In this document: in pieces, positions 1 to 64,000 of the stretch
Numbering within the stretch: the first letter of the stretch is position 1
Layout of the letters: every line of letters starts with the position of its first letter
From: an uncultured virus (IMG/VR IMGVR_UViG_3300022927_000007)
Lineage: Duplodnaviria; Heunggongvirae; Uroviricota; Caudoviricetes
Strand: one strand, 5' to 3'
DNA: 64,000 bases
IMG/VR virus record: IMGVR_UViG_3300022927_000007
Program-made: the position numbers and the translations under genes
The notes under the pieces: model-generated
Databases searched by the model: none
What the model saw: only the letters and a program-made list of their open reading frames with translations
What the model was told of the DNA's origin: nothing

Positions 1-75
1 ATTGCAACGTCGGCCTAAATCCCAAGTAATTTGGAAAATATTTCCTGATAATAAATCTATAGTGTCAAAACTCAT
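1..75 (-). CDS. Radical SAM protein, N-terminal fragment (runs off the window edge)
   Basis: Not in the ORF track. ATG at 75 overlaps the upstream TGA (ATGA). Translates MSFDTIDLLSGNIFQITWDLGRRCN, the beta-strand plus 'CN' lead-in typical of a CxxxCxxC motif. Confidence 0.6.
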   Translation of the reverse strand, partial: MSFDTIDLLSGNIFQITWDLGRRCN

Positions 76-710
76 ACTAATTCTTTCTCAGTTAATTTTT
101 TAAAAAGCCATTGTGCTTCCCATTTATTACCATCATCTCCAAAATGTCTTCCATCGTCTTTGATATATTTTTGATATTTTTCTTTTCCTAAAATTTTTCT
201 AATGCAAGGAACCTTGGTTCCTTCATGATGTGAGTATACAAAATCAAAATTATTTTCTGCATAACCTAAGCTAACAGTATATTCAAAGTCTAATTGCTTC
301 CATTCTAAGTTAAGAAAATAATAATTTGCTAATTGGTCAGGAGTTTCTTGGCGAAGATTATGTACCTTAAACTTTTTTCTAGGCACGTGTTGGTAATGAT
401 AATTTGATGTTATTTCTTTAGGAGATTCAAAATAATGATCTTCTAGTACTTTCCACGATGTTAATCTGCCCGGAGTAGTACACTTTAAAATATACACATC
501 ATCTAAAGTATTGTAAAATTGTTTAACTTTTGATGAAAGATATAGATGATAATTTATACTTGTACCAGATACACCCCAATTATAAATTTTTAAATTAGGT
601 GCAAGTAACGACAGATATTCAGGAAAATTAGATCTGCCAGTCAAACATTCAGTTTCTCTAATTTGTCCTTCAACAAAACTGCAACCAAAAATGTGTATAC
701 GTTTAGACAT
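72..710 (-). CDS. SGNH/GDSL-hydrolase-like protein (esterase or acyltransferase)
   Basis: Block I FGCSF, block II NWGVSG, C-terminal DxxH (DGRHFG). Confidence 0.6.
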   Translation of the reverse strand: MSKRIHIFGCSFVEGQIRETECLTGRSNFPEYLSLLAPNLKIYNWGVSGTSINYHLYLSSKVKQFYNTLDDVYILKCTTPGRLTSWKVLEDHYFESPKEITSNYHYQHVPRKKFKVHNLRQETPDQLANYYFLNLEWKQLDFEYTVSLGYAENNFDFVYSHHEGTKVPCIRKILGKEKYQKYIKDDGRHFGDDGNKWEAQWLFKKLTEKELV

Positions 711-2115
711 CTTTAAATATGTCCTTCATTTCTGGAAAAGTTTCATCGAATGAAATTCCACGCTGTTTATCACACAGTCCTAAGAATTCTTTCATTTCAG
801 GTAGACGTTGACTCCAGTCTTCGCTTTCCATAAATTGTAACATACCGTCAAGACGTTTAATACCATATTCTGCTTCTCGCCACTGGTCATATGTAACTTT
901 ACCTTTATGCCAACTAGGAATACATAATTCCCAATTAGCTTCTAACCACGGATAAAATTCTTCATATTTTTTACGGCACTGTTCTTTAAACCATTTAGGC
1001 AAAGATCTAACGTTAAGATGTGCCGGCCAATATACAAAATGAAAGTTTACTGTACCCGCTCCAAATGGATACATGTTAATCTTTTTAAATCCTTCTTGTA
1101 ATTTCCATTTGATAAAATCAGGAAGATAATAAATGTTTAATGCTTGTACTGCACAAGCAATTGTAACTTCAACATTATCTGTAGTTTCTTTATCTAAAAT
1201 ATGAAACACTTCTTTTGTTCTATCCCATTTACTAGGATAACGAATGTATTCATTCATTTGCTCAATGCTGTCTACGCTGTAATGGAATCTAACAAGTTTA
1301 AAATGACTCCATAATTCAAATAAATCGTCACGCCATTCAACACCATTTGAATTATAACGTAGTTCTAATTCTGGTGCAAGTCCTTGGCGTATTGCTTCCT
1401 CAAGTATTTCGTAGTGTTCTTCGATAATAAGACTTTCGCCGCCGGCAAAATAAATTTGCTTCATGTGTTTCATCTGTTCATAGAACTGTTCCCAAAATAC
1501 AGGATTTTGCTTATGCCAGTTATAACTACTACCATTGGTACTACCTTTGTTATCCCATTGCATAATCTCTTTAAGTGATTCATTTTTAACTTCTGGAAAA
1601 ATTGCTTTGTAATCTTTAATCCAACCCGAACTATCATGCGGACTACACATAACACATGCTAACTGACACTTGGTTCCAAAACGCAAATCAATGTATGCCA
1701 ATTGCGGAGGAACACTACCATCCGGTTGTGTTTCTTGTAAAATTTGATCTAGATCAACACGCTGACTCCAATATGCTGTTTCCCATTGACGCTTACTTCT
1801 ATGTCCATTTTCTTCTTCTCGGAAACATTTCATACAGCTAGGAGGCTTTTCACCTGCAAGCATTTGTTTACGTACATTCTTCATATACGTACTATTCCAT
1901 GCTGTATTAAGGTCAGTAACATTTAAATTATTAGGACGACCTTCTTCATCTTTAAGTATACCTACTTGTCCGCCATATTCTTTATCATTCGTTGGACCAA
2001 CGCTACTTGCATTTGCTGTACAACATACACGCATACTGCCGTCGGGTCTTGTGCTTAGATGCACCCATGGTAATAAACAAAATGTTTCTGATGGATACTT
2101 AGGTTTTTCTGTCAT
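703..2115 (-). CDS. Radical SAM protein with N-terminal SPASM/twitch-like Cys domain
   Basis: CQLACVMC (CxxxCxxC), FAGGE and YNSNG motifs. N-terminal FCLLPW...CC...CMKC cysteines. Confidence 0.85.
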   Translation of the reverse strand: MTEKPKYPSETFCLLPWVHLSTRPDGSMRVCCTANASSVGPTNDKEYGGQVGILKDEEGRPNNLNVTDLNTAWNSTYMKNVRKQMLAGEKPPSCMKCFREEENGHRSKRQWETAYWSQRVDLDQILQETQPDGSVPPQLAYIDLRFGTKCQLACVMCSPHDSSGWIKDYKAIFPEVKNESLKEIMQWDNKGSTNGSSYNWHKQNPVFWEQFYEQMKHMKQIYFAGGESLIIEEHYEILEEAIRQGLAPELELRYNSNGVEWRDDLFELWSHFKLVRFHYSVDSIEQMNEYIRYPSKWDRTKEVFHILDKETTDNVEVTIACAVQALNIYYLPDFIKWKLQEGFKKINMYPFGAGTVNFHFVYWPAHLNVRSLPKWFKEQCRKKYEEFYPWLEANWELCIPSWHKGKVTYDQWREAEYGIKRLDGMLQFMESEDWSQRLPEMKEFLGLCDKQRGISFDETFPEMKDIFKDV

Positions 2116-3113
2116 TTTAATGCCTCAAATCGTTGCGTTGCAACTTTGTTTTGTTTACAGTTTTCTATACACTTTGGAAAAATACCGTTTTTAATTCCTG
2201 TATATAAATTAGTATACCATTCACTATCAAAAATATCCTGTATACTATTATGTCCATTTAGTCTATGATGTTCAGTTCCGTGATCTTTACTGTAATGTTG
2301 CCATAGACCTCTAAATCCACTCTTAGTTCCCCACCAGCAACACGGAACAACATATCCATGATGTGTAACATATAGTCCTTGATCTTCTATTTTAGAACTA
2401 ATACATCTTGGAATAACTGTTGGAACTTCTTGTTTTTTCTCAACTTTAGGGTCACTTTTATGCTGAGAGTTTTTACCTAAGTCTGCTCTTGGGCTTCCGA
2501 TAAATTTTACTCTACTAAATCCTTCTTTGGCTGCAATATCTTCTATAAGATGAGCTTGATGTTCGTTATGCGAAAAATATATGAATTGCCATACAGCGTC
2601 GCCGCCGGCAGCAATATAATTTCTAAAATTTCTTTGTACTTTTTGCCAATCAACATTTACTCTATAAATATGGTTAGTATCTTCTAATCCATCTAATCCC
2701 CAATTTACTCTAACACGACCATTTGACTCTTTTGAAATTTCTCCCAACGTTGTCCAAAACTCATCATTACGTGTTCCGCCGTTAGTAGCAATAGAAATCT
2801 TAGGTTTGCTAGTAAACAATTCATCATTAGATAAAATCCATTTAACAATTTCAATTAAATCAGGATTAGTAGTTGCTTCGTCGTAGTTACCACACATATG
2901 GATTAGGCGCAAATCAGTCCATTTATCTTTAGATACCCAACTTTTAAATTGTTCTAAACTTACATACATACTATTCACATCAAAGTGATAATCCATATCA
3001 ATAAGTTTATCATTAATAAATGCACGAGCACAGGCAGGACATGCCGCGTTGCAATAATTTGACATTTCAATTTGCAGTTTAGTTTGTCTTTCTACTGGTA
3101 CTTGCCAACTCAT
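2112..3113 (-). CDS. Radical SAM protein with C-terminal SPASM/twitch-like Cys domain
   Basis: CNAACPAC, TNGG, LDGLEDTNHIYRVN. C-terminal C...PCCW...CIENC. Confidence 0.85.
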   Translation of the reverse strand: MSWQVPVERQTKLQIEMSNYCNAACPACARAFINDKLIDMDYHFDVNSMYVSLEQFKSWVSKDKWTDLRLIHMCGNYDEATTNPDLIEIVKWILSNDELFTSKPKISIATNGGTRNDEFWTTLGEISKESNGRVRVNWGLDGLEDTNHIYRVNVDWQKVQRNFRNYIAAGGDAVWQFIYFSHNEHQAHLIEDIAAKEGFSRVKFIGSPRADLGKNSQHKSDPKVEKKQEVPTVIPRCISSKIEDQGLYVTHHGYVVPCCWWGTKSGFRGLWQHYSKDHGTEHHRLNGHNSIQDIFDSEWYTNLYTGIKNGIFPKCIENCKQNKVATQRFEALK

Positions 3114-4177
3114 TCTTGTTCCACCATAACATTTTGATAGGCTTTATTAAAGCCACAACTAGCAACACACCGTTTCATATGTTTATTGTGTGACGGATTC
3201 CAGCTTTCTTCTAAAACCTTAGTATACCAAGGATGTTTCATAACTTCTTCAATGCTATGTTTTTTTAAACTATTCCATCCTGTAGAATATTCAGATAATT
3301 TTTCTAAAATGTTTTCTTTGTTCTTAAACGCACTATCCCACAAAAAACAACAAGGCCACATCTCTTGGTTTGCATTAATAAAAATTTCGCCTTCATGAAC
3401 ATACTTACAAACAATAGATTTTACAACTTCTTCATCTACTTGATTAGTTTGAATTTTATTCATCAACTCTAATACTTCGTCTTTACGTGCATGTTCTTTG
3501 CTACCAGTAGTAGTAATAGTTTTTACTTCTTTAGTAACGTTTCCGCGGCCTTCTTTTTTTGCAATTTGGGCAGTCCATTGATTTAAGCTATTACGCATGC
3601 CTGTTCTAATTACAAATTTTAGTCCCAAACTTTTAGCATGTGCTTTAGCAACTTCAATTTCGTGTTCGTTATGATCAAATACAATAAAAACCCACTTAGA
3701 TCTTGTATCATCACCTTTATAAGAATTTTCTGCGAACGCTTCGATATTACGTTTTACTATATCAAACTTTGTGTTTACACGATAAATGTGATTAGTTTCT
3801 CGATGTCCGTCAATACAGAACATCATAATTAAGTCTCTTCCGTATTGTTTGCTTAGTTCACCTAGTCTATACCAACTTGCTTTAGGTGCAACGCCGCCAT
3901 TAGTACTAATTGTAACATATGCGCCGCCTTCTAATAAGTATTCTACAATTTCAACAAACTGTGGGTGAATTGCAGGATCTCCTAGTACGCCGCATAGCCT
4001 AATATCTTTATCTTTTAAATGTGCCTCGTCTGGTAATATTCTTTTTAAGTCATCAAGTGAAAAACTTGTTACTTCTAAGATGTCTCGGTTAAGTGTTCTT
4101 GCACAACCTGGGCATGCGGCATTACAATCACTTGTAATTTCCAGTTCGATTTTGTGTATGTCATTTATGTTTATCAT
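3110..4177 (-). CDS. Radical SAM protein with C-terminal SPASM/twitch-like Cys domain
   Basis: CNAACPGC, CGVLGDP, STNGG, IDGHRETNHIYRVN, PCCF...CVASC. Confidence 0.85.
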   Translation of the reverse strand: MININDIHKIELEITSDCNAACPGCARTLNRDILEVTSFSLDDLKRILPDEAHLKDKDIRLCGVLGDPAIHPQFVEIVEYLLEGGAYVTISTNGGVAPKASWYRLGELSKQYGRDLIMMFCIDGHRETNHIYRVNTKFDIVKRNIEAFAENSYKGDDTRSKWVFIVFDHNEHEIEVAKAHAKSLGLKFVIRTGMRNSLNQWTAQIAKKEGRGNVTKEVKTITTTGSKEHARKDEVLELMNKIQTNQVDEEVVKSIVCKYVHEGEIFINANQEMWPCCFLWDSAFKNKENILEKLSEYSTGWNSLKKHSIEEVMKHPWYTKVLEESWNPSHNKHMKRCVASCGFNKAYQNVMVEQE

Positions 4178-4188
4178 TATATATGTAC

Positions 4189-5256
4189 TTATTTAAACTG
4201 TTCAGTGAAAGGATCAAACTCGGCGCCGCACTTTGTAGCACATACTTTTAGTTTGCCGGCATCACAACTAGGTTTATTCCAACTATCTTGTATTTCATCA
4301 AATATACCTGTAGCAAAAACTTTATCAAGACCATTACGTGCGTCTAGTGCATTTTTATCAGGAATAAAATCCCATATCTGTTCTACTTTAGGATCTTTGT
4401 GCCACCATTTATACATACGACCAGCAGTCCAGCAACAAGGCAATGCTAGTCCTTCTGCTGTAATAAAGAGGCTACCTTCTTTTTTAACTTTACATACGAT
4501 AGGAGCCGCGTTAAAATAAGCATCCATACTGCCATATTTCTTGATAATGGCTTCTTGTTTTGTAAGAGCTTTGTTTTGGTATTGTGCGTCCGGCTTTTTG
4601 AGCTCTGCTGTATCTTTGCCTTTACGGTCTTTGGCCTGATGCTTTTCTTTTTTGTTTGTCTTTGCATCTACAAATCTTCCTGTTTTCTTTTTTATAAACT
4701 TCTCACATCCCCATGCATTAGCTAACTGTTCAGCTTCTTCGACTTGATGCTGATTGTGTTCAAATATAAGAAAGTCCCAACGTGCTCTACCGCCAGCATC
4801 GATAAACGCTCGCATGTTGCGTTCTACGTTGTCCCAATTTACCCCTTGTCTGTAAATATGATTCGTATCGCGAAGACCATCGACACTAAAAATAACAGCC
4901 CCCATTCTTCCAAAGACATAGGCCAATTCATTCCACCATTCAACATTTTTTGCTCCTGCATTTGTATTCATGCTTAACCACATCGTTGGGTTATGTTCAC
5001 GAAAGTATTTGAATATTTCTAATGTGTCACGAGCAACAATAGGATCACCTAAGTTACCACACATATACATAGTATTAAGCTGTGCAATAAACTCTGGGGA
5101 GAATATTTTTTTACAATCTTCTAATGTAAGTTCATCTAGATTAATATGAGGATTAATTCCTTCGCCATTCATATTACGGTCACACATAGGACAACTGGCT
5201 TGACAGTTTTGTGTAACTTCTAAATGAATTGATCGTATGTCGCTATAATTATACAT
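4189..5256 (-). CDS. Radical SAM protein with C-terminal SPASM/twitch-like Cys domain
   Basis: CQASCPMC, CGNLGDP, VDGLRDTNHIYRQG, PCCW...CATKC. Confidence 0.85.
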   Translation of the reverse strand: MYNYSDIRSIHLEVTQNCQASCPMCDRNMNGEGINPHINLDELTLEDCKKIFSPEFIAQLNTMYMCGNLGDPIVARDTLEIFKYFREHNPTMWLSMNTNAGAKNVEWWNELAYVFGRMGAVIFSVDGLRDTNHIYRQGVNWDNVERNMRAFIDAGGRARWDFLIFEHNQHQVEEAEQLANAWGCEKFIKKKTGRFVDAKTNKKEKHQAKDRKGKDTAELKKPDAQYQNKALTKQEAIIKKYGSMDAYFNAAPIVCKVKKEGSLFITAEGLALPCCWTAGRMYKWWHKDPKVEQIWDFIPDKNALDARNGLDKVFATGIFDEIQDSWNKPSCDAGKLKVCATKCGAEFDPFTEQFK

Positions 5257-5473
5257 CTATTACCAACTTTATATCTTTACCCGGTCCAACTTTACTAGGC
5301 AAGTCACCGTATTGATCTACATACCACTTAATAACTGCACGATACCAGTTTTGACTATCGTGGTGTGCTTGTTTATTAAACTGCCAAATATTGTTGTTAG
5401 TTGCTTGCATTGTACTTAATGCTCTAGCACTTTCAGTTTGCAGTTGTCTAAGTGATAAATTACTTGTATCCAA
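5249..5473 (-). CDS. Small hypothetical protein (~74 aa)
   Basis: Fills the gap between flanking genes and overlaps both. TTG at 5473 preferred to the track start at 5500 because it reduces the overlap. Confidence 0.55.
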   Translation of the reverse strand: MDTSNLSLRQLQTESARALSTMQATNNNIWQFNKQAHHDSQNWYRAVIKWYVDQYGDLPSKVGPGKDIKLVIDV

Positions 5474-6296
5474 TGCGCATATACCTCGTATATTTTTCAA
5501 GATCTAATTCTCCTTCATACAATAATGTTGTCATAGGAGCCATTCTAGCAAAATCGTGCATGCTAGTAGTACAGTTAACGTGTTCTTCAACTTCATAGAA
5601 ATCGTTACTTTGTAATACAACTAATCTTCCTGCTGGAATTAAATCATACCACTCACTAAAATTTTTAATGTGTTCACAACTTGTATTAATAATAGTATTA
5701 GGAATATCTCCTAAATCAACGGTTGTTCCATTAGCACGTAATACTGTGTATATTGCATTTTCGTAATTTATCTCTTTAATATCTTTAGTACATGATTTAA
5801 ATTTCCAGCCGTCTAGCACCCAGTTTTTATTAAATGCTTCTGCTACTTCTCTGCAAGTATCATCGATGTCAAAACTTCTAAATTTTTCAATTTTTAAATT
5901 GTTTTCAAACATCATAGTAGCAAGTGTAGCATACCAACCAGCACATAAAAATACAACACCTAGATCAAGATTTAATTTTTTTAGTTCTGATACTAGCCAC
6001 TGTTTACTTTTTATCTGACCTCGACTAATACAGTCTGGATCAAAGTTTTCGTTTTTTTGTAATTTACGGATCCCTTCAATAAAAGGTGTATCTTTCATCT
6101 GTTTAATTGCACGAAATAAACTCCATACGTTATCCTGTAACAATGCTTTACGTAAATCATCTTTATTGTCATCTGTAACAATTCTAAAAATACTATTAAG
6201 ATCTTTGTCAATATATGCTCTACGTAGATCTGATAGTTTGCTACTAGTGGGATATAATAGTTCTAATCTATCTAAAATTTCATGAGTTTGCATCAA
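5460..6296 (-). CDS. Class I SAM-dependent methyltransferase-like protein
   Basis: Degenerate motif I (VFLCAGWYA), acidic motif II (RSFDID), then IINTSCEH; Rossmann-like pattern. Confidence 0.6.
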   Translation of the reverse strand: MMQTHEILDRLELLYPTSSKLSDLRRAYIDKDLNSIFRIVTDDNKDDLRKALLQDNVWSLFRAIKQMKDTPFIEGIRKLQKNENFDPDCISRGQIKSKQWLVSELKKLNLDLGVVFLCAGWYATLATMMFENNLKIEKFRSFDIDDTCREVAEAFNKNWVLDGWKFKSCTKDIKEINYENAIYTVLRANGTTVDLGDIPNTIINTSCEHIKNFSEWYDLIPAGRLVVLQSNDFYEVEEHVNCTTSMHDFARMAPMTTLLYEGELDLEKYTRYMRIGYK

Positions 6297-6978
6297 ATTG
6301 CTCCTTTAACCAATCAAAGTCGTTTATTAATTTAATATCATTGCTGTTAGAAAGGCCAAACTGCATACCAGCCCTAGCACCTCCCAACGCATACTCACCA
6401 AACTCTCTATCGTGTCCCAAGGTTGTCCAAGTTTTGAGTCTTTCATTTGTTTCATCCTCATGTTGTCTATCAATTGTTTTACTTGCTAATTTAGCACATT
6501 CTCTAAAAGCACTTTTCCATGTGTTAAACGGATCTGTATTAAATGCTGTAATATTAGATATCTCATTAATTACTTTAAATTTATCACTAATACTAGTTGT
6601 CATATCTGTTGTACTTGTATCCATTTGCTTAGTTAATTCAGTTGGAAATAACTTTACGCCGCCATACCCATAAATTAAATTATTAATAGGATTCATGCTT
6701 CTATAAACATGCACTGTATCAGATTCGGTTGTATAGTAATTAAAATCAAATTCATCAACAATTACTGCGTCGCCGTCTACAACAAAAAAGTAATTAGTAG
6801 TTGATAACTTAGCCGCTTCAATATGAGCATTGTGGATCCCTTTTACATTACTAACTCGCTTTACTCTGTCATCACCAAAGATTCCAACTGTATTAAATCT
6901 ACTATATAAATCGTCAAAATTTTGTTCTGCATTTGGTTCATGATAACTTATAAACACTATGTCGTACATTGTTTGCAC
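6280..6978 (-). CDS. GT-A fold glycosyltransferase-like protein
   Basis: IVFISYHE...KGIHNAH...FFVVDGD (DxD after a hydrophobic strand). Paralogue of 8305..9225. Confidence 0.65.
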   Translation of the reverse strand: MQTMYDIVFISYHEPNAEQNFDDLYSRFNTVGIFGDDRVKRVSNVKGIHNAHIEAAKLSTTNYFFVVDGDAVIVDEFDFNYYTTESDTVHVYRSMNPINNLIYGYGGVKLFPTELTKQMDTSTTDMTTSISDKFKVINEISNITAFNTDPFNTWKSAFRECAKLASKTIDRQHEDETNERLKTWTTLGHDREFGEYALGGARAGMQFGLSNSNDIKLINDFDWLKEQFDANS

Positions 6979-8303
6979 TCCTTGTAAAAATTCTTTAATT
7001 CAGGAAATACAGTTAAGAAATCGGTGCCTCGGCGTTTGTCAAACTGAGTAATAAATTCATAAAACATAAATCTACGTTCTTTAGCAAGACTGCCAAACTC
7101 TTCTGGATTTTTAAATCGTTTATCTAAATCTTGCACAATTCTTTTTAAATCATTTGTTTCATGCTCGTCAAAATTTTCTTCCATAAACTTTATACAAGGA
7201 ATTAAATATGTTTCAATCATGTCTTCAGTTGCAATCATTGCATCAAGAAATCCAGGATTTCTTACATATGGAATTGCAATTCTCACTCTGTTTTTAAAAC
7301 TATTACGTAGTCTTAACACAATTCCAAGAAACGGTCTAAATGTAGGAAAACTTAAAATATTAAATGCTGACATAAAACTTAGTTTTCCGTTAGTATTTTT
7401 TAGATACAATAATACATTATCATAGAATTGTTGCCAATTCATTCCTGTTCTACTATACTCTGCTTGCGCTCCTTTACTTTCAGCACTTACATGTAAGGTA
7501 AATCCTTTAATACAATTATTATTTTCAAGATGCTGTATTTTTTTAATAAACTTATTCCATAGCTTTCCTGGGGGACATGCATTTGTATTAATAGAAAATT
7601 CTAACTGAGGTTGAGGATTATCTATTAAATGTTGCAATACTTTATCAGTATGTTTACTTAAAAGAGGTTCACCTCCTGTAATACGAAAAGTGTGCATATG
7701 TTTAACTGCTTCAGGAAACCATTTCCAAAATGCGTTAATATACGGGTTATCTTCTCTTTCAGGAATTTGCTTTTGATATTCATCTAGTTGATTGTAAAAC
7801 CAATTGATCGTACTAAACTTATAATGACCGTGTTCTTTAATTTCTTCAGTCCATTTACTACTAAATGCTGGTCCACAATAACTACACTTAAAATTGCATA
7901 CATTAGAAAAACTTACTTCAACATATCTAGGATAAAAATCATCATATGCGTTAGAATTTACAATTTTGTGATAATCTGGCCAACTCCAATAATTTCTACT
8001 TTTCCATATTCTATCACTATAATGATCCGTGTTATCTTCAATGCGCCAACAGTAATCACATTCACTAGGTCTTTCACCGCTTTTCATCTGTTGGCGTGTA
8101 TTCTTTTTAAACATTGTATTATGTAGTAATTGCGGATTTTCTTCAACTTCGTTAATTGGAATTGTATGTGCCTTTACATGATGACAACTATGATTTAATC
8201 CTGATCCTAAGTGTATAGTAACCTGTGTCCATTTAGCCAAACAGAATCCGCATCCTACTTGATTTAACTTTTCTTTAACTTTTTTAGGATCTGTTAATTC
8301 CAT
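6957..8303 (-). CDS. Radical SAM protein with N-terminal Cys/His (twitch-like) domain
   Basis: CNFKCSYC, ITGGEP, NTNA. N-terminal FCLAKW...SCHH...CDYC. Confidence 0.85.
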   Translation of the reverse strand: MELTDPKKVKEKLNQVGCGFCLAKWTQVTIHLGSGLNHSCHHVKAHTIPINEVEENPQLLHNTMFKKNTRQQMKSGERPSECDYCWRIEDNTDHYSDRIWKSRNYWSWPDYHKIVNSNAYDDFYPRYVEVSFSNVCNFKCSYCGPAFSSKWTEEIKEHGHYKFSTINWFYNQLDEYQKQIPEREDNPYINAFWKWFPEAVKHMHTFRITGGEPLLSKHTDKVLQHLIDNPQPQLEFSINTNACPPGKLWNKFIKKIQHLENNNCIKGFTLHVSAESKGAQAEYSRTGMNWQQFYDNVLLYLKNTNGKLSFMSAFNILSFPTFRPFLGIVLRLRNSFKNRVRIAIPYVRNPGFLDAMIATEDMIETYLIPCIKFMEENFDEHETNDLKRIVQDLDKRFKNPEEFGSLAKERRFMFYEFITQFDKRRGTDFLTVFPELKNFYKECKQCTT

Positions 8304-8304
8304 T

Positions 8305-9225
8305 TTATTCCTTGTCTATAATAAACTGCTGGGCACTATTTCTACTAGGATTTTGATAAACTGTTTTAAAAAAAGCACTTTGTTCTTCAGTAAATGGCTG
8401 AATAGCAATTGGACATTCTAGTTCATTTACTAGGCGTGCGCCATGTATAAAAATTTCGTCATGTAATACTTCTAGTGGCAACGCATCTCGGCCGGCCCAT
8501 AGATCGTTTAAATATTTAAAATCTCTTACATTTACATAATCCCAATCATCTAACATTGTAGCAACTAGACCTTCACGTGCTCCATAAATTGCCCAGTTTC
8601 CATTTGGAGTATCAGAACCAACCATTAACCAAATCCACAGTCTGTGTAAATTTTTCCAATGGCCAGAAAGGAAATTTTCTTTAGTAGGTTTAACACCTCG
8701 GTCTAATGCCATCTTTACACCTTCACGAAATCCAGCTCGCCATGCTTGATGTGGCGTGGCGTTATTATACACATCACTATAGCAACTGTTCTGTTGAATG
8801 TATTGCAAGTCCCAACAAAAATCTACTTGGGCAGACTTATTATCTGGATCGGCGTTTTCGTGTGTACGCATATTAAGCACATACTCTTTAGGCCAACATT
8901 TTAAACCGCCGTTGCCGTACATAAGTCCATTAATAGCATTTTTACCACACCAGCTAATAACACTATTTTCTAAATCTGTATGTTCGTCAAAGTCTAATAC
9001 TTGATTAATAAAATCTGGACGAATTTTATTATCGCCATCAACTGTAATAAATCGATCCGTTTCACTTAATTCAGCACATGCTTTATGTGCGGCATCACTA
9101 CCTTCTACGCCATGCACACGTTTAGCCCAAGGTGCCTTAGTAAGCAAGTCAGCATAATTTTCTTCTGCATTAGGTTCATCATAACTCAAATATATAATAT
9201 CTTGTTCTGCAATCTTTAACTTCAT
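8305..9225 (-). CDS. GT-A fold glycosyltransferase-like protein
   Basis: IIYLSYDEPNAE...GVEGSDAAH...FITVDGD. Shares YGxGGxK and WxxxFRE motifs with 6280..6978. Confidence 0.65.
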   Translation of the reverse strand: MKLKIAEQDIIYLSYDEPNAEENYADLLTKAPWAKRVHGVEGSDAAHKACAELSETDRFITVDGDNKIRPDFINQVLDFDEHTDLENSVISWCGKNAINGLMYGNGGLKCWPKEYVLNMRTHENADPDNKSAQVDFCWDLQYIQQNSCYSDVYNNATPHQAWRAGFREGVKMALDRGVKPTKENFLSGHWKNLHRLWIWLMVGSDTPNGNWAIYGAREGLVATMLDDWDYVNVRDFKYLNDLWAGRDALPLEVLHDEIFIHGARLVNELECPIAIQPFTEEQSAFFKTVYQNPSRNSAQQFIIDKE

Positions 9226-9743
9226 TTCTTTTCCTCATACACGCATCTAGTTATTTTGCTATTTGAATAAATGCTGTATTCATCTGGTACGTTTAAATCT
9301 ACATGTTGTGTGTCACTTAAATTGAACTTAACTGACTTATACAAAAAATGCGGATCTTCTTTTTTTGTTACACTAAACAGTATTTCTTCTTCTAACTTAG
9401 AGTCTACAAGACTCTGATTTGTACTAATATAACATAAATTATGTTGCTTGTCAACTGTAAATATTAGATCATGCAAACTATCATCAGATATATGCAATAC
9501 TTTATTGAAAACAAATTTATCATTTATAGATATGTTCTTTTTTAACTTATAAGTTTTAGTTATAATGTCAAACAGAACTCTGTAATCTTCCATTTTATCT
9601 TCATAGGACTGTATTGGTGCTATTTCTCTTTCGGTAACTTCAATATATTCGTAGCCATCTTCAATGGAAGCCCCTACACTAAACAGTTCGCCTGTTTCTT
9701 TAACAAAACATGCATACTGTTTTCCATTCCAATTAGCATACAT
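9222..9743 (-). CDS. Hypothetical protein
   Basis: Start reassigned to ATG 9743 (MYANW), which has a GGAG Shine-Dalgarno and overlaps the upstream gene. Confidence 0.6.
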   Translation of the reverse strand: MYANWNGKQYACFVKETGELFSVGASIEDGYEYIEVTEREIAPIQSYEDKMEDYRVLFDIITKTYKLKKNISINDKFVFNKVLHISDDSLHDLIFTVDKQHNLCYISTNQSLVDSKLEEEILFSVTKKEDPHFLYKSVKFNLSDTQHVDLNVPDEYSIYSNSKITRCVYEEKK

Positions 9744-10533
9744 TGTATTTCTCCATAATTTGATTACAAAATTTATCTTCTGTATAATGAAATACACCTA
9801 ACTGACTATAATTTCCTATTTTTAAGTTACATTCATCATCCATATAATACGGAATGTCATCTAACCAATTATCACTTGGATTACTCCAGTCTTGTACTTT
9901 TGATTTCATGTGAGTAAATGATAATAAGTTGCAAGAGTATTTTTCTAAATTAGTATTTAAAACTGCTATTGCATGATTGATATCCATACTACTTAACCTA
10001 GGCTTTAATTTCTTTAAGTAAATATTGTAAAATTCCTCATGATTTTTACAAACTAATTCTAGATGTTTATAATATTGTAATCCAATATCGTTCTTTTTAA
10101 AATAATGAAATGCACAATACACGTTTGGTAAGTTATTTTTTATAAATGCTTGTCTATAATAATTATCTTTAACTATAGTACCTTTATATGTTTGAACATT
10201 TGTAGTAAAGCATACGTCATATTTTTCTAAATAGGTCCAAACATGGTCTATATTAGATAAAAATATCATGTCAGTATCTAAAACAATAGTTTCTGTATAG
10301 GGAGTTACATGAAAGATTTTCCAACGATCTTCAGTACGATAAAAGTCGGTGCCAGATTGCCAAGGTATAGCAATTACATTATCAAATACATTACGATACT
10401 CATCTGGAAGTTTATCATTAGTAATAATAGAAACACTATTAATTTCTTGTGTTTTCTTAATACTCAATGCGCAAAGATATGCCTGTTTCACATAATCTTT
10501 GCCTGAAGCCATCATTACATATCCTTTAGACAT
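9733..10533 (-). CDS. GT8-like (GT-A) glycosyltransferase
   Basis: DYVKQAYLCALSIK, TPYTETIVLDTDMIF (DxD), C-terminal HY. Confidence 0.7.
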   Translation of the reverse strand: MSKGYVMMASGKDYVKQAYLCALSIKKTQEINSVSIITNDKLPDEYRNVFDNVIAIPWQSGTDFYRTEDRWKIFHVTPYTETIVLDTDMIFLSNIDHVWTYLEKYDVCFTTNVQTYKGTIVKDNYYRQAFIKNNLPNVYCAFHYFKKNDIGLQYYKHLELVCKNHEEFYNIYLKKLKPRLSSMDINHAIAVLNTNLEKYSCNLLSFTHMKSKVQDWSNPSDNWLDDIPYYMDDECNLKIGNYSQLGVFHYTEDKFCNQIMEKYNVC

Positions 10534-11356
10534 TTATTAACTTATCCAAACTAAATTTATTCATTACGTGTACATTCATATTATTTGTTGATGCTAATGT
10601 ATACTCGCCATGAATATTCTCCTTTTCAAGAAGAAATGTTAATTGTTCATCGTGTAGCTTATGTAAAATATCTCTATCTAGAGAATAATATAACTTTCCA
10701 GGCAACGATTTAGCCCAGTCTAAATCTTTAAATCCGTTCAGTATGTGTATTGCAATACTAAACGCATGATCATTTCTAAAGTTACGAGATCCTAGATCAT
10801 AAACATATTGATAATGTTCCCAATTGTTTACTACATAATTTAATATAGTAAAGAATGTTTTAATTTCTGGCGTTTTTTTAAAATAAAATATTGAAGCCCA
10901 ATAAAATGGAATACCCTTATCATTAATATAATCAAATTCTTTATGCTTGCGCCATGATGCTACATCAATACATTCTTTATAGATTTGAAATTCATGGATG
11001 CTATCAAATGCGTGTTTCAATGTATCATTACAAATAATAATATCAGTGTCTAATACTAAGGTCTGATTATAAGGAGTTAACTCATAACTGTTAGACCTAC
11101 CAAAATTTTTAAAATATAAAGTTTTATAAGTTTCTTGGCCGTTTCGATATCGTTTAAAATTATTATCTGAGTCGCTGATAGTAATAACGTTATCAAATAT
11201 TTTTCTATAACTGCTATTAATTGCATCTGGAGTTGAAGTTACAACCGTAGTGGGCAAGTTTAAATGCTTGCGAATTCGATTAGCAAGCAAAACTGCTTGC
11301 TTTACATAATCAATTTCACCATTATTATTTGCAAAGCATAATACACCTTTACTCAT
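10526..11356 (-). CDS. GT8-like (GT-A) glycosyltransferase
   Basis: DYVKQA, TPYNQTLVLDTDIII (DxD), RNDHAFSIA. Paralogue of 9733..10533. Confidence 0.7.
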   Translation of the reverse strand: MSKGVLCFANNNGEIDYVKQAVLLANRIRKHLNLPTTVVTSTPDAINSSYRKIFDNVITISDSDNNFKRYRNGQETYKTLYFKNFGRSNSYELTPYNQTLVLDTDIIICNDTLKHAFDSIHEFQIYKECIDVASWRKHKEFDYINDKGIPFYWASIFYFKKTPEIKTFFTILNYVVNNWEHYQYVYDLGSRNFRNDHAFSIAIHILNGFKDLDWAKSLPGKLYYSLDRDILHKLHDEQLTFLLEKENIHGEYTLASTNNMNVHVMNKFSLDKLINV

Positions 11357-11696
11357 TAACTAAGCCTTCAACATTTCTTTTAGCTGTAAGGATTGTGTAT
11401 TCAGAATAGTATCTATTAGATGCTGTAACATATTGCTGTTTTGCTAAATTAACAAACTGTTTTAGATCTTCGACTAATACTGGGGTGTCGTTATCATCTG
11501 TAATTACTGTTTTCTTAACATCGAGCATTAGTAGATTAGAAACAAAAGAAAATAACTCTTTTGAAACAGTGAATCTTCCGCCTAAGTGATACAGTACTAA
11601 GTCTTCTTGATATTTTTGTTGCAATAGTCGCTTTTGTGTACTAAGTGTCGCAGAAAAATTAGCAAACTCTAATGCTTTCTTTAGATCGTTATCCAT
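11349..11696 (-). CDS. Hypothetical protein (first gene of the GT/radical-SAM cluster)
   Basis: AGGAG Shine-Dalgarno and a TAAATA motif upstream. Confidence 0.7.
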   Translation of the reverse strand: MDNDLKKALEFANFSATLSTQKRLLQQKYQEDLVLYHLGGRFTVSKELFSFVSNLLMLDVKKTVITDDNDTPVLVEDLKQFVNLAKQQYVTASNRYYSEYTILTAKRNVEGLVNE

Positions 11697-11722
11697 AGTT
11701 ATACTCCTAGTTAAGTATAAAC

Positions 11723-11728
11723 TATTTA
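11723..11728 (-). promoter_or_regulatory. Late-promoter-like motif TAAATA upstream of the GT/radical-SAM cluster
   Basis: Core of the T4 late promoter TATAAATA in the intergenic gap; the same motif recurs before many structural genes. Confidence 0.5.
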
Positions 11729-11731
11729 ATC

Positions 11732-12646
11732 TTAGAGGTTGTCAGTTGTATTGAAAGTTGGCGCTGGAACGTTAACACTACTTGCGTTATTTGGTCTTCT
11801 TTGTTGTATTGTACTTGTTGTTGTAGCCGTTACTGCTTCGTCAAAGTTGGGATTAGGGCCTTTATCTTCATTGAATGTAACACGGAACGTTAGTACTGCA
11901 CCATTTTTCTGTGCTTCAACTAAGTAATCATTGGCTCCGTACGCACTTGCTGTCTTGTTAAACACTGCTGTATAAGAGCCAGGTAAGTTTGAATATCCAT
12001 AATTAGTGCCAGTTGAACCGTTGCTTGTTGTACTTCTGCCAAATACTACAGTTCCTACGCTAGTCATCAAATTTCTCCAGTCGTTGTTAATTGGAGTATT
12101 TCCTGAACCAATAGTACCACTTAGGTTAATAGTTCCGCCTGCGTTAAAAAATACACGCATATGTTCTGCACCACTAATTGTAGTTGTAGAACCGTCGCCG
12201 TTTGTTACAGCATAACCGGGGAACGTTACTGTAAATATGTGGTTAATATCAGTTGACCAACTTGCAGTTCTTTGACTTGATGTTCCTGCCTGCAATCCTG
12301 TTTGGTTTGCATTAACATTGAGTCTTGCGCCTTGACATGTAATACTCAAGGATTCGTACTGTACATATCCTTCTTTTGATATAGTATTGCTTTCCTCAAC
12401 AGTATCGCCTACTGATGGTTGTGCAATTTCTGTAGGTACTGCACCAGTTTGGTGTAGTCTAATTCTATACATGTCATTGTAAAGTTTGACCATGTCGGCA
12501 GCTTGCACTGTTGCGCCTGAAGAAATTGTAGCACTTTCAACTGCTTGTCCGTATCCTTCGTCTCCGGAACCGAGCCCTAAGACTGCGGCAATTCTTGCTC
12601 GAATAATGTTGTACCTTGCCGCGGTAATTGTATCGCCTACTGCCAT
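11732..12646 (-). CDS. Virion structural protein (tail-associated)
   Basis: G/T/S/N-rich beta-type composition; lies downstream of fibre genes; TATAAGTA motif at 12665-12672. Confidence 0.6.
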   Translation of the reverse strand: MAVGDTITAARYNIIRARIAAVLGLGSGDEGYGQAVESATISSGATVQAADMVKLYNDMYRIRLHQTGAVPTEIAQPSVGDTVEESNTISKEGYVQYESLSITCQGARLNVNANQTGLQAGTSSQRTASWSTDINHIFTVTFPGYAVTNGDGSTTTISGAEHMRVFFNAGGTINLSGTIGSGNTPINNDWRNLMTSVGTVVFGRSTTSNGSTGTNYGYSNLPGSYTAVFNKTASAYGANDYLVEAQKNGAVLTFRVTFNEDKGPNPNFDEAVTATTTSTIQQRRPNNASSVNVPAPTFNTTDNL

Positions 12647-12667
12647 AATATGTTTCCTCTTCTATAC

Positions 12668-14146
12668 TTATACTTTAAGTACGCACTCAACTAATTTTTC
12701 TGACTCTTCAGTGTTTGATTCCAATGCAATACCAACTAAATTTCCGCCATTGATTACTGTATTTGCTGTACCGTTGTCTCCAACATATACTGCCTGTCCT
12801 TTTTTAACTGAACCTGTTACTCTTACAGGAACACGACCTTTTAGTGCAATGTACTGTCCGTCTGCTTCTGAATTCATCATAAATGCAGGATCAGTCGATA
12901 CAACACCAATTGCTATATCACCTACTTTTGTAGGTTCTACTTCGTGATCAGGATGATCGCAAACTGCTACTACTGTACCAAATGGTAATTCTTCGTTTGT
13001 TGAATATTTTTCTGCTAAGTCAGCATATCTAGCACTAGTTGAAATACCATTAAACACATTAGCAGATAAGTTACCTGAACTATCTCTAACTGCTACAGTA
13101 TTATTTGTTGCGTTTACATCACCTGTTCTAAAGTTTGCACCAACTTGTAGGTTAGTTGCATTTGTAGCAAGACCGTTAAATGTAGTTGCGTACATGTTTC
13201 TAAACTTAAAGTTTGAAGTGCCAACGTCGTATGTTGTCGTAGATGTTGGAATTAGTCCAACAGCCGAAACATGGAATGGTTCAGTTGTTACGCCTCCAAC
13301 AGATTTAACTCTAAACCTAATCTTTTGTCCAGTAGTATTCTCAATAACACCTTCGTCACCAGTTCCTGCTTGGTCAATATATACTGCTAAGTCGTTTGCC
13401 GCGCCGACTGTAAATCCAACATCGCCAAATCTAACAACACTAGTAAAATTTGCGTTACCTGAAAGTGCATATGCCGAAGCTAGTTGACCGTTTAATCGGT
13501 CTGAATCAGTTGCAGTTCCCCAAAATCTATGAGTACTTGATGTAACACCTGTTGATCCTGTGTTTCGTAAGGTAACACCTTGTCTAATTACATCAAAACC
13601 TGTAATTACATTCGAAGGATCTGTTTGGTCAATAGTAAATTCGGCATTACTAATAATAAATTGTACGCCGTCTTCGACTGTACCTTTAATAATAGTTCTA
13701 TTTGTTAGGGTAGTATCTCTTACTTGCGAAGTAACCATAGCTGTTACTGTATCACCAATAGATTGTGGACCAATTAGGACAAATCCACCGTCGCTATTTT
13801 GTGCATACAGTTGGTTATTTGATGTATCCCACCAAAAATCACCAGTAGTTAATCCAACTGGTTGTGTGCCGGATACTTCAGCTCCGCCTGTTGTTCTAAA
13901 TTTTGTGCCGTCATAAAACTTGAGCTTCTTTAAGCTACTATCAAACCAAATCTGACCGCTTAATGGGTTAGCAGGTGAATTGCCGCTAGAGAAGTTTTCA
14001 AGTAAATGTACAAAGTTTTCGTTTTGAATTTCACCATAACCGGCATAGTTTTTACCTACTAACTTAATAGTAGTACTTTGGTCAATGGTTCCGTCCTCGA
14101 CAGTGGCTAACTGTTGTCCATTTGTTAAATTAATTATATATGCCAT
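12668..14146 (-). CDS. Tail fibre-like protein with C-terminal ADLAE (intramolecular-chaperone-like) domain
   Basis: Shared N-terminal module MAY.IN...ENF..LLENF...GQIW. C-terminal YADLAEKY...GVVST.P...ALKGRVPVRV.G. Confidence 0.7.
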   Translation of the reverse strand: MAYIINLTNGQQLATVEDGTIDQSTTIKLVGKNYAGYGEIQNENFVHLLENFSSGNSPANPLSGQIWFDSSLKKLKFYDGTKFRTTGGAEVSGTQPVGLTTGDFWWDTSNNQLYAQNSDGGFVLIGPQSIGDTVTAMVTSQVRDTTLTNRTIIKGTVEDGVQFIISNAEFTIDQTDPSNVITGFDVIRQGVTLRNTGSTGVTSSTHRFWGTATDSDRLNGQLASAYALSGNANFTSVVRFGDVGFTVGAANDLAVYIDQAGTGDEGVIENTTGQKIRFRVKSVGGVTTEPFHVSAVGLIPTSTTTYDVGTSNFKFRNMYATTFNGLATNATNLQVGANFRTGDVNATNNTVAVRDSSGNLSANVFNGISTSARYADLAEKYSTNEELPFGTVVAVCDHPDHEVEPTKVGDIAIGVVSTDPAFMMNSEADGQYIALKGRVPVRVTGSVKKGQAVYVGDNGTANTVINGGNLVGIALESNTEESEKLVECVLKV

Positions 14147-14174
14147 TTACTAATACCCCTAATTGTGTTATATG

Positions 14175-14182
14175 TATTTATA
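14175..14182 (-). promoter_or_regulatory. T4-type late promoter TATAAATA
   Basis: Exact T4 late consensus 29 nt upstream of the 14146 start. Confidence 0.65.
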
Positions 14183-16013
14183 CTAAAACGCCCGGAGTTA
14201 GGTCTTGCACATATGTCCATACTCCTCCTACTACTCTATACAGTTTTAACGAACGTTGTACGGTTGAACTAATCGAACCAGTAGCGTTATTAAATGTAGC
14301 ACTGTTAATTACACTTACAGATCCGTTGTCATTACCGCTGATATCTAATGCTTGTACAATAGTTGTTGATTCATTAAACGCAGTGTCTAGTGCAGAACCT
14401 GTTAGCGTAGCTGTAGCACCTGTTGTAGTTGTGCAATGTATTCTTGCTTCTGTATTATCTTGTTTATTTCCTGATGGAACAATGTCATTTAAAATAATGC
14501 CAACATTAGTATTAAGTTGTGCGCCGGTTCCTAACCCTGTAACATCAAGAGTTAAAGGAATTACTTCTAAATTAATCTGACTGTCAACATAATTTTTTGT
14601 AGCAACATCTTGAGGAGCAACTGGATCTAATACATTTCTAATTTTTCTACTAGTAACAAAATTTAAATCACCAGCAAGTGTTGCATTTAATCCGTTGCCG
14701 CTTCCGTCAACAGCATTAGTAACAACAGAAATACCGCCTGGAAAACTAATATTGCCAATAGCTGCCGATGTCAGTGTACCTAACTGTGTAATACCACTTG
14801 CATTAGAGCCTGTAATAATATCAACCCCATTGAATTTAAGTGATCCTGATCCTGTAATATTAATGCTTGTATTTGATGTCCACGCATTAGTTACATTTCG
14901 CCATAAAAATTCTTTGTTGCCGTTTGCCGACTTAACAATAATACCAGATTCATCAACTTGTGCATCTGTTAATAATGTACTATCTCCTGCATCAGCAAGA
15001 GTAATACTTTTATCTTTAACAACAAGTTCTTCAGTTCCAATAGTAACAGTATCACCATCTACTATAAGACTTCCTGTAACTCTTAAATCGCCGCCAACAT
15101 CTAATGTGTATGATGGATTATCATTATAAATTCCAACACGGCTATTCTGCGATTTAATACTTAGTGCATTTTGAATACCAGAACTATTACGCATTTGAAT
15201 AGTATAATTTTGATTTGAAATTTCGTTTAGAGCAACAACGCCTTGACTAGTTACTTTTAAAACATGGTTCTCAGATAATCCTACTGTAAGTCCGCCGTTG
15301 TTTCTAACAATTAATGCACCAGTAGTTGTATCGTCACTATCACTTGCTAGGAACTGACCGGCTCCTCGCTCTACTCCAGCATCATCAACTAGCTTTCTAG
15401 TATTGTTTGCTGTTCCAGCAAAAATAAAATCACTGTCAACAACGTTAAATCCTTTAACTACATCTCCAGTAAAACCTGGAATTGTATCTACATTCTGTGG
15501 AGTGAATCCAATTTTACTCCATAAGCCAACTAAAGAGCCGCCAACCCAATACTTAACAATAGTTCTACTTGTACCTGTACTATCAAGCACAGTAATAACT
15601 TGTGGGCCCGAGCGTCCTTGGAACGCATTATAAATAGGTCCTGCTAATTCTAAATCAGTGCCGTCAAAAAAGTAAAGTTGATTAGAATCGTTGTTAATCC
15701 AAAGATCACCTGCAACCATTACTGGCTGTGTAGGTTGCACAATTGGGCCTCCGCCAGTTGTCCAGTTAGTTCCAGTGTAAACTTTTAATCTTGATACTGA
15801 TGAATCCCACCAAATTTGCCCTGATAAAGGATTAGCTGGTGCTGATGAACCTGAAAAGTTTTCTAGCAGTCTTATAAAGTTTTCGTTAAATGCTTCACCA
15901 AAACCCGAATATCCTTTTCCTACTAGTGTAATATCAGTAGTTGAAGCGTCAATTTGTCCATCTGCGAGATTAACTAATAATGCTCCGTTTGTTTTATTAA
16001 TTTGATATGCCAT
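14178..16013 (-). CDS. Tail fibre / baseplate-attached structural protein
   Basis: Same N-terminal module as its neighbours; VGI...P.YTLDVGG fibre-type repeat; QDVATKNYVD motif. Confidence 0.7.
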   Translation of the reverse strand: MAYQINKTNGALLVNLADGQIDASTTDITLVGKGYSGFGEAFNENFIRLLENFSGSSAPANPLSGQIWWDSSVSRLKVYTGTNWTTGGGPIVQPTQPVMVAGDLWINNDSNQLYFFDGTDLELAGPIYNAFQGRSGPQVITVLDSTGTSRTIVKYWVGGSLVGLWSKIGFTPQNVDTIPGFTGDVVKGFNVVDSDFIFAGTANNTRKLVDDAGVERGAGQFLASDSDDTTTGALIVRNNGGLTVGLSENHVLKVTSQGVVALNEISNQNYTIQMRNSSGIQNALSIKSQNSRVGIYNDNPSYTLDVGGDLRVTGSLIVDGDTVTIGTEELVVKDKSITLADAGDSTLLTDAQVDESGIIVKSANGNKEFLWRNVTNAWTSNTSINITGSGSLKFNGVDIITGSNASGITQLGTLTSAAIGNISFPGGISVVTNAVDGSGNGLNATLAGDLNFVTSRKIRNVLDPVAPQDVATKNYVDSQINLEVIPLTLDVTGLGTGAQLNTNVGIILNDIVPSGNKQDNTEARIHCTTTTGATATLTGSALDTAFNESTTIVQALDISGNDNGSVSVINSATFNNATGSISSTVQRSLKLYRVVGGVWTYVQDLTPGVLV

Positions 16014-16016
16014 TTA

Positions 16017-18098
16017 TTAGCCCCCAACTCCTGTATAGATAATATATTTGACTGTTAAGAACGGGTTCATAACATTGTATGGCGTACCTAACTCAGTAAC
16101 ATCAAATGTCTCGTATTCTTCAAGTCCTGTATTTGCATTATAAGTAATATTTCTTCTATTTAGAACTCCGCCTGAACTTGTACGTGCTTGTCCTGCTCCT
16201 GAACCTGTTGGAGCATCATATGGAATAGTATCAGCATCTTGCTGTACACCACTATCGTCAAGTATTACATAGAATTGAGCACCTTTTGGTGATCTTAAAT
16301 CGTGTTCGTGTTCTGGCAAGTTTTTAACGTCAATTGCTCTACTTTCAACACCCGAACCAAGACCAACTGTATCAGCGTTAACATCTGAAACTCTATTAGC
16401 ACTTGTACCGCCCATATTGTCAGCACCTAGTGGGAATCTACCTCTTAGATCAGGTACACCAAAGAAACCTGATTGTACCTGGCTTTGGTCTTTAAACTGA
16501 TATAAAATTGTGTTATACAATGTAAGATAATCTGAAATTCTATATTCTGTACCGTCACATAACAACCATCCTGGAGGAATATTAATACCTGCATAAGGTA
16601 TAATAGTAGCAATAGGAATAACTGGAACACTACTTACAAGTGCTTGTTGACTAATTTTAAACACGCCGGTATTGTCGCCGGAGATTCTGTTAATAATAAT
16701 TTCGTCATCATTATTTGGTACTGTTGTTAATTGTTTGTTAGCAATAAATGTGTTACTAATTGATGTTGTAAATGTCTTAGATGTTCCACCTACTTGTCCG
16801 TCAAAGGTAATTTGGTTTGAACTAACATCGCCGGAAATTTGGAAGGTTGTCGCACTGGTTAACTTGTTTGCGTTTGTAGCACCACCTGTTACTGTACCGG
16901 TAATGTTACCAATTAAGTTTCCTCTAAATTCAACAGCATTTACAGTTGCCCAACGTTTTTCGGAACTACCTAGTGAATATGTTTGTGTTGCATTAGGTAA
17001 AATTGATCCTGTTGTGCTATTACCGGCAACATTTAAGTCTGTTCCAACAAATAGTTTCTTAGCAATACCAACGCCGCCGCTAATCTTAACAGCGCCTGTT
17101 CCAATACTAGCACTGTCAGTAGTACCTTGCACAATTAAGTTTGCGCTTGTTTGAATTGAGCCTAATACGTCTAATGCTTCTGCTGGACTTAATGTGTTAA
17201 TACCTACTTTTTCTGTAGAGTCAATTCTAATTACGTTTTTTTGCAATCCTAAGTTATTAACTTTAAAGTCAATTGGTGCTCCTGAGGTTAAGTTAGTAAT
17301 AACGCCTGAAGTTCCTTGAACGTCGAATGTTACACTTGCAGTTTGTCCAACTTGTAGTCCTTTGTTGTTACTAATAATAATCTGTTGATCGGAAGTACTT
17401 GTTTTGTCACTTCTTAAAAATTTAGTAGCACTAACTATTTCACCGCTTACAATAAGATTTTCAGCTTTTTCACTTGTACCTAAATATTTGCTAATACCGC
17501 TACCACCAATATTTGCAGTTGAAAGATTAAGTCCTGGTTGAATAATTGTAAATCCTGCAATTGTACTCTTTGGCTGGAATGTTTTAGTACTGTAAATTGC
17601 TACAGGTTGTCCTGCTACTTCAATTTGCAAGATGGTATATAGTACTTCGTCTTTACCCGTTACTACTACTGGCTTTGCACCTGTTAGCAAACCGTCACTA
17701 TATTCTGGTCCAACTAGTGTCCATCCTGAACCTGTAAAAATGTAAAGCTGATTGTTATCAGTATCTGACCATAAGTCGCCAGTTAATGCATTTGCAACAT
17801 CTGGAGCAGTATTTCCTTTTTTCAAACCACTTGCATTAACCCATCCAGTACCATCATAAATTTTAAGGGTATCAATACCCACTGAAGTGTCGTACCATAG
17901 CTGTCCTTGAATTGGACTTCTTGGCTCGTTTGCATTTGCAAAGTTTTCTAGTAGTTTTAAAAAGTTTTCTGAAATAACAGAACCGTAGCTAGTTGTATTA
18001 CGTCCTGGAAGATCTAAACTAGTTTGCTGATTAATTGTACTATCTTCAATTGAAATAGTACCTTTGTTGCTGTCTGAATAGTTAATTGTATATGCCAT
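16017..18098 (-). CDS. Tail fibre protein with tail-collar domain
   Basis: Shared N-terminal module; collar motif PIATIIPYAG..PPGWLLCDG...PDLRGRFPLG; C-terminal NVMNPFLTVKYII. Confidence 0.8.
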   Translation of the reverse strand: MAYTINYSDSNKGTISIEDSTINQQTSLDLPGRNTTSYGSVISENFLKLLENFANANEPRSPIQGQLWYDTSVGIDTLKIYDGTGWVNASGLKKGNTAPDVANALTGDLWSDTDNNQLYIFTGSGWTLVGPEYSDGLLTGAKPVVVTGKDEVLYTILQIEVAGQPVAIYSTKTFQPKSTIAGFTIIQPGLNLSTANIGGSGISKYLGTSEKAENLIVSGEIVSATKFLRSDKTSTSDQQIIISNNKGLQVGQTASVTFDVQGTSGVITNLTSGAPIDFKVNNLGLQKNVIRIDSTEKVGINTLSPAEALDVLGSIQTSANLIVQGTTDSASIGTGAVKISGGVGIAKKLFVGTDLNVAGNSTTGSILPNATQTYSLGSSEKRWATVNAVEFRGNLIGNITGTVTGGATNANKLTSATTFQISGDVSSNQITFDGQVGGTSKTFTTSISNTFIANKQLTTVPNNDDEIIINRISGDNTGVFKISQQALVSSVPVIPIATIIPYAGINIPPGWLLCDGTEYRISDYLTLYNTILYQFKDQSQVQSGFFGVPDLRGRFPLGADNMGGTSANRVSDVNADTVGLGSGVESRAIDVKNLPEHEHDLRSPKGAQFYVILDDSGVQQDADTIPYDAPTGSGAGQARTSSGGVLNRRNITYNANTGLEEYETFDVTELGTPYNVMNPFLTVKYIIYTGVGG

Positions 18099-18709
18099 TA
18101 TTCATTAAACCCCGATAAACTTTGTACACGCACAGTGTAATCGATTTGAATAAGTCTATTCAAACTTTTTTGTACTGGGTGGAAAATAACATGTGTTAAT
18201 AGTCTACCTTGACCTGAAGGACTATAACTTACTAATCCTAATTCGTCAAATACATATAAACTATCTGCATTAGTAGCGTTGTCTACAGCATCTTGGCCAC
18301 TTGGTTCACCATAGTCAAGTAAACAAGTTACAAGAATATCTGTATAATTTGTACCACTAACGTGTCTTGATTCAATTTTGTTACGAGCAGGGTCGGTGTT
18401 GTTTACACTTCTATCGTCAACTACTTTAATAAATGTTTGGTTATAAAGACTAGCATTAGTACCCGTACTGTTAGGTGTAAGGTATGTAATAATTCCAGTT
18501 GGGTCAATGCTTGTGCCTCCATTACCAAATGCCATTTGATATATAAAGCCTTGTCCTGCGTTAGCTAAACTTTCTGCAAGTGAGATACTCATGTTCTCGT
18601 AATGTATTGCATTACGTTTATCTACAATAACTTCGCCCGTTTCTGGATTAGAAATTTTAATGTGTCCTTGGAGCATAACTCCGTTTTCTTCTTTTATGTT
18701 ATCCATCAT
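18098..18709 (-). CDS. Baseplate / fibre-attachment structural protein
   Basis: Lies between the giant wedge gene and the fibre genes; ELGL...LLTH..F.PVQK pattern; ATAAATA motif at 18727-18733. Confidence 0.55.
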   Translation of the reverse strand: MMDNIKEENGVMLQGHIKISNPETGEVIVDKRNAIHYENMSISLAESLANAGQGFIYQMAFGNGGTSIDPTGIITYLTPNSTGTNASLYNQTFIKVVDDRSVNNTDPARNKIESRHVSGTNYTDILVTCLLDYGEPSGQDAVDNATNADSLYVFDELGLVSYSPSGQGRLLTHVIFHPVQKSLNRLIQIDYTVRVQSLSGFNE

Positions 18710-18729
18710 ACCTTTTTCCTATACTGTAT

Positions 18730-21700
18730 TTATTTGGGTAGCTCCACCTTTTCTGCCTTAAAGAAACGTGCTACTAAAGTTTCCGAATCAAATAGTGTAA
18801 TTCCTGGTGTTTCTGTCCAAAGAGTACCTTGACGTCTTACAATTTGAATTTTAATTCCTTCTGCTGGTGTATTTAACAGACTTACGAATGGTGTTGTACC
18901 GTCTACACTAAATTCTGCCGCTAATGTAACATCTGCTTCTGGACTATCTTGATTAAGTGTATAATCAAAACTCTGTATTGCATTCTTACGTAGTCTGCGG
19001 CCGCCTACAAATACTTCAAACTCGTTAATGCTTATTGGCGTAAATCCAAGTTCAAACACACTAGATGTACCGTCTGCTACAATTTCATCAACAATAGTTT
19101 TATCAGCATACGGTGCTGTTTGCATCTGATTTGCATTGTATACATCACTACCTATTAAGTGTTCTGTTGGAACTCCTGTACCTAATGTACCTCTTTGAAT
19201 TTGTTTTAATGTATTGCCATCCTTGATTAGATATTCAATTCGTTCTCCGTTAACAAAAATAATTCCTGGAGTCTTGCTATTCTTATCCGGTGAACTTAAT
19301 CCATTTGCATTATCTAATACAATTTGTTTATCAAATGTATATAACGGCTCTGCAAGTTTATAAGGTTGAACATCGCCTAGACGCTTATAGATGTTTCTAT
19401 TAAGAATATCTTTAAACTGACTAAATCCAAACTTAGGTGTAATCTGTCCAACAGCACTAAACTGTATTATCTCAACAACATCGTTGTCTACAAAACTTTG
19501 TTTATATCTTAGATACTGTTTATCTGTAGTTAATGTATAATCAACACTAGGTGTTTGTAAAACTCCGTTTACTGTTAACCAAACATACTGCACTTCTACA
19601 GCAGGATATCTAAGTTTAATTAATCCATTTTTAATATGGTTAAATTGAATATAGTCTTCAGTACCAACAACCAATGTTTCTCTTGCAACAATATCGTAAT
19701 TAATTCTTTCAAATCCCATACTATCGTGCTTGTTAAATGTATAAACTGTTAGTGTTTCTCCTATCTCAGGAGCAACTTTAAGCTGTAATGTTTTACCACT
19801 GTCAACCCAAGTATTTTGATTGTTGATTTGTTGGATGCTTCCGAACGCATAATCACCGTCAGTGACAATATATGCTTCTAAAATATCGCCGTCTTTGCCA
19901 ATACCTGGTTCTAGGATAACGCTACTATTTGAAGGTCTAATATTATATTCAACTGCAATTGTTAATTCTTTGCCGTTTAAAACAAATAATACATCTGACG
20001 CATCAAAGCTACCAACTGGAGTTTGCCATATTTCTAAGAAATATTCTCTTTGTGCAGTAGTTACATCAAATTGCTGGTTATAACCAGGATTTAACAAACG
20101 GTTTCCTTGTTTGACAATAACATTATGACTATTCGGAATAGCACTGTAAGGAGTTTTTGTTAAATCAAACAACTTAGTACTTCCATCACCTACAAATTCT
20201 TCAACTTCAATCTTACTAAACGCATCTGTTTTACTATAAACAAAATAACTAACAAGACTTTGATCTTTTGGTGGAGAGCCAAAAAGTATTTGCGCCTTTT
20301 CGTTATCATCAACAAGTACAGCTTCTACTTCTCCGCCGTCAACTGTTACATAAAAATCTAATTCTTTAGAATATTTTGCTTTAGTAGTAAATGCACTAGT
20401 ACTTCCGTCTGCAACATACTGACCTTCTTCTAGTAAATCTTGTCCGTTTCCGCTAATACTTACAATGTTTATTAGTGTTCCACTCGCAGGTACAGTTTTA
20501 AATGTAACTGTTTTATTTTTGTAATTTACATCGTAAACAGTTGAAGGTTGTATTACAGAATCAAGTTTTACAATTAAACCTTTATCATTTTGAGGTTGAA
20601 TTCCAAATTCAAATACAATTTCAGTTCCGTTAGCTCTGTAAGAATTACTAGTTAGAATACTGCCGCCGGCTTCTGGTCTATGGAATACTCTAATATCAAC
20701 TGCATCTAAAATTTGTCCTGGAACTTGCTCTTCCGGTCCTTTAGATGTAGTCGGTGTTACAAATCCGTCGCCGTCTACTATAATCTCTTCTGGATTAAAT
20801 CCTCTTGCAGTATTAAACTGTAAGTCACCACCGCTTAAAATAGTATCATAAGATCTAGGATCTGGTAAGAAACTTCCGTCGGAAGTTGTTTTTCTAAATA
20901 CTAAAATGTCGCCCGAACTTAACGGTATAATATCTTCGTCAAACACAATAATAGTATCTTCTACTATATCTCCGTCATCTGTTATAGCAATTCCTGTTTG
21001 TCCTGCTCCAGTAACACTAGCAATTAATGCATTTGGATTAGTTGGATTATCTGGATAATTAGGATCATCAATTCTTACACCATTTCTATAGATGTTATAA
21101 ATTGCTCCTACTTCTAGAGGAGATCCAAAAGTTAATATTCTTGTACTGTCGTCTCCAAATTGGAAAATTTCATCTTCGAATGTTGTATCAAATGTATCGT
21201 ATGTTGAAGTAAACCACCCGTCACTATCCCAGCCAGAGCCGCCGCCAAAGTCAAAGCTAGTTACTTCGACTCCGCCGTAATCAATTCCATCTAAAAGTTG
21301 TCCTAGATCATTTCCATACATTCCTGTGTTTGGATTGTAATATAAATTAATTCTATCTTGTGCTTGCAATAAGTCAGGTGCTTTATTATATGTTACAATT
21401 ACTTCTTTATTAGCATCTAGTGCATTTGTAAATGAAATTCTACCAAAGTATCTTGTATATCCTTTTGTAGTATCCTTAACATTAGAGAAAGTATATTCAC
21501 TACGCAACGATTCAAGACCATCAATAGTAACTGTAACTTGTGTAGTTTTTAATTGCATTGGCCATTTTAAATCAATTTCTAATTGATCTAATGTTGTCGC
21601 AAATGTTTCTATTTCGCTCAGTGTTTGGAATAGATATGTTTTTGTTACTCTGTCAAATTTGCATCTAATATGTGTAGATCTTGCTTTACCGTTTCCTAGT

Positions 21701-24700
21701 ACCGGACTTAGTCTTGCTTCTGTGCCGCCGTCCTCTAATGATCCAATTATATCAATTGTCGGTTGAGACAAGTATCCACTGCCTGAATTAGTTACTAGCA
21801 CACTTGTAATTTGTCCGTTACCAACAAATGCTTGAGCAGTTGCACCTGTACCTCCGCCGCCACTAATTACTAGTTTAGGAGCACTTGTATAACCACTGCC
21901 AGCATCAGCAATGTTAATTTGTGTTAATTCAAATCCAACATTATCTAACCAATGTTTGCTAGGATATGTTGTAGTATTAGCAACACCTGCAATAATTTCA
22001 TTATTAACAACTTGAACACTCTGCGGAATAATTCTTCCTTCTTGTTCATTATACACTGGTGCTAGATCAAAATCAGTAACTACATTATTAGCCGGATCAA
22101 TTTTTTCATATGATGAAATGTATTCTCTAATTTTAGTTTTATAAGGTTTCATTTCTTCTACATAATCTTCATAACTAGATAAGTTATCATTTTGGAAAGT
22201 AACTTTTTGTTCTAGTTCACCGATGTTATGTTTAGCCTTAACAAAACTTGTTTTAAATGCCCAATCGACATTTGGTTGTTCTGAGAATACATATCTTAAT
22301 CCTGCAAAGAACATCTCATTCCAGTGAAGCTGTAATTGATCAATAAAAATGTTATCTCTAAGGATAGTAATTATTTTTCTAAATTCAGCAACGGGTTCTG
22401 TATCATAAAATATTTTATCAAAACTTGCGCCATCATATGCAACATTGTCACTTGTTACATCGTATAGAGAATCAAGTAATTCAATTGTACCGCTTTCTCT
22501 ACCAATAGTTTTATAGTTAACACTATAATCAACAGTATCTTCGTTAGCTATTTTTTCTAATAGTAACCAACCGCCAGATCCAACGTTACTAATTTTAATT
22601 ACATCACCTATATTATCTGCAAGACCATAAATTTGGTAACTGCCTTCAAGTGTATAATTGATTAATGTAAATTGATTATAACCTGTATCATACCAGTCTT
22701 TGTATTTCCAGTAAAGATTTACATCATAGCTTTGAGTAAGAACTCTTTGCCATTCACCTAATACATATTGATATACACTCCACTTACCGTTAATGGACTC
22801 ATCGCTCTTAACCAATACTGCAAATTTTCTAATAGAAATTTTAACATTATTTGTATAGTTTTTACCAGAATTAATAATCCTAACACTGTTAATTCCTCCG
22901 TTGGCGTTTAGGGTAAACTCTAACTCGCCTTCAGATCCTAGTGTATCTGTAATAATGTATGTTGGTGGGTTGATATATCCTTGTCCCGGGTCTGTAATTA
23001 AAACATTAATGATAACACCGTTTTCAATTTCAAGTTGTAAGGTAGCAGGTCTAACTTTTGCAATACTTACAAATCTTAGTTCTGCATATGAATCTGAAGT
23101 TGTATCAAATATACCTGTTGCGATAGTTGGTAAAGGATCGCTATCTGTTAATTTTGTTAAATCAAACTCGTCAACAATTAGATTGTTTGCTAATATTTTA
23201 TTTGCACGTTCAACAAATTGTTTTCTTGCTTCAGTTTTATTAATAAACCAACTCTGTCTAGGTTCGTTAAGAGATCCGTATTTTTGTTTAATTGGAAGAT
23301 TAATATCAGGCACCGGTCTATCATTAGTGTCAAATCCTACTAAACTATCAATCCATTTTTGTTCAATTGTACTATTTGGACGACTAGTTTCCAATCCGTC
23401 ACTGATTAACTGATACTGAATATGTGTATTTTGCTGTTGGTTATCTATTGTCCACCAGTTAAAACTGATCGCTATATCTTTATCTTTAATTAAAGATTCG
23501 CAGTTATAAATTGCGAATCTATTATTACTTAAGATTGCAACAAACTTAATATTTGAATTTTCTGGATTACTAATTATCCTTGAAACAGACAATGCTGATA
23601 ACTTTCTAGTTTCAATTGCCGGGATTGTTGCTTTATTCTTAACCCAGTAATAGTAATAAGTTGTAAATGTTTGTGATGCACTATTATACTTGCGTCTAAC
23701 AGAATATGCACTATCACCGTATTTTGATGTACCACTAATACCTTTAGCAAGTCCTGCTTCTGTTTCTGATTGTGTATCCCATTCACTAGGTCTTAATTTG
23801 CTCTCAACCCACTCATATACATCGACTGTAGTACCAGGGTACAACTTATTAAAGTTTGCAGTTGATTCTGTAATATCTCCCTGATGATGATTGATAAATC
23901 TAGCACTATCAATATCCCACCATAATTTACCAACCCATTTTGTACTTGTGTAATCTAATGGTTGCGGTGTTACACCTGTAGCAGTTGATATTGTATATCT
24001 TGCAGGATCGTAACTAGTTTTAAAAGATATTTCTTGTTCAGCTACACCTGCAATTTTTCCTTGGATAGGATCAATATAGTCGAGATATGCAACTTGTGCA
24101 TTATTTGTTTTGTTATAAAGATACACACCTTTAAACTTGCTAAGATCTGCAGGTAGTACAGGCGATGTTACAATTGACCAACTCGTTGAGTTCAGTGGCT
24201 TTCTAAATTCTGCAACTACACCTTTATCAACAGTATTGTTTGTTGTAACTGTTTGATCTGGTAATCCTAAATATATGTGATTATTTTTAACTTTGATAAT
24301 ATTTCCAAAGTTTTCAGTATCTCTATCATATGAAAAGTCTTGTCCGTAAAGTAGTGTGTCATTTATTGTTTCGTATATTGACACTAGTCCACTATCATTG
24401 TCAACAGTATTAAGTTTAGTTGCATCGCCGTCGAATGTTGTTAACTCAACATCAAATGTAGTATACTTAATAATATCGCCACCTTTAGAAGTAATAGCAA
24501 GAGTATTGCCATCGAAGTCTAATTTAAATCCAAATTGTGTATTATCTGTTAAATCTTTAGGACGAAGTGTTTGAGTAAATGTATATACTCCGTCTTTTAA
24601 AATATAAACGTATACTGCTCCGCCATTAAGTGAAATATCACTATTATAAGGGGCGCCGACTGCAATTTTTTTACCATCGTTAGAAACTGCAATTGAACTT

Positions 24701-27700
24701 CCGTAATTTTCGCTTAAATTAAATGGTTCTAGTAATTGACTATAAACATATTGATCATTTACTAACTTATAAACTACAACTTTTCTGTTAGGAACACTAC
24801 TATCATCAGGATTTGTATATCTAGCAGTTAATACTAAGACTTCTCCTAGTGAGCTAGTATCAAACTCTTCGCCAATCTCTTCTAAGAATTGCTGTTCTAA
24901 TGTACTTTCTGTAATAGAATAGTTTGTATCATTAGGAACATACCCTAGTAAGTCTACTCCTGAATTAATTTCTGCCCATTCTGCTAAATTAAATGCGCCA
25001 GGTGTTATATTAGTTTTTGCTTCGTAGATAGAATCTCCGAATCTTACATACTCGCCGTCAAAGTAAGTAGCGTTTACACTATGCATACCTCTATACAACG
25101 GTTCAATACCTAAATTCCAATCTTCTGTTTCGTTTTTATCAAAGAAGTAAATTCTACCTTGATTTTCTTCGGTATTATTTCCTTTAGCAAGAACAAACAA
25201 GCGGTAAGATGTTGAAGATTTCTGTACAAACTTACAACTTGCTCCTAATTTTCTAAAATTATCAGAGTTGGGAACAGTATAATAGTTAACAAGTTGATAT
25301 ATAGATCCTGTCTTTTTATAAATTGCAAATGTACCTTCAGAATCGTTTCCACTTTCATAACCTGATGTTGTTACAGGAATATTGTAAACTCTTGTCCAGT
25401 CTAAGTTTAATGAAGACGGTGTTTCTGCTGTTTCTAAAATACCGTCAATTGTGTTTGAACTGTAGTGCCAGTACTCTAAATCTCTTAGATATGTTTGATT
25501 AGGTGGAACTGGAATGTTAGTATTAGTGTCAATAACAATTAATCCACCACTAATATCATTTTCAAGATGACATGAATTAATAGGACCAATTGTTCTTAGT
25601 GTTGAATCGTTTTCTACAAACTGTGCTGTAGAGTTTTGTCCGTAGTCGCTACCAAACGCCCACTGTCCTGATTTATTTTTTAAATAAATTTTTGCTACGC
25701 CAAACGCTCGTTCAATCCATGCAACTTCTGCGGTTTCACCAGTTGCACTATCAATAAGTTGTGTTCCAATAGAAGGAATAAATGGGTTACCTGATAAGTC
25801 AAAGTTTGTTAATCTAACTTCAAGCCAACCGTTCCACTTATCAGCTACGGTATGGATTGAGTTATTAAGATAATCAAAACTTAATCCTAATACAGGTTGC
25901 GGATCTTGTACGTTACCGTTTACTCTAATTTGATTTAACCAAAAACTAACTTCGTCATTAACTGATGTATCAGTATAATGTTGTGTAGATGTTCTAAACC
26001 ACCAACGGCCATCAATTATAACCGTTCCTGTTTGTCCTTGTCTATGAGACAGTATGCCAAATTCTGAAGGAAATGTAGGAGTAGTAGTGTTTGCTAATCT
26101 CTTAATATCTAAAATATTCGTAAAGAGTGAGTTAGATCTTATTTCATTTTCTAATTTAATATCAGTTACTACTAAGTTAGCATTTGTTTCTACAAGTTCA
26201 GTTGTACTAAATTCTGAACCTACATTAATGTGCCACCATCCTGCATGATAATTGTCTGTAATTTTTAATTGTCTTTCATAATCACCAACTAACACACCGT
26301 TTTGGTAAATTGACCCTGTATCTAAAAATGCTCCGTTTAGATTGTTTAGATAGATAGTCATTTGATTTTCATCGTTTACATAACGATAAGCAATAGTTGC
26401 TTTTGCAGTATCAGTAGTAATATCACTTCCAGACTCAGGTATTGATAATGCACTTTGAATATGTACAATAGCTTCTACTTTATGAACAATTTCATGACTA
26501 CCGTTAATAAATGTTTCATTTAAAACTGAGTCTCCGTTAAACGGTGCAATTCCTGCTGATGTTGTAGTTGTATATCTATTCCATTTTAGCTCAAGTACAT
26601 CTCCGGGCTTAGTTCCTTCAAATTGTTCAGTTTGCGCTCTAATTAAAATATGATCAGCAGGCGCATCATTAATAGTATAATTTCCTCTAACCATATATTC
26701 AACATCAGGATAAGATTGATCATCGCTATCATATTCGTCAATCTTACTTTGTTGGTTTGATGCATGACTTAAGAATTGTTGTATTGAGTCAGCATCTTGA
26801 ACTTTTCTAGATTTCCACAACTGTGATCTGTACAATACAATATCATTAATGTTATAAGCTACTGTGTTTTTATAATCGCCTCTAAATTTACTCTTAACAT
26901 TAGATGCATTAGGAGAACCTATAGCAAGATATTCTCCGTCTGGTGAAATTGAAACACTTGATCCAAATCCGCCACCGGATTCAAATATTCCTGTAAATTC
27001 ATCAATTTGTTGTCTAAGGCCAAATTCAGTATTGTCGCTAGGTCTAGCAAACACATAAACACTACCATTTAAGTCTTTAGGTGCCGAAACTGCTATTGTA
27101 TTGTTATTTTCTGTAACACTGATATCAGAACCAAAATCTTTGTCTGTACTATCTAACAAACCTGCTGTAACATTTTTAATGTCTGGTTTTAATTCGTATA
27201 CTTGTTTATTTTTTAATACAATCCATTTTCCTGTATCGTCGTCATCTACCCAAATAGTGTCAGTGATAGATGTATCACCGCTTAATGAGAACGTAGTAGG
27301 TGCATCGATAATAGCATTTGCGTCTGATAATCTCGACAATCTAACTGGCTTAAAGTAAGTAACATATCCTTTAATATCATCTAACTCGGTTGATTCACCG
27401 GTTGTTGATAATGTAATCTTATTAAGATTAATCTCTGCAATTTTATAAAATCCGTCTGTGGTTTCATTAGTATCAACAACTCCAATAATGTCACCAACAA
27501 TAAAGTTTGTTTTGCGATTTAGAGTAATAGTAAAAGTGCCATTTGATGTTGCTGTTACACTTTTAATTACATAATCGGTTGTAGCGTGTTTGTATACACT
27601 CCATGTTTGTTGACTTTTATTATTAGCTGTCCAAACAAACTCACCTGTGTTTATTGCTGAAATAGATTGATCTAATATATCATCATAGTTTAGTAATGAT

Positions 27701-30700
27701 AATTTTACATCATTTGTGTTTACATATCCTGCTGTTTTTGTATAACTGTTATCATCATTAAAGTATTTTACAGGGAACGGCTTATGGTCATAATTTTGAG
27801 ATTTTACATAGACATTATTTCTAGTTAATCTATAAACAAGACTTGTATCCTGCGGATCGATTTCATTGACAAGCTCTACAGTTTGTGGTTCCATTCTGTA
27901 TCTAGCTTCATCAAAAACTATATCAAACTGATCGTCACCTGTTGTTGCTCCGTATCGTCCAATTCTTACTGCCCATTCTTCAAAAAATTCTAAGCTATCT
28001 TTATTTGCACTACCTAGTTTATCAAACAACTTAGTAAGTACATTTTTTGTTCCTTTATCTTGAATTGCGCCTTGGAAGAATTTATACTGACTTACATCAT
28101 CATTAATAATATTTTCTAAATATCTACGTTTCTGATATCCAATTAAATGCTGTGCTAAACGCTGTTGCTCTGTGTCAAAGTTATCTGAATCAAGATCATA
28201 AAAATCAGTAAACTGTTTTGCTTTATAGTCCCAGTTAGGTAATAGTTTCTGTTCTGGTTTTTCATTTAATCTAACAAAACTTCTTTCGTTGAATGTTTCT
28301 GTACCAACAACATTAACTTTTGCAACATAATAGTATTGCTTGTACTTTACCAATGCACCAATAGAATAGTCTTGCCAAGATGCCCAGTCTTCAATTTTAG
28401 CATCATCGAATATAAATCCAGGAATATTATAAGATCCGTTCCATTCGTCTGAACGATAACCTTTAACTTTAATTCTTTCTTGTCTATATCCTTGTGCTCT
28501 ATTATAGATAACATCATTAAAGACTGTTTTGTTATCTATAATAACTGCATGTTCGTGTTGTACAACAGGAACTTTTAGATGGAATATTCCATCTTCAGTA
28601 TTTTTAACATAGATACCAAAAGAGTTAGTAGTATCTCTTTCTGTAGTTGCAAAGTCAGCAAGTAATCTTTTGCCGTCAGCTTTTAATAAACTATAATCAT
28701 AAAAATTATTATAAATGTCGTCAACAACAGTATATGCCTCTGCGAACATAACCTGTCTTGCACTTGGACTTAGTGTAATAACAGTACCGGTATCCCAGTT
28801 TTGTGTAGTCCAAAACATAAATTCTTTTGCAGATAATGTCCAGTTTTCAATTTCTTCAATATTTTGGTTGAAAAGTTCAAACTTAAATCCGTTACTATCT
28901 AAGAATTTTTGATATCCAAGAATAATATCAACTACTCCTTGAATATCGCTTACTAGTGTTCCGTAAGGAATTTCAACAACTTCTCTAGTGTCAAAATTCT
29001 TAGAGAAAAATGCCTGTGCGCCGCCTTCTTCCGGAAGTTCGGCTAATTTTTGGAAGTTGTCTAAATTAAATGAGGTTCCAGAAGTATGACCAATTTTTAC
29101 TCGATAATATACATTATTATTTTCTACAATTTGTCCAACTTCATAAAACTTACCGGTGTCCCAATTTAAGAAAGATTCACTCACTCCGCCGACACGAACT
29201 AATCTATCGTTATTTTTTCTTATGACAGAATATGTTTTAAAGATTGGTAAATCTCTATCATATCCTCTAATTATATAACCTTGCGGAACAATTTCTATGA
29301 TCATTCCACTATATGAATATACATTAATTGGTATACTTTTTGTTAACTGAATTTTATAGTTTTCGTCCGGTACAAAAACATTACCTTCATTAGTAGGAGT
29401 TCTTGCATCAAGAATTAATCTAAATTTAGACTTCTGAGTAAAGCCACCAATTTTAGATGCCAATTTATTTTGTAAAGAAGTTAGTTCTTGTTGATATGTT
29501 GAAAATTTTAATGTTTCATTTTGTGCCAAGTAACCTTGAATATAATTTATTATACCTGCTGTAAATACTCTTGAACTATCAGAAGCACTATTTGGAAATT
29601 TTAATTTATCTAATCTAATTCTTTTACTAGTTTCAGTATAAACTAATTCTCCGGCTCCGTTACGCTTAATTCTACTTACATCAAATGCAATACCAAAAAA
29701 CTGTGCTGGATTATTAATTGCCCAAGATGCCATTAATGCAAATGGATAATGTGAACTACGGCGCCATGCTGTTTCAACAGGTCCTTCATCACCGAATACA
29801 TATCCGTCGCTATAACTTGAATCAAGTCCAGACAATGCTATTCCTGATAAATTAGGAGGTAACAAGTTTCCTTGATCATCTGTTGGAATGTATTTAGAAA
29901 TTAGAGTATTTTTAAATTTGTTTCTATAAACAATTTTTTCATTTGGTGCTCTAACAATACCACTAGCCATGTCTTTCCATAACAACAGATTATTTCTTGT
30001 ATATGGTGCTGTTCCGTACTCTGTATCAAACCAATCAGGTTTTTCAGTTAGTCCTAAAATTTCCCAAGGATGGCTGTGCGGTCTATCTGTATTATAAAAG
30101 TCCTTATAAATTGCTCTCCAAAAACCTGGAAGAGAATTATTTTCAACATCGGCCCATTTGTTGTAACTAAATGTAAAACCGTTAGTTCTATCAAATCGGG
30201 TGTTTGCAGAATAGTCAGGAGTTCCAACTGTTTCTAACCATCTATTAAATTCAGAAATTAATGTTCTAGCAGTGCCATAACGTGTGAAGCCTGTTTTACG
30301 TGTTCTTGTTTCGACAAAATCAGCAATATCAAACACATTTTCGTTGTACTGCTGTTTTAGGTTATCATAAATTCTTCTTTCAAAGTCTAATAGCAGTCTA
30401 TCTCTGTAATCACCATAACATTTCCATAATGACCCATCATGTCCTTGTAGCATTGGTTGTGCGCCTGGCCATGATTCAAACGAATTAATATCGATTGTTG
30501 CATGATTTGCAGAGCTCGAAGGCATAAAAAATAGCTGATTACAACCTGCAAATACATGATCGTGTGCAACTCCGGCGCCGCCGTTGGCAGTATCGTAATC
30601 AATTGCATCTGCTTCAGATGTAAACAGTGGATAGAACCAACCAACTTTACCTTTAAAACTTTGTGTAGTAGTTTCGTCTCGTCCGTATACTTTATAAGGA

Positions 30701-33693
30701 CCAGTAACTTCGGTTACAACATTAATGTAAGTGTCGTCTAAAAATATTTCAGGTGTATATTTAGGATACAATCCTAACTTAGTAGGAGTTGGAGGTACCC
30801 AGCAACCATCTGTTGATTCAAATTCATATACATCTAAAATGTCGTTATTAGTAACTGTTATATTAAGTGTTAAGAAGCCGTCAACAGTTATAGTATAATC
30901 TCTATCTTTAACTAGCAAACTTCCGTTAAAATACGGAAGAACTGCATACTGATTTAATTTTGTAAAATCAATACCACGCTTTAAAGAAAATACAGTTTGT
31001 GATTGATCTTCAATTACATGTCTAGTTAACGTGTCACTACCAAACGGAACCATATCACTAAAATAAAATGGATCTTTATTAGTTTGTACTTCAGTAATAG
31101 ATTGCAAAATCTTATCAACGTGTACTTTAGTTTCTCCTTCGAAACCTAACTCATTTGCTACACGCAAAAATTCTCTTTTAAACTTAATGTACTCTAATCC
31201 AGAATAACGAATAGCTCTAATTGCATCAAAATCTTTATTTGTAATATTATACAGTGCAAGGTTAATTGGGCCACTATGTTGTACAAATCTTAATCCTAAC
31301 GGAGTAACATCTCCTAGATCTTTTAAATTACTCGATCCTGGAAATATTCCATTAAAATCTTTTGCATTATCAACAATACTACCTACATGATCTAAAACTT
31401 CACCTAATGTAAATGATTCAACATTTTCGTTTAGTGGATTCTTTTCTAAGTTAGTCGGAAACTCGTAATATCCTCTAGTATTCTTTGGAGTCTTAGTATA
31501 AGTTTTAATAACTAACTTGTCGCCTACAGTAAGATCATTATTGAAATTAATATAACAGTATCCATTAAACCTATCAATTAGATAATCAGTATTTTCTTTT
31601 TTGCGATTATTATTGACGTAAACTTTAATTTCTAAATCAGCAATAGTAGCACTATTATCATAAACATCGATAATAAAGTTATTTGTTCTAGTATCAACTG
31701 TTGGTTGTTGAATAACTGGCTGTACTGATTTTGTAGCCGCTTTGGTCCAACCTGACAAACTGCTATAAGTTGTTCTGTCAGTATATTTTCTTAATAGTCC
31801 TGTATCAGTGCTTACGTTAAATACGTCAGTTAAAACATCATACTGGTAAGTGTCTGATAATAAATTAAAATCAAATACAATATCGCCACTATTTTCAATA
31901 GTTCTATATGACAGTGGGAATCCTAATTCAGTATCATTAGTTCCTGTTCCTACCTTATAACTAAAAATTTTGTTACCAGCAAAAGAACTTCCGTCTAATG
32001 TAGATAGCGCAATTCCTTGATCATTATATAAATCAAACAAAGGTTGCTGATTTACAGATGTTTTATCTTGTGCTTGTTTCCAAACTGTTCCTGTATAGTA
32101 GAAAACTTTACCTTTAAATTTTTCACCAGATTTAACTAGTACTGTTTCATTTTCTAATGGTGTAGTATCAGTAGTTTCTATTAATGTAATTTGTCTGCTA
32201 CCATTATGAGAAATAAATTTAACTTCATAAATCTTGCCGCTAACTAATGAATCTGGATCTGCGGTAAACAATACTCTCATACCGTTTACAAGTTCAATGC
32301 CGTCGACAAAATAACCTACTTGTCCTTCAATATCTGAAAATACGTCTGTTGTTACAGTATCAACTAGGTCAACAGCACCTTTTGCTTCAGTACCATAATT
32401 AAAAAGTTTTAAACCTGGTTCAAACTCAATAATAGGTCTTGTAGCTCTGTAGGTTTGATCAAGTTCTGCCGGTACATTATTAATTAATGCAGTAGTTTCA
32501 ATAACAGTTTTATGTGTCCATTTATTATAACGAGACCATTGATTTCTATCTTTGGCTGCTCTGTTAATAACAATATAATCTTTGAGAGTAGCATACGAAA
32601 TTGCTTCATCAAATGGTAGATCAGCAAAACCTTGCATATCATATTCAACGCCTTGATCTAATAGATAGTCAGCTGTAATAACAAGATCTGATTCTGAAAT
32701 TAATTTAATACTATTTCCAACTCCTTCAACATACCATGTTCCAGTTGCATAAATTTCAGGAGTTACTTTTCCGTAAAAGTTAACTCTCATGCCGTTAGAT
32801 AGTTCATATCCATTCTGCATGGTGTATGTTTTTTTGCCTAAAATTTCAGCAGTAATATTAATTTCAGTAGCATCAATAATATTTTTAATAATAATTAAAC
32901 CCGATGCTTCGATATCATTGTCGTTTGTATAATACAGATAATCAGGAGATTCAAGATCTACAACAAATGTAAATTGTCCGGTTTCTACGCTTTGCTGACT
33001 TACTCCAACATTATAGAGATTAGAATCGTCTTTAACTGATCTGCTTGTTCTAATTGACAACGGCATATCAACTGTGTTAATATCAAATGTATATGTTTGT
33101 CCTCTATACAATGTTAGTGTAGGATTACTAGTCGGAACATCTGGATTAAATGTATATGCAAAATTATCAGTATTGTCTTGCTTTCCTACTGTAAAGGTAC
33201 TAACAATTTCTGTTGAACTTCCGTATACAGGAATAGAACTAGGACCTGCTGGTAGCCAATAATATTCACGAAAGTTTACAAATTTATCCCAATCAATATG
33301 AGGACTCCAAGCATAGTATTCTTGACTGTTTAGTAAGCTATGATTATCTACTTCGCCGTTTCTAATTTTACTAGCATTTACATAGTCTCTATAATCTCTA
33401 TAAAAAGTAGTATTTCCAAGTGTATCTTCAACCAATGCAACTGGTTCTAATTGATAGTTACGTCTATCACCTGCTAGTTCTGCAATATAATTGTCGCCTG
33501 TCTTAAAGGCTTTTGCATTTTTTCTTCCGATAAATCCGTCAGTCTTTTGTACAACACCTGGTTGCATTAACTGATCTAAAGTACTACTTAAAAACTTTTT
33601 ATTTGCTGTTGTTCTAAAATAGCGAGGCAACATATCAGCGGTGCGTCTTTTAGAATCATCATCAATTGGAATACCATTTTCATCTTGCGCCAT
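18730..33693 (-). CDS. Giant (4987 aa) virion structural protein in the gp7 (wedge) position
   Basis: Uninterrupted 15-kb ORF directly after gp6. FG-GAP-like repeats (FGSSVSISPDGEYLAIGSP, YGSSIAVSNDGKKIAVGAP), GSGY.S.P beta repeats, and C-terminal DG.T..F / V.LNG repeats. Confidence 0.75.
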   Translation of the reverse strand: MAQDENGIPIDDDSKRRTADMLPRYFRTTANKKFLSSTLDQLMQPGVVQKTDGFIGRKNAKAFKTGDNYIAELAGDRRNYQLEPVALVEDTLGNTTFYRDYRDYVNASKIRNGEVDNHSLLNSQEYYAWSPHIDWDKFVNFREYYWLPAGPSSIPVYGSSTEIVSTFTVGKQDNTDNFAYTFNPDVPTSNPTLTLYRGQTYTFDINTVDMPLSIRTSRSVKDDSNLYNVGVSQQSVETGQFTFVVDLESPDYLYYTNDNDIEASGLIIIKNIIDATEINITAEILGKKTYTMQNGYELSNGMRVNFYGKVTPEIYATGTWYVEGVGNSIKLISESDLVITADYLLDQGVEYDMQGFADLPFDEAISYATLKDYIVINRAAKDRNQWSRYNKWTHKTVIETTALINNVPAELDQTYRATRPIIEFEPGLKLFNYGTEAKGAVDLVDTVTTDVFSDIEGQVGYFVDGIELVNGMRVLFTADPDSLVSGKIYEVKFISHNGSRQITLIETTDTTPLENETVLVKSGEKFKGKVFYYTGTVWKQAQDKTSVNQQPLFDLYNDQGIALSTLDGSSFAGNKIFSYKVGTGTNDTELGFPLSYRTIENSGDIVFDFNLLSDTYQYDVLTDVFNVSTDTGLLRKYTDRTTYSSLSGWTKAATKSVQPVIQQPTVDTRTNNFIIDVYDNSATIADLEIKVYVNNNRKKENTDYLIDRFNGYCYINFNNDLTVGDKLVIKTYTKTPKNTRGYYEFPTNLEKNPLNENVESFTLGEVLDHVGSIVDNAKDFNGIFPGSSNLKDLGDVTPLGLRFVQHSGPINLALYNITNKDFDAIRAIRYSGLEYIKFKREFLRVANELGFEGETKVHVDKILQSITEVQTNKDPFYFSDMVPFGSDTLTRHVIEDQSQTVFSLKRGIDFTKLNQYAVLPYFNGSLLVKDRDYTITVDGFLTLNITVTNNDILDVYEFESTDGCWVPPTPTKLGLYPKYTPEIFLDDTYINVVTEVTGPYKVYGRDETTTQSFKGKVGWFYPLFTSEADAIDYDTANGGAGVAHDHVFAGCNQLFFMPSSSANHATIDINSFESWPGAQPMLQGHDGSLWKCYGDYRDRLLLDFERRIYDNLKQQYNENVFDIADFVETRTRKTGFTRYGTARTLISEFNRWLETVGTPDYSANTRFDRTNGFTFSYNKWADVENNSLPGFWRAIYKDFYNTDRPHSHPWEILGLTEKPDWFDTEYGTAPYTRNNLLLWKDMASGIVRAPNEKIVYRNKFKNTLISKYIPTDDQGNLLPPNLSGIALSGLDSSYSDGYVFGDEGPVETAWRRSSHYPFALMASWAINNPAQFFGIAFDVSRIKRNGAGELVYTETSKRIRLDKLKFPNSASDSSRVFTAGIINYIQGYLAQNETLKFSTYQQELTSLQNKLASKIGGFTQKSKFRLILDARTPTNEGNVFVPDENYKIQLTKSIPINVYSYSGMIIEIVPQGYIIRGYDRDLPIFKTYSVIRKNNDRLVRVGGVSESFLNWDTGKFYEVGQIVENNNVYYRVKIGHTSGTSFNLDNFQKLAELPEEGGAQAFFSKNFDTREVVEIPYGTLVSDIQGVVDIILGYQKFLDSNGFKFELFNQNIEEIENWTLSAKEFMFWTTQNWDTGTVITLSPSARQVMFAEAYTVVDDIYNNFYDYSLLKADGKRLLADFATTERDTTNSFGIYVKNTEDGIFHLKVPVVQHEHAVIIDNKTVFNDVIYNRAQGYRQERIKVKGYRSDEWNGSYNIPGFIFDDAKIEDWASWQDYSIGALVKYKQYYYVAKVNVVGTETFNERSFVRLNEKPEQKLLPNWDYKAKQFTDFYDLDSDNFDTEQQRLAQHLIGYQKRRYLENIINDDVSQYKFFQGAIQDKGTKNVLTKLFDKLGSANKDSLEFFEEWAVRIGRYGATTGDDQFDIVFDEARYRMEPQTVELVNEIDPQDTSLVYRLTRNNVYVKSQNYDHKPFPVKYFNDDNSYTKTAGYVNTNDVKLSLLNYDDILDQSISAINTGEFVWTANNKSQQTWSVYKHATTDYVIKSVTATSNGTFTITLNRKTNFIVGDIIGVVDTNETTDGFYKIAEINLNKITLSTTGESTELDDIKGYVTYFKPVRLSRLSDANAIIDAPTTFSLSGDTSITDTIWVDDDDTGKWIVLKNKQVYELKPDIKNVTAGLLDSTDKDFGSDISVTENNNTIAVSAPKDLNGSVYVFARPSDNTEFGLRQQIDEFTGIFESGGGFGSSVSISPDGEYLAIGSPNASNVKSKFRGDYKNTVAYNINDIVLYRSQLWKSRKVQDADSIQQFLSHASNQQSKIDEYDSDDQSYPDVEYMVRGNYTINDAPADHILIRAQTEQFEGTKPGDVLELKWNRYTTTTSAGIAPFNGDSVLNETFINGSHEIVHKVEAIVHIQSALSIPESGSDITTDTAKATIAYRYVNDENQMTIYLNNLNGAFLDTGSIYQNGVLVGDYERQLKITDNYHAGWWHINVGSEFSTTELVETNANLVVTDIKLENEIRSNSLFTNILDIKRLANTTTPTFPSEFGILSHRQGQTGTVIIDGRWWFRTSTQHYTDTSVNDEVSFWLNQIRVNGNVQDPQPVLGLSFDYLNNSIHTVADKWNGWLEVRLTNFDLSGNPFIPSIGTQLIDSATGETAEVAWIERAFGVAKIYLKNKSGQWAFGSDYGQNSTAQFVENDSTLRTIGPINSCHLENDISGGLIVIDTNTNIPVPPNQTYLRDLEYWHYSSNTIDGILETAETPSSLNLDWTRVYNIPVTTSGYESGNDSEGTFAIYKKTGSIYQLVNYYTVPNSDNFRKLGASCKFVQKSSTSYRLFVLAKGNNTEENQGRIYFFDKNETEDWNLGIEPLYRGMHSVNATYFDGEYVRFGDSIYEAKTNITPGAFNLAEWAEINSGVDLLGYVPNDTNYSITESTLEQQFLEEIGEEFDTSSLGEVLVLTARYTNPDDSSVPNRKVVVYKLVNDQYVYSQLLEPFNLSENYGSSIAVSNDGKKIAVGAPYNSDISLNGGAVYVYILKDGVYTFTQTLRPKDLTDNTQFGFKLDFDGNTLAITSKGGDIIKYTTFDVELTTFDGDATKLNTVDNDSGLVSIYETINDTLLYGQDFSYDRDTENFGNIIKVKNNHIYLGLPDQTVTTNNTVDKGVVAEFRKPLNSTSWSIVTSPVLPADLSKFKGVYLYNKTNNAQVAYLDYIDPIQGKIAGVAEQEISFKTSYDPARYTISTATGVTPQPLDYTSTKWVGKLWWDIDSARFINHHQGDITESTANFNKLYPGTTVDVYEWVESKLRPSEWDTQSETEAGLAKGISGTSKYGDSAYSVRRKYNSASQTFTTYYYYWVKNKATIPAIETRKLSALSVSRIISNPENSNIKFVAILSNNRFAIYNCESLIKDKDIAISFNWWTIDNQQQNTHIQYQLISDGLETSRPNSTIEQKWIDSLVGFDTNDRPVPDINLPIKQKYGSLNEPRQSWFINKTEARKQFVERANKILANNLIVDEFDLTKLTDSDPLPTIATGIFDTTSDSYAELRFVSIAKVRPATLQLEIENGVIINVLITDPGQGYINPPTYIITDTLGSEGELEFTLNANGGINSVRIINSGKNYTNNVKISIRKFAVLVKSDESINGKWSVYQYVLGEWQRVLTQSYDVNLYWKYKDWYDTGYNQFTLINYTLEGSYQIYGLADNIGDVIKISNVGSGGWLLLEKIANEDTVDYSVNYKTIGRESGTIELLDSLYDVTSDNVAYDGASFDKIFYDTEPVAEFRKIITILRDNIFIDQLQLHWNEMFFAGLRYVFSEQPNVDWAFKTSFVKAKHNIGELEQKVTFQNDNLSSYEDYVEEMKPYKTKIREYISSYEKIDPANNVVTDFDLAPVYNEQEGRIIPQSVQVVNNEIIAGVANTTTYPSKHWLDNVGFELTQINIADAGSGYTSAPKLVISGGGGTGATAQAFVGNGQITSVLVTNSGSGYLSQPTIDIIGSLEDGGTEARLSPVLGNGKARSTHIRCKFDRVTKTYLFQTLSEIETFATTLDQLEIDLKWPMQLKTTQVTVTIDGLESLRSEYTFSNVKDTTKGYTRYFGRISFTNALDANKEVIVTYNKAPDLLQAQDRINLYYNPNTGMYGNDLGQLLDGIDYGGVEVTSFDFGGGSGWDSDGWFTSTYDTFDTTFEDEIFQFGDDSTRILTFGSPLEVGAIYNIYRNGVRIDDPNYPDNPTNPNALIASVTGAGQTGIAITDDGDIVEDTIIVFDEDIIPLSSGDILVFRKTTSDGSFLPDPRSYDTILSGGDLQFNTARGFNPEEIIVDGDGFVTPTTSKGPEEQVPGQILDAVDIRVFHRPEAGGSILTSNSYRANGTEIVFEFGIQPQNDKGLIVKLDSVIQPSTVYDVNYKNKTVTFKTVPASGTLINIVSISGNGQDLLEEGQYVADGSTSAFTTKAKYSKELDFYVTVDGGEVEAVLVDDNEKAQILFGSPPKDQSLVSYFVYSKTDAFSKIEVEEFVGDGSTKLFDLTKTPYSAIPNSHNVIVKQGNRLLNPGYNQQFDVTTAQREYFLEIWQTPVGSFDASDVLFVLNGKELTIAVEYNIRPSNSSVILEPGIGKDGDILEAYIVTDGDYAFGSIQQINNQNTWVDSGKTLQLKVAPEIGETLTVYTFNKHDSMGFERINYDIVARETLVVGTEDYIQFNHIKNGLIKLRYPAVEVQYVWLTVNGVLQTPSVDYTLTTDKQYLRYKQSFVDNDVVEIIQFSAVGQITPKFGFSQFKDILNRNIYKRLGDVQPYKLAEPLYTFDKQIVLDNANGLSSPDKNSKTPGIIFVNGERIEYLIKDGNTLKQIQRGTLGTGVPTEHLIGSDVYNANQMQTAPYADKTIVDEIVADGTSSVFELGFTPISINEFEVFVGGRRLRKNAIQSFDYTLNQDSPEADVTLAAEFSVDGTTPFVSLLNTPAEGIKIQIVRRQGTLWTETPGITLFDSETLVARFFKAEKVELPK

Positions 33694-36600
33694 TAGTAAC
33701 TACTGCCTCCACTGCTGTTAGTATCGCTTGAGCTAGTTGAGCTCGAATTGTTTGTTGCTGTGCTTGTTAACGGTTGACTTTGTATTCCAACATTGTTTGT
33801 ACCGGTACTAGTAACAACTGCACCACTTGCTTGAATTTTAGATGCTGTAACTGAATCAATTATTTCTATATCATCTACGGTTGCATCACTTACAAATAAT
33901 TCATCATTTTCGCATTTAATTTCGTATAGACTACCAAACGCTTGGGATCCTTGTTTAGGAACAATTAGCATGTTTGAAATATCTGGCGCATTTTGATTCA
34001 TTACATAAGTTACTAACTCGGAAAAATGAAATGTTTCTCCAAAGTCCCAATTAGACAATGCAAAAAATTTATTAATTGATGCAATAATTCTTGATTTTAA
34101 ATCGTTATCGTTTACCACTTCACTTGTGTTTTTTACAATTTTAAATGTTGCTTGCAAGGATGGTTGAGCATGAGAGCCAAATAACGGCTTGTATCTAACT
34201 GGATGATAAATTACTTCATCGCTAATTGATTTGTACTGATTAATCAATACTCCATAATTTTGATATAGTTCATCTGAGCTAGGTGGCAAAGGTTGTTCCT
34301 CAAGTGTTCCTGCAAGATATTGTCTATAAAGATTATCATATGATCTAGTTAACATATGTACATCAATAATATTTGAAACACTAGGATCAATTCTATTACT
34401 TTCATCTGCACTATGAACATATTGGAATTTTAGATCATCTCTACCTGTATATGCTTGATAGTCTGACGTTAATGTTAATATACCATTTGTTAAAACTTTA
34501 AAGTTTTTTGTGTTTACGATATAAAACACTTTTCCTTCGGGATAATCTACAAAAGAACCAATTTCAATTTCTGTGTTAACTACATCAATATTGCCGCCGT
34601 CGGCATAGTAATTGTATTTGTAAAAACCTTGATCTGTTTCAACACGTTTTAAGAAAATATATTTTGTAAGAGGTAATACTTGTGGTGCAACAACATTATC
34701 AAAAATGTCTGGATCGTCTACACTTCCGTCTTCGTTTACATCAAAGAAACTTACTTCAACTTTTTTACTGTTAACGTACCCGTCTTGATTTCTATATTCG
34801 CTTACAATTTCCCAAGGAATGTCACTATTAAAAGCATTTAATGAATCAGGTTTTGTATTATAGTTAAGAATTGAAACTTTGTCTTTAACTAGCTGGCCTG
34901 TTGCAGAATCATAAATTTTGTTTTGTCCGTCAAAATAGAAAGATAATTCTTTGTCGCTTTCAAATATGTATTTTAATCCTCTATTAGTAATTGTATATTT
35001 TTCGCCGTTGGTTTGAAAAAGGATAATCCAACTAGCATCTAATTGGTTATTAGTAACGTCACCGGTCTTACCGTTGCTAAATGTAGATGCAACATTTAAG
35101 TTTTCATTAATAATAACACGCCAAATTCTATTAACTTGATCGTATCTTAAACCGAACGTTTTATAAGCAAATACTTGATCAATAATTTGTGACCTAACAT
35201 CGCTTGTAATATCTTTTACTAGTTTTGGTTTTACTTCTTCAAGAACACTGTTAGCTGGAAGTATTTCATTAAACACAATTGGTCCAACTCCTGTAACACT
35301 GTCAACCGATGTTCCTGCGCCATTAACACTAATAACTTTTACCCACTTGTAAGTGCTTGCACCTTTTGCATTGGCATTACTGGTTAGTCCATCTCCTAAA
35401 AAGTAAAAGCCTGCAGGTGGCTTAAATTTAAGTAATGCCCCTGCTTCTAAATACTTTAATGAACCGCCGGTAAATGTACCTGTTTGATAAGGAATATCAG
35501 AAGTATTAACAAGATATCCTGTACTAATATTTGTACCTTTAGTTGATTGAACCCATGTAGCATTCAAATCACTAACAATAATTTTTGCATAGTTTGAAAA
35601 ATAGAAATTACTAATCGATCTGCTTTTAATAATAGGTAAAATTAAATTTTCAATAGTACCTTCAATATCTGTTTGATTACTAAATGTAAAGGATTGCTTG
35701 TCTTCAAATTCTTCTCTATAAATAATACCGTCTGATGCAAATAAATTTGTACTAGAATATTTTCCGGTTACATCTTTTAAATCAAAGTAGCGACTAATAC
35801 CGCTACTAATTCTGTTAGTTGATTTAACTTTAACAATTTCTTGATTAATAGTTAGTGGAATGATATTATAGTCTTCACCGGTGACCATTCTATTTTGTGT
35901 ATAATATGTCTGTGGTGCGTTTTGTCTAATAGATGGTGTACTTTCACTAGTAGTAGCGTTAGTAACATTTTCTTTAAGTTCAAGTCCGATAGTTAATGTT
36001 TCAATAGTTCCTGCTTTTGAAATATAATCTAAACTAATATTAATACTTGTAAGCTCTTCGGGCTTAATTTTCATTGATCTATTTGCACTAGTTCTGTAGA
36101 ATATTCTAAAGTTTCCACCTGGAAGACTTCCAAAAGTACCGTCAGCAAATATTAAACTAATTTCATCATTAGCACGAGTTTGTACAACATAAAAGTTTCT
36201 AGTGCCTTTAGAAACGCTGTTATAAATTGCATTGTTTCCTTCAATAGAGCTAACCTTTGTCCAAAGTGATGTTGGAACTCCGCTTGAGTTAACTTGATAC
36301 AACCAAATATCACTGTTATTAATATTTTCAGCTTCAATTGCTATTTTTTGATTAGCACTTGGATTGTCAACTGTAAATTGTGACGAGCTTAATGATCCTT
36401 GTCTAAAATGTAGGAAATAGCCAGTGTTTGAACTTGCTGTTCCTCTACCATCTTCTCTATAGAGAAATGCCAAACTATTTCCAGGAATAGGAGGCTCTTC
36501 AACTAATTTACTATTAATTAAATCGATATCAGTAGAAACCACTTCAAATTGTGTAGTTAATCCATTAACTGCTTTACTAAACCCATATACAGGTACATCT

Positions 36601-37181
36601 ACATTGTTAGATTTAAATCTATATTGCTGAGTTAATACACTATTAATGCTTGCAGTTTTAGTAGGTTTTCCGATTGTATTGTTTTGCGGTAAGGCCGCAT
36701 TAAGAACTCTTCTAAATTGTTCTGGCCAGTTTGAGTTACTCGGATCATTCCATATAACAGTTTGATCTGCTAAATTAAATCCATTACTATCAAAAATTTC
36801 TTCAGTAGTTGATACTGTATCAAATTTAATTAATCCATTTGCCGCCTGGTTTCTTTTAGGATTATAAGATAACATACGTGCAAGACGTAATACACTATCG
36901 CGACGCTCTGCTAGTTCTAAGAAATTTTCACGTGCATTTAAATCAACGCGATAACTAATATTTTGACCTAAAAATGCAATAGTATCAATTAGTGCAAGAT
37001 ATTCTGAAGTATCAATATAATCATTAAAATCTTCTGGATAATTTGTTCTTAGATAGTTAATCATAGAACGTCTTAAAGTATCAAAGTCGTAGCTACGGAA
37101 CTCCGCATTGCGATAACTTTGATATACTTTTTTCCAATCTTCTGAAAGAAGTAGTCTATTTTGGCGGTCGGTTGATGACAT
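33693..37181 (-). CDS. gp6: Baseplate wedge subunit (T4 gp6-like)
   Basis: YDFDTLR..MINYL..YPEDFNDY, ENFLELAERRDSVLRLA..LSYNP, FADG.FG, QNRMVTGEDY. Confidence 0.85.
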   Translation of the reverse strand: MSSTDRQNRLLLSEDWKKVYQSYRNAEFRSYDFDTLRRSMINYLRTNYPEDFNDYIDTSEYLALIDTIAFLGQNISYRVDLNARENFLELAERRDSVLRLARMLSYNPKRNQAANGLIKFDTVSTTEEIFDSNGFNLADQTVIWNDPSNSNWPEQFRRVLNAALPQNNTIGKPTKTASINSVLTQQYRFKSNNVDVPVYGFSKAVNGLTTQFEVVSTDIDLINSKLVEEPPIPGNSLAFLYREDGRGTASSNTGYFLHFRQGSLSSSQFTVDNPSANQKIAIEAENINNSDIWLYQVNSSGVPTSLWTKVSSIEGNNAIYNSVSKGTRNFYVVQTRANDEISLIFADGTFGSLPGGNFRIFYRTSANRSMKIKPEELTSINISLDYISKAGTIETLTIGLELKENVTNATTSESTPSIRQNAPQTYYTQNRMVTGEDYNIIPLTINQEIVKVKSTNRISSGISRYFDLKDVTGKYSSTNLFASDGIIYREEFEDKQSFTFSNQTDIEGTIENLILPIIKSRSISNFYFSNYAKIIVSDLNATWVQSTKGTNISTGYLVNTSDIPYQTGTFTGGSLKYLEAGALLKFKPPAGFYFLGDGLTSNANAKGASTYKWVKVISVNGAGTSVDSVTGVGPIVFNEILPANSVLEEVKPKLVKDITSDVRSQIIDQVFAYKTFGLRYDQVNRIWRVIINENLNVASTFSNGKTGDVTNNQLDASWIILFQTNGEKYTITNRGLKYIFESDKELSFYFDGQNKIYDSATGQLVKDKVSILNYNTKPDSLNAFNSDIPWEIVSEYRNQDGYVNSKKVEVSFFDVNEDGSVDDPDIFDNVVAPQVLPLTKYIFLKRVETDQGFYKYNYYADGGNIDVVNTEIEIGSFVDYPEGKVFYIVNTKNFKVLTNGILTLTSDYQAYTGRDDLKFQYVHSADESNRIDPSVSNIIDVHMLTRSYDNLYRQYLAGTLEEQPLPPSSDELYQNYGVLINQYKSISDEVIYHPVRYKPLFGSHAQPSLQATFKIVKNTSEVVNDNDLKSRIIASINKFFALSNWDFGETFHFSELVTYVMNQNAPDISNMLIVPKQGSQAFGSLYEIKCENDELFVSDATVDDIEIIDSVTASKIQASGAVVTSTGTNNVGIQSQPLTSTATNNSSSTSSSDTNSSGGSSY

Positions 37182-37207
37182 CGGCGTTCCTCAATTCTTT
37201 GTTACAG

Positions 37208-37214
37208 TATTTAT
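37208..37214 (-). promoter_or_regulatory. Late-promoter-like motif ATAAATA upstream of gp6
   Basis: ATAAATAC in the intergenic gap, followed by a GAGGA Shine-Dalgarno. Confidence 0.55.
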
Positions 37215-37244
37215 TATATTGGGTTATAGCGGTACTTAATTGTG

Positions 37245-37676
37245 TCACAGAAGTCCAATATTTTTATCAAACTGTAATCTTAAATTTTCGCTAATATTAT
37301 ATTGTAAGTAAGATATTGTACATTCGATTTGCAATCCTTGTTCGTACTCTGAAACTTGTACAGCTTCTGCTGAAGTTCTTGGATCATAGTTTACAATATT
37401 AGTAACATTTGCGGTAATGGCTTCTTTTAATTCTTCTGTTAGAGGCTCATATAATGCATCCCATATAATACAACCAAACGTAGGATTAGAAATTTTTTCA
37501 CCTTGTCTAATATTAAAATGATTAATTAAGTCTTGCTTAATCAACTCAAAATCGTAAAGCTGAAACGTATTTGCTTCAGGATTTACTGTACTAAATCCCC
37601 TATATGCCTTTTGTTTTACAGGCGATTTTGGGGCTTTTTGCGATTTAATTTTAATTTGTTTGTATAAGTCTGCCAT
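37245..37676 (-). CDS. gp25: Baseplate wedge / sheath initiator (T4 gp25-like)
   Basis: LIKQDLINHFNIRQGEK..NPTFGC.IWDALYEP...YDPR. Start moved to ATG 37676, 5 nt after TAAATA. Confidence 0.85.
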   Translation of the reverse strand: MADLYKQIKIKSQKAPKSPVKQKAYRGFSTVNPEANTFQLYDFELIKQDLINHFNIRQGEKISNPTFGCIIWDALYEPLTEELKEAITANVTNIVNYDPRTSAEAVQVSEYEQGLQIECTISYLQYNISENLRLQFDKNIGLL

Positions 37677-37690
37677 GCTAGTATTTACCT

Positions 37691-38662
37691 TTAATAAGGA
37701 TACCCGTTTGCGCGAAGTGTTTCTAACGCCCACGGATAATTTGGCAATGTAGTTCTACTACCATTGCTTCCCCAAGCAACTTTTGCTCCGCGGATATCTA
37801 TGTGTGTAAAAGTATTATAAACGCCAATTGCAGTAAATCCATTGTCAATTGCCGCTTGTATAAATTCTTGTCGTTGTGCGTTCGATAAACCAGTTTGTAC
37901 AACATCTACTGCATTACCTTGCATATGTTGACTACTTTTTGCTCCGCCGACACTTTCATTATATGCTGGCGAACGATATCCGCTAGTAATTTGTAATTGG
38001 TATCCTACTTGTTGAGATACTCCTTCTAAATTTGCAACTACTTGTGGCTTTACTCTAGTGTCAACATGCGACAACCATTGAATGTATTGACCGTTTTCAT
38101 TGCTAGGTTGCGGACTTGGTGTTTGTTCGTTTACTACTTGTGCATCTTGTGGACCTGAAACATTATTGACAGGACTTGTATTACTGTAGCGGTTAGCATC
38201 GCCTCCGGATTGCGTAGCAATTCCGCCATCACCATATTCTGTTGCTTCATTTTGATCAGGATCAACACCATTAGCTTCTTCAACAGCTCTGCCTTCTAAT
38301 ATGTCAAGTGCTTCTTCTTCTGGTCTACTAAAATTAGTTGCTCCAATTGCTATAGCAACTGCGTCAGCGGCGTCACCTACGATAACTGTAGATTCCCCTT
38401 GTGCAGTTTCAGGTGCACAATGAGCACCTCCTAATGGAATACATAATGCGTCAGCGGCAGCACCGTCTGGAGAATGATTTACTACTGCTCTACCATTTAT
38501 AAACACTCCGTTGCTACCTGCTGAAAGTGCGCCATCGCCATGGCTGTTAGGATCACCGTCAACTGAAACTAATTCGCCTACAACATATACATCGCTCTGT
38601 CCGGAAACAACTGTAGTTGCTCCACAACTTCTAGTATGTCCGTTTATGTGTATAGCTGGCAT
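37691..38662 (-). CDS. PAAR-like spike tip (gp5.4-like) fused to a C-terminal peptidase M15 domain
   Basis: N-terminal ~95 aa PAAR-like (MPAIH..G...C..SH...GS..VFINGRAV...HC). C-terminal ITSGYRS...SQHMQGNAVD...FTHID (H-x6-D...H Zn ligands). Confidence 0.8.
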   Translation of the reverse strand: MPAIHINGHTRSCGATTVVSGQSDVYVVGELVSVDGDPNSHGDGALSAGSNGVFINGRAVVNHSPDGAAADALCIPLGGAHCAPETAQGESTVIVGDAADAVAIAIGATNFSRPEEEALDILEGRAVEEANGVDPDQNEATEYGDGGIATQSGGDANRYSNTSPVNNVSGPQDAQVVNEQTPSPQPSNENGQYIQWLSHVDTRVKPQVVANLEGVSQQVGYQLQITSGYRSPAYNESVGGAKSSQHMQGNAVDVVQTGLSNAQRQEFIQAAIDNGFTAIGVYNTFTHIDIRGAKVAWGSNGSRTTLPNYPWALETLRANGYPY

Positions 38663-38664
38663 GT

Positions 38665-41205
38665 TTACGTCCTTGTATCAACTACTGTTGATTGGCCCGA
38701 TTCTATAGGTACAGTCGGTGTTAATGATGCTAATGGAACTATATCTCCGTTTCTCAATCTAGAGAAAAAGCCTCTTGCACTTGCAATACGTTGAGGTGTT
38801 TCTGCACTTTCATTACCGTATCCAACTGCATCTTCAAATGCCTGGCCTAATTGATTAAAATTATACATGTTCCAATTGCCGCCGCCTCTTTGAGGGAAGG
38901 TTTCTTTTAAGTACGCAACTGCAACTGCTGTAGCAATTTCTGGATCGTTTAAAAGATCAGGATTTTCGACAATTTCAGGATGTCTTGCCGCGCCGCCAAA
39001 ATGTCTGTAATTATCTTTAAATGTAAGCTGAATAAGTCCTCTACCGCGATATTTGTAACCTTCGTCTTCTGCGTTACCGTTACGGCCGCCATATAATGTG
39101 TTACCAATAGCTGCCGGTCCTGCGGCAGCAAGTTGTTGTGCAAATTCATCGCTTCGAACACGACTTGGAAATACTTGTCTTAAACGTCCAGCACTATAAT
39201 TTAAATTTTCGCTATGTGGTTCAAAGGTGCATTCTCTTTGAATCTGTGCCATTGCTGATGCAATTGCTTCGGCATTTCCTGGTGTTTGGCCAACAGCAAG
39301 TAATTCTGGATTTGCAGGATTAAGGCAAGTAGCCGGATCTAATCCAATTTCTTGTATTAATACATGTAAGAAATAACGTTGCATATCGTTAACATCTACA
39401 GGTTCTGCAGGTTGTTGTCCTATTGGTCCTGCTTGACCTGGAATTACTGTTTGTGGTGCAGGTACTCGTTGTCCTGTTTCAGGATCAATAACTGTTGACT
39501 GGTTAGCAACATTAGGTCCCGAAGTTGAAGTATACTGTGGTTGGTTTGCAGGACTATCAATTAGTGATTGAGCATCTCTACCTTGTCTCGATGGCGGAAG
39601 TCTAGCTTGACTTAGCCCAGGAGTGTGTCCTTCCGGATTTAAATTCTCATGTCCGTCCCAAGGTTCTCTCTGCGGAACGCGAACTGGTTGGGCGGCAGAT
39701 GCGGCAGTACTTGCAGTACTTGCACTGGTCGCTTCGTCAGCCTGCGTAGCAGGATTCGCGGCAGTGTTCATGTGAATTGCTGGAGCCGATTCTCTATGTT
39801 CGCTACCACTTAAAATACTTGTATTAAAGCCTGCGGTAAAGTTTGAATTACCCACTGATGCCATGTGTAAACTAGATTGTTTAAATTTCGCTGACGATCC
39901 AGTTAATACATCAAGTGTGGTTTGACTTGTAATGCTGTGTGCCCCTGCCACATTAATGTGTCCGTCTGCACCAACAAATATTTTAGATGTTGCACCAACA
40001 TAGAGGTCAAAGTTTGCACCAATATCTATTTTTCCATTTGTTCCTGCTTTAAGATCAAAATGATTGCCTGCGGTTGTTTTCCAGTCTCTACCAGCAGTAA
40101 TGTTTACATCTCGCATTGCTTTCATGTTGATATCTCTATCTGCATGTATGTTTACATCATTGGCAGTACGTAAGCTAATACTATCATCTGCATAAACATC
40201 AATTTTTCCGTTTGCAGTTAGTTCTATCCATGCACTGCCTTGAGCATTAGCAATATAAATTAGATCTTCTGTATTATGTAATAATATCTGATGACCGGTT
40301 CTAGTTCTTAATCTAATATGTTCATTGTACGGTAAAGTTTGGTTTGCTTGAGAAACATTTTCTGGAACAGCATTAATATCATAATACGTTGCTCCAACTG
40401 ATTTTGCAAATCCAGCACGTAAAACTGTAGGATCACCATCATCCATTACAATACTACTTCCGCCTAATCTACTGCGGAAATACTCAATCTGTTCCCCTGA
40501 TGGTCCGTATCGGCCTTTAGGTGCGCCATCTCTTTTGTCTAAAGGTCCTGGGGTGTTAATTCCAAATACCATACTAGGAACTTCTCGACGTGCTGTAGAG
40601 GACGTTAATCCTCTAGCTATATCATCAACAAGACCTTGCCTTGACAACACTTCTAACATCATTGGATTGTGTGGTTTTAAAAATTGTTCAGGATCATTTC
40701 CTTGATTGCCGTGAATTGCTTTATTATACTCACCTGTCGGTAACGGTCTGTTTTTAAATTCGTCTGTTAAATTAGCTTGAACAACTTTGTCTGACTTAGT
40801 TGTAGGAGTTCCACTTGGAACCATATAATTCATATATGGGTCTTGTACACATCCAATCCAATATCCTTGATTAGATTGTCCTTCTGCAAAGATAACTAAG
40901 ACTTTAGTACCTGGATCAGGTGGAACTGCCCAGAATCCGTAACTTTGTTGAGTACTGTAATAAGTGTCATTGCGCCTGTTACTAGTAACATCATTTACTC
41001 CATAAAACGGCATACAATAATCTACGGTATAAAGTTGCCCTGATTCGTTATCGGCATCTTGCCCCGAAGTTGTATTTGTAAGTAGTTGTACTTGTAATGC
41101 TCCACTTCTTTTAGGATCAAGATGACTAATTACTTTGGCTAAAAATGGGCCTGGCGGCATTGCTCTAGGTGGTGCGCCGCTCGTTCGTCTATGTTTATTA
41201 GTCAT
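38665..41205 (-). CDS. gp5: Baseplate central spike (gp5/VgrG-like) with C-terminal GH19 lysozyme/chitinase-like domain
   Basis: OB-fold (DP..SG.LQV, PPDPGTKVLVIF), RTRTGHQI, beta-helix repeats. C-terminal ENLNYS...YGGRNGN...YKYRGRGLIQLT..DNY. Confidence 0.8.
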   Translation of the reverse strand: MTNKHRRTSGAPPRAMPPGPFLAKVISHLDPKRSGALQVQLLTNTTSGQDADNESGQLYTVDYCMPFYGVNDVTSNRRNDTYYSTQQSYGFWAVPPDPGTKVLVIFAEGQSNQGYWIGCVQDPYMNYMVPSGTPTTKSDKVVQANLTDEFKNRPLPTGEYNKAIHGNQGNDPEQFLKPHNPMMLEVLSRQGLVDDIARGLTSSTARREVPSMVFGINTPGPLDKRDGAPKGRYGPSGEQIEYFRSRLGGSSIVMDDGDPTVLRAGFAKSVGATYYDINAVPENVSQANQTLPYNEHIRLRTRTGHQILLHNTEDLIYIANAQGSAWIELTANGKIDVYADDSISLRTANDVNIHADRDINMKAMRDVNITAGRDWKTTAGNHFDLKAGTNGKIDIGANFDLYVGATSKIFVGADGHINVAGAHSITSQTTLDVLTGSSAKFKQSSLHMASVGNSNFTAGFNTSILSGSEHRESAPAIHMNTAANPATQADEATSASTASTAASAAQPVRVPQREPWDGHENLNPEGHTPGLSQARLPPSRQGRDAQSLIDSPANQPQYTSTSGPNVANQSTVIDPETGQRVPAPQTVIPGQAGPIGQQPAEPVDVNDMQRYFLHVLIQEIGLDPATCLNPANPELLAVGQTPGNAEAIASAMAQIQRECTFEPHSENLNYSAGRLRQVFPSRVRSDEFAQQLAAAGPAAIGNTLYGGRNGNAEDEGYKYRGRGLIQLTFKDNYRHFGGAARHPEIVENPDLLNDPEIATAVAVAYLKETFPQRGGGNWNMYNFNQLGQAFEDAVGYGNESAETPQRIASARGFFSRLRNGDIVPLASLTPTVPIESGQSTVVDTRT

Positions 41206-44200
41206 TATAAACCGCCTCTAATTCTTCCTGATTGATCAACATCATTTACATTTATATTACGTTCTGGAACTGTTGTTTCGCTACTCTGTGTTGGCGAAGC
41301 ATCTACTCCTTGACTATTGGCAGGCGAATTTGAAGTTCTAGAATTAGAAGAATAATCAAAATAAACATCAAGTGGACTAAAGACTCCAGGTTGTACTGTA
41401 ACTGGAGGAGGAGGCGATGCTGGTTGATCTGTAGTGCTAGTAGTACCGTCGCCGGTTGTGGTCGTTGTTGTAGGTGTAGTACCTGCTGTGCTACCTGCTG
41501 TTGGATTATTAGATCCTGACGGTGTAGTACCTGCTGTTGGATTATTAGCAGGTCGTCTATTTTCATTTCTAGCAGTAGTAATCCTAGTAGCTTCGTCTAA
41601 GTTAGGAACTTCCCAATATTGGAGTACTCCGTCGCCGTTAACGTCTGCTCTAGCAAATGCAACTTCTTCCGGAGTTCCGTTGAGTTCTGCCTCTGCAATT
41701 CTTAATTCATGACGCTTTTCTTCTTCTAACATTGGATCAGTTACTTGTGCTCCAGATTTTGAATTTTGTTGATTTCTTCTTCGAACTGCTTGAATAGTTT
41801 GTGTAAACACATTACCGCTAAATCTATTTGTTACTTCAATAATTTTATATAATCCACTATAATCTTGTAATCCAATTGATGCACCGTCCATTAAATATCC
41901 GCCATTGTCAGGATCTAAATCAATTGGTGTTCTAAAGTTAATTATGATATCTACTTCACCGTTTTGGTAATTCATGGTTCCATCACTGTTAACATTAAAA
42001 TTTGGTGATGCTGTCGAATTATAGTTACCGGTTCCGCTATCTGCAATATAGAAAGGATCTCCTAAAACCTCTAATTCAATAGATATCAAATCGCCGCCAC
42101 TGTTTACTATTGCTTCGTTAAATGATCGTGCTAATCTTAATTGCGGGTCTTCAACTGTTGCGCCGCCAGTAGTAGTGTTCATGTTTTGAGGTTCTTCAAC
42201 TACTGTAGTACCATCACCTTGTGGTGTTCTTGAATTTCCTTGCAATGCAAGATTTGGTGGTGTAGATGTATTAGATTGTTCGCTTGGTTGATTTGATCCA
42301 CTTCTATTACCTCTATCAAGTGAAATTGACTCATAAAATGCATTATCAAATTTGATATCAAAATTTAGTACGTCAGTATTTTGACCTGTAAACATATAAT
42401 TATATACTTTAGGTGCTTGAGCATAAAGTTTATCGTATCCAGGAGGTACATCATTTGGCATTTGAAATGCACTTCGGTGAACCTGATATGGAACAACTCT
42501 ATACAAATAAATTCTAGGCATTCTTCCCATTACTCGTTCGGCAGCAGAATCATTAACTAGATATACTTGAGCTTCTATTTTAAACCAATCAATCATTCCG
42601 TCAGGACGATTAAGTTGCCGTGACACTGATTTTCCAAATTCGCTTAAAAGGACAAGTTCCTCTAGTATTTTTTGTAATTTTGTACCTGCTCTAAATGTAA
42701 TAGTTCTAAGTTTAGGATCAATAGTTACACTGCCTCGTTTTAATAATCCGGACTCTGGGTCCCATGCAAAGTTTGCAATACCAAACGGTGCTCTTCCCGA
42801 ACCTAGTGGACCTGTTGTCAAAATAGGTGCAAATCCAATTCTATTAGGTGAGACATCACGACCAGCAACTGTTGCTTTAATACTTTCACTTAATCTGCCT
42901 CGTCTTACTGAAAATCCTAATCTATCGTCAACAAACGCTCGTTGTTGTTCAATGATCCTAGCACCAAAATCTGAATTATCTTGCTGGTAACCTGCGGCAG
43001 ATGCTTCTGAGTCAATAGTTGCAATTGCTTCATTAATTGCATCATCGTCAAATTCTATCCTCTCTAATTCGCCGGTGGTTGCGGCACCAGCAATTAGTCT
43101 TCCGCTTGAAATTAAAGAGTCTAGTCTTGCGCTACTGCCGTCGCCTGGAAAGGCAATAATATATTCGTCAACTTCAGTTTTTTCTCTAGTTTCATTTCTT
43201 CTATTAAGAAGATGTGTATTCCAATGGGTAGCAATACTGTTTAATCCTGTTTGACATATTTCTTGCAAGGTTGATCCTGATACTGTCATATTAACAGGAA
43301 TACTTTGATTGGCATCTAAAAATGCATCATCGTTAAAAACTGAACATGTAATGTCATATTTGCTGCCTTCGCCGTTAACAGTAAAATTACAAGTTACAAG
43401 TTTTAAAGGGAACATTCTTCTTATCGGTTTACTGGGACTAACTTGATTTCCATCGTTGTCCCATCCTACAAAATCAAGTGTTAGCAAATAAGGAGCTTCT
43501 AGATAATTAGCGTATCCTGCATTTTTTGCGGCTAATTGCAATGTTTGTAAAAACTGTCCCATACTGTATGGTTCATATACTTGGAATGATAACCCATAAA
43601 AATTAGTCGATCTACTTCTTGGATTTGGAGCGACTGTAGTGTCGATATTAACTTCGTCAATATAATAGGCGCCGTTTACTTTATGATATTTTTCAGCATA
43701 TGTTTGTGGTTTTCCTAAAGGTGTTTTTCCAGACTTTAATACTACCTGTCCATTGTTTACGATTCCAGATCGTCTATATGTTTTGTCAGGAAAATTTAAT
43801 TCTTGTGGACTGATGCAACCTAAACCAAAAATACAATTCATAGATGCAAACTGCTCTAATTCATTTGTCATAGGTAAACTATGCGAACTGTAAAGTCCGC
43901 TACCAAATATGGCACCGAGTGCTTTACTCTTTGCAATATTTTTTACTGTTCCTATTACTGCTGAAGGATCAGTTGGTAATCCGTCGCCTAAATCATCTAG
44001 TGCATGCATATTAACTGCATCTCCTATAGAGGCAGCAATTTGCCGAGGTTGTGAAATTCCTTCAGGAAGTGCAGTTACGTTAGAACTAGTTTGTCCTACA
44101 CTTTGATATTGATCAATTAGATTAGCTAAGCCAGGCATACCTAACATGTTAGCAATTTCTTTAGCTTGTTCTGGATCGCCTTCTACTTGTGGAGCAAGTG

Positions 44201-44291
44201 ATTCTTGTCCTGGTGGTGTATATACTCCACCTAGTAACTCTCCGTTTGGTCCTGTTTTTATTGGCTGTCCTGACGGAAAAGTATATGGCAT
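41205..44291 (-). CDS. Baseplate hub-like (gp27-position) tail protein
   Basis: Lies between the gp53-like and gp5 genes; IELEVLGDP...SGLYKIIEVTNRF.G.FTQ hub-type C-terminal motif; low-complexity T/P/S tail. Confidence 0.6.
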   Translation of the reverse strand: MPYTFPSGQPIKTGPNGELLGGVYTPPGQESLAPQVEGDPEQAKEIANMLGMPGLANLIDQYQSVGQTSSNVTALPEGISQPRQIAASIGDAVNMHALDDLGDGLPTDPSAVIGTVKNIAKSKALGAIFGSGLYSSHSLPMTNELEQFASMNCIFGLGCISPQELNFPDKTYRRSGIVNNGQVVLKSGKTPLGKPQTYAEKYHKVNGAYYIDEVNIDTTVAPNPRSRSTNFYGLSFQVYEPYSMGQFLQTLQLAAKNAGYANYLEAPYLLTLDFVGWDNDGNQVSPSKPIRRMFPLKLVTCNFTVNGEGSKYDITCSVFNDDAFLDANQSIPVNMTVSGSTLQEICQTGLNSIATHWNTHLLNRRNETREKTEVDEYIIAFPGDGSSARLDSLISSGRLIAGAATTGELERIEFDDDAINEAIATIDSEASAAGYQQDNSDFGARIIEQQRAFVDDRLGFSVRRGRLSESIKATVAGRDVSPNRIGFAPILTTGPLGSGRAPFGIANFAWDPESGLLKRGSVTIDPKLRTITFRAGTKLQKILEELVLLSEFGKSVSRQLNRPDGMIDWFKIEAQVYLVNDSAAERVMGRMPRIYLYRVVPYQVHRSAFQMPNDVPPGYDKLYAQAPKVYNYMFTGQNTDVLNFDIKFDNAFYESISLDRGNRSGSNQPSEQSNTSTPPNLALQGNSRTPQGDGTTVVEEPQNMNTTTGGATVEDPQLRLARSFNEAIVNSGGDLISIELEVLGDPFYIADSGTGNYNSTASPNFNVNSDGTMNYQNGEVDIIINFRTPIDLDPDNGGYLMDGASIGLQDYSGLYKIIEVTNRFSGNVFTQTIQAVRRRNQQNSKSGAQVTDPMLEEEKRHELRIAEAELNGTPEEVAFARADVNGDGVLQYWEVPNLDEATRITTARNENRRPANNPTAGTTPSGSNNPTAGSTAGTTPTTTTTTGDGTTSTTDQPASPPPPVTVQPGVFSPLDVYFDYSSNSRTSNSPANSQGVDASPTQSSETTVPERNINVNDVDQSGRIRGGL

Positions 44292-44294
44292 TGT

Positions 44295-44585
44295 TTATGC
44301 TCCTAATGTTTCTTTAACGTGTTGCGGTGATGGTAGATATATTTGTACACCGGCTTTTAAATCATAAATTGGATCTTCGAGGACATTTAGATTACGTTGT
44401 GTAAAAATCCACCATAACGAATAATCTCCGTATAGATCATGTGCTAATAAATCTGGGCGGTTGTTATATTGAGGTTCAACTGTATACAATACATCGTCTG
44501 TGTATGCAGGAACAGGTCTGATATTCCAAATTCCAAGTGTTCCGTCAGGACCAATTGGAGTATCTTGATATGGATGGTTTGCCAT
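44295..44585 (-). CDS. gp53: Baseplate wedge protein, LysM-like (T4 gp53-like)
   Basis: RPDLLAHDLYGD..LWWIF..RN...DP. Confidence 0.75.
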   Translation of the reverse strand: MANHPYQDTPIGPDGTLGIWNIRPVPAYTDDVLYTVEPQYNNRPDLLAHDLYGDYSLWWIFTQRNLNVLEDPIYDLKAGVQIYLPSPQHVKETLGA

Positions 44586-45502
44586 TAAATATATCCTCTT
44601 CCGATATCGTGGCCGCCAACGAACATATTATAATTAAATTGTGTTTGTTTTTGTCTGCTGTAAATTGGTTGGCATGACACACTAAACTGTGATTCTGCTG
44701 GCGCCCAGCTTATTTCTTGGGCGGCGCTTAATGATTGGCCTTTTAATCCTGTTGCAATGTAATCTACTTCAGGAGGCATATCAACAGAAAATGTTGTAAT
44801 AACTACTGGAACATTATTAAAGACATAGTCTCCGTATCCGTTTAGTTTTACAATTGGAGGTGGGCCGCCGGTTTCTGCAAATGTACCGTAATCCATTTTT
44901 GTTACTGATCTTAAATAATGCAAACACGCCATCCAGTACTGTGCTTCTAATTCATTTTGTACATAAAATTGTCCGGTTACAACAATCTCGTTCACACTTG
45001 AATTTCTATATGCATAAGCGGGATAATTAGTATGTACAGGTTCAACATTACTATAGTTTGCACTATGTTGCAAAAGTATTGTTGGCGTAAACGGAAAGAC
45101 CATACTATTTTTAGTAGATCTTAATAATTGAAACATTGGAGACTTAGAAAAAGCACTTGGAGTATTTGGTAACGATAACGAAACTCTCCAGTCTTTTTCT
45201 TCAACATTTCCACCTGTAGTAAACGATGCTTGGCCGCCTAAATTGCCGGCAGCATTACCAAGGGTAGAAGTTGGAATATTTTTAGAACGTAAAGCACTCA
45301 TGAAATTTAAAGAACTTCCTAGGCTGCCGCTGAATAATTGTTGTCCAATATCACGGACTTGGCCTACGAATCCATTGATTGATGTAGGAATACTACCAGT
45401 AAATGGATTTTGTCCTGGAGCATTTGTTCCTGTTGGAGGTACATTGACACCCATGTTTTTACCGTCTTTAGATATGATGCCGTCTTTGAAAAATGTTGCC
45501 AT
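44585..45502 (-). CDS. Baseplate tail-tube initiator/cap (gp48/gp54-like)
   Basis: FPFTP, PPPIVKL.GYG...NVPVVITTFSV tube-fold motifs; first gene of the baseplate block. Confidence 0.6.
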   Translation of the reverse strand: MATFFKDGIISKDGKNMGVNVPPTGTNAPGQNPFTGSIPTSINGFVGQVRDIGQQLFSGSLGSSLNFMSALRSKNIPTSTLGNAAGNLGGQASFTTGGNVEEKDWRVSLSLPNTPSAFSKSPMFQLLRSTKNSMVFPFTPTILLQHSANYSNVEPVHTNYPAYAYRNSSVNEIVVTGQFYVQNELEAQYWMACLHYLRSVTKMDYGTFAETGGPPPIVKLNGYGDYVFNNVPVVITTFSVDMPPEVDYIATGLKGQSLSAAQEISWAPAESQFSVSCQPIYSRQKQTQFNYNMFVGGHDIGRGYI

Positions 45503-45524
45503 ATTAATTGTCTCCTATATGCAT

Positions 45525-45530
45525 TATTTA
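45525..45530 (-). promoter_or_regulatory. Late-promoter-like TAAATA for the baseplate operon
   Basis: Upstream of the AGGAG Shine-Dalgarno and ATG at 45502. Confidence 0.55.
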
Positions 45531-45531
45531 G

Positions 45532-45560
45532 TTGACAAAGTTATGTACATAGTTTATAAT
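45532..45560 (+). promoter_or_regulatory. Consensus sigma70 promoter for gp55
   Basis: TTGACA-N17-TATAAT, a perfect match, followed by AGGAG and the ATG at 45584. Confidence 0.85.
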
Positions 45561-45583
45561 ATGACTAACAATCAGGAGAGTTC

Positions 45584-46414
45584 ATGAATAAAAGAGTAAA
45601 TTACCTCAACAATAAAGATATTTTAAAAGAAATACACAAATCAAAGAGTACATTCTGTAGTTTTACTGCACCCGAATACTCTCAATATGATGTTATTTTA
45701 CCTAGTGTAGATAAGATTAATATTCGTACTATTGCCGAAGCTAAAAGAGCACAAGCAAAAAGACTACAACAAGAAAATTTTGAAAAAGCTAAAGAAGCTG
45801 GACAAAAAAGAAAACTAGCTGAATTTGAAATCGATTATAAAAAGATAAAGAAAGAAGATTTAGTGTTTCGAATTATGACATTTGATCATGTTCCAGAAGA
45901 ACCAGGTCGTAAAAAGAATCCTAAAACTGTAGCAGACACTAAAGTTAAACTTAACTTTCCTCCGTTCCAACATTACAAATTTAACGAAAATGACGAACTA
46001 GTTTGTGTAGGAAAAAGTCACTGGGTTGGCGGAATGGAAAATGGTTACTTTGATAAAGATAGCGGTAAAGCAACAAATAAACTAGCATTAATGTGGATGA
46101 AATTATGTGATCGTTATGCTACTCGTGGTAATGTGCGCGGATATACCTATAACGACGAAATGCGTGGACAAGCTATCTTGCAATTAGCACAGATTGGCTT
46201 ACAGTTTGATGAGTCAAAATCAAACAATCCATTTGCCTACTATACAGCCGCAGTAACTAACTCATTTGTACGTGTTATCAACATTGAAAAGCGCAATCAA
46301 AACATTCGAGACGATATTCTTGAAATGAATGATATGAGTCCATCGTATACTAGACAATCACAAGGCGAATGGGAGAGAAACTTAGAAAGATCAAAAAATG
46401 ATGCATCAAAGTAA
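45584..46414 (+). CDS. gp55: Late-transcription sigma factor (T4 gp55-like)
   Basis: YLNNKD, GYTYNDEM...FDESKSNNPFAYYT...NSF. Confidence 0.85.
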   Translation: MNKRVNYLNNKDILKEIHKSKSTFCSFTAPEYSQYDVILPSVDKINIRTIAEAKRAQAKRLQQENFEKAKEAGQKRKLAEFEIDYKKIKKEDLVFRIMTFDHVPEEPGRKKNPKTVADTKVKLNFPPFQHYKFNENDELVCVGKSHWVGGMENGYFDKDSGKATNKLALMWMKLCDRYATRGNVRGYTYNDEMRGQAILQLAQIGLQFDESKSNNPFAYYTAAVTNSFVRVINIEKRNQNIRDDILEMNDMSPSYTRQSQGEWERNLERSKNDASK

Positions 46415-46423
46415 AAATATCGG

Positions 46424-46452
46424 TTGACCTTGTTACAAAACTCAGTTATAAT
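46424..46452 (+). promoter_or_regulatory. Sigma70-type promoter for gp47-gp46
   Basis: TTGACC-N17-TATAAT. Confidence 0.75.
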
Positions 46453-46472
46453 AACGAGAAGAGGATTAAAAT

Positions 46473-47483
46473 TTGTTTAAAAAAGCGGCAGTCTTTACTG
46501 ACATACATTTCGGCTTGAAAGGTAACAGCAAGGTTCACAACGACGATTGTGAAGAATTTGTAGATTGGTTTATCGAACAAGCAAAAGCTAACGGTTGTGA
46601 AACTGGCATTTTCTGCGGAGATTGGCATCATAATCGAAATAGCCTTAATCTAACAACTATGGATGCTACTATTCGCAGTTTAGAAAAACTAGGGGCGGCA
46701 TTTGATAAATTTTATATGTTTGTAGGCAATCACGATTTGTATTACAAAGATAAACGAGATGTAAGTTCTACAATCTTTGGTAGACACATTCCAGGCGTTA
46801 CATTAGTTGATGAGATTACTGAGTTTGATGATGTTGCACTTGTTCCTTGGCTAGTTGGCGAAGAATGGAAGAAGATTGAAAATATTAAATCTAAGTATAT
46901 GTTTGGTCACTTTGAACTTCCTAGTTTTTATATGAATGCTATGGTGCAGATGCCTGATCATGGCGACTTGCGGCCAAGTCACTTTCAACATCAAGAATAT
47001 GTGTTCAGTGGACATTTTCACAAACGTCAAGTACAAGGCAAAATTCATTACATAGGTAATGCATTTCCGCACAATTATGCTGATGCTGGCGATGACGAGC
47101 GAGGCATGATGATTCTTGATCGTGAAAACAACAAAGAACCCGAATATATCAATTGGTGGAATTGTCCTAAGTATCGCACAACTACACTAAGCAAACTATT
47201 AGATCCTAATTCAAATATTATTAAACCTAAAATGTATTTGAGAGTTACTATTGATTTACCTATTAGTTACGAAGAAGCACAGTTTATTAAAGAAACGTAT
47301 ATTTCACAACATGGTTGTAGAGAAATTACTCTTATTCCGCAAAAACAAATTGAAGAAATTACTACAGACTTAGATATTTCAACGTTTGAAACTGTTGACG
47401 AAATTGTATCTAAAGAAATTGCAGAATTAGACACTGAAAATTTTAACAAAAAGATGTTGTTAGACATCTATAACGAGCTATAA
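46473..47483 (+). CDS. gp47: Recombination endonuclease subunit (Mre11/SbcD-like)
   Basis: Metallophosphoesterase motifs DIHFG, GDW, GNHD, GHF, SGHFH; TTG start. Confidence 0.9.
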   Translation: MFKKAAVFTDIHFGLKGNSKVHNDDCEEFVDWFIEQAKANGCETGIFCGDWHHNRNSLNLTTMDATIRSLEKLGAAFDKFYMFVGNHDLYYKDKRDVSSTIFGRHIPGVTLVDEITEFDDVALVPWLVGEEWKKIENIKSKYMFGHFELPSFYMNAMVQMPDHGDLRPSHFQHQEYVFSGHFHKRQVQGKIHYIGNAFPHNYADAGDDERGMMILDRENNKEPEYINWWNCPKYRTTTLSKLLDPNSNIIKPKMYLRVTIDLPISYEEAQFIKETYISQHGCREITLIPQKQIEEITTDLDISTFETVDEIVSKEIAELDTENFNKKMLLDIYNEL

Positions 47484-47484
47484 A

Positions 47485-49257
47485 ATGATCCGTATTAAAG
47501 ACCTTACAGTTAAAAACTTTATGAGTGTGGGGAATCAGACTCAAGCAATTGATTTCAGCAAAGAAAAGTTAACATTAGTTCTTGGAGAGAACCTAGATCA
47601 AGGCGGAGACGACGCTGGTAGTAGAAACGGAACTGGTAAAACTACTATTATTAACGCCCTCTCTTATGCTTTGTATGGAACTGCATTAACTAACATCAAA
47701 CGCAATAACCTTATCAATAAAACAAACTCTAAAGGTATGGTTGTTTCTCTTGACTTTGAAAAGGACGGGGTTAATTATAAAATTGAAAGAGGTCGTAGTC
47801 CTACATTCTTAAAGTTTTATATTAACAGTCAAGAGCAAGAAGTAGAAGATGAATCGCAAGGCGACAGTCGTAAAACACAAGAATTTATTAATGACATGCT
47901 TGGCATGTCGCACGACATGTTTAAGCATATTGTAGCACTTAATACATATTCAGAACCATTCCTTGCAATGCGTCAAAACGATCAACGTGCTATCATTGAA
48001 CAATTATTAGGTATTACTATTCTGTCTGAAAAGGCAGACGCTCTTAAGGAGCAAGTTAGACAGACTAAAGAAGAAATTACAACTGAAACTCTTAAAATTG
48101 ATGCTGTTCAATCTGCAAACGAAAAGATTAGTTCAACAATTGAAAGTTTACAAAAAACGCAACGTGCTTGGCTTGCTAAAAAAGAACAAGACTGTACAAG
48201 ACTACAACAAGGTATTACAGAATTAGAACATTTAGATGTGGAAGCAGAATTAGAAGCACACGAAAATCTATCTAATTGGAACGAACATAACAACGCCATT
48301 TTGGCTCTTAAAAAAGAATTAAGCACGTTAGAGCCAGCACTGTTACGTGCTGACAAAAGTGTAGAAAAAGCAGAAAAAGACATCGAAAATCTTGAAGATG
48401 CAACTTGTTATACTTGTGGACAAGCATTACACGAAGATAAAAAAGAAGAAATTGCACAGCGCAAGAACAAAGAACTTGCGGATGCAATTGCTTATCAATC
48501 AGAGATTAATGTTAAGGTTAAAGACGTAATGCTTGCACTTAAAGAAATAGGTAACATTAACGGTAAACCTACTACATTTTACGAAACAGTCAAAGAAGCA
48601 TACGAGCATAGACAAAACGTTGATAGTTTAAAACAAACACTTGATAATAAGAGACAAGAAGTTGATCCGTATCAAACACAAATCGATGAATTGAACAATA
48701 GTGCTATTCAACAAATTGACTGGACTCCTATTAATGAGCTTACTGGTTATAAGGAACACCAAGAATTCTTGTTAAAATTGCTTACTAACAAAGACAGTTT
48801 TATTCGTAAGAAAATTATTGAACAAAACTTAGCATATCTAAACAACAGACTAACATATTATCTTGACCGTTTAGGGTTGCCGCATCAAGTTGTATTCCAA
48901 AACGATTTGAATGTTGAGATTACACAACTAGGACAGGACTTAGACTTTGATAACTTGTCACGAGGCGAGCGCAATAGACTTATCTTAGGTATGAGTTTTG
49001 CATTCCGTGATGTTTGGGAAAGTCTGTATCAAAATATTAACTTGTTGTTTATTGACGAGTTAATTGATAGCGGTATGGATACCGCTGGCGTAGAAGGATC
49101 ACTAGCAGTTCTTAAGAAAATTGCACGTGAAAGAGAAAAAAATATTTTCTTAATTTCACACAAAGACGAATTAGTAGGAAGAGTAAACACTATTCTTAAA
49201 GTTGTAAAAGAAAATGGCTTTACAAGTTACGAGAATGATGTTGAAGTTGTAGAATGA
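47485..49257 (+). CDS. gp46: Recombination ATPase subunit (Rad50/SbcC-like)
   Basis: Walker A NGTGKTT, coiled coil with CYTC zinc hook, LSRGE signature, Walker B LFIDE, ISH. Confidence 0.9.
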   Translation: MIRIKDLTVKNFMSVGNQTQAIDFSKEKLTLVLGENLDQGGDDAGSRNGTGKTTIINALSYALYGTALTNIKRNNLINKTNSKGMVVSLDFEKDGVNYKIERGRSPTFLKFYINSQEQEVEDESQGDSRKTQEFINDMLGMSHDMFKHIVALNTYSEPFLAMRQNDQRAIIEQLLGITILSEKADALKEQVRQTKEEITTETLKIDAVQSANEKISSTIESLQKTQRAWLAKKEQDCTRLQQGITELEHLDVEAELEAHENLSNWNEHNNAILALKKELSTLEPALLRADKSVEKAEKDIENLEDATCYTCGQALHEDKKEEIAQRKNKELADAIAYQSEINVKVKDVMLALKEIGNINGKPTTFYETVKEAYEHRQNVDSLKQTLDNKRQEVDPYQTQIDELNNSAIQQIDWTPINELTGYKEHQEFLLKLLTNKDSFIRKKIIEQNLAYLNNRLTYYLDRLGLPHQVVFQNDLNVEITQLGQDLDFDNLSRGERNRLILGMSFAFRDVWESLYQNINLLFIDELIDSGMDTAGVEGSLAVLKKIAREREKNIFLISHKDELVGRVNTILKVVKENGFTSYENDVEVVE

Positions 49258-49451
49258 ATGACGACACACACGATTTATTAACTAAAGCATATATGGCTTA
49301 CTTTAAGGCTAACGAAAAATTTGAGGCTAGAAATTCTGTGCGAACACATAGAGAAGCAAGAAGATGGTTAAGAGAGATACGTCTTTTAGCTAAAACTCGT
49401 ATGGACGAAATACACAATAAGCATAATTCCAAAAAAGAGGCAGACGAATAG
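49254..49451 (+). CDS. Small hypothetical protein
   Basis: ATGA overlap with gp46; helical, basic 65 aa. Confidence 0.65.
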   Translation: MNDDTHDLLTKAYMAYFKANEKFEARNSVRTHREARRWLREIRLLAKTRMDEIHNKHNSKKEADE

Positions 49452-49472
49452 GCACACAATGTAAGTATACTC

Positions 49473-49922
49473 ATGCAGTGGACTTACAAAGGACAAACAA
49501 TTGACACGATACCAGACGAGTATGAAGGCTTTGTTTATCTTATCACAAATACCACTACAGGCCAGAAATACATAGGCAAAAAACTAGCAAGATTTAAAAC
49601 TACTAAGCCACCCTTAAAAGGCAAGAAAAATAAACGCAGAGGCAGTAAAGAATCAGACTGGCGAGACTATTGGGGATCATCAGACAGATTAAATGCAGAC
49701 GTACAGGCACTAGGCCCAGAAAACTTCACAAGAGAAATATTATACCTATGTAAAGGTAGGGGCGAAATGTCCTACATAGAGGCAAGAGAACAGTTTGATC
49801 GTAGAGTACTCGAAACAGATGAATACTATAATGGTATTATTAATGTTAGAGTCGGCGGATCAGACAAACTCAAACAGGCATTGCTAGAACATCACATCCA
49901 GGCAAAACAATCCAACACTTAA
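49473..49922 (+). CDS. Stand-alone GIY-YIG endonuclease (T4 endonuclease II/DenA-like size)
   Basis: GFVYLITN....KYIGKK, YWGSS, conserved E (YIEAREQ) and YYN. Confidence 0.8.
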   Translation: MQWTYKGQTIDTIPDEYEGFVYLITNTTTGQKYIGKKLARFKTTKPPLKGKKNKRRGSKESDWRDYWGSSDRLNADVQALGPENFTREILYLCKGRGEMSYIEAREQFDRRVLETDEYYNGIINVRVGGSDKLKQALLEHHIQAKQSNT

Positions 49923-50290
49923 GGTTGGCGGGCCAGTTTGAAAATACCGCTGAGAAAAAGGTCCCCTGAGAAGGACACTCGTACACGTTGATCGACCACC
50001 ACTGTGAGGAAGCCATCAAAAGAATTGGGCTCACTGGTTGACGTAGATAGATTGTTGGCTGTCAAAAAACACAAACACAGTACATAAAAACTCTTTAGCA
50101 ATAGGAACGAAGCGAGAGGTAGTTGGAAACAACGATGTCGACGTAGGTTGGGAAAGGTCAGAGCCCATTGTACTTTGTGTATAAACAATTACCTACTTCC
50201 AAGTCTCGGCTGTGACGAACTCACATGAAGTTTTGAGATTAGATGGAACCGTAACAGGTTCCGTCTGACTGAAACAATCTACATGAAGCA
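49912..50290 (+). ncRNA. Candidate large structured non-coding RNA (unassigned)
   Basis: No credible ORF; visibly GC-richer than neighbouring intergenic DNA; many local and long-range helices with G-U pairs and GNRA loops (GAAA, GCAA) that favour the plus strand. Boundaries approximate. Confidence 0.55.
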
Positions 50291-50294
50291 ATTA

Positions 50295-50402
50295 CATTAT
50301 TGCTATCGCAATAATGCTTTAATTCATATCTATTACTTCTATCAACAAACGAAGTGTTATAGTTTGAGCGTTAGCGAAAACAAAATGAGCGTTAGCTCAT
50401 TT
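50295..50402. repeat. Cluster of inverted repeats / GNNA hairpins with a duplicated TGAGCGTTAGC
   Basis: CATTATTGC-TATC-GCAATAATG (50295-50316); AAATGAGC-GTTA-GCTCATTT (50383-50402); direct repeat at 50365 and 50386. Confidence 0.6.
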
Positions 50403-50414
50403 CAATCATATAGA

Positions 50415-50600
50415 TTAATGTAAATCAGGATCTCTTCCAAAACCTGGCTTTACTAAACTAATCTTGACTTCCTGATATGACAAAACTACTTCGGGTATTA
50501 CAGATAGCATATGACAAATATATTCATTTGCTTCATCTAATGAGTTGACAGTTTCGTATATGTGATCATTTTGATCAACAATATTATATCTTGTAATCAT
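50415..50600 (-). CDS. Small hypothetical protein
   Basis: 61-aa ORF with TAAATA (50608-50613) just upstream. Confidence 0.55.
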   Translation of the reverse strand: MITRYNIVDQNDHIYETVNSLDEANEYICHMLSVIPEVVLSYQEVKISLVKPGFGRDPDLH

Positions 50601-50643
50601 AGTTGATTATTTAATATCATATAAAGTTTGAAAAAATACAAAC

Positions 50644-51261
50644 TTAATGATTAATGAAATCTCCAGTTTTTATTCTTTGTACACATTGATCATAATCGTC
50701 ATAGATACTAAACTGTAATTGTACTCTTATATCATCTGTGTCATTTCTAACACCATGGGGAACTTCTGTGTTTGTAATTGTAGGATGCTTTAAAGAATAA
50801 AAATGTGATCCTAAATAAAGATTTTCATTATGATCAGCATCATTGCCGTGGATATCTAGACCTTCTAAAATTTTATTTTCGTAAAAATCAATAGGAGCAT
50901 CTTTACCTGCTGGGTGAATAGGAAACATAATACAAGCCTTACGAGAAAAGTCGATATGCGGCCTAAAAACAAATCCTGGTTTGTATACAACTATTGCAAT
51001 ATTTCCGCTTCCAATTTTTTTAGTAATTGGGTTAAACATTTTTACTAATTTTTTAATAACAGGATAGGTTAGATAGTTATCTGACTTAATTGAACTAAAC
51101 AGTCCGTGCGTGGCACGATCACGTATTGTACTATAATCAACTTCTTGATCCTTAATTTCGCTATAGAGTTGTTGTAATTCTTGTAAAGGATATTCGATAT
51201 CTGTAATAGTATATGCGTATTTTTCTACGTTAGATGTTAGTTCTCTTCTATCAGTGAACAT
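50644..51261 (-). CDS. 2OG-Fe(II) oxygenase-like (cupin/DSBH) protein
   Basis: PHID (HxD)...PHGVRN...R..LQFS. Start reassigned to ATG 51261 with a GGAGAG Shine-Dalgarno; ATAAATA at 51288-51294. Confidence 0.6.
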   Translation of the reverse strand: MFTDRRELTSNVEKYAYTITDIEYPLQELQQLYSEIKDQEVDYSTIRDRATHGLFSSIKSDNYLTYPVIKKLVKMFNPITKKIGSGNIAIVVYKPGFVFRPHIDFSRKACIMFPIHPAGKDAPIDFYENKILEGLDIHGNDADHNENLYLGSHFYSLKHPTITNTEVPHGVRNDTDDIRVQLQFSIYDDYDQCVQRIKTGDFINH

Positions 51262-51326
51262 CTTCTCTCCAATCATCATTATATAGGTATTTATTAAGAG
51301 GTAAATAAGTAAAATTGTTTTAAGAG

Positions 51327-51334
51327 TATAAATA
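51327..51334 (+). promoter_or_regulatory. T4-type late promoter TATAAATA
   Basis: Exact consensus upstream of AGGAG and the ATG at 51356. Confidence 0.65.
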
Positions 51335-51355
51335 TTACTGACAGGAGTATACAAT

Positions 51356-52123
51356 ATGAAAGTATTTGACATTTTAACAGAATCTAAGCAAGTTGATGAA
51401 GGTCCTATTAGATTTTTAAAGAGAACATTAGGAAAAAACACAGCTATGGGCAAAGCGGCTCAGCTTGATGTAGAAATTGAACAAGAAGCTAAAAATATCT
51501 TTAAAGATTTTTACGCTGTTGCTAAAAATTCTCCTAATGGTACAATGACAGCTAAAGGTTTAGCTGATTATCTAGTTGCTAAAGGATTTGTAAGCAAGCC
51601 TAGTGCAGTAATGTCTTATATTAATGCTGATCCTAGTATGGGTCGCAAAGTTGCTAAAGGTGCTAAAGCAGTTAATAAAGCAGTTAAAACCGGAGCAGAC
51701 AAAGTAGGACAAGCGGCTAGAAGCATTAAGAAAAAACTTTCTCCTGAACCAACAAAACTTACTCCAGATCCTCGTCAGGCTGAATTAGATCTACAAAGTA
51801 TGTACAATGAAATGACCGAATCTCAACTAATGGAAGTTGATGCACAAATTAATAAAGCAACTGCAATGAAAGCTATCAAAAAATTCGTGCAACAAGGTAT
51901 GGCCGCTGGTGTTAAGTCTGGCAGAACACCAACTCAAAAGAGTAGATTTGGTGATGCACCTACAACTTCTCCTGATCCAAAAGATAAAAAAACTAAAACT
52001 AAATCTTCAGGCGGTAATAAACTAGCAGATATGGGTGTTACCGTAGAAATTCAACAAGCTGTTGATGTTTTACGTAAAGCAGGATATGAAGTTATTGCAC
52101 CAAAAGAAAAAGTAAACAGATAA
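51356..52123 (+). CDS. Basic hypothetical protein, possible internal head protein
   Basis: K/A-rich; N-terminus MKVFDILTE resembles a capsid-targeting leader; late promoter upstream. Confidence 0.55.
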   Translation: MKVFDILTESKQVDEGPIRFLKRTLGKNTAMGKAAQLDVEIEQEAKNIFKDFYAVAKNSPNGTMTAKGLADYLVAKGFVSKPSAVMSYINADPSMGRKVAKGAKAVNKAVKTGADKVGQAARSIKKKLSPEPTKLTPDPRQAELDLQSMYNEMTESQLMEVDAQINKATAMKAIKKFVQQGMAAGVKSGRTPTQKSRFGDAPTTSPDPKDKKTKTKSSGGNKLADMGVTVEIQQAVDVLRKAGYEVIAPKEKVNR

Positions 52124-52129
52124 ACGCTT

Positions 52130-52360
52130 TTACCAAAAATCTTTTCCAGTTTTTTTAGATTGTTCTAAGTTGTCTTTGATAACGTTGTTAATAATCTGAC
52201 GATCTTCAACAGTTAATTCGTATGCTTCGATAAGAGAAACTGCTCCTCGCATCCACCAGCAAGTTTTTACTAGCTCAGTTTTAATTTCCGTTACCTGTTT
52301 TTCTAGGATTTTAACCTCGGTTTGGATTTTATCGAGGTCCCACGTTAAAATCCTTAGCCG
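52130..52360 (-). CDS. Unannotated ORF (gp51-position), probably the -1 frameshift extension of gp26
   Basis: 76 open codons RLRILTWDLDK...WWMRGAVSLIEAYELTVEDRQII...KDFW*. No ATG/GTG/TTG before codon 37; begins at the T-TTT-TTC slippery site. Confidence 0.65.
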   Translation of the reverse strand, partial: RLRILTWDLDKIQTEVKILEKQVTEIKTELVKTCWWMRGAVSLIEAYELTVEDRQIINNVIKDNLEQSKKTGKDFW

Positions 52361-53238
52361 AAAAAATTGCTTTGGTCAAACGTAACCGGAATTGAATATA
52401 CTTTAGGTGCACCGGCAGCAATTTCTTCTTCGGTCGCTTCAACATCAACAGGTGCTTGTGTAAACTTTGCTCTTTGATCTTTAATATGTTCTTGAATTTG
52501 ATTAAAAGTTTTTGCTTCACAGTTTGATAAGAATTCAGTTAAATGTATTCTGTTAGTTACTGCAACGTCATCCCCGTCGGGCTGTATTGCTGTAACACTT
52601 TCAATCATAACATTAAGATTAATATCTGTTAGTTTTCTAAAACTATCTTGAAATTGTTTAAGTTTTTGCCCGTCATCAAGTGAATTATCATTAACAATAT
52701 TAAAAATTCTTTGTTGTTCAAATGCTTTAATACTTTGTTCAGTAGATGTTTTATATGATACTGGTTTAATTTCTACAGCAAACCCTTCAATTTGAAATGT
52801 ATCTTCAAAAGTAGTATTTGTATATTTGTCATAAAGATTTTGCAGATTAAATTGAAAATCTTTAGTAATTTCAGTATTAGGAATCTGCGTAGTCATATCA
52901 ATAGTTTCGCCAAAGCTAGCCATTCTGATTGCAATTAATATTGTATCTAAATCAATTGACGGTGTTTGCCATGCATCTTTAATAGCAGGAACACAACTCT
53001 GAATAACATCAACAGTTGCTTGACCGTTTAACAACGCATCAGGCGTTTTAAATGCAATTTCATCTCTTGCGGTCATTGCGTATACAGCAAACTCTCCTGA
53101 TTCAGGAATTTCAATAGAGCCAACTGGCCAATATTTTCCTTTACTTGGAAGTCTGATGTAAATTTTTGGTTGTCTTAAGTGTTTTGCTAGTGGATTTCCA
53201 CCAACGATCCCCGGTTTAGGGATATTATTATCTACCAT
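52354..53238 (-). CDS. gp26: Baseplate hub assembly chaperone (T4 gp26-like)
   Basis: PKIYIRLPS.G, MTARDE, ID.DTILIAIR.AS.GE, terminal NFFG. Confidence 0.75.
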   Translation of the reverse strand: MVDNNIPKPGIVGGNPLAKHLRQPKIYIRLPSKGKYWPVGSIEIPESGEFAVYAMTARDEIAFKTPDALLNGQATVDVIQSCVPAIKDAWQTPSIDLDTILIAIRMASFGETIDMTTQIPNTEITKDFQFNLQNLYDKYTNTTFEDTFQIEGFAVEIKPVSYKTSTEQSIKAFEQQRIFNIVNDNSLDDGQKLKQFQDSFRKLTDINLNVMIESVTAIQPDGDDVAVTNRIHLTEFLSNCEAKTFNQIQEHIKDQRAKFTQAPVDVEATEEEIAAGAPKVYSIPVTFDQSNFFG

Positions 53239-53314
53239 GTTTATTACTCCTGCTAAATAATGTTATAGCCATGTTAAACTATTTATGGCTTCTTATTATG
53301 TGAGTACTTAATAT

Positions 53315-55618
53315 ATGGCAGTAAAAATTGATATCCCCGGAGTAGGCGAAGTTACAGCAGAAAATGCGGCTTCAGAAGCTACTTTACGTGAAATACTTAA
53401 AACATTAGGTGGGAAATCTTACGGCATGGACGGTGGTGGCGGCATGTCTGGTACTGGCACTAATGCAGAAGAAGCTGCCAAACAAGTTAAAAAACACGGT
53501 GACGCTAGTGAAGAAGCTGGTGTTCAAGTAGAAGGCTTTGGAGCAAAATTAGACGGATTTGTAGGAGGTATATGGAATACTTTTACAGCCGCAATTGGCG
53601 CCGTTGTTGGTTCTACTGTAGGATTAGGCTTTGAATTATTAAAAGGCGGAAATCAACTTAGTGATTTTGCTCAACATTTACCTATTCCAGGATTAACAGC
53701 ATTTTCTGGATTAATCGACGGACAAATAAATTTATTTAGAGAGTTATCTCAGTCAGGTGCAAGTTTTGGCAACAATATGTTTGAAATTACACGCATCGCA
53801 GGTAATGCGGCAATACCACAAGAAGAATTTGCTGAATTATTGCGAACACAATCATCAAGTTTAAGACTTTTTGGAAATAGTGTTAATGATGGTGCTCGAA
53901 ATTTTGCTTCTATGTCAAAAGAAATGCGTCAAGGCGGAATTGGTCCTCGCTTAATGGCAATGGGATTTACCTCGCAAGAATTAAATGAAAACTTTATTGC
54001 ATACAATGAAATGATGACAGTTTCTGGGCGTCGCCAGTTTATGACTAATGCCCAGCTTATTGAAGGATCACAGAACTATTCATTAGAACTAGATAAAATA
54101 TCCAAACTTACTGGTAAATCTAGAGAGCAACTTCAAGAAGAAATGCGTCAAAAGAATATGGACATTAGACGCCAAATGGCAATTGCAAAATATGGAGAAG
54201 AATATGCTCTTAGATTACAACAAGCGGCTGAAGTAGGCGGCCCAGCGTTTGAAGCAGCCATTCTTGATATGGCTGACGGTGTTGAAAACGATCCTTTGAC
54301 ACGACAGTTGATGGCAAACAACGAAGCATTTCGAAATGGCATTAATGACGTTCAGAATATGACTGCTGAAGAGTTTACTAACTTTGCCGCTAGTGTTAGA
54401 CAATCAGGTATGGACTATGCCAATAGTATGGGCGAGAACGCAGTCCAAGCTTCTATTGCAAACGGAACTGCGGTTGGAGAACTATTTCAGTTAACAGGTG
54501 CACTTGGTAGAGCAACTGGAACAGTTGAAGGAGGAGTATCAGCTGAACAGCAAGCACGAGACGATGCTACTGCGGCTGTTGCAACTTTTGCTGAAACTAT
54601 TAACGATGTAAGAGGAAGACTTCAAGTTGATCTATTAGACAGTAATATCTTCCAAGATCTTAAAAACGGCCTAGCAAGTATAATTCCTTCTATCGGCGAA
54701 GCTAACAGTATGTATGATGATATGAAGGGCTTTTTTATGTCTAATATTTTTCCTGCACTAGACGATATGTGGACTTGGCTTAAAACTGACGGCCTAAATA
54801 TGTTACAAGAGAGTATGGAATCAGCATGGAACTGGTTAAAGACTGACGGCGTTGAACTAATGGACAGTGCATTTACTAAAATGACAGAAGCATGGAATTG
54901 GTTAAGTTCAGGCGAAGGTTATACTATGATGCAAAATGCCATAACTGGATTAACAGAGCTATGGGATTCGTGGAAGCCATCGATTATGGGATTCTTTGAA
55001 AACTTAACAAGTGCTGAAGGTAGAGCAGAAATATGGCAAAGTATTGTTGATGGTGCAAAAAGTGCCCTTTCGGCAATATTTACAGGCGTTGTATCTATGT
55101 TAGGATGGGATCAAATTGGACCTACTTATGAAGATTTAAAACAATCAGTTATTGATACTTTAGTTGATTGGAAAAACAAGTTTGTAGAAATGTTTACTTG
55201 GGAAAATATACGAAGTACATTTACTATTGAAAACATTGGTACAGCATTAGGAAATGCTGTTAGAGGTGTTTATAACTGGATTACAGGGTTGTTTGATTTT
55301 GATTTTGGTGGAATGATAAGTTCTGTAATACCAGACTGGGCAAAACGTTGGTTACCAGACAGCTGGTTTGGTGGGCCTTCTTCTAATCCTAGTGGATCAC
55401 CCTCACCTAGTCCTAGTAGTGCAATACCAGAAGCTGACACATCGTCAAGTTCTGCTCCTTCACCAACTAATGATCCAGCAATGCGAACTGCTACCAATGC
55501 CACATCTCCATCTAATAATCCTGTAAGTGACTTAAATACTAATACTGCAAGGATGGTAGCATTATTAGAACAGCAAAATAGACTATTGCAGAGAATGGAC
55601 GGTAACTTATATGGTTAA
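53315..55618 (+). CDS. Tape-measure-like protein
   Basis: Long A/G/M-rich helical protein with periodic Trp repeats (WTWLKTDG..WNWLKTDG..WNWL); next to the gp26 chaperone; TAAATA at 53254-53259. Confidence 0.65.
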   Translation: MAVKIDIPGVGEVTAENAASEATLREILKTLGGKSYGMDGGGGMSGTGTNAEEAAKQVKKHGDASEEAGVQVEGFGAKLDGFVGGIWNTFTAAIGAVVGSTVGLGFELLKGGNQLSDFAQHLPIPGLTAFSGLIDGQINLFRELSQSGASFGNNMFEITRIAGNAAIPQEEFAELLRTQSSSLRLFGNSVNDGARNFASMSKEMRQGGIGPRLMAMGFTSQELNENFIAYNEMMTVSGRRQFMTNAQLIEGSQNYSLELDKISKLTGKSREQLQEEMRQKNMDIRRQMAIAKYGEEYALRLQQAAEVGGPAFEAAILDMADGVENDPLTRQLMANNEAFRNGINDVQNMTAEEFTNFAASVRQSGMDYANSMGENAVQASIANGTAVGELFQLTGALGRATGTVEGGVSAEQQARDDATAAVATFAETINDVRGRLQVDLLDSNIFQDLKNGLASIIPSIGEANSMYDDMKGFFMSNIFPALDDMWTWLKTDGLNMLQESMESAWNWLKTDGVELMDSAFTKMTEAWNWLSSGEGYTMMQNAITGLTELWDSWKPSIMGFFENLTSAEGRAEIWQSIVDGAKSALSAIFTGVVSMLGWDQIGPTYEDLKQSVIDTLVDWKNKFVEMFTWENIRSTFTIENIGTALGNAVRGVYNWITGLFDFDFGGMISSVIPDWAKRWLPDSWFGGPSSNPSGSPSPSPSSAIPEADTSSSSAPSPTNDPAMRTATNATSPSNNPVSDLNTNTARMVALLEQQNRLLQRMDGNLYG

Positions 55619-55630
55619 GGAAACAAATAA

Positions 55631-57346
55631 ATGAGTTGGAAAAGATATTTTACACCGGTAGAAACTGGTAATGTAAGCCCATTCTCGTCAGCAAGTAGTG
55701 GACAGCCTGGACCGGCAAAATCAAATTATAGTAGTTTCCTTCCTGATGTCTATAGCGGAGCTCCAAATAGAGCAGAACGTTATGGACAATATAATGTTAT
55801 GGATATGGATAGTGAAGTTAATGCGGCACTAGATATTCTTGCTGAATTTTGTACACAGCAAAATCCACAAAATAAAACCAGTTTTAGTTTAGACTTTAAA
55901 CAAAAAGCTACTAATAGCGAAATTAAAGTACTCGAAAACTACTTGCAACAATGGACTAGACTTAATAGTTTTAATACGAGAATGTTTCGTATTATTAGAA
56001 ATGTGTTTAAATTTGGTGATGCATTTTTTATTAGAGATCCAGAAACTAAAAAATGGCATCACGTTGATCCTGCAAAAGTTTCAAGTATCATTGTTAACGA
56101 AAGCACAGGAAAAACTCCTGAGCAATATATTGTAAAAGACATTAACTTAAATTTTGTTGATAAAGTAGCAACTACACCTTATACAACTAACGGCAACGTA
56201 ACTGGAGGCGGTGACGGCTATTTAACTGGCGGTGTTAGAGGAATGGTTGGTAACACATCAACACAGAGTTCAAGTTCAAGATTTGGTCACGATAAACAAA
56301 AAGAATTTGCTGTTGATGCTGAACATATGGTACATTTAAGTCTAAGTGAAGGCTTAGATAATAACGCTCCATTTGGTAACAGTCTATTAGAAACTATTTT
56401 TAAAGTTTATAAACAAAAAGAATTGCTTGAAGATGCGATTATTATCTATCGCGTACAAAGAGCTCCAGAAAGAAGAGTATTTTATGTTGATGTGGGTAAC
56501 ATGCCTTCACACCTTGCTATGCAATTTGTGGAGCGTGTAAAAACGGAAATCCATCAAAGAAGGATCCCATCGAAGACAGGAGGCGGAACTAATGTCATAG
56601 ACTCAGCTTATAATCCTCTGTCAACCAACGAAGATTACTTCTTCCCACAAACTGCTGAAGGTAGAGGATCTAAAGTTGATACACTACCAGGCGGTACAAA
56701 CCTTGGTGAGATTGACGACTTAAAATACTTTACTAATAAACTTATTAGAGGTTTACGTATTCCAAGTTCATATTTGCCAAGTGCGGCACAAGATGAAGGA
56801 CAAGGCCAATTTAACGATGGTAGAGTTGGAACAGCATATATTCAAGAATTGCGTTTTAACAAATATTGCGAGCGTTTACAAAATTTAGTTACAGAAGTTT
56901 TTAATTTAGAATTTAAACGTTATCTAGTAGAAAAAGGAATTAACATTGATGTTGCGATGTTTGACCTTGTGTTTCAACCACCACAAAACTTTGCAAGTTA
57001 TAGACAATCAGAACTTGATAATCAAAGGATTGGTACGTTTGCACAAATACAAGCTATTCCGTTTATTAGTAATAGATATGCATTAAAGCGTTTCTTAGGA
57101 ATGAGCGATGCAGAAGTTGCAGAAAACGAACGTTTATGGAAAGAAGAAAACGACGAATTAGTAGTTAGTCCAACAGATGCAAGTGCAGAAATGCGAGGAG
57201 CAGGAATTAGTGGAGCAGGTATTGAAGGTGATTTAGGAAGCGCAGTTGATACAGCAGACGATGCAGAAGAACCTACAGTAACAGGTACCGACGAAGGTCC
57301 TGAAAGTGCTACTACACCAGCACCAGAACCTACGCCAGAGGCATAA
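55631..57346 (+). CDS. gp20: Portal protein (T4 gp20-like)
   Basis: LLEDAIIIYRVQRAPERRVFYVDVGNMP, EDYFFP, TLPGG.NLGEIDD..YF. Confidence 0.92.
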   Translation: MSWKRYFTPVETGNVSPFSSASSGQPGPAKSNYSSFLPDVYSGAPNRAERYGQYNVMDMDSEVNAALDILAEFCTQQNPQNKTSFSLDFKQKATNSEIKVLENYLQQWTRLNSFNTRMFRIIRNVFKFGDAFFIRDPETKKWHHVDPAKVSSIIVNESTGKTPEQYIVKDINLNFVDKVATTPYTTNGNVTGGGDGYLTGGVRGMVGNTSTQSSSSRFGHDKQKEFAVDAEHMVHLSLSEGLDNNAPFGNSLLETIFKVYKQKELLEDAIIIYRVQRAPERRVFYVDVGNMPSHLAMQFVERVKTEIHQRRIPSKTGGGTNVIDSAYNPLSTNEDYFFPQTAEGRGSKVDTLPGGTNLGEIDDLKYFTNKLIRGLRIPSSYLPSAAQDEGQGQFNDGRVGTAYIQELRFNKYCERLQNLVTEVFNLEFKRYLVEKGINIDVAMFDLVFQPPQNFASYRQSELDNQRIGTFAQIQAIPFISNRYALKRFLGMSDAEVAENERLWKEENDELVVSPTDASAEMRGAGISGAGIEGDLGSAVDTADDAEEPTVTGTDEGPESATTPAPEPTPEA

Positions 57347-57354
57347 ATACTATT

Positions 57355-57594
57355 ATGATATTACGTGAATTATTTTATTTTGACAAAGAAACTATTGAAC
57401 CTGTTGAAGATAAAGGTTATGATGCTACGGATGACGATAGCATTGTAAAGCGCGACGACACACGTAAAACTCGACTTACGCTAAGACAAATTAACAAAGC
57501 CCGTAAAGCATCCGAACTTCATGTAGAAGAAACAGAAAAAGAATTAGGTTTCGTACGTCAAATGTACGGAATACAAGCACAACCTGAAATATAG
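57355..57594 (+). CDS. Small hypothetical protein of the head module
   Basis: TAAATA 5 nt upstream of the ATG; RLTLRQINK motif. Confidence 0.65.
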   Translation: MILRELFYFDKETIEPVEDKGYDATDDDSIVKRDDTRKTRLTLRQINKARKASELHVEETEKELGFVRQMYGIQAQPEI

Positions 57595-57606
57595 GACTTT
57601 TTGTTA

Positions 57607-58206
57607 ATGACGGTAGCATTCGTACTTGGCAACGGCGAAAGTCGTAGAGACATTGATATAAATTCATTAAAACAATACGGTAAAGTGTACGCATGTAATG
57701 CAGTCTTTAGAAAGCACGAACCTGACTATCTAGTTGCAGTTGATGTTAAAATGATCTTAGAGATTAATCAACAAAAATGGCAAATGAGTCACGAAGTTTG
57801 GACCAATCCTAATAAACAATTTCACGGAATGCAAGGATTTAATTTCTTTCAACCTAGTAAAGGATGGAGTAGTGGTCCAACAGCATTATGGCTTGCAAGT
57901 ACACACGGACATGATACAATATACATATTAGGGTTTGATTTTCACGGAGCACCTGATAAGTATGGACAGCGTACAAAGGTAAATAATTTATACGCAGGAA
58001 CACAGAATTATAAACGTGAAGGTGATCCTGCTACGTATTTTGGCAATTGGGAGAGACAAACATCATCGACATGTGACGCACATCAAGGTACACAATATAT
58101 TAGAGTTAGAGAAGACAATGACGACTTTGTACCTAAACAATTAAAAAAATGTAAGAATTTGTCACACATAAATTTAAGCGAATTTAAAAGATATTACGAT
58201 TTTTAA
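57607..58206 (+). CDS. Maf/DUF115 (MptE-like) or sialyltransferase-like Rossmann protein
   Basis: VLGNGESR, YACNA, PDYLVAVD, SSGPTALWLA, IYILGFD. Confidence 0.6.
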   Translation: MTVAFVLGNGESRRDIDINSLKQYGKVYACNAVFRKHEPDYLVAVDVKMILEINQQKWQMSHEVWTNPNKQFHGMQGFNFFQPSKGWSSGPTALWLASTHGHDTIYILGFDFHGAPDKYGQRTKVNNLYAGTQNYKREGDPATYFGNWERQTSSTCDAHQGTQYIRVREDNDDFVPKQLKKCKNLSHINLSEFKRYYDF

Positions 58207-58216
58207 ACACTTTTTT

Positions 58217-58235
58217 TCAAAACGAGTCGTTTTGA
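58217..58235. repeat. Perfect 9-bp inverted repeat TCAAAACGA-G-TCGTTTTGA
   Basis: Read directly; upstream of TAAATA at 58268-58273. Confidence 0.6.
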
Positions 58236-58316
58236 CACCATTTACCACCGCTTTTTTAAGGTATGTGTAAATAATAGTAGACAGCCTTACCAATAAACTT
58301 ATTATAGGAGAAAACA

Positions 58317-59228
58317 ATGGCAGACACAACAAAGCTAGAGCAAATGCTCGAAAAATTAGTTAACAACGATCGCGATGGAGCTGATCAGTTGTTTCATGAA
58401 TTTGTGATTGAAAAATCACGTAGCATCTACGAAAAAATGATCGAATCTGATCTAGAAGATCTAGAAGTAGATGAAGCTACAGATGAAGAAGTAGATGAAG
58501 CTACAGATGAAGAAGTAGATGAAGCTACAGACGACGAAGATTTAGAAGAATCAGACGACGAAGAAGTCGATGAAAACTTTGACGAATTTACACCAGAAGC
58601 TGACCCAATGGGCGGCGAGCCAGGCCCAGACATGTTAAAAGACATTGAAGCCGATGGCGACGACGAAGACGGTGTAATGGATATGGGCGACGAAGGTGAA
58701 GAAGGCGAAGAAGAGCTAGAAGACCGTGTAGTTGACCTAGAAGATGCACTTGATGACCTAAAGGCAGAATTTGAAAAAATGATGTCTGGAGAAGAAGGCG
58801 ACATGGACGATGAAGGCGACGAAGATGGCGACGAAATGGACATGGACGACGAAGGTGATGAAGAAGCAGAAGAAGAGTCATATGACCCTTCAACACTTGG
58901 CATGCCAGCTTATGAAGGTAAAAAATCACAAGCAGAGCAAATGAGAGAGTATGTTGAAAAAGTTGCCGCACCAAAAGGTGAAGACAACAAAGCAAAATCT
59001 CCAGTTGCTGGCAAAAACGACATGGGCGGAACTACTGCAAATATTGCTAAAGGTTCAGCTGAAGAAAAAGGTGGAAGCGTAAGTACTCCAAATGTAGAAG
59101 ACTTTAATCAAGTTAATGTATCTGGTAACAAAAAAGCACCTGCAATGTCAAATGCCAAAGGCCACGGCGCAGAGAAAAAAGGCGCAGGCGAAACTGGAAC
59201 AAATAGTAAAAGTACTATTGGTTCTTAA
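58317..59228 (+). CDS. Acidic prohead core protein (gp67/gp68 position)
   Basis: Extremely D/E-rich; lies between portal and prohead protease. Confidence 0.65.
   Translation: MADTTKLEQMLEKLVNNDRDGADQLFHEFVIEKSRSIYEKMIESDLEDLEVDEATDEEVDEATDEEVDEATDDEDLEESDDEEVDENFDEFTPEADPMGGEPGPDMLKDIEADGDDEDGVMDMGDEGEEGEEELEDRVVDLEDALDDLKAEFEKMMSGEEGDMDDEGDEDGDEMDMDDEGDEEAEEESYDPSTLGMPAYEGKKSQAEQMREYVEKVAAPKGEDNKAKSPVAGKNDMGGTTANIAKGSAEEKGGSVSTPNVEDFNQVNVSGNKKAPAMSNAKGHGAEKKGAGETGTNSKSTIGS
58464..58535 (+). repeat. In-frame tandem repeat, 3 x 24 nt (EVDEATDE)
   Basis: GAAGTAGATGAAGCTACAGATGAA twice plus one variant copy. Confidence 0.85.
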
Positions 59229-59243
59229 TTGAGGATTATGGGG

Positions 59244-59876
59244 ATGCATAACTTAACCGAAACACTATCATTCGACCAAGCTAAAATGGTCGTTGAGACT
59301 ACTGAAAATAGTGCAGGTGGTAAGGACTTGTACTTAAAAGGTATCTGCATTCAAGGTGGTGTTCGTAACGCAAACCAGCGTGTATATCCTGTAAGTGAGA
59401 TCAGTAGGGCTGTCAACACGCTCAACGATCAAATTCAAGGCGGGTATAGTGTATTAGGCGAAGTTGATCATCCTGAAGGACTCAATATTAACTTAGATCG
59501 TGTAAGCCATATGATCACAGAAATGTGGATGGATGGTCCAAACGGTTATGGAAAACTAAAAATTATTCCAACCCCGATGGGACAACTAGTTCAAACCATG
59601 ATTCAAAATGGTGTAAAACTAGGTGTTTCATCAAGGGGATCGGGTAATGTAAAAGATGATGGTAGCGGGGAAGTCAGCGAATTTGAAATAATCACTGTCG
59701 ATGCCGTTGCCCAACCAAGTGCTCCTGGGGCTTATCCAACGCCTATTTACGAGCACCTAATGAATACTCGTGGTGGGTATAAGGCATACAATTTGGCTCG
59801 CGAACTTAATGGCGATGAAAAGGCACAGAAGTATTTAAAGGAGTCGTTGATAAACATTATCAGCGGACTCAAATAG
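59244..59876 (+). CDS. gp21: Prohead protease (T4 gp21-like)
   Basis: NANQRVYP, LGEVDHP, TPMG, LGVSSRG.G, DAVAQPSAP.A. Start could instead be 59238. Confidence 0.92.
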   Translation: MHNLTETLSFDQAKMVVETTENSAGGKDLYLKGICIQGGVRNANQRVYPVSEISRAVNTLNDQIQGGYSVLGEVDHPEGLNINLDRVSHMITEMWMDGPNGYGKLKIIPTPMGQLVQTMIQNGVKLGVSSRGSGNVKDDGSGEVSEFEIITVDAVAQPSAPGAYPTPIYEHLMNTRGGYKAYNLARELNGDEKAQKYLKESLINIISGLK

Positions 59877-59890
59877 ACTAGGAGAAACAA

Positions 59891-60991
59891 ATGTTAGATG
59901 CACTGAAAGCACTCTTTGAAAACAATGTAGTTTCAGAAGACATCAAACTAGAGATCGAAGAAGCATGGAATGCAAAAATTCGCGAGAATAAGATGCAAGC
60001 TACAGCTGAACTTCGCGAAGAGTTTGCTCAAAAGTATGAGCACGACAAGCAAACAATGGTAGAAGCTATTGACGCAATGCTTGCCGATAAACTAAGCGAA
60101 GAAATTACTGAGTTCCAAGATGATCGCCAAAAATTAGCTGAAGCAAGAGCAAAATATGCCGTAGCAATGCGTGAAAACGCAAACCTAATGCAAAAATTTG
60201 TTGTACAGCAGTTAGGTAAAGAAATTGGCGAATTACACGAAGATCAGAAATTAATGGCTGACAAGTTCCATACATTGGAGAACTTTATTGTTGATGCACT
60301 TTCTAAAGAAATTGCAGAATTTTATGAAGATAAAAAAGATTTAGCTGAAACAAAGGTACGTTTAGTACGTGAAGCTAAAGATCATCTAGCCAAGGTTAAA
60401 TCCAAGTTTATCCAAGACGCAACACATGTTGTCGCAGAAACCGTTGACAAAGGTCTAAAGTCAGAAATTAGTCAATTAAAAGAAGACATTGATGCGGCTC
60501 GCAGAAATGACTTTGGTCGTAAGTTGTTTGAATCATTCGCTAGCGAATATCAATCAAGTTACTTAAATGAAAAGTCTGAGACTGCAAAACTATTAAAAGT
60601 AGTTGAGTTAAAAGATAAGCAATTAGCCGAAGCTAAAGCGCAGGCAGCAGAAAAAGCAAAACTAGTAGAAAGCAAAGACGCTGAAATTAAAGTTGCTAAA
60701 AATACTGCACAGCGTAAAGAAATTATGAATGAATTACTCGGTCCTTTAAACAAAGGTCAAAGAGAAATCATGTCAGACTTACTGGAATCTGTACAAACCG
60801 AAAAACTGCACAAGTCTTTCGATAAGTACATGCCAAGCGTTATCGCAGGGAACACACCAGTGAAGGAAACCAAGGCAACACTTACAGAAGGCACACATAT
60901 TACAGGCAATAAGACAAATAATGACACTAATGCAAGCGTAGATTCAGCAAATAACGTTGTTGAACTCAAAAGACTTGCAGGATTGAAATAA
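59891..60991 (+). CDS. gp22: Prohead scaffold protein (T4 gp22-like)
   Basis: Coiled-coil E/K/A-rich protein between the protease and capsid genes. Confidence 0.8.
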   Translation: MLDALKALFENNVVSEDIKLEIEEAWNAKIRENKMQATAELREEFAQKYEHDKQTMVEAIDAMLADKLSEEITEFQDDRQKLAEARAKYAVAMRENANLMQKFVVQQLGKEIGELHEDQKLMADKFHTLENFIVDALSKEIAEFYEDKKDLAETKVRLVREAKDHLAKVKSKFIQDATHVVAETVDKGLKSEISQLKEDIDAARRNDFGRKLFESFASEYQSSYLNEKSETAKLLKVVELKDKQLAEAKAQAAEKAKLVESKDAEIKVAKNTAQRKEIMNELLGPLNKGQREIMSDLLESVQTEKLHKSFDKYMPSVIAGNTPVKETKATLTEGTHITGNKTNNDTNASVDSANNVVELKRLAGLK

Positions 60992-61001
60992 GGAGAAAAT
61001 A

Positions 61002-62165
61002 ATGTCAGAACTATTTGAGAGTCGCTGGCAGGATACCAAAAATGCACTTCTTGAAGGCCTTGAAGGCAACAAGAAAGCTGTAATGGGTGTTACTCTAGAA
61101 AATACTAAAAGGTATTTGGCAGAGAATGCGACAGCAGGTGCAACTTCTGCAGGTAATGTTGCTACACTAAACAGAGTTATCCTTCCGGTAATTAGACGAG
61201 TTATGCCAACTGTTATCGCCAACGAATTAGTTGGTGTACAGCCCATGACAGGTCCAGTGGGTCAAATCCACACACTAAGAGTACGCTACGCAGATTCATT
61301 TGATGATGTAACTGCTGGTGAAGAAGCTCTATCACCATTCAAAATTGGTGTTGGCTACAGTGGCGGCGGTTCTACCGACAAAGCTGATGCAACAGCAACA
61401 CTTGAAGGTGCCGCTGGTAAGAGAATGTCTATCCAGATCTTAAAGCAAACAGTAGAAGCAAAAACCAGAAAGCTATCAGCTCGCTGGACTTTTGAATCTG
61501 CTCAAGATGCACAAGCCCAACAAGGCATTGACATCGAAGCTGAGATCATGGCAGCTCTTGCACAGGAGATTACAGCTGAAATCGATCAAGAAGTACTTGC
61601 TTCTTTACGTTCACTAGCTGGAACTGCTGAATCAGACGTACAATACGATCAGTCATCTGTAAGTGGTACTGCCACTTTCGTTGGCGATGAGCATGCGGCA
61701 CTAGCTGTTATGATCAACCGTGTTGCAAACAAGATTGCCGCTCGTACACGTCGTGGCGCAGGTAACTATGCAGTGGTTTCACCATATGCATTGACTATCC
61801 TACAGTCCGCAACAACTTCTGCGTTCGCAAGAACAACTGAAGGTACATTCGAAGCACCAACTAACACTAAGATGGTTGGTACATTGAACGGCGCGATGAA
61901 AGTCTACGTTGATGCATACGCATCAGACGCAACTGACGTACTAGTTGGATACAAAGGATCAAGCGAATCAGACGCACCAGCGTTCTACGCTCCTTACATT
62001 CCTCTAATGTCAAGTGGTGTTGTGTTAGACCCAGCATCATTCGAGCCTGTCGTATCATTTATGACACGTTACGGATATGTTGAGCTATCAAACGTTGCTT
62101 CTTCACTTGGTAATGCCGCTGACTACTTAGGTAGAATCAGTATTGCCAATGTAAGCTTCAGCTAA
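61002..62165 (+). CDS. gp23: Major capsid protein (T4 gp23-like)
   Basis: GVQPMTGP.GQI, EAKTRKLSARWT.E.AQD, EIDQE, FYAPYIPL, MTRYG. Confidence 0.95.
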   Translation: MSELFESRWQDTKNALLEGLEGNKKAVMGVTLENTKRYLAENATAGATSAGNVATLNRVILPVIRRVMPTVIANELVGVQPMTGPVGQIHTLRVRYADSFDDVTAGEEALSPFKIGVGYSGGGSTDKADATATLEGAAGKRMSIQILKQTVEAKTRKLSARWTFESAQDAQAQQGIDIEAEIMAALAQEITAEIDQEVLASLRSLAGTAESDVQYDQSSVSGTATFVGDEHAALAVMINRVANKIAARTRRGAGNYAVVSPYALTILQSATTSAFARTTEGTFEAPTNTKMVGTLNGAMKVYVDAYASDATDVLVGYKGSSESDAPAFYAPYIPLMSSGVVLDPASFEPVVSFMTRYGYVELSNVASSLGNAADYLGRISIANVSFS

Positions 62166-62185
62166 GTTTAAAACTTACTAAAACG

Positions 62186-62212
62186 AAAAAAGGCCCTTCG
62201 GGGCCTTTTTTT
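62186..62212 (+). terminator. Rho-independent terminator after the major capsid gene
   Basis: AAAAAAGGCCC-TTCG-GGGCCTTTTTTT (UUCG loop followed by a U-tract). Confidence 0.9.
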
Positions 62213-62231
62213 ATGACTTGAGTAAACTTTG

Positions 62232-62238
62232 ATAAATA
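62232..62238 (+). promoter_or_regulatory. Late-promoter-like ATAAATA
   Basis: Directly after the terminator and ~90 nt upstream of the 62328 start. Confidence 0.55.
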
Positions 62239-62327
62239 CTTGTGTCGTAAATCGTGCTATCAAATAGATAGACTTATGCAGAATTGACCCACTGCGTAGA
62301 CCTAGAACGTTTTATAAGGAGAAACAA

Positions 62328-62702
62328 ATGGGACGTCCATTAAATAAAAGAAACTTTGGTGTATTAGCAGACGGTACTAACTTAACAATTAACTGTAAAG
62401 TTGGAGCAAACTCAGCTACAGAACAAGGTATGATCATTTCACAAAGATCACAAAATAAATTTAAAGTTGATGATTCAAAACTTGGATCAGGTAACGAAGG
62501 TGTATGTACACTAGTTGCTAAAGCAAGCGGTTCATTAGCCGACAATGAAATGTCAATTAACGGCATCATTACAGCAGATGGTTCAAGTGTATGGGTTACT
62601 AAAATTTACAACAGAACTTGTAGAGATGAAAACAATAATCGTTACAAGTGGACTGTTGAAGATGATTCAACAGTGTCATACATGGCACTAGTTGCCATCT
62701 AA
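62328..62702 (+). CDS. Probable virion structural protein (head-associated)
   Basis: Strong AAGGAG Shine-Dalgarno; directly after gp23; beta-rich 124 aa starting MGRPLNK. Confidence 0.6.
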   Translation: MGRPLNKRNFGVLADGTNLTINCKVGANSATEQGMIISQRSQNKFKVDDSKLGSGNEGVCTLVAKASGSLADNEMSINGIITADGSSVWVTKIYNRTCRDENNNRYKWTVEDDSTVSYMALVAI

Positions 62703-62708
62703 GGATTA

Positions 62709-62732
62709 GTGTGGGGGAGAAATTCCCCACAC
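62709..62732 (+). other. Intergenic stem-loop with GAAA tetraloop
   Basis: GTGTGGGGGA-GAAA-TTCCCCACAC; no U-tract. Confidence 0.6.
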
Positions 62733-62750
62733 ACATACAAGGAATTTTAG

Positions 62751-63716
62751 ATGTCAAAGACTTTAAATGTAAACAGCGGAAATTACACAGTACGAGTACC
62801 ACAGGGTAATCGAATTACTCTTGATACTGGCGCAGAATTAGGAGAAGTTAGAATAACAGGAGACCTAGTTGTTGACGGTAATACTGTAACTGTTAATTCT
62901 GAAGATTTAAGTCTTAAAGATAATATTATTATACTTAATGCTGGAGAAGAAGGTTCTACAGGTATTACACTTGATCAGTCTGGTATACGAATTGAAAGAG
63001 GTACTAGTTCAAGTTATCCAGATGTATTTTTTGTATTTGATGAAAATACAACACATAATGATCCAATTTCACAAACTGTTAAAGGCGGAACTTTTACTTT
63101 TAAAGACGAAAACAACGCACTGATTGGTATTAGAACTAATAGCATTTCAACCGGTGGCGGCGATTTATACTTAATTAATTCAGGTACAGGAGTTCTTAGT
63201 GTTAGCGGAACAAACAATTATGAAGCACAAGTTACCGATGATGACGATGTACCTAATAAAAAATATGTAGACGATGCTATTACAACAGGTATTCAAACAA
63301 TTACAATTCAGAGTATTCAAAGAGGTGACTCTGCGCTTAATCTTTTTGATCAAAGTTTAGATCCAGGTGTTAGCGGATTTAAAGTTACAATTGACGGATA
63401 CGAAGTAGCATTATTTAGACAAGACAGCACAGAGATTGAACAACTTATTTTTAATGATGCAACAATTTCTACTACAGCAAGCGGCGACGATTTGACACTT
63501 AGTAGTAACGGATCACCTTTTGTAAAAATTGACAGTGTTTTAAGAATGCCTATACAGAGCGATGCAACTGTAATTGCTAGTAGTGCTAATGACATTGGAA
63601 TTTATGCAAAGAATCCCGGCTTTGGTAATTCAGGAGTATGGTATAAAAACAAAAACAACTATGAAGATGAATTGATAAGTACTAATAAATCATTGTTATA
63701 TAGTATGTTATTTTAA
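62751..63716 (+). CDS. Virion structural protein (fibre-like)
   Basis: ITGDLVVDGNT.TVNS.DL..KDN.I.LN and PNKKYVD motifs, resembling 14178..16013. Confidence 0.6.
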   Translation: MSKTLNVNSGNYTVRVPQGNRITLDTGAELGEVRITGDLVVDGNTVTVNSEDLSLKDNIIILNAGEEGSTGITLDQSGIRIERGTSSSYPDVFFVFDENTTHNDPISQTVKGGTFTFKDENNALIGIRTNSISTGGGDLYLINSGTGVLSVSGTNNYEAQVTDDDDVPNKKYVDDAITTGIQTITIQSIQRGDSALNLFDQSLDPGVSGFKVTIDGYEVALFRQDSTEIEQLIFNDATISTTASGDDLTLSSNGSPFVKIDSVLRMPIQSDATVIASSANDIGIYAKNPGFGNSGVWYKNKNNYEDELISTNKSLLYSMLF

Positions 63717-63727
63717 AGGAAAAACAA

Positions 63728-64000
63728 ATGGCAATTACAAATAAAAAAATTACTTCTTCAGATACAACGTTGTTAACAGTTCCAGCAGGTAAAAGATATG
63801 CTATTACTACTATTATGGTTTGCAATTCACAACCTGCAGATACAGGCGGCGGCAATGATGCAACTTTTGATCTACATTTTATTCCAAGCGGCCAAACAAA
63901 AGGATATGCAGATCCAAACTCTAATCAAATATTAAATGATTTAAAAGTAGCAGGTGCTGATACATTTTCTTTTGATACAGAAAAGATTGTATTGGAAGAA
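63728..64000 (+). CDS. Probable structural protein, partial (runs off the window)
   Basis: AAGGA Shine-Dalgarno; MAITNKKITSSDTTLLTVPAGKRYAITTIMVCN... open to the window end. Confidence 0.6.
   Translation, partial: MAITNKKITSSDTTLLTVPAGKRYAITTIMVCNSQPADTGGGNDATFDLHFIPSGQTKGYADPNSNQILNDLKVAGADTFSFDTEKIVLEE

Follow-up and report, generated by a model that had tools for sequence, protein, structure and literature searches.

A large, multiply pseudoknotted non-coding RNA of marine phages that adjoins a GIY-YIG nuclease gene and closes with two identical sequence words

Large, conserved and multiply pseudoknotted RNAs are rare, and ribozymes, tmRNA, guide-RNA scaffolds and the GOLLD and ROOL cages have each opened a field. 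GOLLD and ROOL carry variable inserts, and their function was not known at discovery. Free-standing homing endonuclease genes of the Seg type adjoin conserved genes, as T4 SegB does in a tRNA cluster. Ssn nucleases are single-domain GIY-YIG enzymes that bind a single-stranded DNA hairpin repeat and cut upstream of it, the repeats adjoining their genes (PMC11893778). In template RNAs such as those of telomerase and the DRT2 and DRT10 systems, direct repeats allow the growing strand to slip back into register, so that the template is copied again and again (bioRxiv 10.64898/2026.06.29.735271).

The DNA analysed here, referred to as the window, is a 64,000-nt stretch of an uncultured Caudoviricetes genome (IMG/VR IMGVR_UViG_3300022927_000007) whose parent record measures 124 kb, with a CheckV completeness of only 35%. 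Positions 49911-50320 of its plus strand encode a large, multiply pseudoknotted non-coding RNA (Table 1). An earlier note, made from the letters of the sequence, had described an ornate, pseudoknotted plus-strand RNA starting at or within the end of a nuclease ORF, a description that is borne out by RNA-type covariation and by conserved G-U pairs on the plus strand. Across the family, its 5' end lies within the final codons of the preceding ORF, whichever that is, and an intrinsic terminator marks its 3' end. Its G+C content is 44.6%, compared with 35.3% for the window, and conservation among relatives extends to approximately position 50381.

The region does not encode a conserved protein by any measure we applied. 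The earlier note had pointed to about 490 nt without a credible ORF, and indeed the plus strand between 49922 and 50283 has no ORF reaching 30 aa, no conserved ORF is found on either strand in 93 relatives, and none follows the second repeat word, R2. An 89-aa minus-strand ORF in the window was considered as a conserved gene and rejected, as neither its frame nor its ends are conserved: the 93 relatives divide into 55, 32 and 6 whose longest open minus-strand frame over the invariant block is frame 0, 1 and 2, respectively, and the ends of this frame are very variable.

Table 1. Positions of the RNA, its structural elements and the adjoining features in the window.
Feature	Position	Strand	Basis and remarks
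GIY-YIG nuclease gene	49473..49922	+	ORF, 149 aa, SegE-type single domain; final codons belong to the RNA
Whole structured RNA	49911..50320	+	Conservation, covariation, terminator, metatranscriptome contigs; from 5' pseudoknot strand to intrinsic terminator end
PK-A 5' strand CCAACA	49912..49917	+	Within last ORF codons; pairs with 50053-50058
H1 hairpin	49927..49951 (49927-31 with 49947-51)	+	97.8% paired; two-sided changes in 4/5 pairs
H2	49952..49980 (49952-54 with 49978-80)	+	Encloses variable hairpin 49961-76
H3	49985..50044 (49985-91 with 50038-44)	+	Encloses variable, replaceable domain
H4 hairpin	50046..50063	+	Loop 50053-58 is the PK-A 3' strand; 97.2% paired; two-sided changes in 5/5 pairs
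H5b/H5 5' strands	50075..50084	+	Pair with 50169-50180, closing the conserved core
H6 hairpin	50091..50118	+	Invariant loop AGGAACGAAGC; alignment and covariation
H7 hypervariable hairpin	50119..50134	+	Length 13 nt here, over 110 nt in certain relatives
Near-invariant core block GTCGACGTAGGTTGGGAAAGGTCAGAGCCCATT	50137..50169	+	Includes H8 5' strand 50143-48; invariant alignment columns
H8 3' strand ACCTAC	50191..50196	+	With 50143-48 forms a pseudoknot across H5
H10	50202..50240 (50202-07 with 50235-40)	+	Encloses GGCTG, ACTC and R1
R1, first copy of direct repeat ACATGAAG	50223..50230	+	Conserved ACTC precedes
H9 conserved hairpin	50242..50265	+	Between R1 and R2; conserved TGAC follows
R2, second copy of direct repeat ACATGAAG	50281..50288	+	Conserved ATCT precedes
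Intrinsic terminator of plus-strand transcript	50295..50316	+	Stem covaries
Conserved word TTGAGCGTTAGCGAAAAC and minus-strand terminator of convergent genes	50364..50404		Outside the RNA proper

The fold rests on comparison among relatives. In 36 diverse relatives, the 65 proposed pairs, which make up 12 helices, are paired in 93.7% of cells, whereas sliding the partners lowers this value to 33.9-37.7%; likewise, two-sided changes are found in 33 pairs, against 6-16 with partners slid. None of 500 shuffles reaches the observed covariation values, a control that ignores the relatedness of the sequences, which the slid-partner control takes into account. RNAalifold independently finds H1-H4, H6 and H9. 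The folding-energy check set in the earlier note went the other way, as the single-sequence minimum free energy is no better than that of shuffles (z -0.48 for the plus and +1.35 for the minus strand); because such folding is blind to pseudoknots and the comparative evidence is strong, we give this result little weight. We regard it as very likely that the element is a real, autonomous structured RNA family.

Two pseudoknots have covariation support, one of which takes in the last codons of the GIY-YIG ORF. This pseudoknot, PK-A, is 99.5% paired, with two-sided changes in 4/6 pairs, and becomes AACAGAA/TTCTGTT in a clade linked to terminase genes. The other, formed by H8, is 100% paired and shows a compensatory change in two relatives (L071/L077). 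H3 is 96.8% paired, with two-sided changes in 4 pairs and an inner domain that varies among relatives, and H5 is 97.5% paired, with two-sided changes in 5/5 pairs, while H5b is weaker at 73%. H9 is 97.8% paired and is retained in divergent members; H10 is 65% paired in the MAFFT alignment, with compensatory examples in L009 and L041. Judged by covariation, 4-5 of the 15 helices that had been picked out by eye hold and the rest do not. GCGG/CCGC, GTCC/GGAC, the 50239-68 hairpin and GTAGGT/ACCTAC have covariation support and AGTCTCG/TGAGATT has it in part, whereas CCAAC/GTTGG over the stop codon is 82.8% paired, as opposed to 99.5% for the same 5' strand with 50053-58, and CGTTGA/TCGACG, ACTGTG/CACAGT, AGCCA/TGGCT, TGGGCTC/GAGCCCA and TAGATTGTT/AACAATCTA are only 37-82% paired. 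The expectation of a pseudoknot was correct, but the pairing then proposed, GCCAGT/ACTGGT, is likewise only 37-82% paired, and the real pseudoknots are different ones.

The family is modular, combining a swappable 5' domain of at least two architectures with a conserved 3' core that runs from H5 to R2; the alternative 5' domain is found with the same core. The core ends in a cassette comprised of ACUC-R1, a conserved hairpin, UGAC and AUCU-R2, in which a single word of 7-10 nt serves as both R1 and R2. Divergent members lose the core block yet retain the ACUC-R/AUCU-R cassette.

To our searches the RNA is new. A cmscan of the 64 kb against Rfam 15 gave 0 matches at the gathering threshold; at E up to 10, the region 49400-50700 returned only chance matches of 13-19 bits (E 1.8-9), and at E up to 5, 12 diverse relatives yielded nothing credible and no recurrent family. 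The literature searched holds no description of it. A one- or two-piece tmRNA was rejected, with 0 ARAGORN genes in the window and no match to an Rfam tmRNA model, and the H9 loop is no T-loop because its length and sequence vary. Related phages do possess a two-piece tmRNA at another locus (PMC9004378). By-eye likenesses to tmRNA, RNase P, a group I intron, a T-box, a glutamine riboswitch, a hammerhead, a k-turn and C/D boxes found no support in Rfam or ARAGORN, and every one of them fails on alignment variants. A type III toxin-antitoxin RNA was set aside as well, given that repetition is confined to the 7-10 nt boundary words, whole units forming no tandem array.

Separate consideration is due to the possibility that the element is a group I intron in degenerate or unusual form, or a ribozyme of another known class, that moves together with its homing endonuclease. 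GIY-YIG genes are classic passengers of group I introns, introns reportedly lie at the 3' ends of nuclease genes in transposons (PMC10690162), and H5 and H8 form a crossed helix pair that resembles P3/P7. Against this, no Intron_gpI or ribozyme model matches at E up to 10 in the window or up to 5 in the 12 relatives, the position of P8 holds 10 nt with no hairpin and is deleted in many relatives, approximately 20 nt separate the 'P7' and 'P3'' strands, no gene is interrupted since no conserved downstream exon ORF follows R2, and no contigs that skip the element were seen in RNA libraries. We therefore consider an intron or known ribozyme very improbable.

The RNA has so far been found, in the collections searched, only in uncultured marine phages, where it is abundant: a 19-nt word of its core occurs in at least 120 IMG/VR stretches, and the family is present in metatranscriptome assemblies. 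A search of 50,697 phage records returned no match to the RNA. Core-word matches in four prokaryote genomes, among contigs representing one genome per species, score at most 20 bits with the RNA model and were dismissed as chance-like. The RNA is single-copy, with no further copies in the 124-kb record. Where a close GIY-YIG locus extends 480 nt or more downstream, the alignment continues through the RNA in every case (51/51). Assemblies break inside the element, a practical nuisance of such data: of 80 contigs, 29 stop no more than 340 nt from the stop codon of the nuclease gene. These breaks would stem from co-occurring strains sharing identical core blocks.

The adjoining putative nuclease is a SegE-type protein, matching Pfam SegE_GIY-YIG (PF19835; E 2.9e-35, 121.6 bits against a cut-off of 25) over the full profile, positions 1-123 of 123. 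It has the same 149-aa length in 73/80 relatives, and a sequence search found no PDB relative. As had been noted, it carries no appended DNA-recognition domain, with nothing beyond the 123-position catalytic domain; the "very basic insert" once ascribed to it is no insert, as the stretch belongs to the domain profile. We also asked whether the downstream region is what remains of a longer, decayed Seg gene, as its C-terminal half. This was rejected, as stops occur throughout the three forward frames after the nuclease, and the constant ORF length among relatives and the RNA-type substitutions contradict it further. Gene orientation switches at this locus, which adjoins the recombination genes gp46/gp47, and the SegE-type family is also found in other genomic contexts.

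The earlier note had proposed that nuclease and RNA may form a ribonucleoprotein, possibly RNA-guided or RNA-regulated, and such a particle, in which the RNA would guide, activate or restrain the GIY-YIG protein, has several features in its favor. The 5' end of the RNA falls inside the final part of the nuclease ORF, as in TnpB omega RNAs, the protein offers no DNA-recognition domain of its own, and the two genes are closely associated: in the T4-like group, the nuclease gene lies upstream in 69/71 loci that were ascertained by the RNA and have 1500 nt of upstream sequence, and the two stay together at protein identities as low as 48-58%. The adjacency is thus real within this group. Each partner nevertheless occurs without the other. 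In a second phage type, represented by 5 contigs with a gene for the terminase large subunit downstream, the RNA has no GIY-YIG gene within 4 kb upstream and the cassette is kept, whereas in at least 19/66 loci (those with at least 700 nt of downstream sequence) the next ORF begins 34-190 nt after the GIY-YIG gene, leaving no room for the RNA. The cultured phage Melnitz similarly has a 148-nt gap after its GIY-YIG gene, and the RNA model has no match in the locus. A small extra ORF intervenes between nuclease and RNA in some relatives. Nor is there a guide-like segment, as variability resides in hairpins that differ in length, with no fixed-length, hypervariable single strand among them, and the sequence 3' of R2 is a covarying terminator stem. 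Given independent occurrence and the lack of a guide, the RNA-guided proposal is unsupported and we judge a nuclease-RNA particle highly improbable. The fallback offered alongside it, an independent phage RNA or ribozyme, does fit. Separately, 14 "long-gap" loci of Melnitz type were discounted, as they offer candidate repeat pairs only and chance 7-mers are common at such spacing.

The RNA is thus likely to be independent of the nuclease in mechanism, and the nuclease gene would be a frequent neighbor lodged beside a conserved RNA gene, in the manner of free-standing homing endonuclease genes. A link as strong as 69/71, persisting to 48-58% identity, is atypical of a sporadic selfish gene, so that a functional tie may exist, either through shared expression or through the nuclease acting on DNA of the locus. 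A further rival would make the element partly a DNA-level one, with the H9 hairpin and its flanking words serving as a single-stranded DNA target of the adjacent nuclease. A conserved hairpin does lie approximately 320 nt from a single-domain GIY-YIG gene, but the clade lacking the nuclease retains the cassette, and the 124-kb record contains only one copy of the element, unlike Ssn repeats. Pfam places the protein under SegE. An Ssn-like target seems very improbable.

With regard to expression, contigs from four RNA libraries cover both the ORF and the RNA, with cover dropping after ~50281-50342, close to the plus-strand terminator. The RNA is probably co-transcribed with the nuclease, as the earlier note had it: contigs span the junction of ORF and RNA, a result that DNA carry-over could also produce. 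Two joints recorded in the RNA-library contigs are strain replacements. These data also bear on whether the element is the cis-acting 3' end of the upstream mRNA, its fold governing termination, translation or decay of the nuclease message. The contigs that bridge ORF and RNA would fit such a role, as would PK-A, which takes in the last ORF codons and encloses the stop codon, and the absence of a promoter-like site on the plus strand over 49200-50290. However, unrelated ORFs precede the same RNA elsewhere, and the 5' domain that touches the ORF is swappable, the conserved part lying 150-370 nt downstream. To our knowledge, 3' stabilizers need far less than 400 nt, two pseudoknots and 30-nt invariant blocks. 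A purely cis-acting role is accordingly quite unlikely.

The most distinctive property of the RNA is the relation between R1 and R2. The earlier observation that ACATGAAG occurs twice proved far from chance: the R word differs between phages and is identical twice within each phage. In a model-fitted alignment of 93 distinct sequences with 10 word variants, the two 7-mers are identical in 87/93 and the first six bases in 92/93. Every variable R1 column has its top mutual information with the R2 column 58 nt downstream, with no third column standing out, and neither the mutual information nor a complement search revealed a complement or guide of R within the RNA. The words must be identical and may have nearly any sequence, which points to a sequence-reading step other than base pairing within the RNA.

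Several explanations of R at the level of translation or targeting were tried and discarded. R as a "sense codon plus UGA/UAA" or a start codon was suggested by N3-U-R-A, which holds in most T4-like members and fails in L125, L136, L117 and further candidate words such as TGCCAAG; no conserved frame leads into R because the inserts vary in length, and translational hopping was rejected because the landing copy has the same stop. Nor does R look like a seed for a phage mRNA: its complement TTCATGT is found 10 times in the window, whereas 16 would be expected, with none notable. R also does not track the start-codon context of the nuclease.

Since R1 and R2 must match, accept almost any sequence and have no partner in cis, they may represent two sites for one trans-acting, sequence-reading activity, a proposal we hold tentatively. 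We infer function and mechanism from anatomy alone. The phage RNA would act by itself, as neither guide nor cofactor of the GIY-YIG protein; the reading activity would delimit a hairpin unit of ~50-68 nt between the words, which might be either excised at both or used for re-alignment by a copying enzyme, and the pseudoknotted body would be a scaffold that binds a protein or would itself be catalytic. Within this two-site proposal, excision or processing of the hairpin unit is rather unlikely, bivalent docking is improbable, and template re-alignment is just as doubtful. In this last scheme the pseudoknotted body would recruit a polymerase encoded elsewhere, maybe by the host; it would copy the ~58-nt unit, jump back by virtue of a nascent 3' end that matches both words, and so make tandem repeats. 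In a sibling of the re-alignment scheme, one activity may cut both words and free or circularize a tiny hairpin RNA; no RNA ligase (PF09414) is found in the 124-kb record, itself 35% complete by CheckV. Relatives with one or three R1-R2 units were not seen, with never more than two copies at unit spacing, and no RNA-library contig skips or repeats the unit, though contigs cannot reveal ends, strand or rare forms; nothing therefore points to excision or tandem copying.

Under a different reading, the RNA would target the DNA from which it is transcribed, serving at a replication origin as an R-loop RNA or pre-primer in the manner of ColE1 RNA II. The template DNA of the locus would be the sole nucleic acid sure to stay complementary to both R words, and the position at the gene-orientation switch beside gp46/gp47 would suit an origin. 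Yet an intrinsic terminator follows right after R2, the RNA adjoins terminase genes in the second clade, and G-U pairs and pseudoknots favor a folded, free RNA over a persistent hybrid. A role as pre-primer is hence improbable.

Overall, the best explanation, and a fairly probable one, is an autonomous phage non-coding RNA with the nuclease as a neighbor akin to a homing endonuclease. It replaces the attractive, though unsupported, idea of an RNA-guided GIY-YIG nuclease. The family offers a compact, testable hallmark, namely two words that are forced to be identical and are otherwise nearly free in sequence, and if re-alignment or cutting at both words is true, phages would carry a templating or self-processing RNA of a kind not seen before.

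Compared with known systems, the phage RNA resembles GOLLD and ROOL in spanning several hundred nucleotides with many helices and pseudoknots, in its modularity and in its occurrence in phages and metagenomes (bioRxiv 10.1101/2024.12.08.627333). It differs in having no sequence or structure match to their Rfam models, in being fused to an ORF end and in closing with the R1-hairpin-R2 cassette. We know of no counterpart of this cassette in GOLLD or ROOL. Like ColE1 RNA II, it is a long and elaborately folded RNA that, in the pre-primer reading, would act on its own DNA, but a terminator directly follows it. With the template RNAs of telomerase, DRT2 and DRT10 it shares a pseudoknotted scaffold and a segment bounded by short identical direct repeats, present as 7-mers in 87/93 and as 6-mers in 92/93 sequences; in contrast to those systems, no tandem products were seen and no reverse transcriptase (PF00078) was found in the 35%-complete 124-kb record or beside the RNA in the loci inspected. 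The omega RNAs and HEARO of IscB and TnpB are also structured RNAs with a pseudoknotted scaffold that abut or overlap a small nuclease gene, whereas here co-occurrence is not obligate, there is no guide segment, the nuclease is GIY-YIG rather than RuvC/HNH, and no transposon ends are seen. Finally, although the 149-aa nuclease has no C-terminal DNA-binding part and, far from being sporadic, almost always accompanies the RNA in the T4-like group, it resembles free-standing Seg proteins in placing a SegE-type catalytic domain beside a very conserved RNA gene, as well as in other contexts.

The comparative sequence evidence is decisive for a structured RNA at the end of the GIY-YIG ORF, despite two negative single-sequence tests: the Rfam search of the window sequence matched zero families, and 49905-50300 folds no more stably than its dinucleotide-shuffled versions (minimum free energy z -0.48, and +1.35 for the opposite strand). 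An IMG/VR scan seeded with the nuclease protein gave 598 relatives, of which the best 80 were kept; in the 51 of these loci that extend 480 nt or more downstream, the alignment to the window always reaches 50284 and in most cases ~50381, and its identity of 73-84% equals that of the coding flank. Compensatory changes are present in alignment A1 (48 distinct sequences), from which RNAalifold recovered several helices. On alignment A2, 36 diverse sequences with a minimum pairwise distance of 0.18, we scored a structure that had been worked out by hand (65 pairs, 12 helices): the paired share of cells is 93.7%, versus 33.9-37.7% with 3' partners slid by 1-3 columns, 33 pairs show two-sided changes, versus 6-16 with slid partners, and 0/500 column shuffles reach any observed measure. 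Covariation in relatives thus upholds the RNA proposed in the earlier note, and the ORF-poor stretch described there after the nuclease stop also holds, as plus-strand ORFs of at least 30 aa are absent until 50283. No conserved ORF covers the RNA in relatives on either strand. Given that G-U pairs are conserved in helices H1, H3 and H9, the function of the RNA is placed on the plus strand.

Features of the RNA and its locus, in window coordinates
Feature	Position	Strand	Remarks
336-aa ORF	before 65-aa ORF, upstream of GIY-YIG gene		ORF call
590-aa Rad50/SbcC-like ORF	before 65-aa ORF		Pfam AAA_23, SMC_N, Rad50 zinc hook
65-aa ORF	between Rad50/SbcC-like and GIY-YIG ORFs
GIY-YIG ORF, 149 aa	49473-49922	+	Pfam SegE_GIY-YIG, E 2.9e-35, whole 123-position profile
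PK-A (5' pseudoknot)	49912-17 with 50053-58	+	99.5% paired
H1	49927-31 with 49947-51	+
H2	49952-54 with 49978-80	+	variable hairpin inside
H3	49985-91 with 50038-44	+	replaceable domain inside
H4	50046-50 with 50059-63	+	loop is PK-A 3' strand
H5/H5b	50075-84 with 50169-80	+
H6	50091-94 with 50115-18	+	invariant loop AGGAACGAAGC
H7		+	hypervariable hairpin, 13 nt in window, >110 nt elsewhere
33-nt block	50137-69	+	near-invariant
H8	50143-48 with 50191-96	+	crosses H5, second pseudoknot
H10	before H9	+
H9	50242-50 with 50257-65	+
Intrinsic terminator	50295-50316	+	predicted
Convergent genes	start at 50600	-

Because PK-A is almost always paired and is re-paired as AACAGAA/TTCTGTT in a distant clade, the RNA reaches back into the final codons of the ORF that precedes it. 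Judged by covariation, the 15 helices drawn previously fared unevenly, with four supported, one partly so and the remainder unsupported; the long-range pairs fall away apart from GTAGGT/ACCTAC, which is H8, and the GCCAGT/ACTGGT pseudoknot gives way to PK-A and H8. The segment 50143-50 has an alternative partner, CAATCTAC at 50275-82, that is 96.9% paired but almost invariant, and a conformational switch may be possible. Beyond the RNA, between two convergent terminators, lies TTGAGCGTTAGCGAAAAC (50364-50381), a word that occurs once only in the window; most relatives retain it, with flanks that covary.

The family is real and abundant, lies outside Rfam 15, and combines two pseudoknots and a modular architecture with an identity rule for two short words. 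We found no published description of it or its core words, although the virus-RNA catalogue PMC10690425 may list the motif anonymously. A 19-nt core word recovered at least 120 stretches from IMG/VR; its four matches in prokaryote genomes, all unrelated, are taken as chance because they score at most 20 bits with the covariance model. Searching 50,697 phage records with the RNA by blastn gave zero matches. The covariance model of 50134-50292 (model R1, distinct from repeat word R1) finds a single copy in the 124-kb virus record. Behind GIY-YIG genes that are more distantly related it also gives lower-scoring matches over its full length (16-78 bits), located where the RNA would be expected. 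Some members join the same core to a quite different 5' domain, and the most divergent are without the 33-nt block and retain a 3' cassette of ACUC-R1, hairpin, UGAC, AUCU-R2 and terminator; since they retain it, the 3' part is the conserved functional end. Contigs often end nearby: 29 of the best 80 of 598 run out no more than 340 nt past the stop codon of the nuclease gene, many of them at ~50068, and others start or stop adjoining the RNA core block. We infer that ends in 49923-50262 are assembly breaks at identical RNA blocks common to co-occurring strains.

In favour of a link between the RNA and the GIY-YIG protein, such as the particle suggested earlier, the gene lies upstream (48-100% identity) in 69 of 71 loci found by the RNA word alone and having 1500 nt upstream, among the matches listed, and the nuclease is near-fixed beside the RNA in one clade. 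Against dependence, GIY-YIG is absent within 4 kb upstream in two of these loci (L117, L125) and in five contigs recovered through a word specific to their clade, all of which carry a terminase large subunit downstream. In loci of the L085/L137 type, a further small ORF lies between the nuclease gene and the RNA. Conversely, a second search, seeded with the nuclease type of the cultured phage Melnitz, gave 66 loci that extend 700 nt or more downstream: 33 carry the RNA cassette, 14 have long gaps with candidate cassettes only, and 19 have no room for the RNA because the next ORF starts 34-190 nt downstream. Melnitz itself has a gap of 148 nt, and model R1 has no match in its locus. The Melnitz paper (PMC9004378) reports that related phages carry a two-piece tmRNA elsewhere. 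As each occurs without the other and the RNA has no guide-like segment, a nuclease-RNA particle is unlikely, and we take the nuclease gene for a neighbour, possibly one of homing type that became lodged next to a conserved RNA gene. The supposed very basic insert of the protein is part of the family domain, as the SegE_GIY-YIG match spans the full profile. The extra small ORF (L085, L137, L098, L103, L106, L120, L136, L154) ends in the same ...AAC ACN TAA GG junction; that of L085 encodes 88 aa with CxxC...W..P motifs and zero Pfam matches.

Upstream of the nuclease start, TAGGCA, 3-5 nt, GGTAAGTA, 4-5 nt and ATG are conserved in the window (49440-49472) and relatives, possibly as promoter or ribosome-binding context; the similar AGGCAAAAC sits near the ORF end. 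Several relatives (L038, L040, L044, L050, L056, L058, L059, L070, L074) carry a ~740-nt insertion exactly at the Rad50-like gene end (49258); in L061, L082 and L083, longer sequence stands in for the region of the 65-aa ORF. The 124-kb record has T4-like gene content; within the window, a single 4987-aa ORF (18730-33693, minus strand) is followed by same-strand ORFs of 1162, 846 and 1028 aa, which may encode giant structural or fibre-like proteins. CheckV completeness of the record is only 35%, and contigs almost identical to it are as long as 167-169 kb. Its phage may be much bigger than pelagimyophages typically are.

The stretch is contained in 20 runs, seven of them RNA libraries, and contigs from four RNA libraries cover the ORF and RNA, some bridging the junction (e.g. 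49860-49971). Past ~50281-50342 their summed depth drops from 20-60 to 0-7, in agreement with the predicted plus-strand terminator. The family is expressed, as judged from assembled contigs that fix neither strand nor true ends and in which DNA carry-over is possible.

The identity rule concerns ACATGAAG, found on either side of H9 at 50223-30 (R1) and 50281-88 (R2). In a model-fitted alignment of 93 distinct sequences, whose columns are independent of word identity, the R1 and R2 7-mers are identical in 87 and their first six bases in 92; the one exception, L117 with the repeat ATCATCAAGT, is due to a shift of the alignment. Ten variants occur (ACATGAA, ACATAAT, ACATGAT, ACGTGAA, ACATAAA, GCATGAA, ACATGAG, GCATAAA, GTATGAA, ACAGGAA), with AGATAAT, AGATGAT, GGTGAA and others in divergent loci, and R1-R2 spacing across relatives is 49-68 nt. 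By mutual information, the best partner of every variable R1 column is its R2 counterpart, 58 nt further on, and the remaining columns are unremarkable. A conserved complement to the words is absent in cis, and we found no loci with one or three copies. ACAT(A/G)A-like words also lie at 49917-24 (ORF stop) and 50082-90 (after H5); of the four, only R1 and R2 covary. The first three share the ORF's frame as Thr-stop in the window, and a conserved frame through them is impossible because relatives carry variable inserts. No joints at the R1-R2 unit were seen in RNA-library contigs, and neither reverse transcriptase nor RNA ligase was found in the 124-kb record, which is incomplete. Identical, non-complementary and nearly free in sequence, the words look like a pair of sites that a single external activity reads by their sequence, a reading to which we give somewhat under even chances. 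Such sites are found at repeat boundaries in processed RNAs, in recombination cores and at points where a template is re-aligned.
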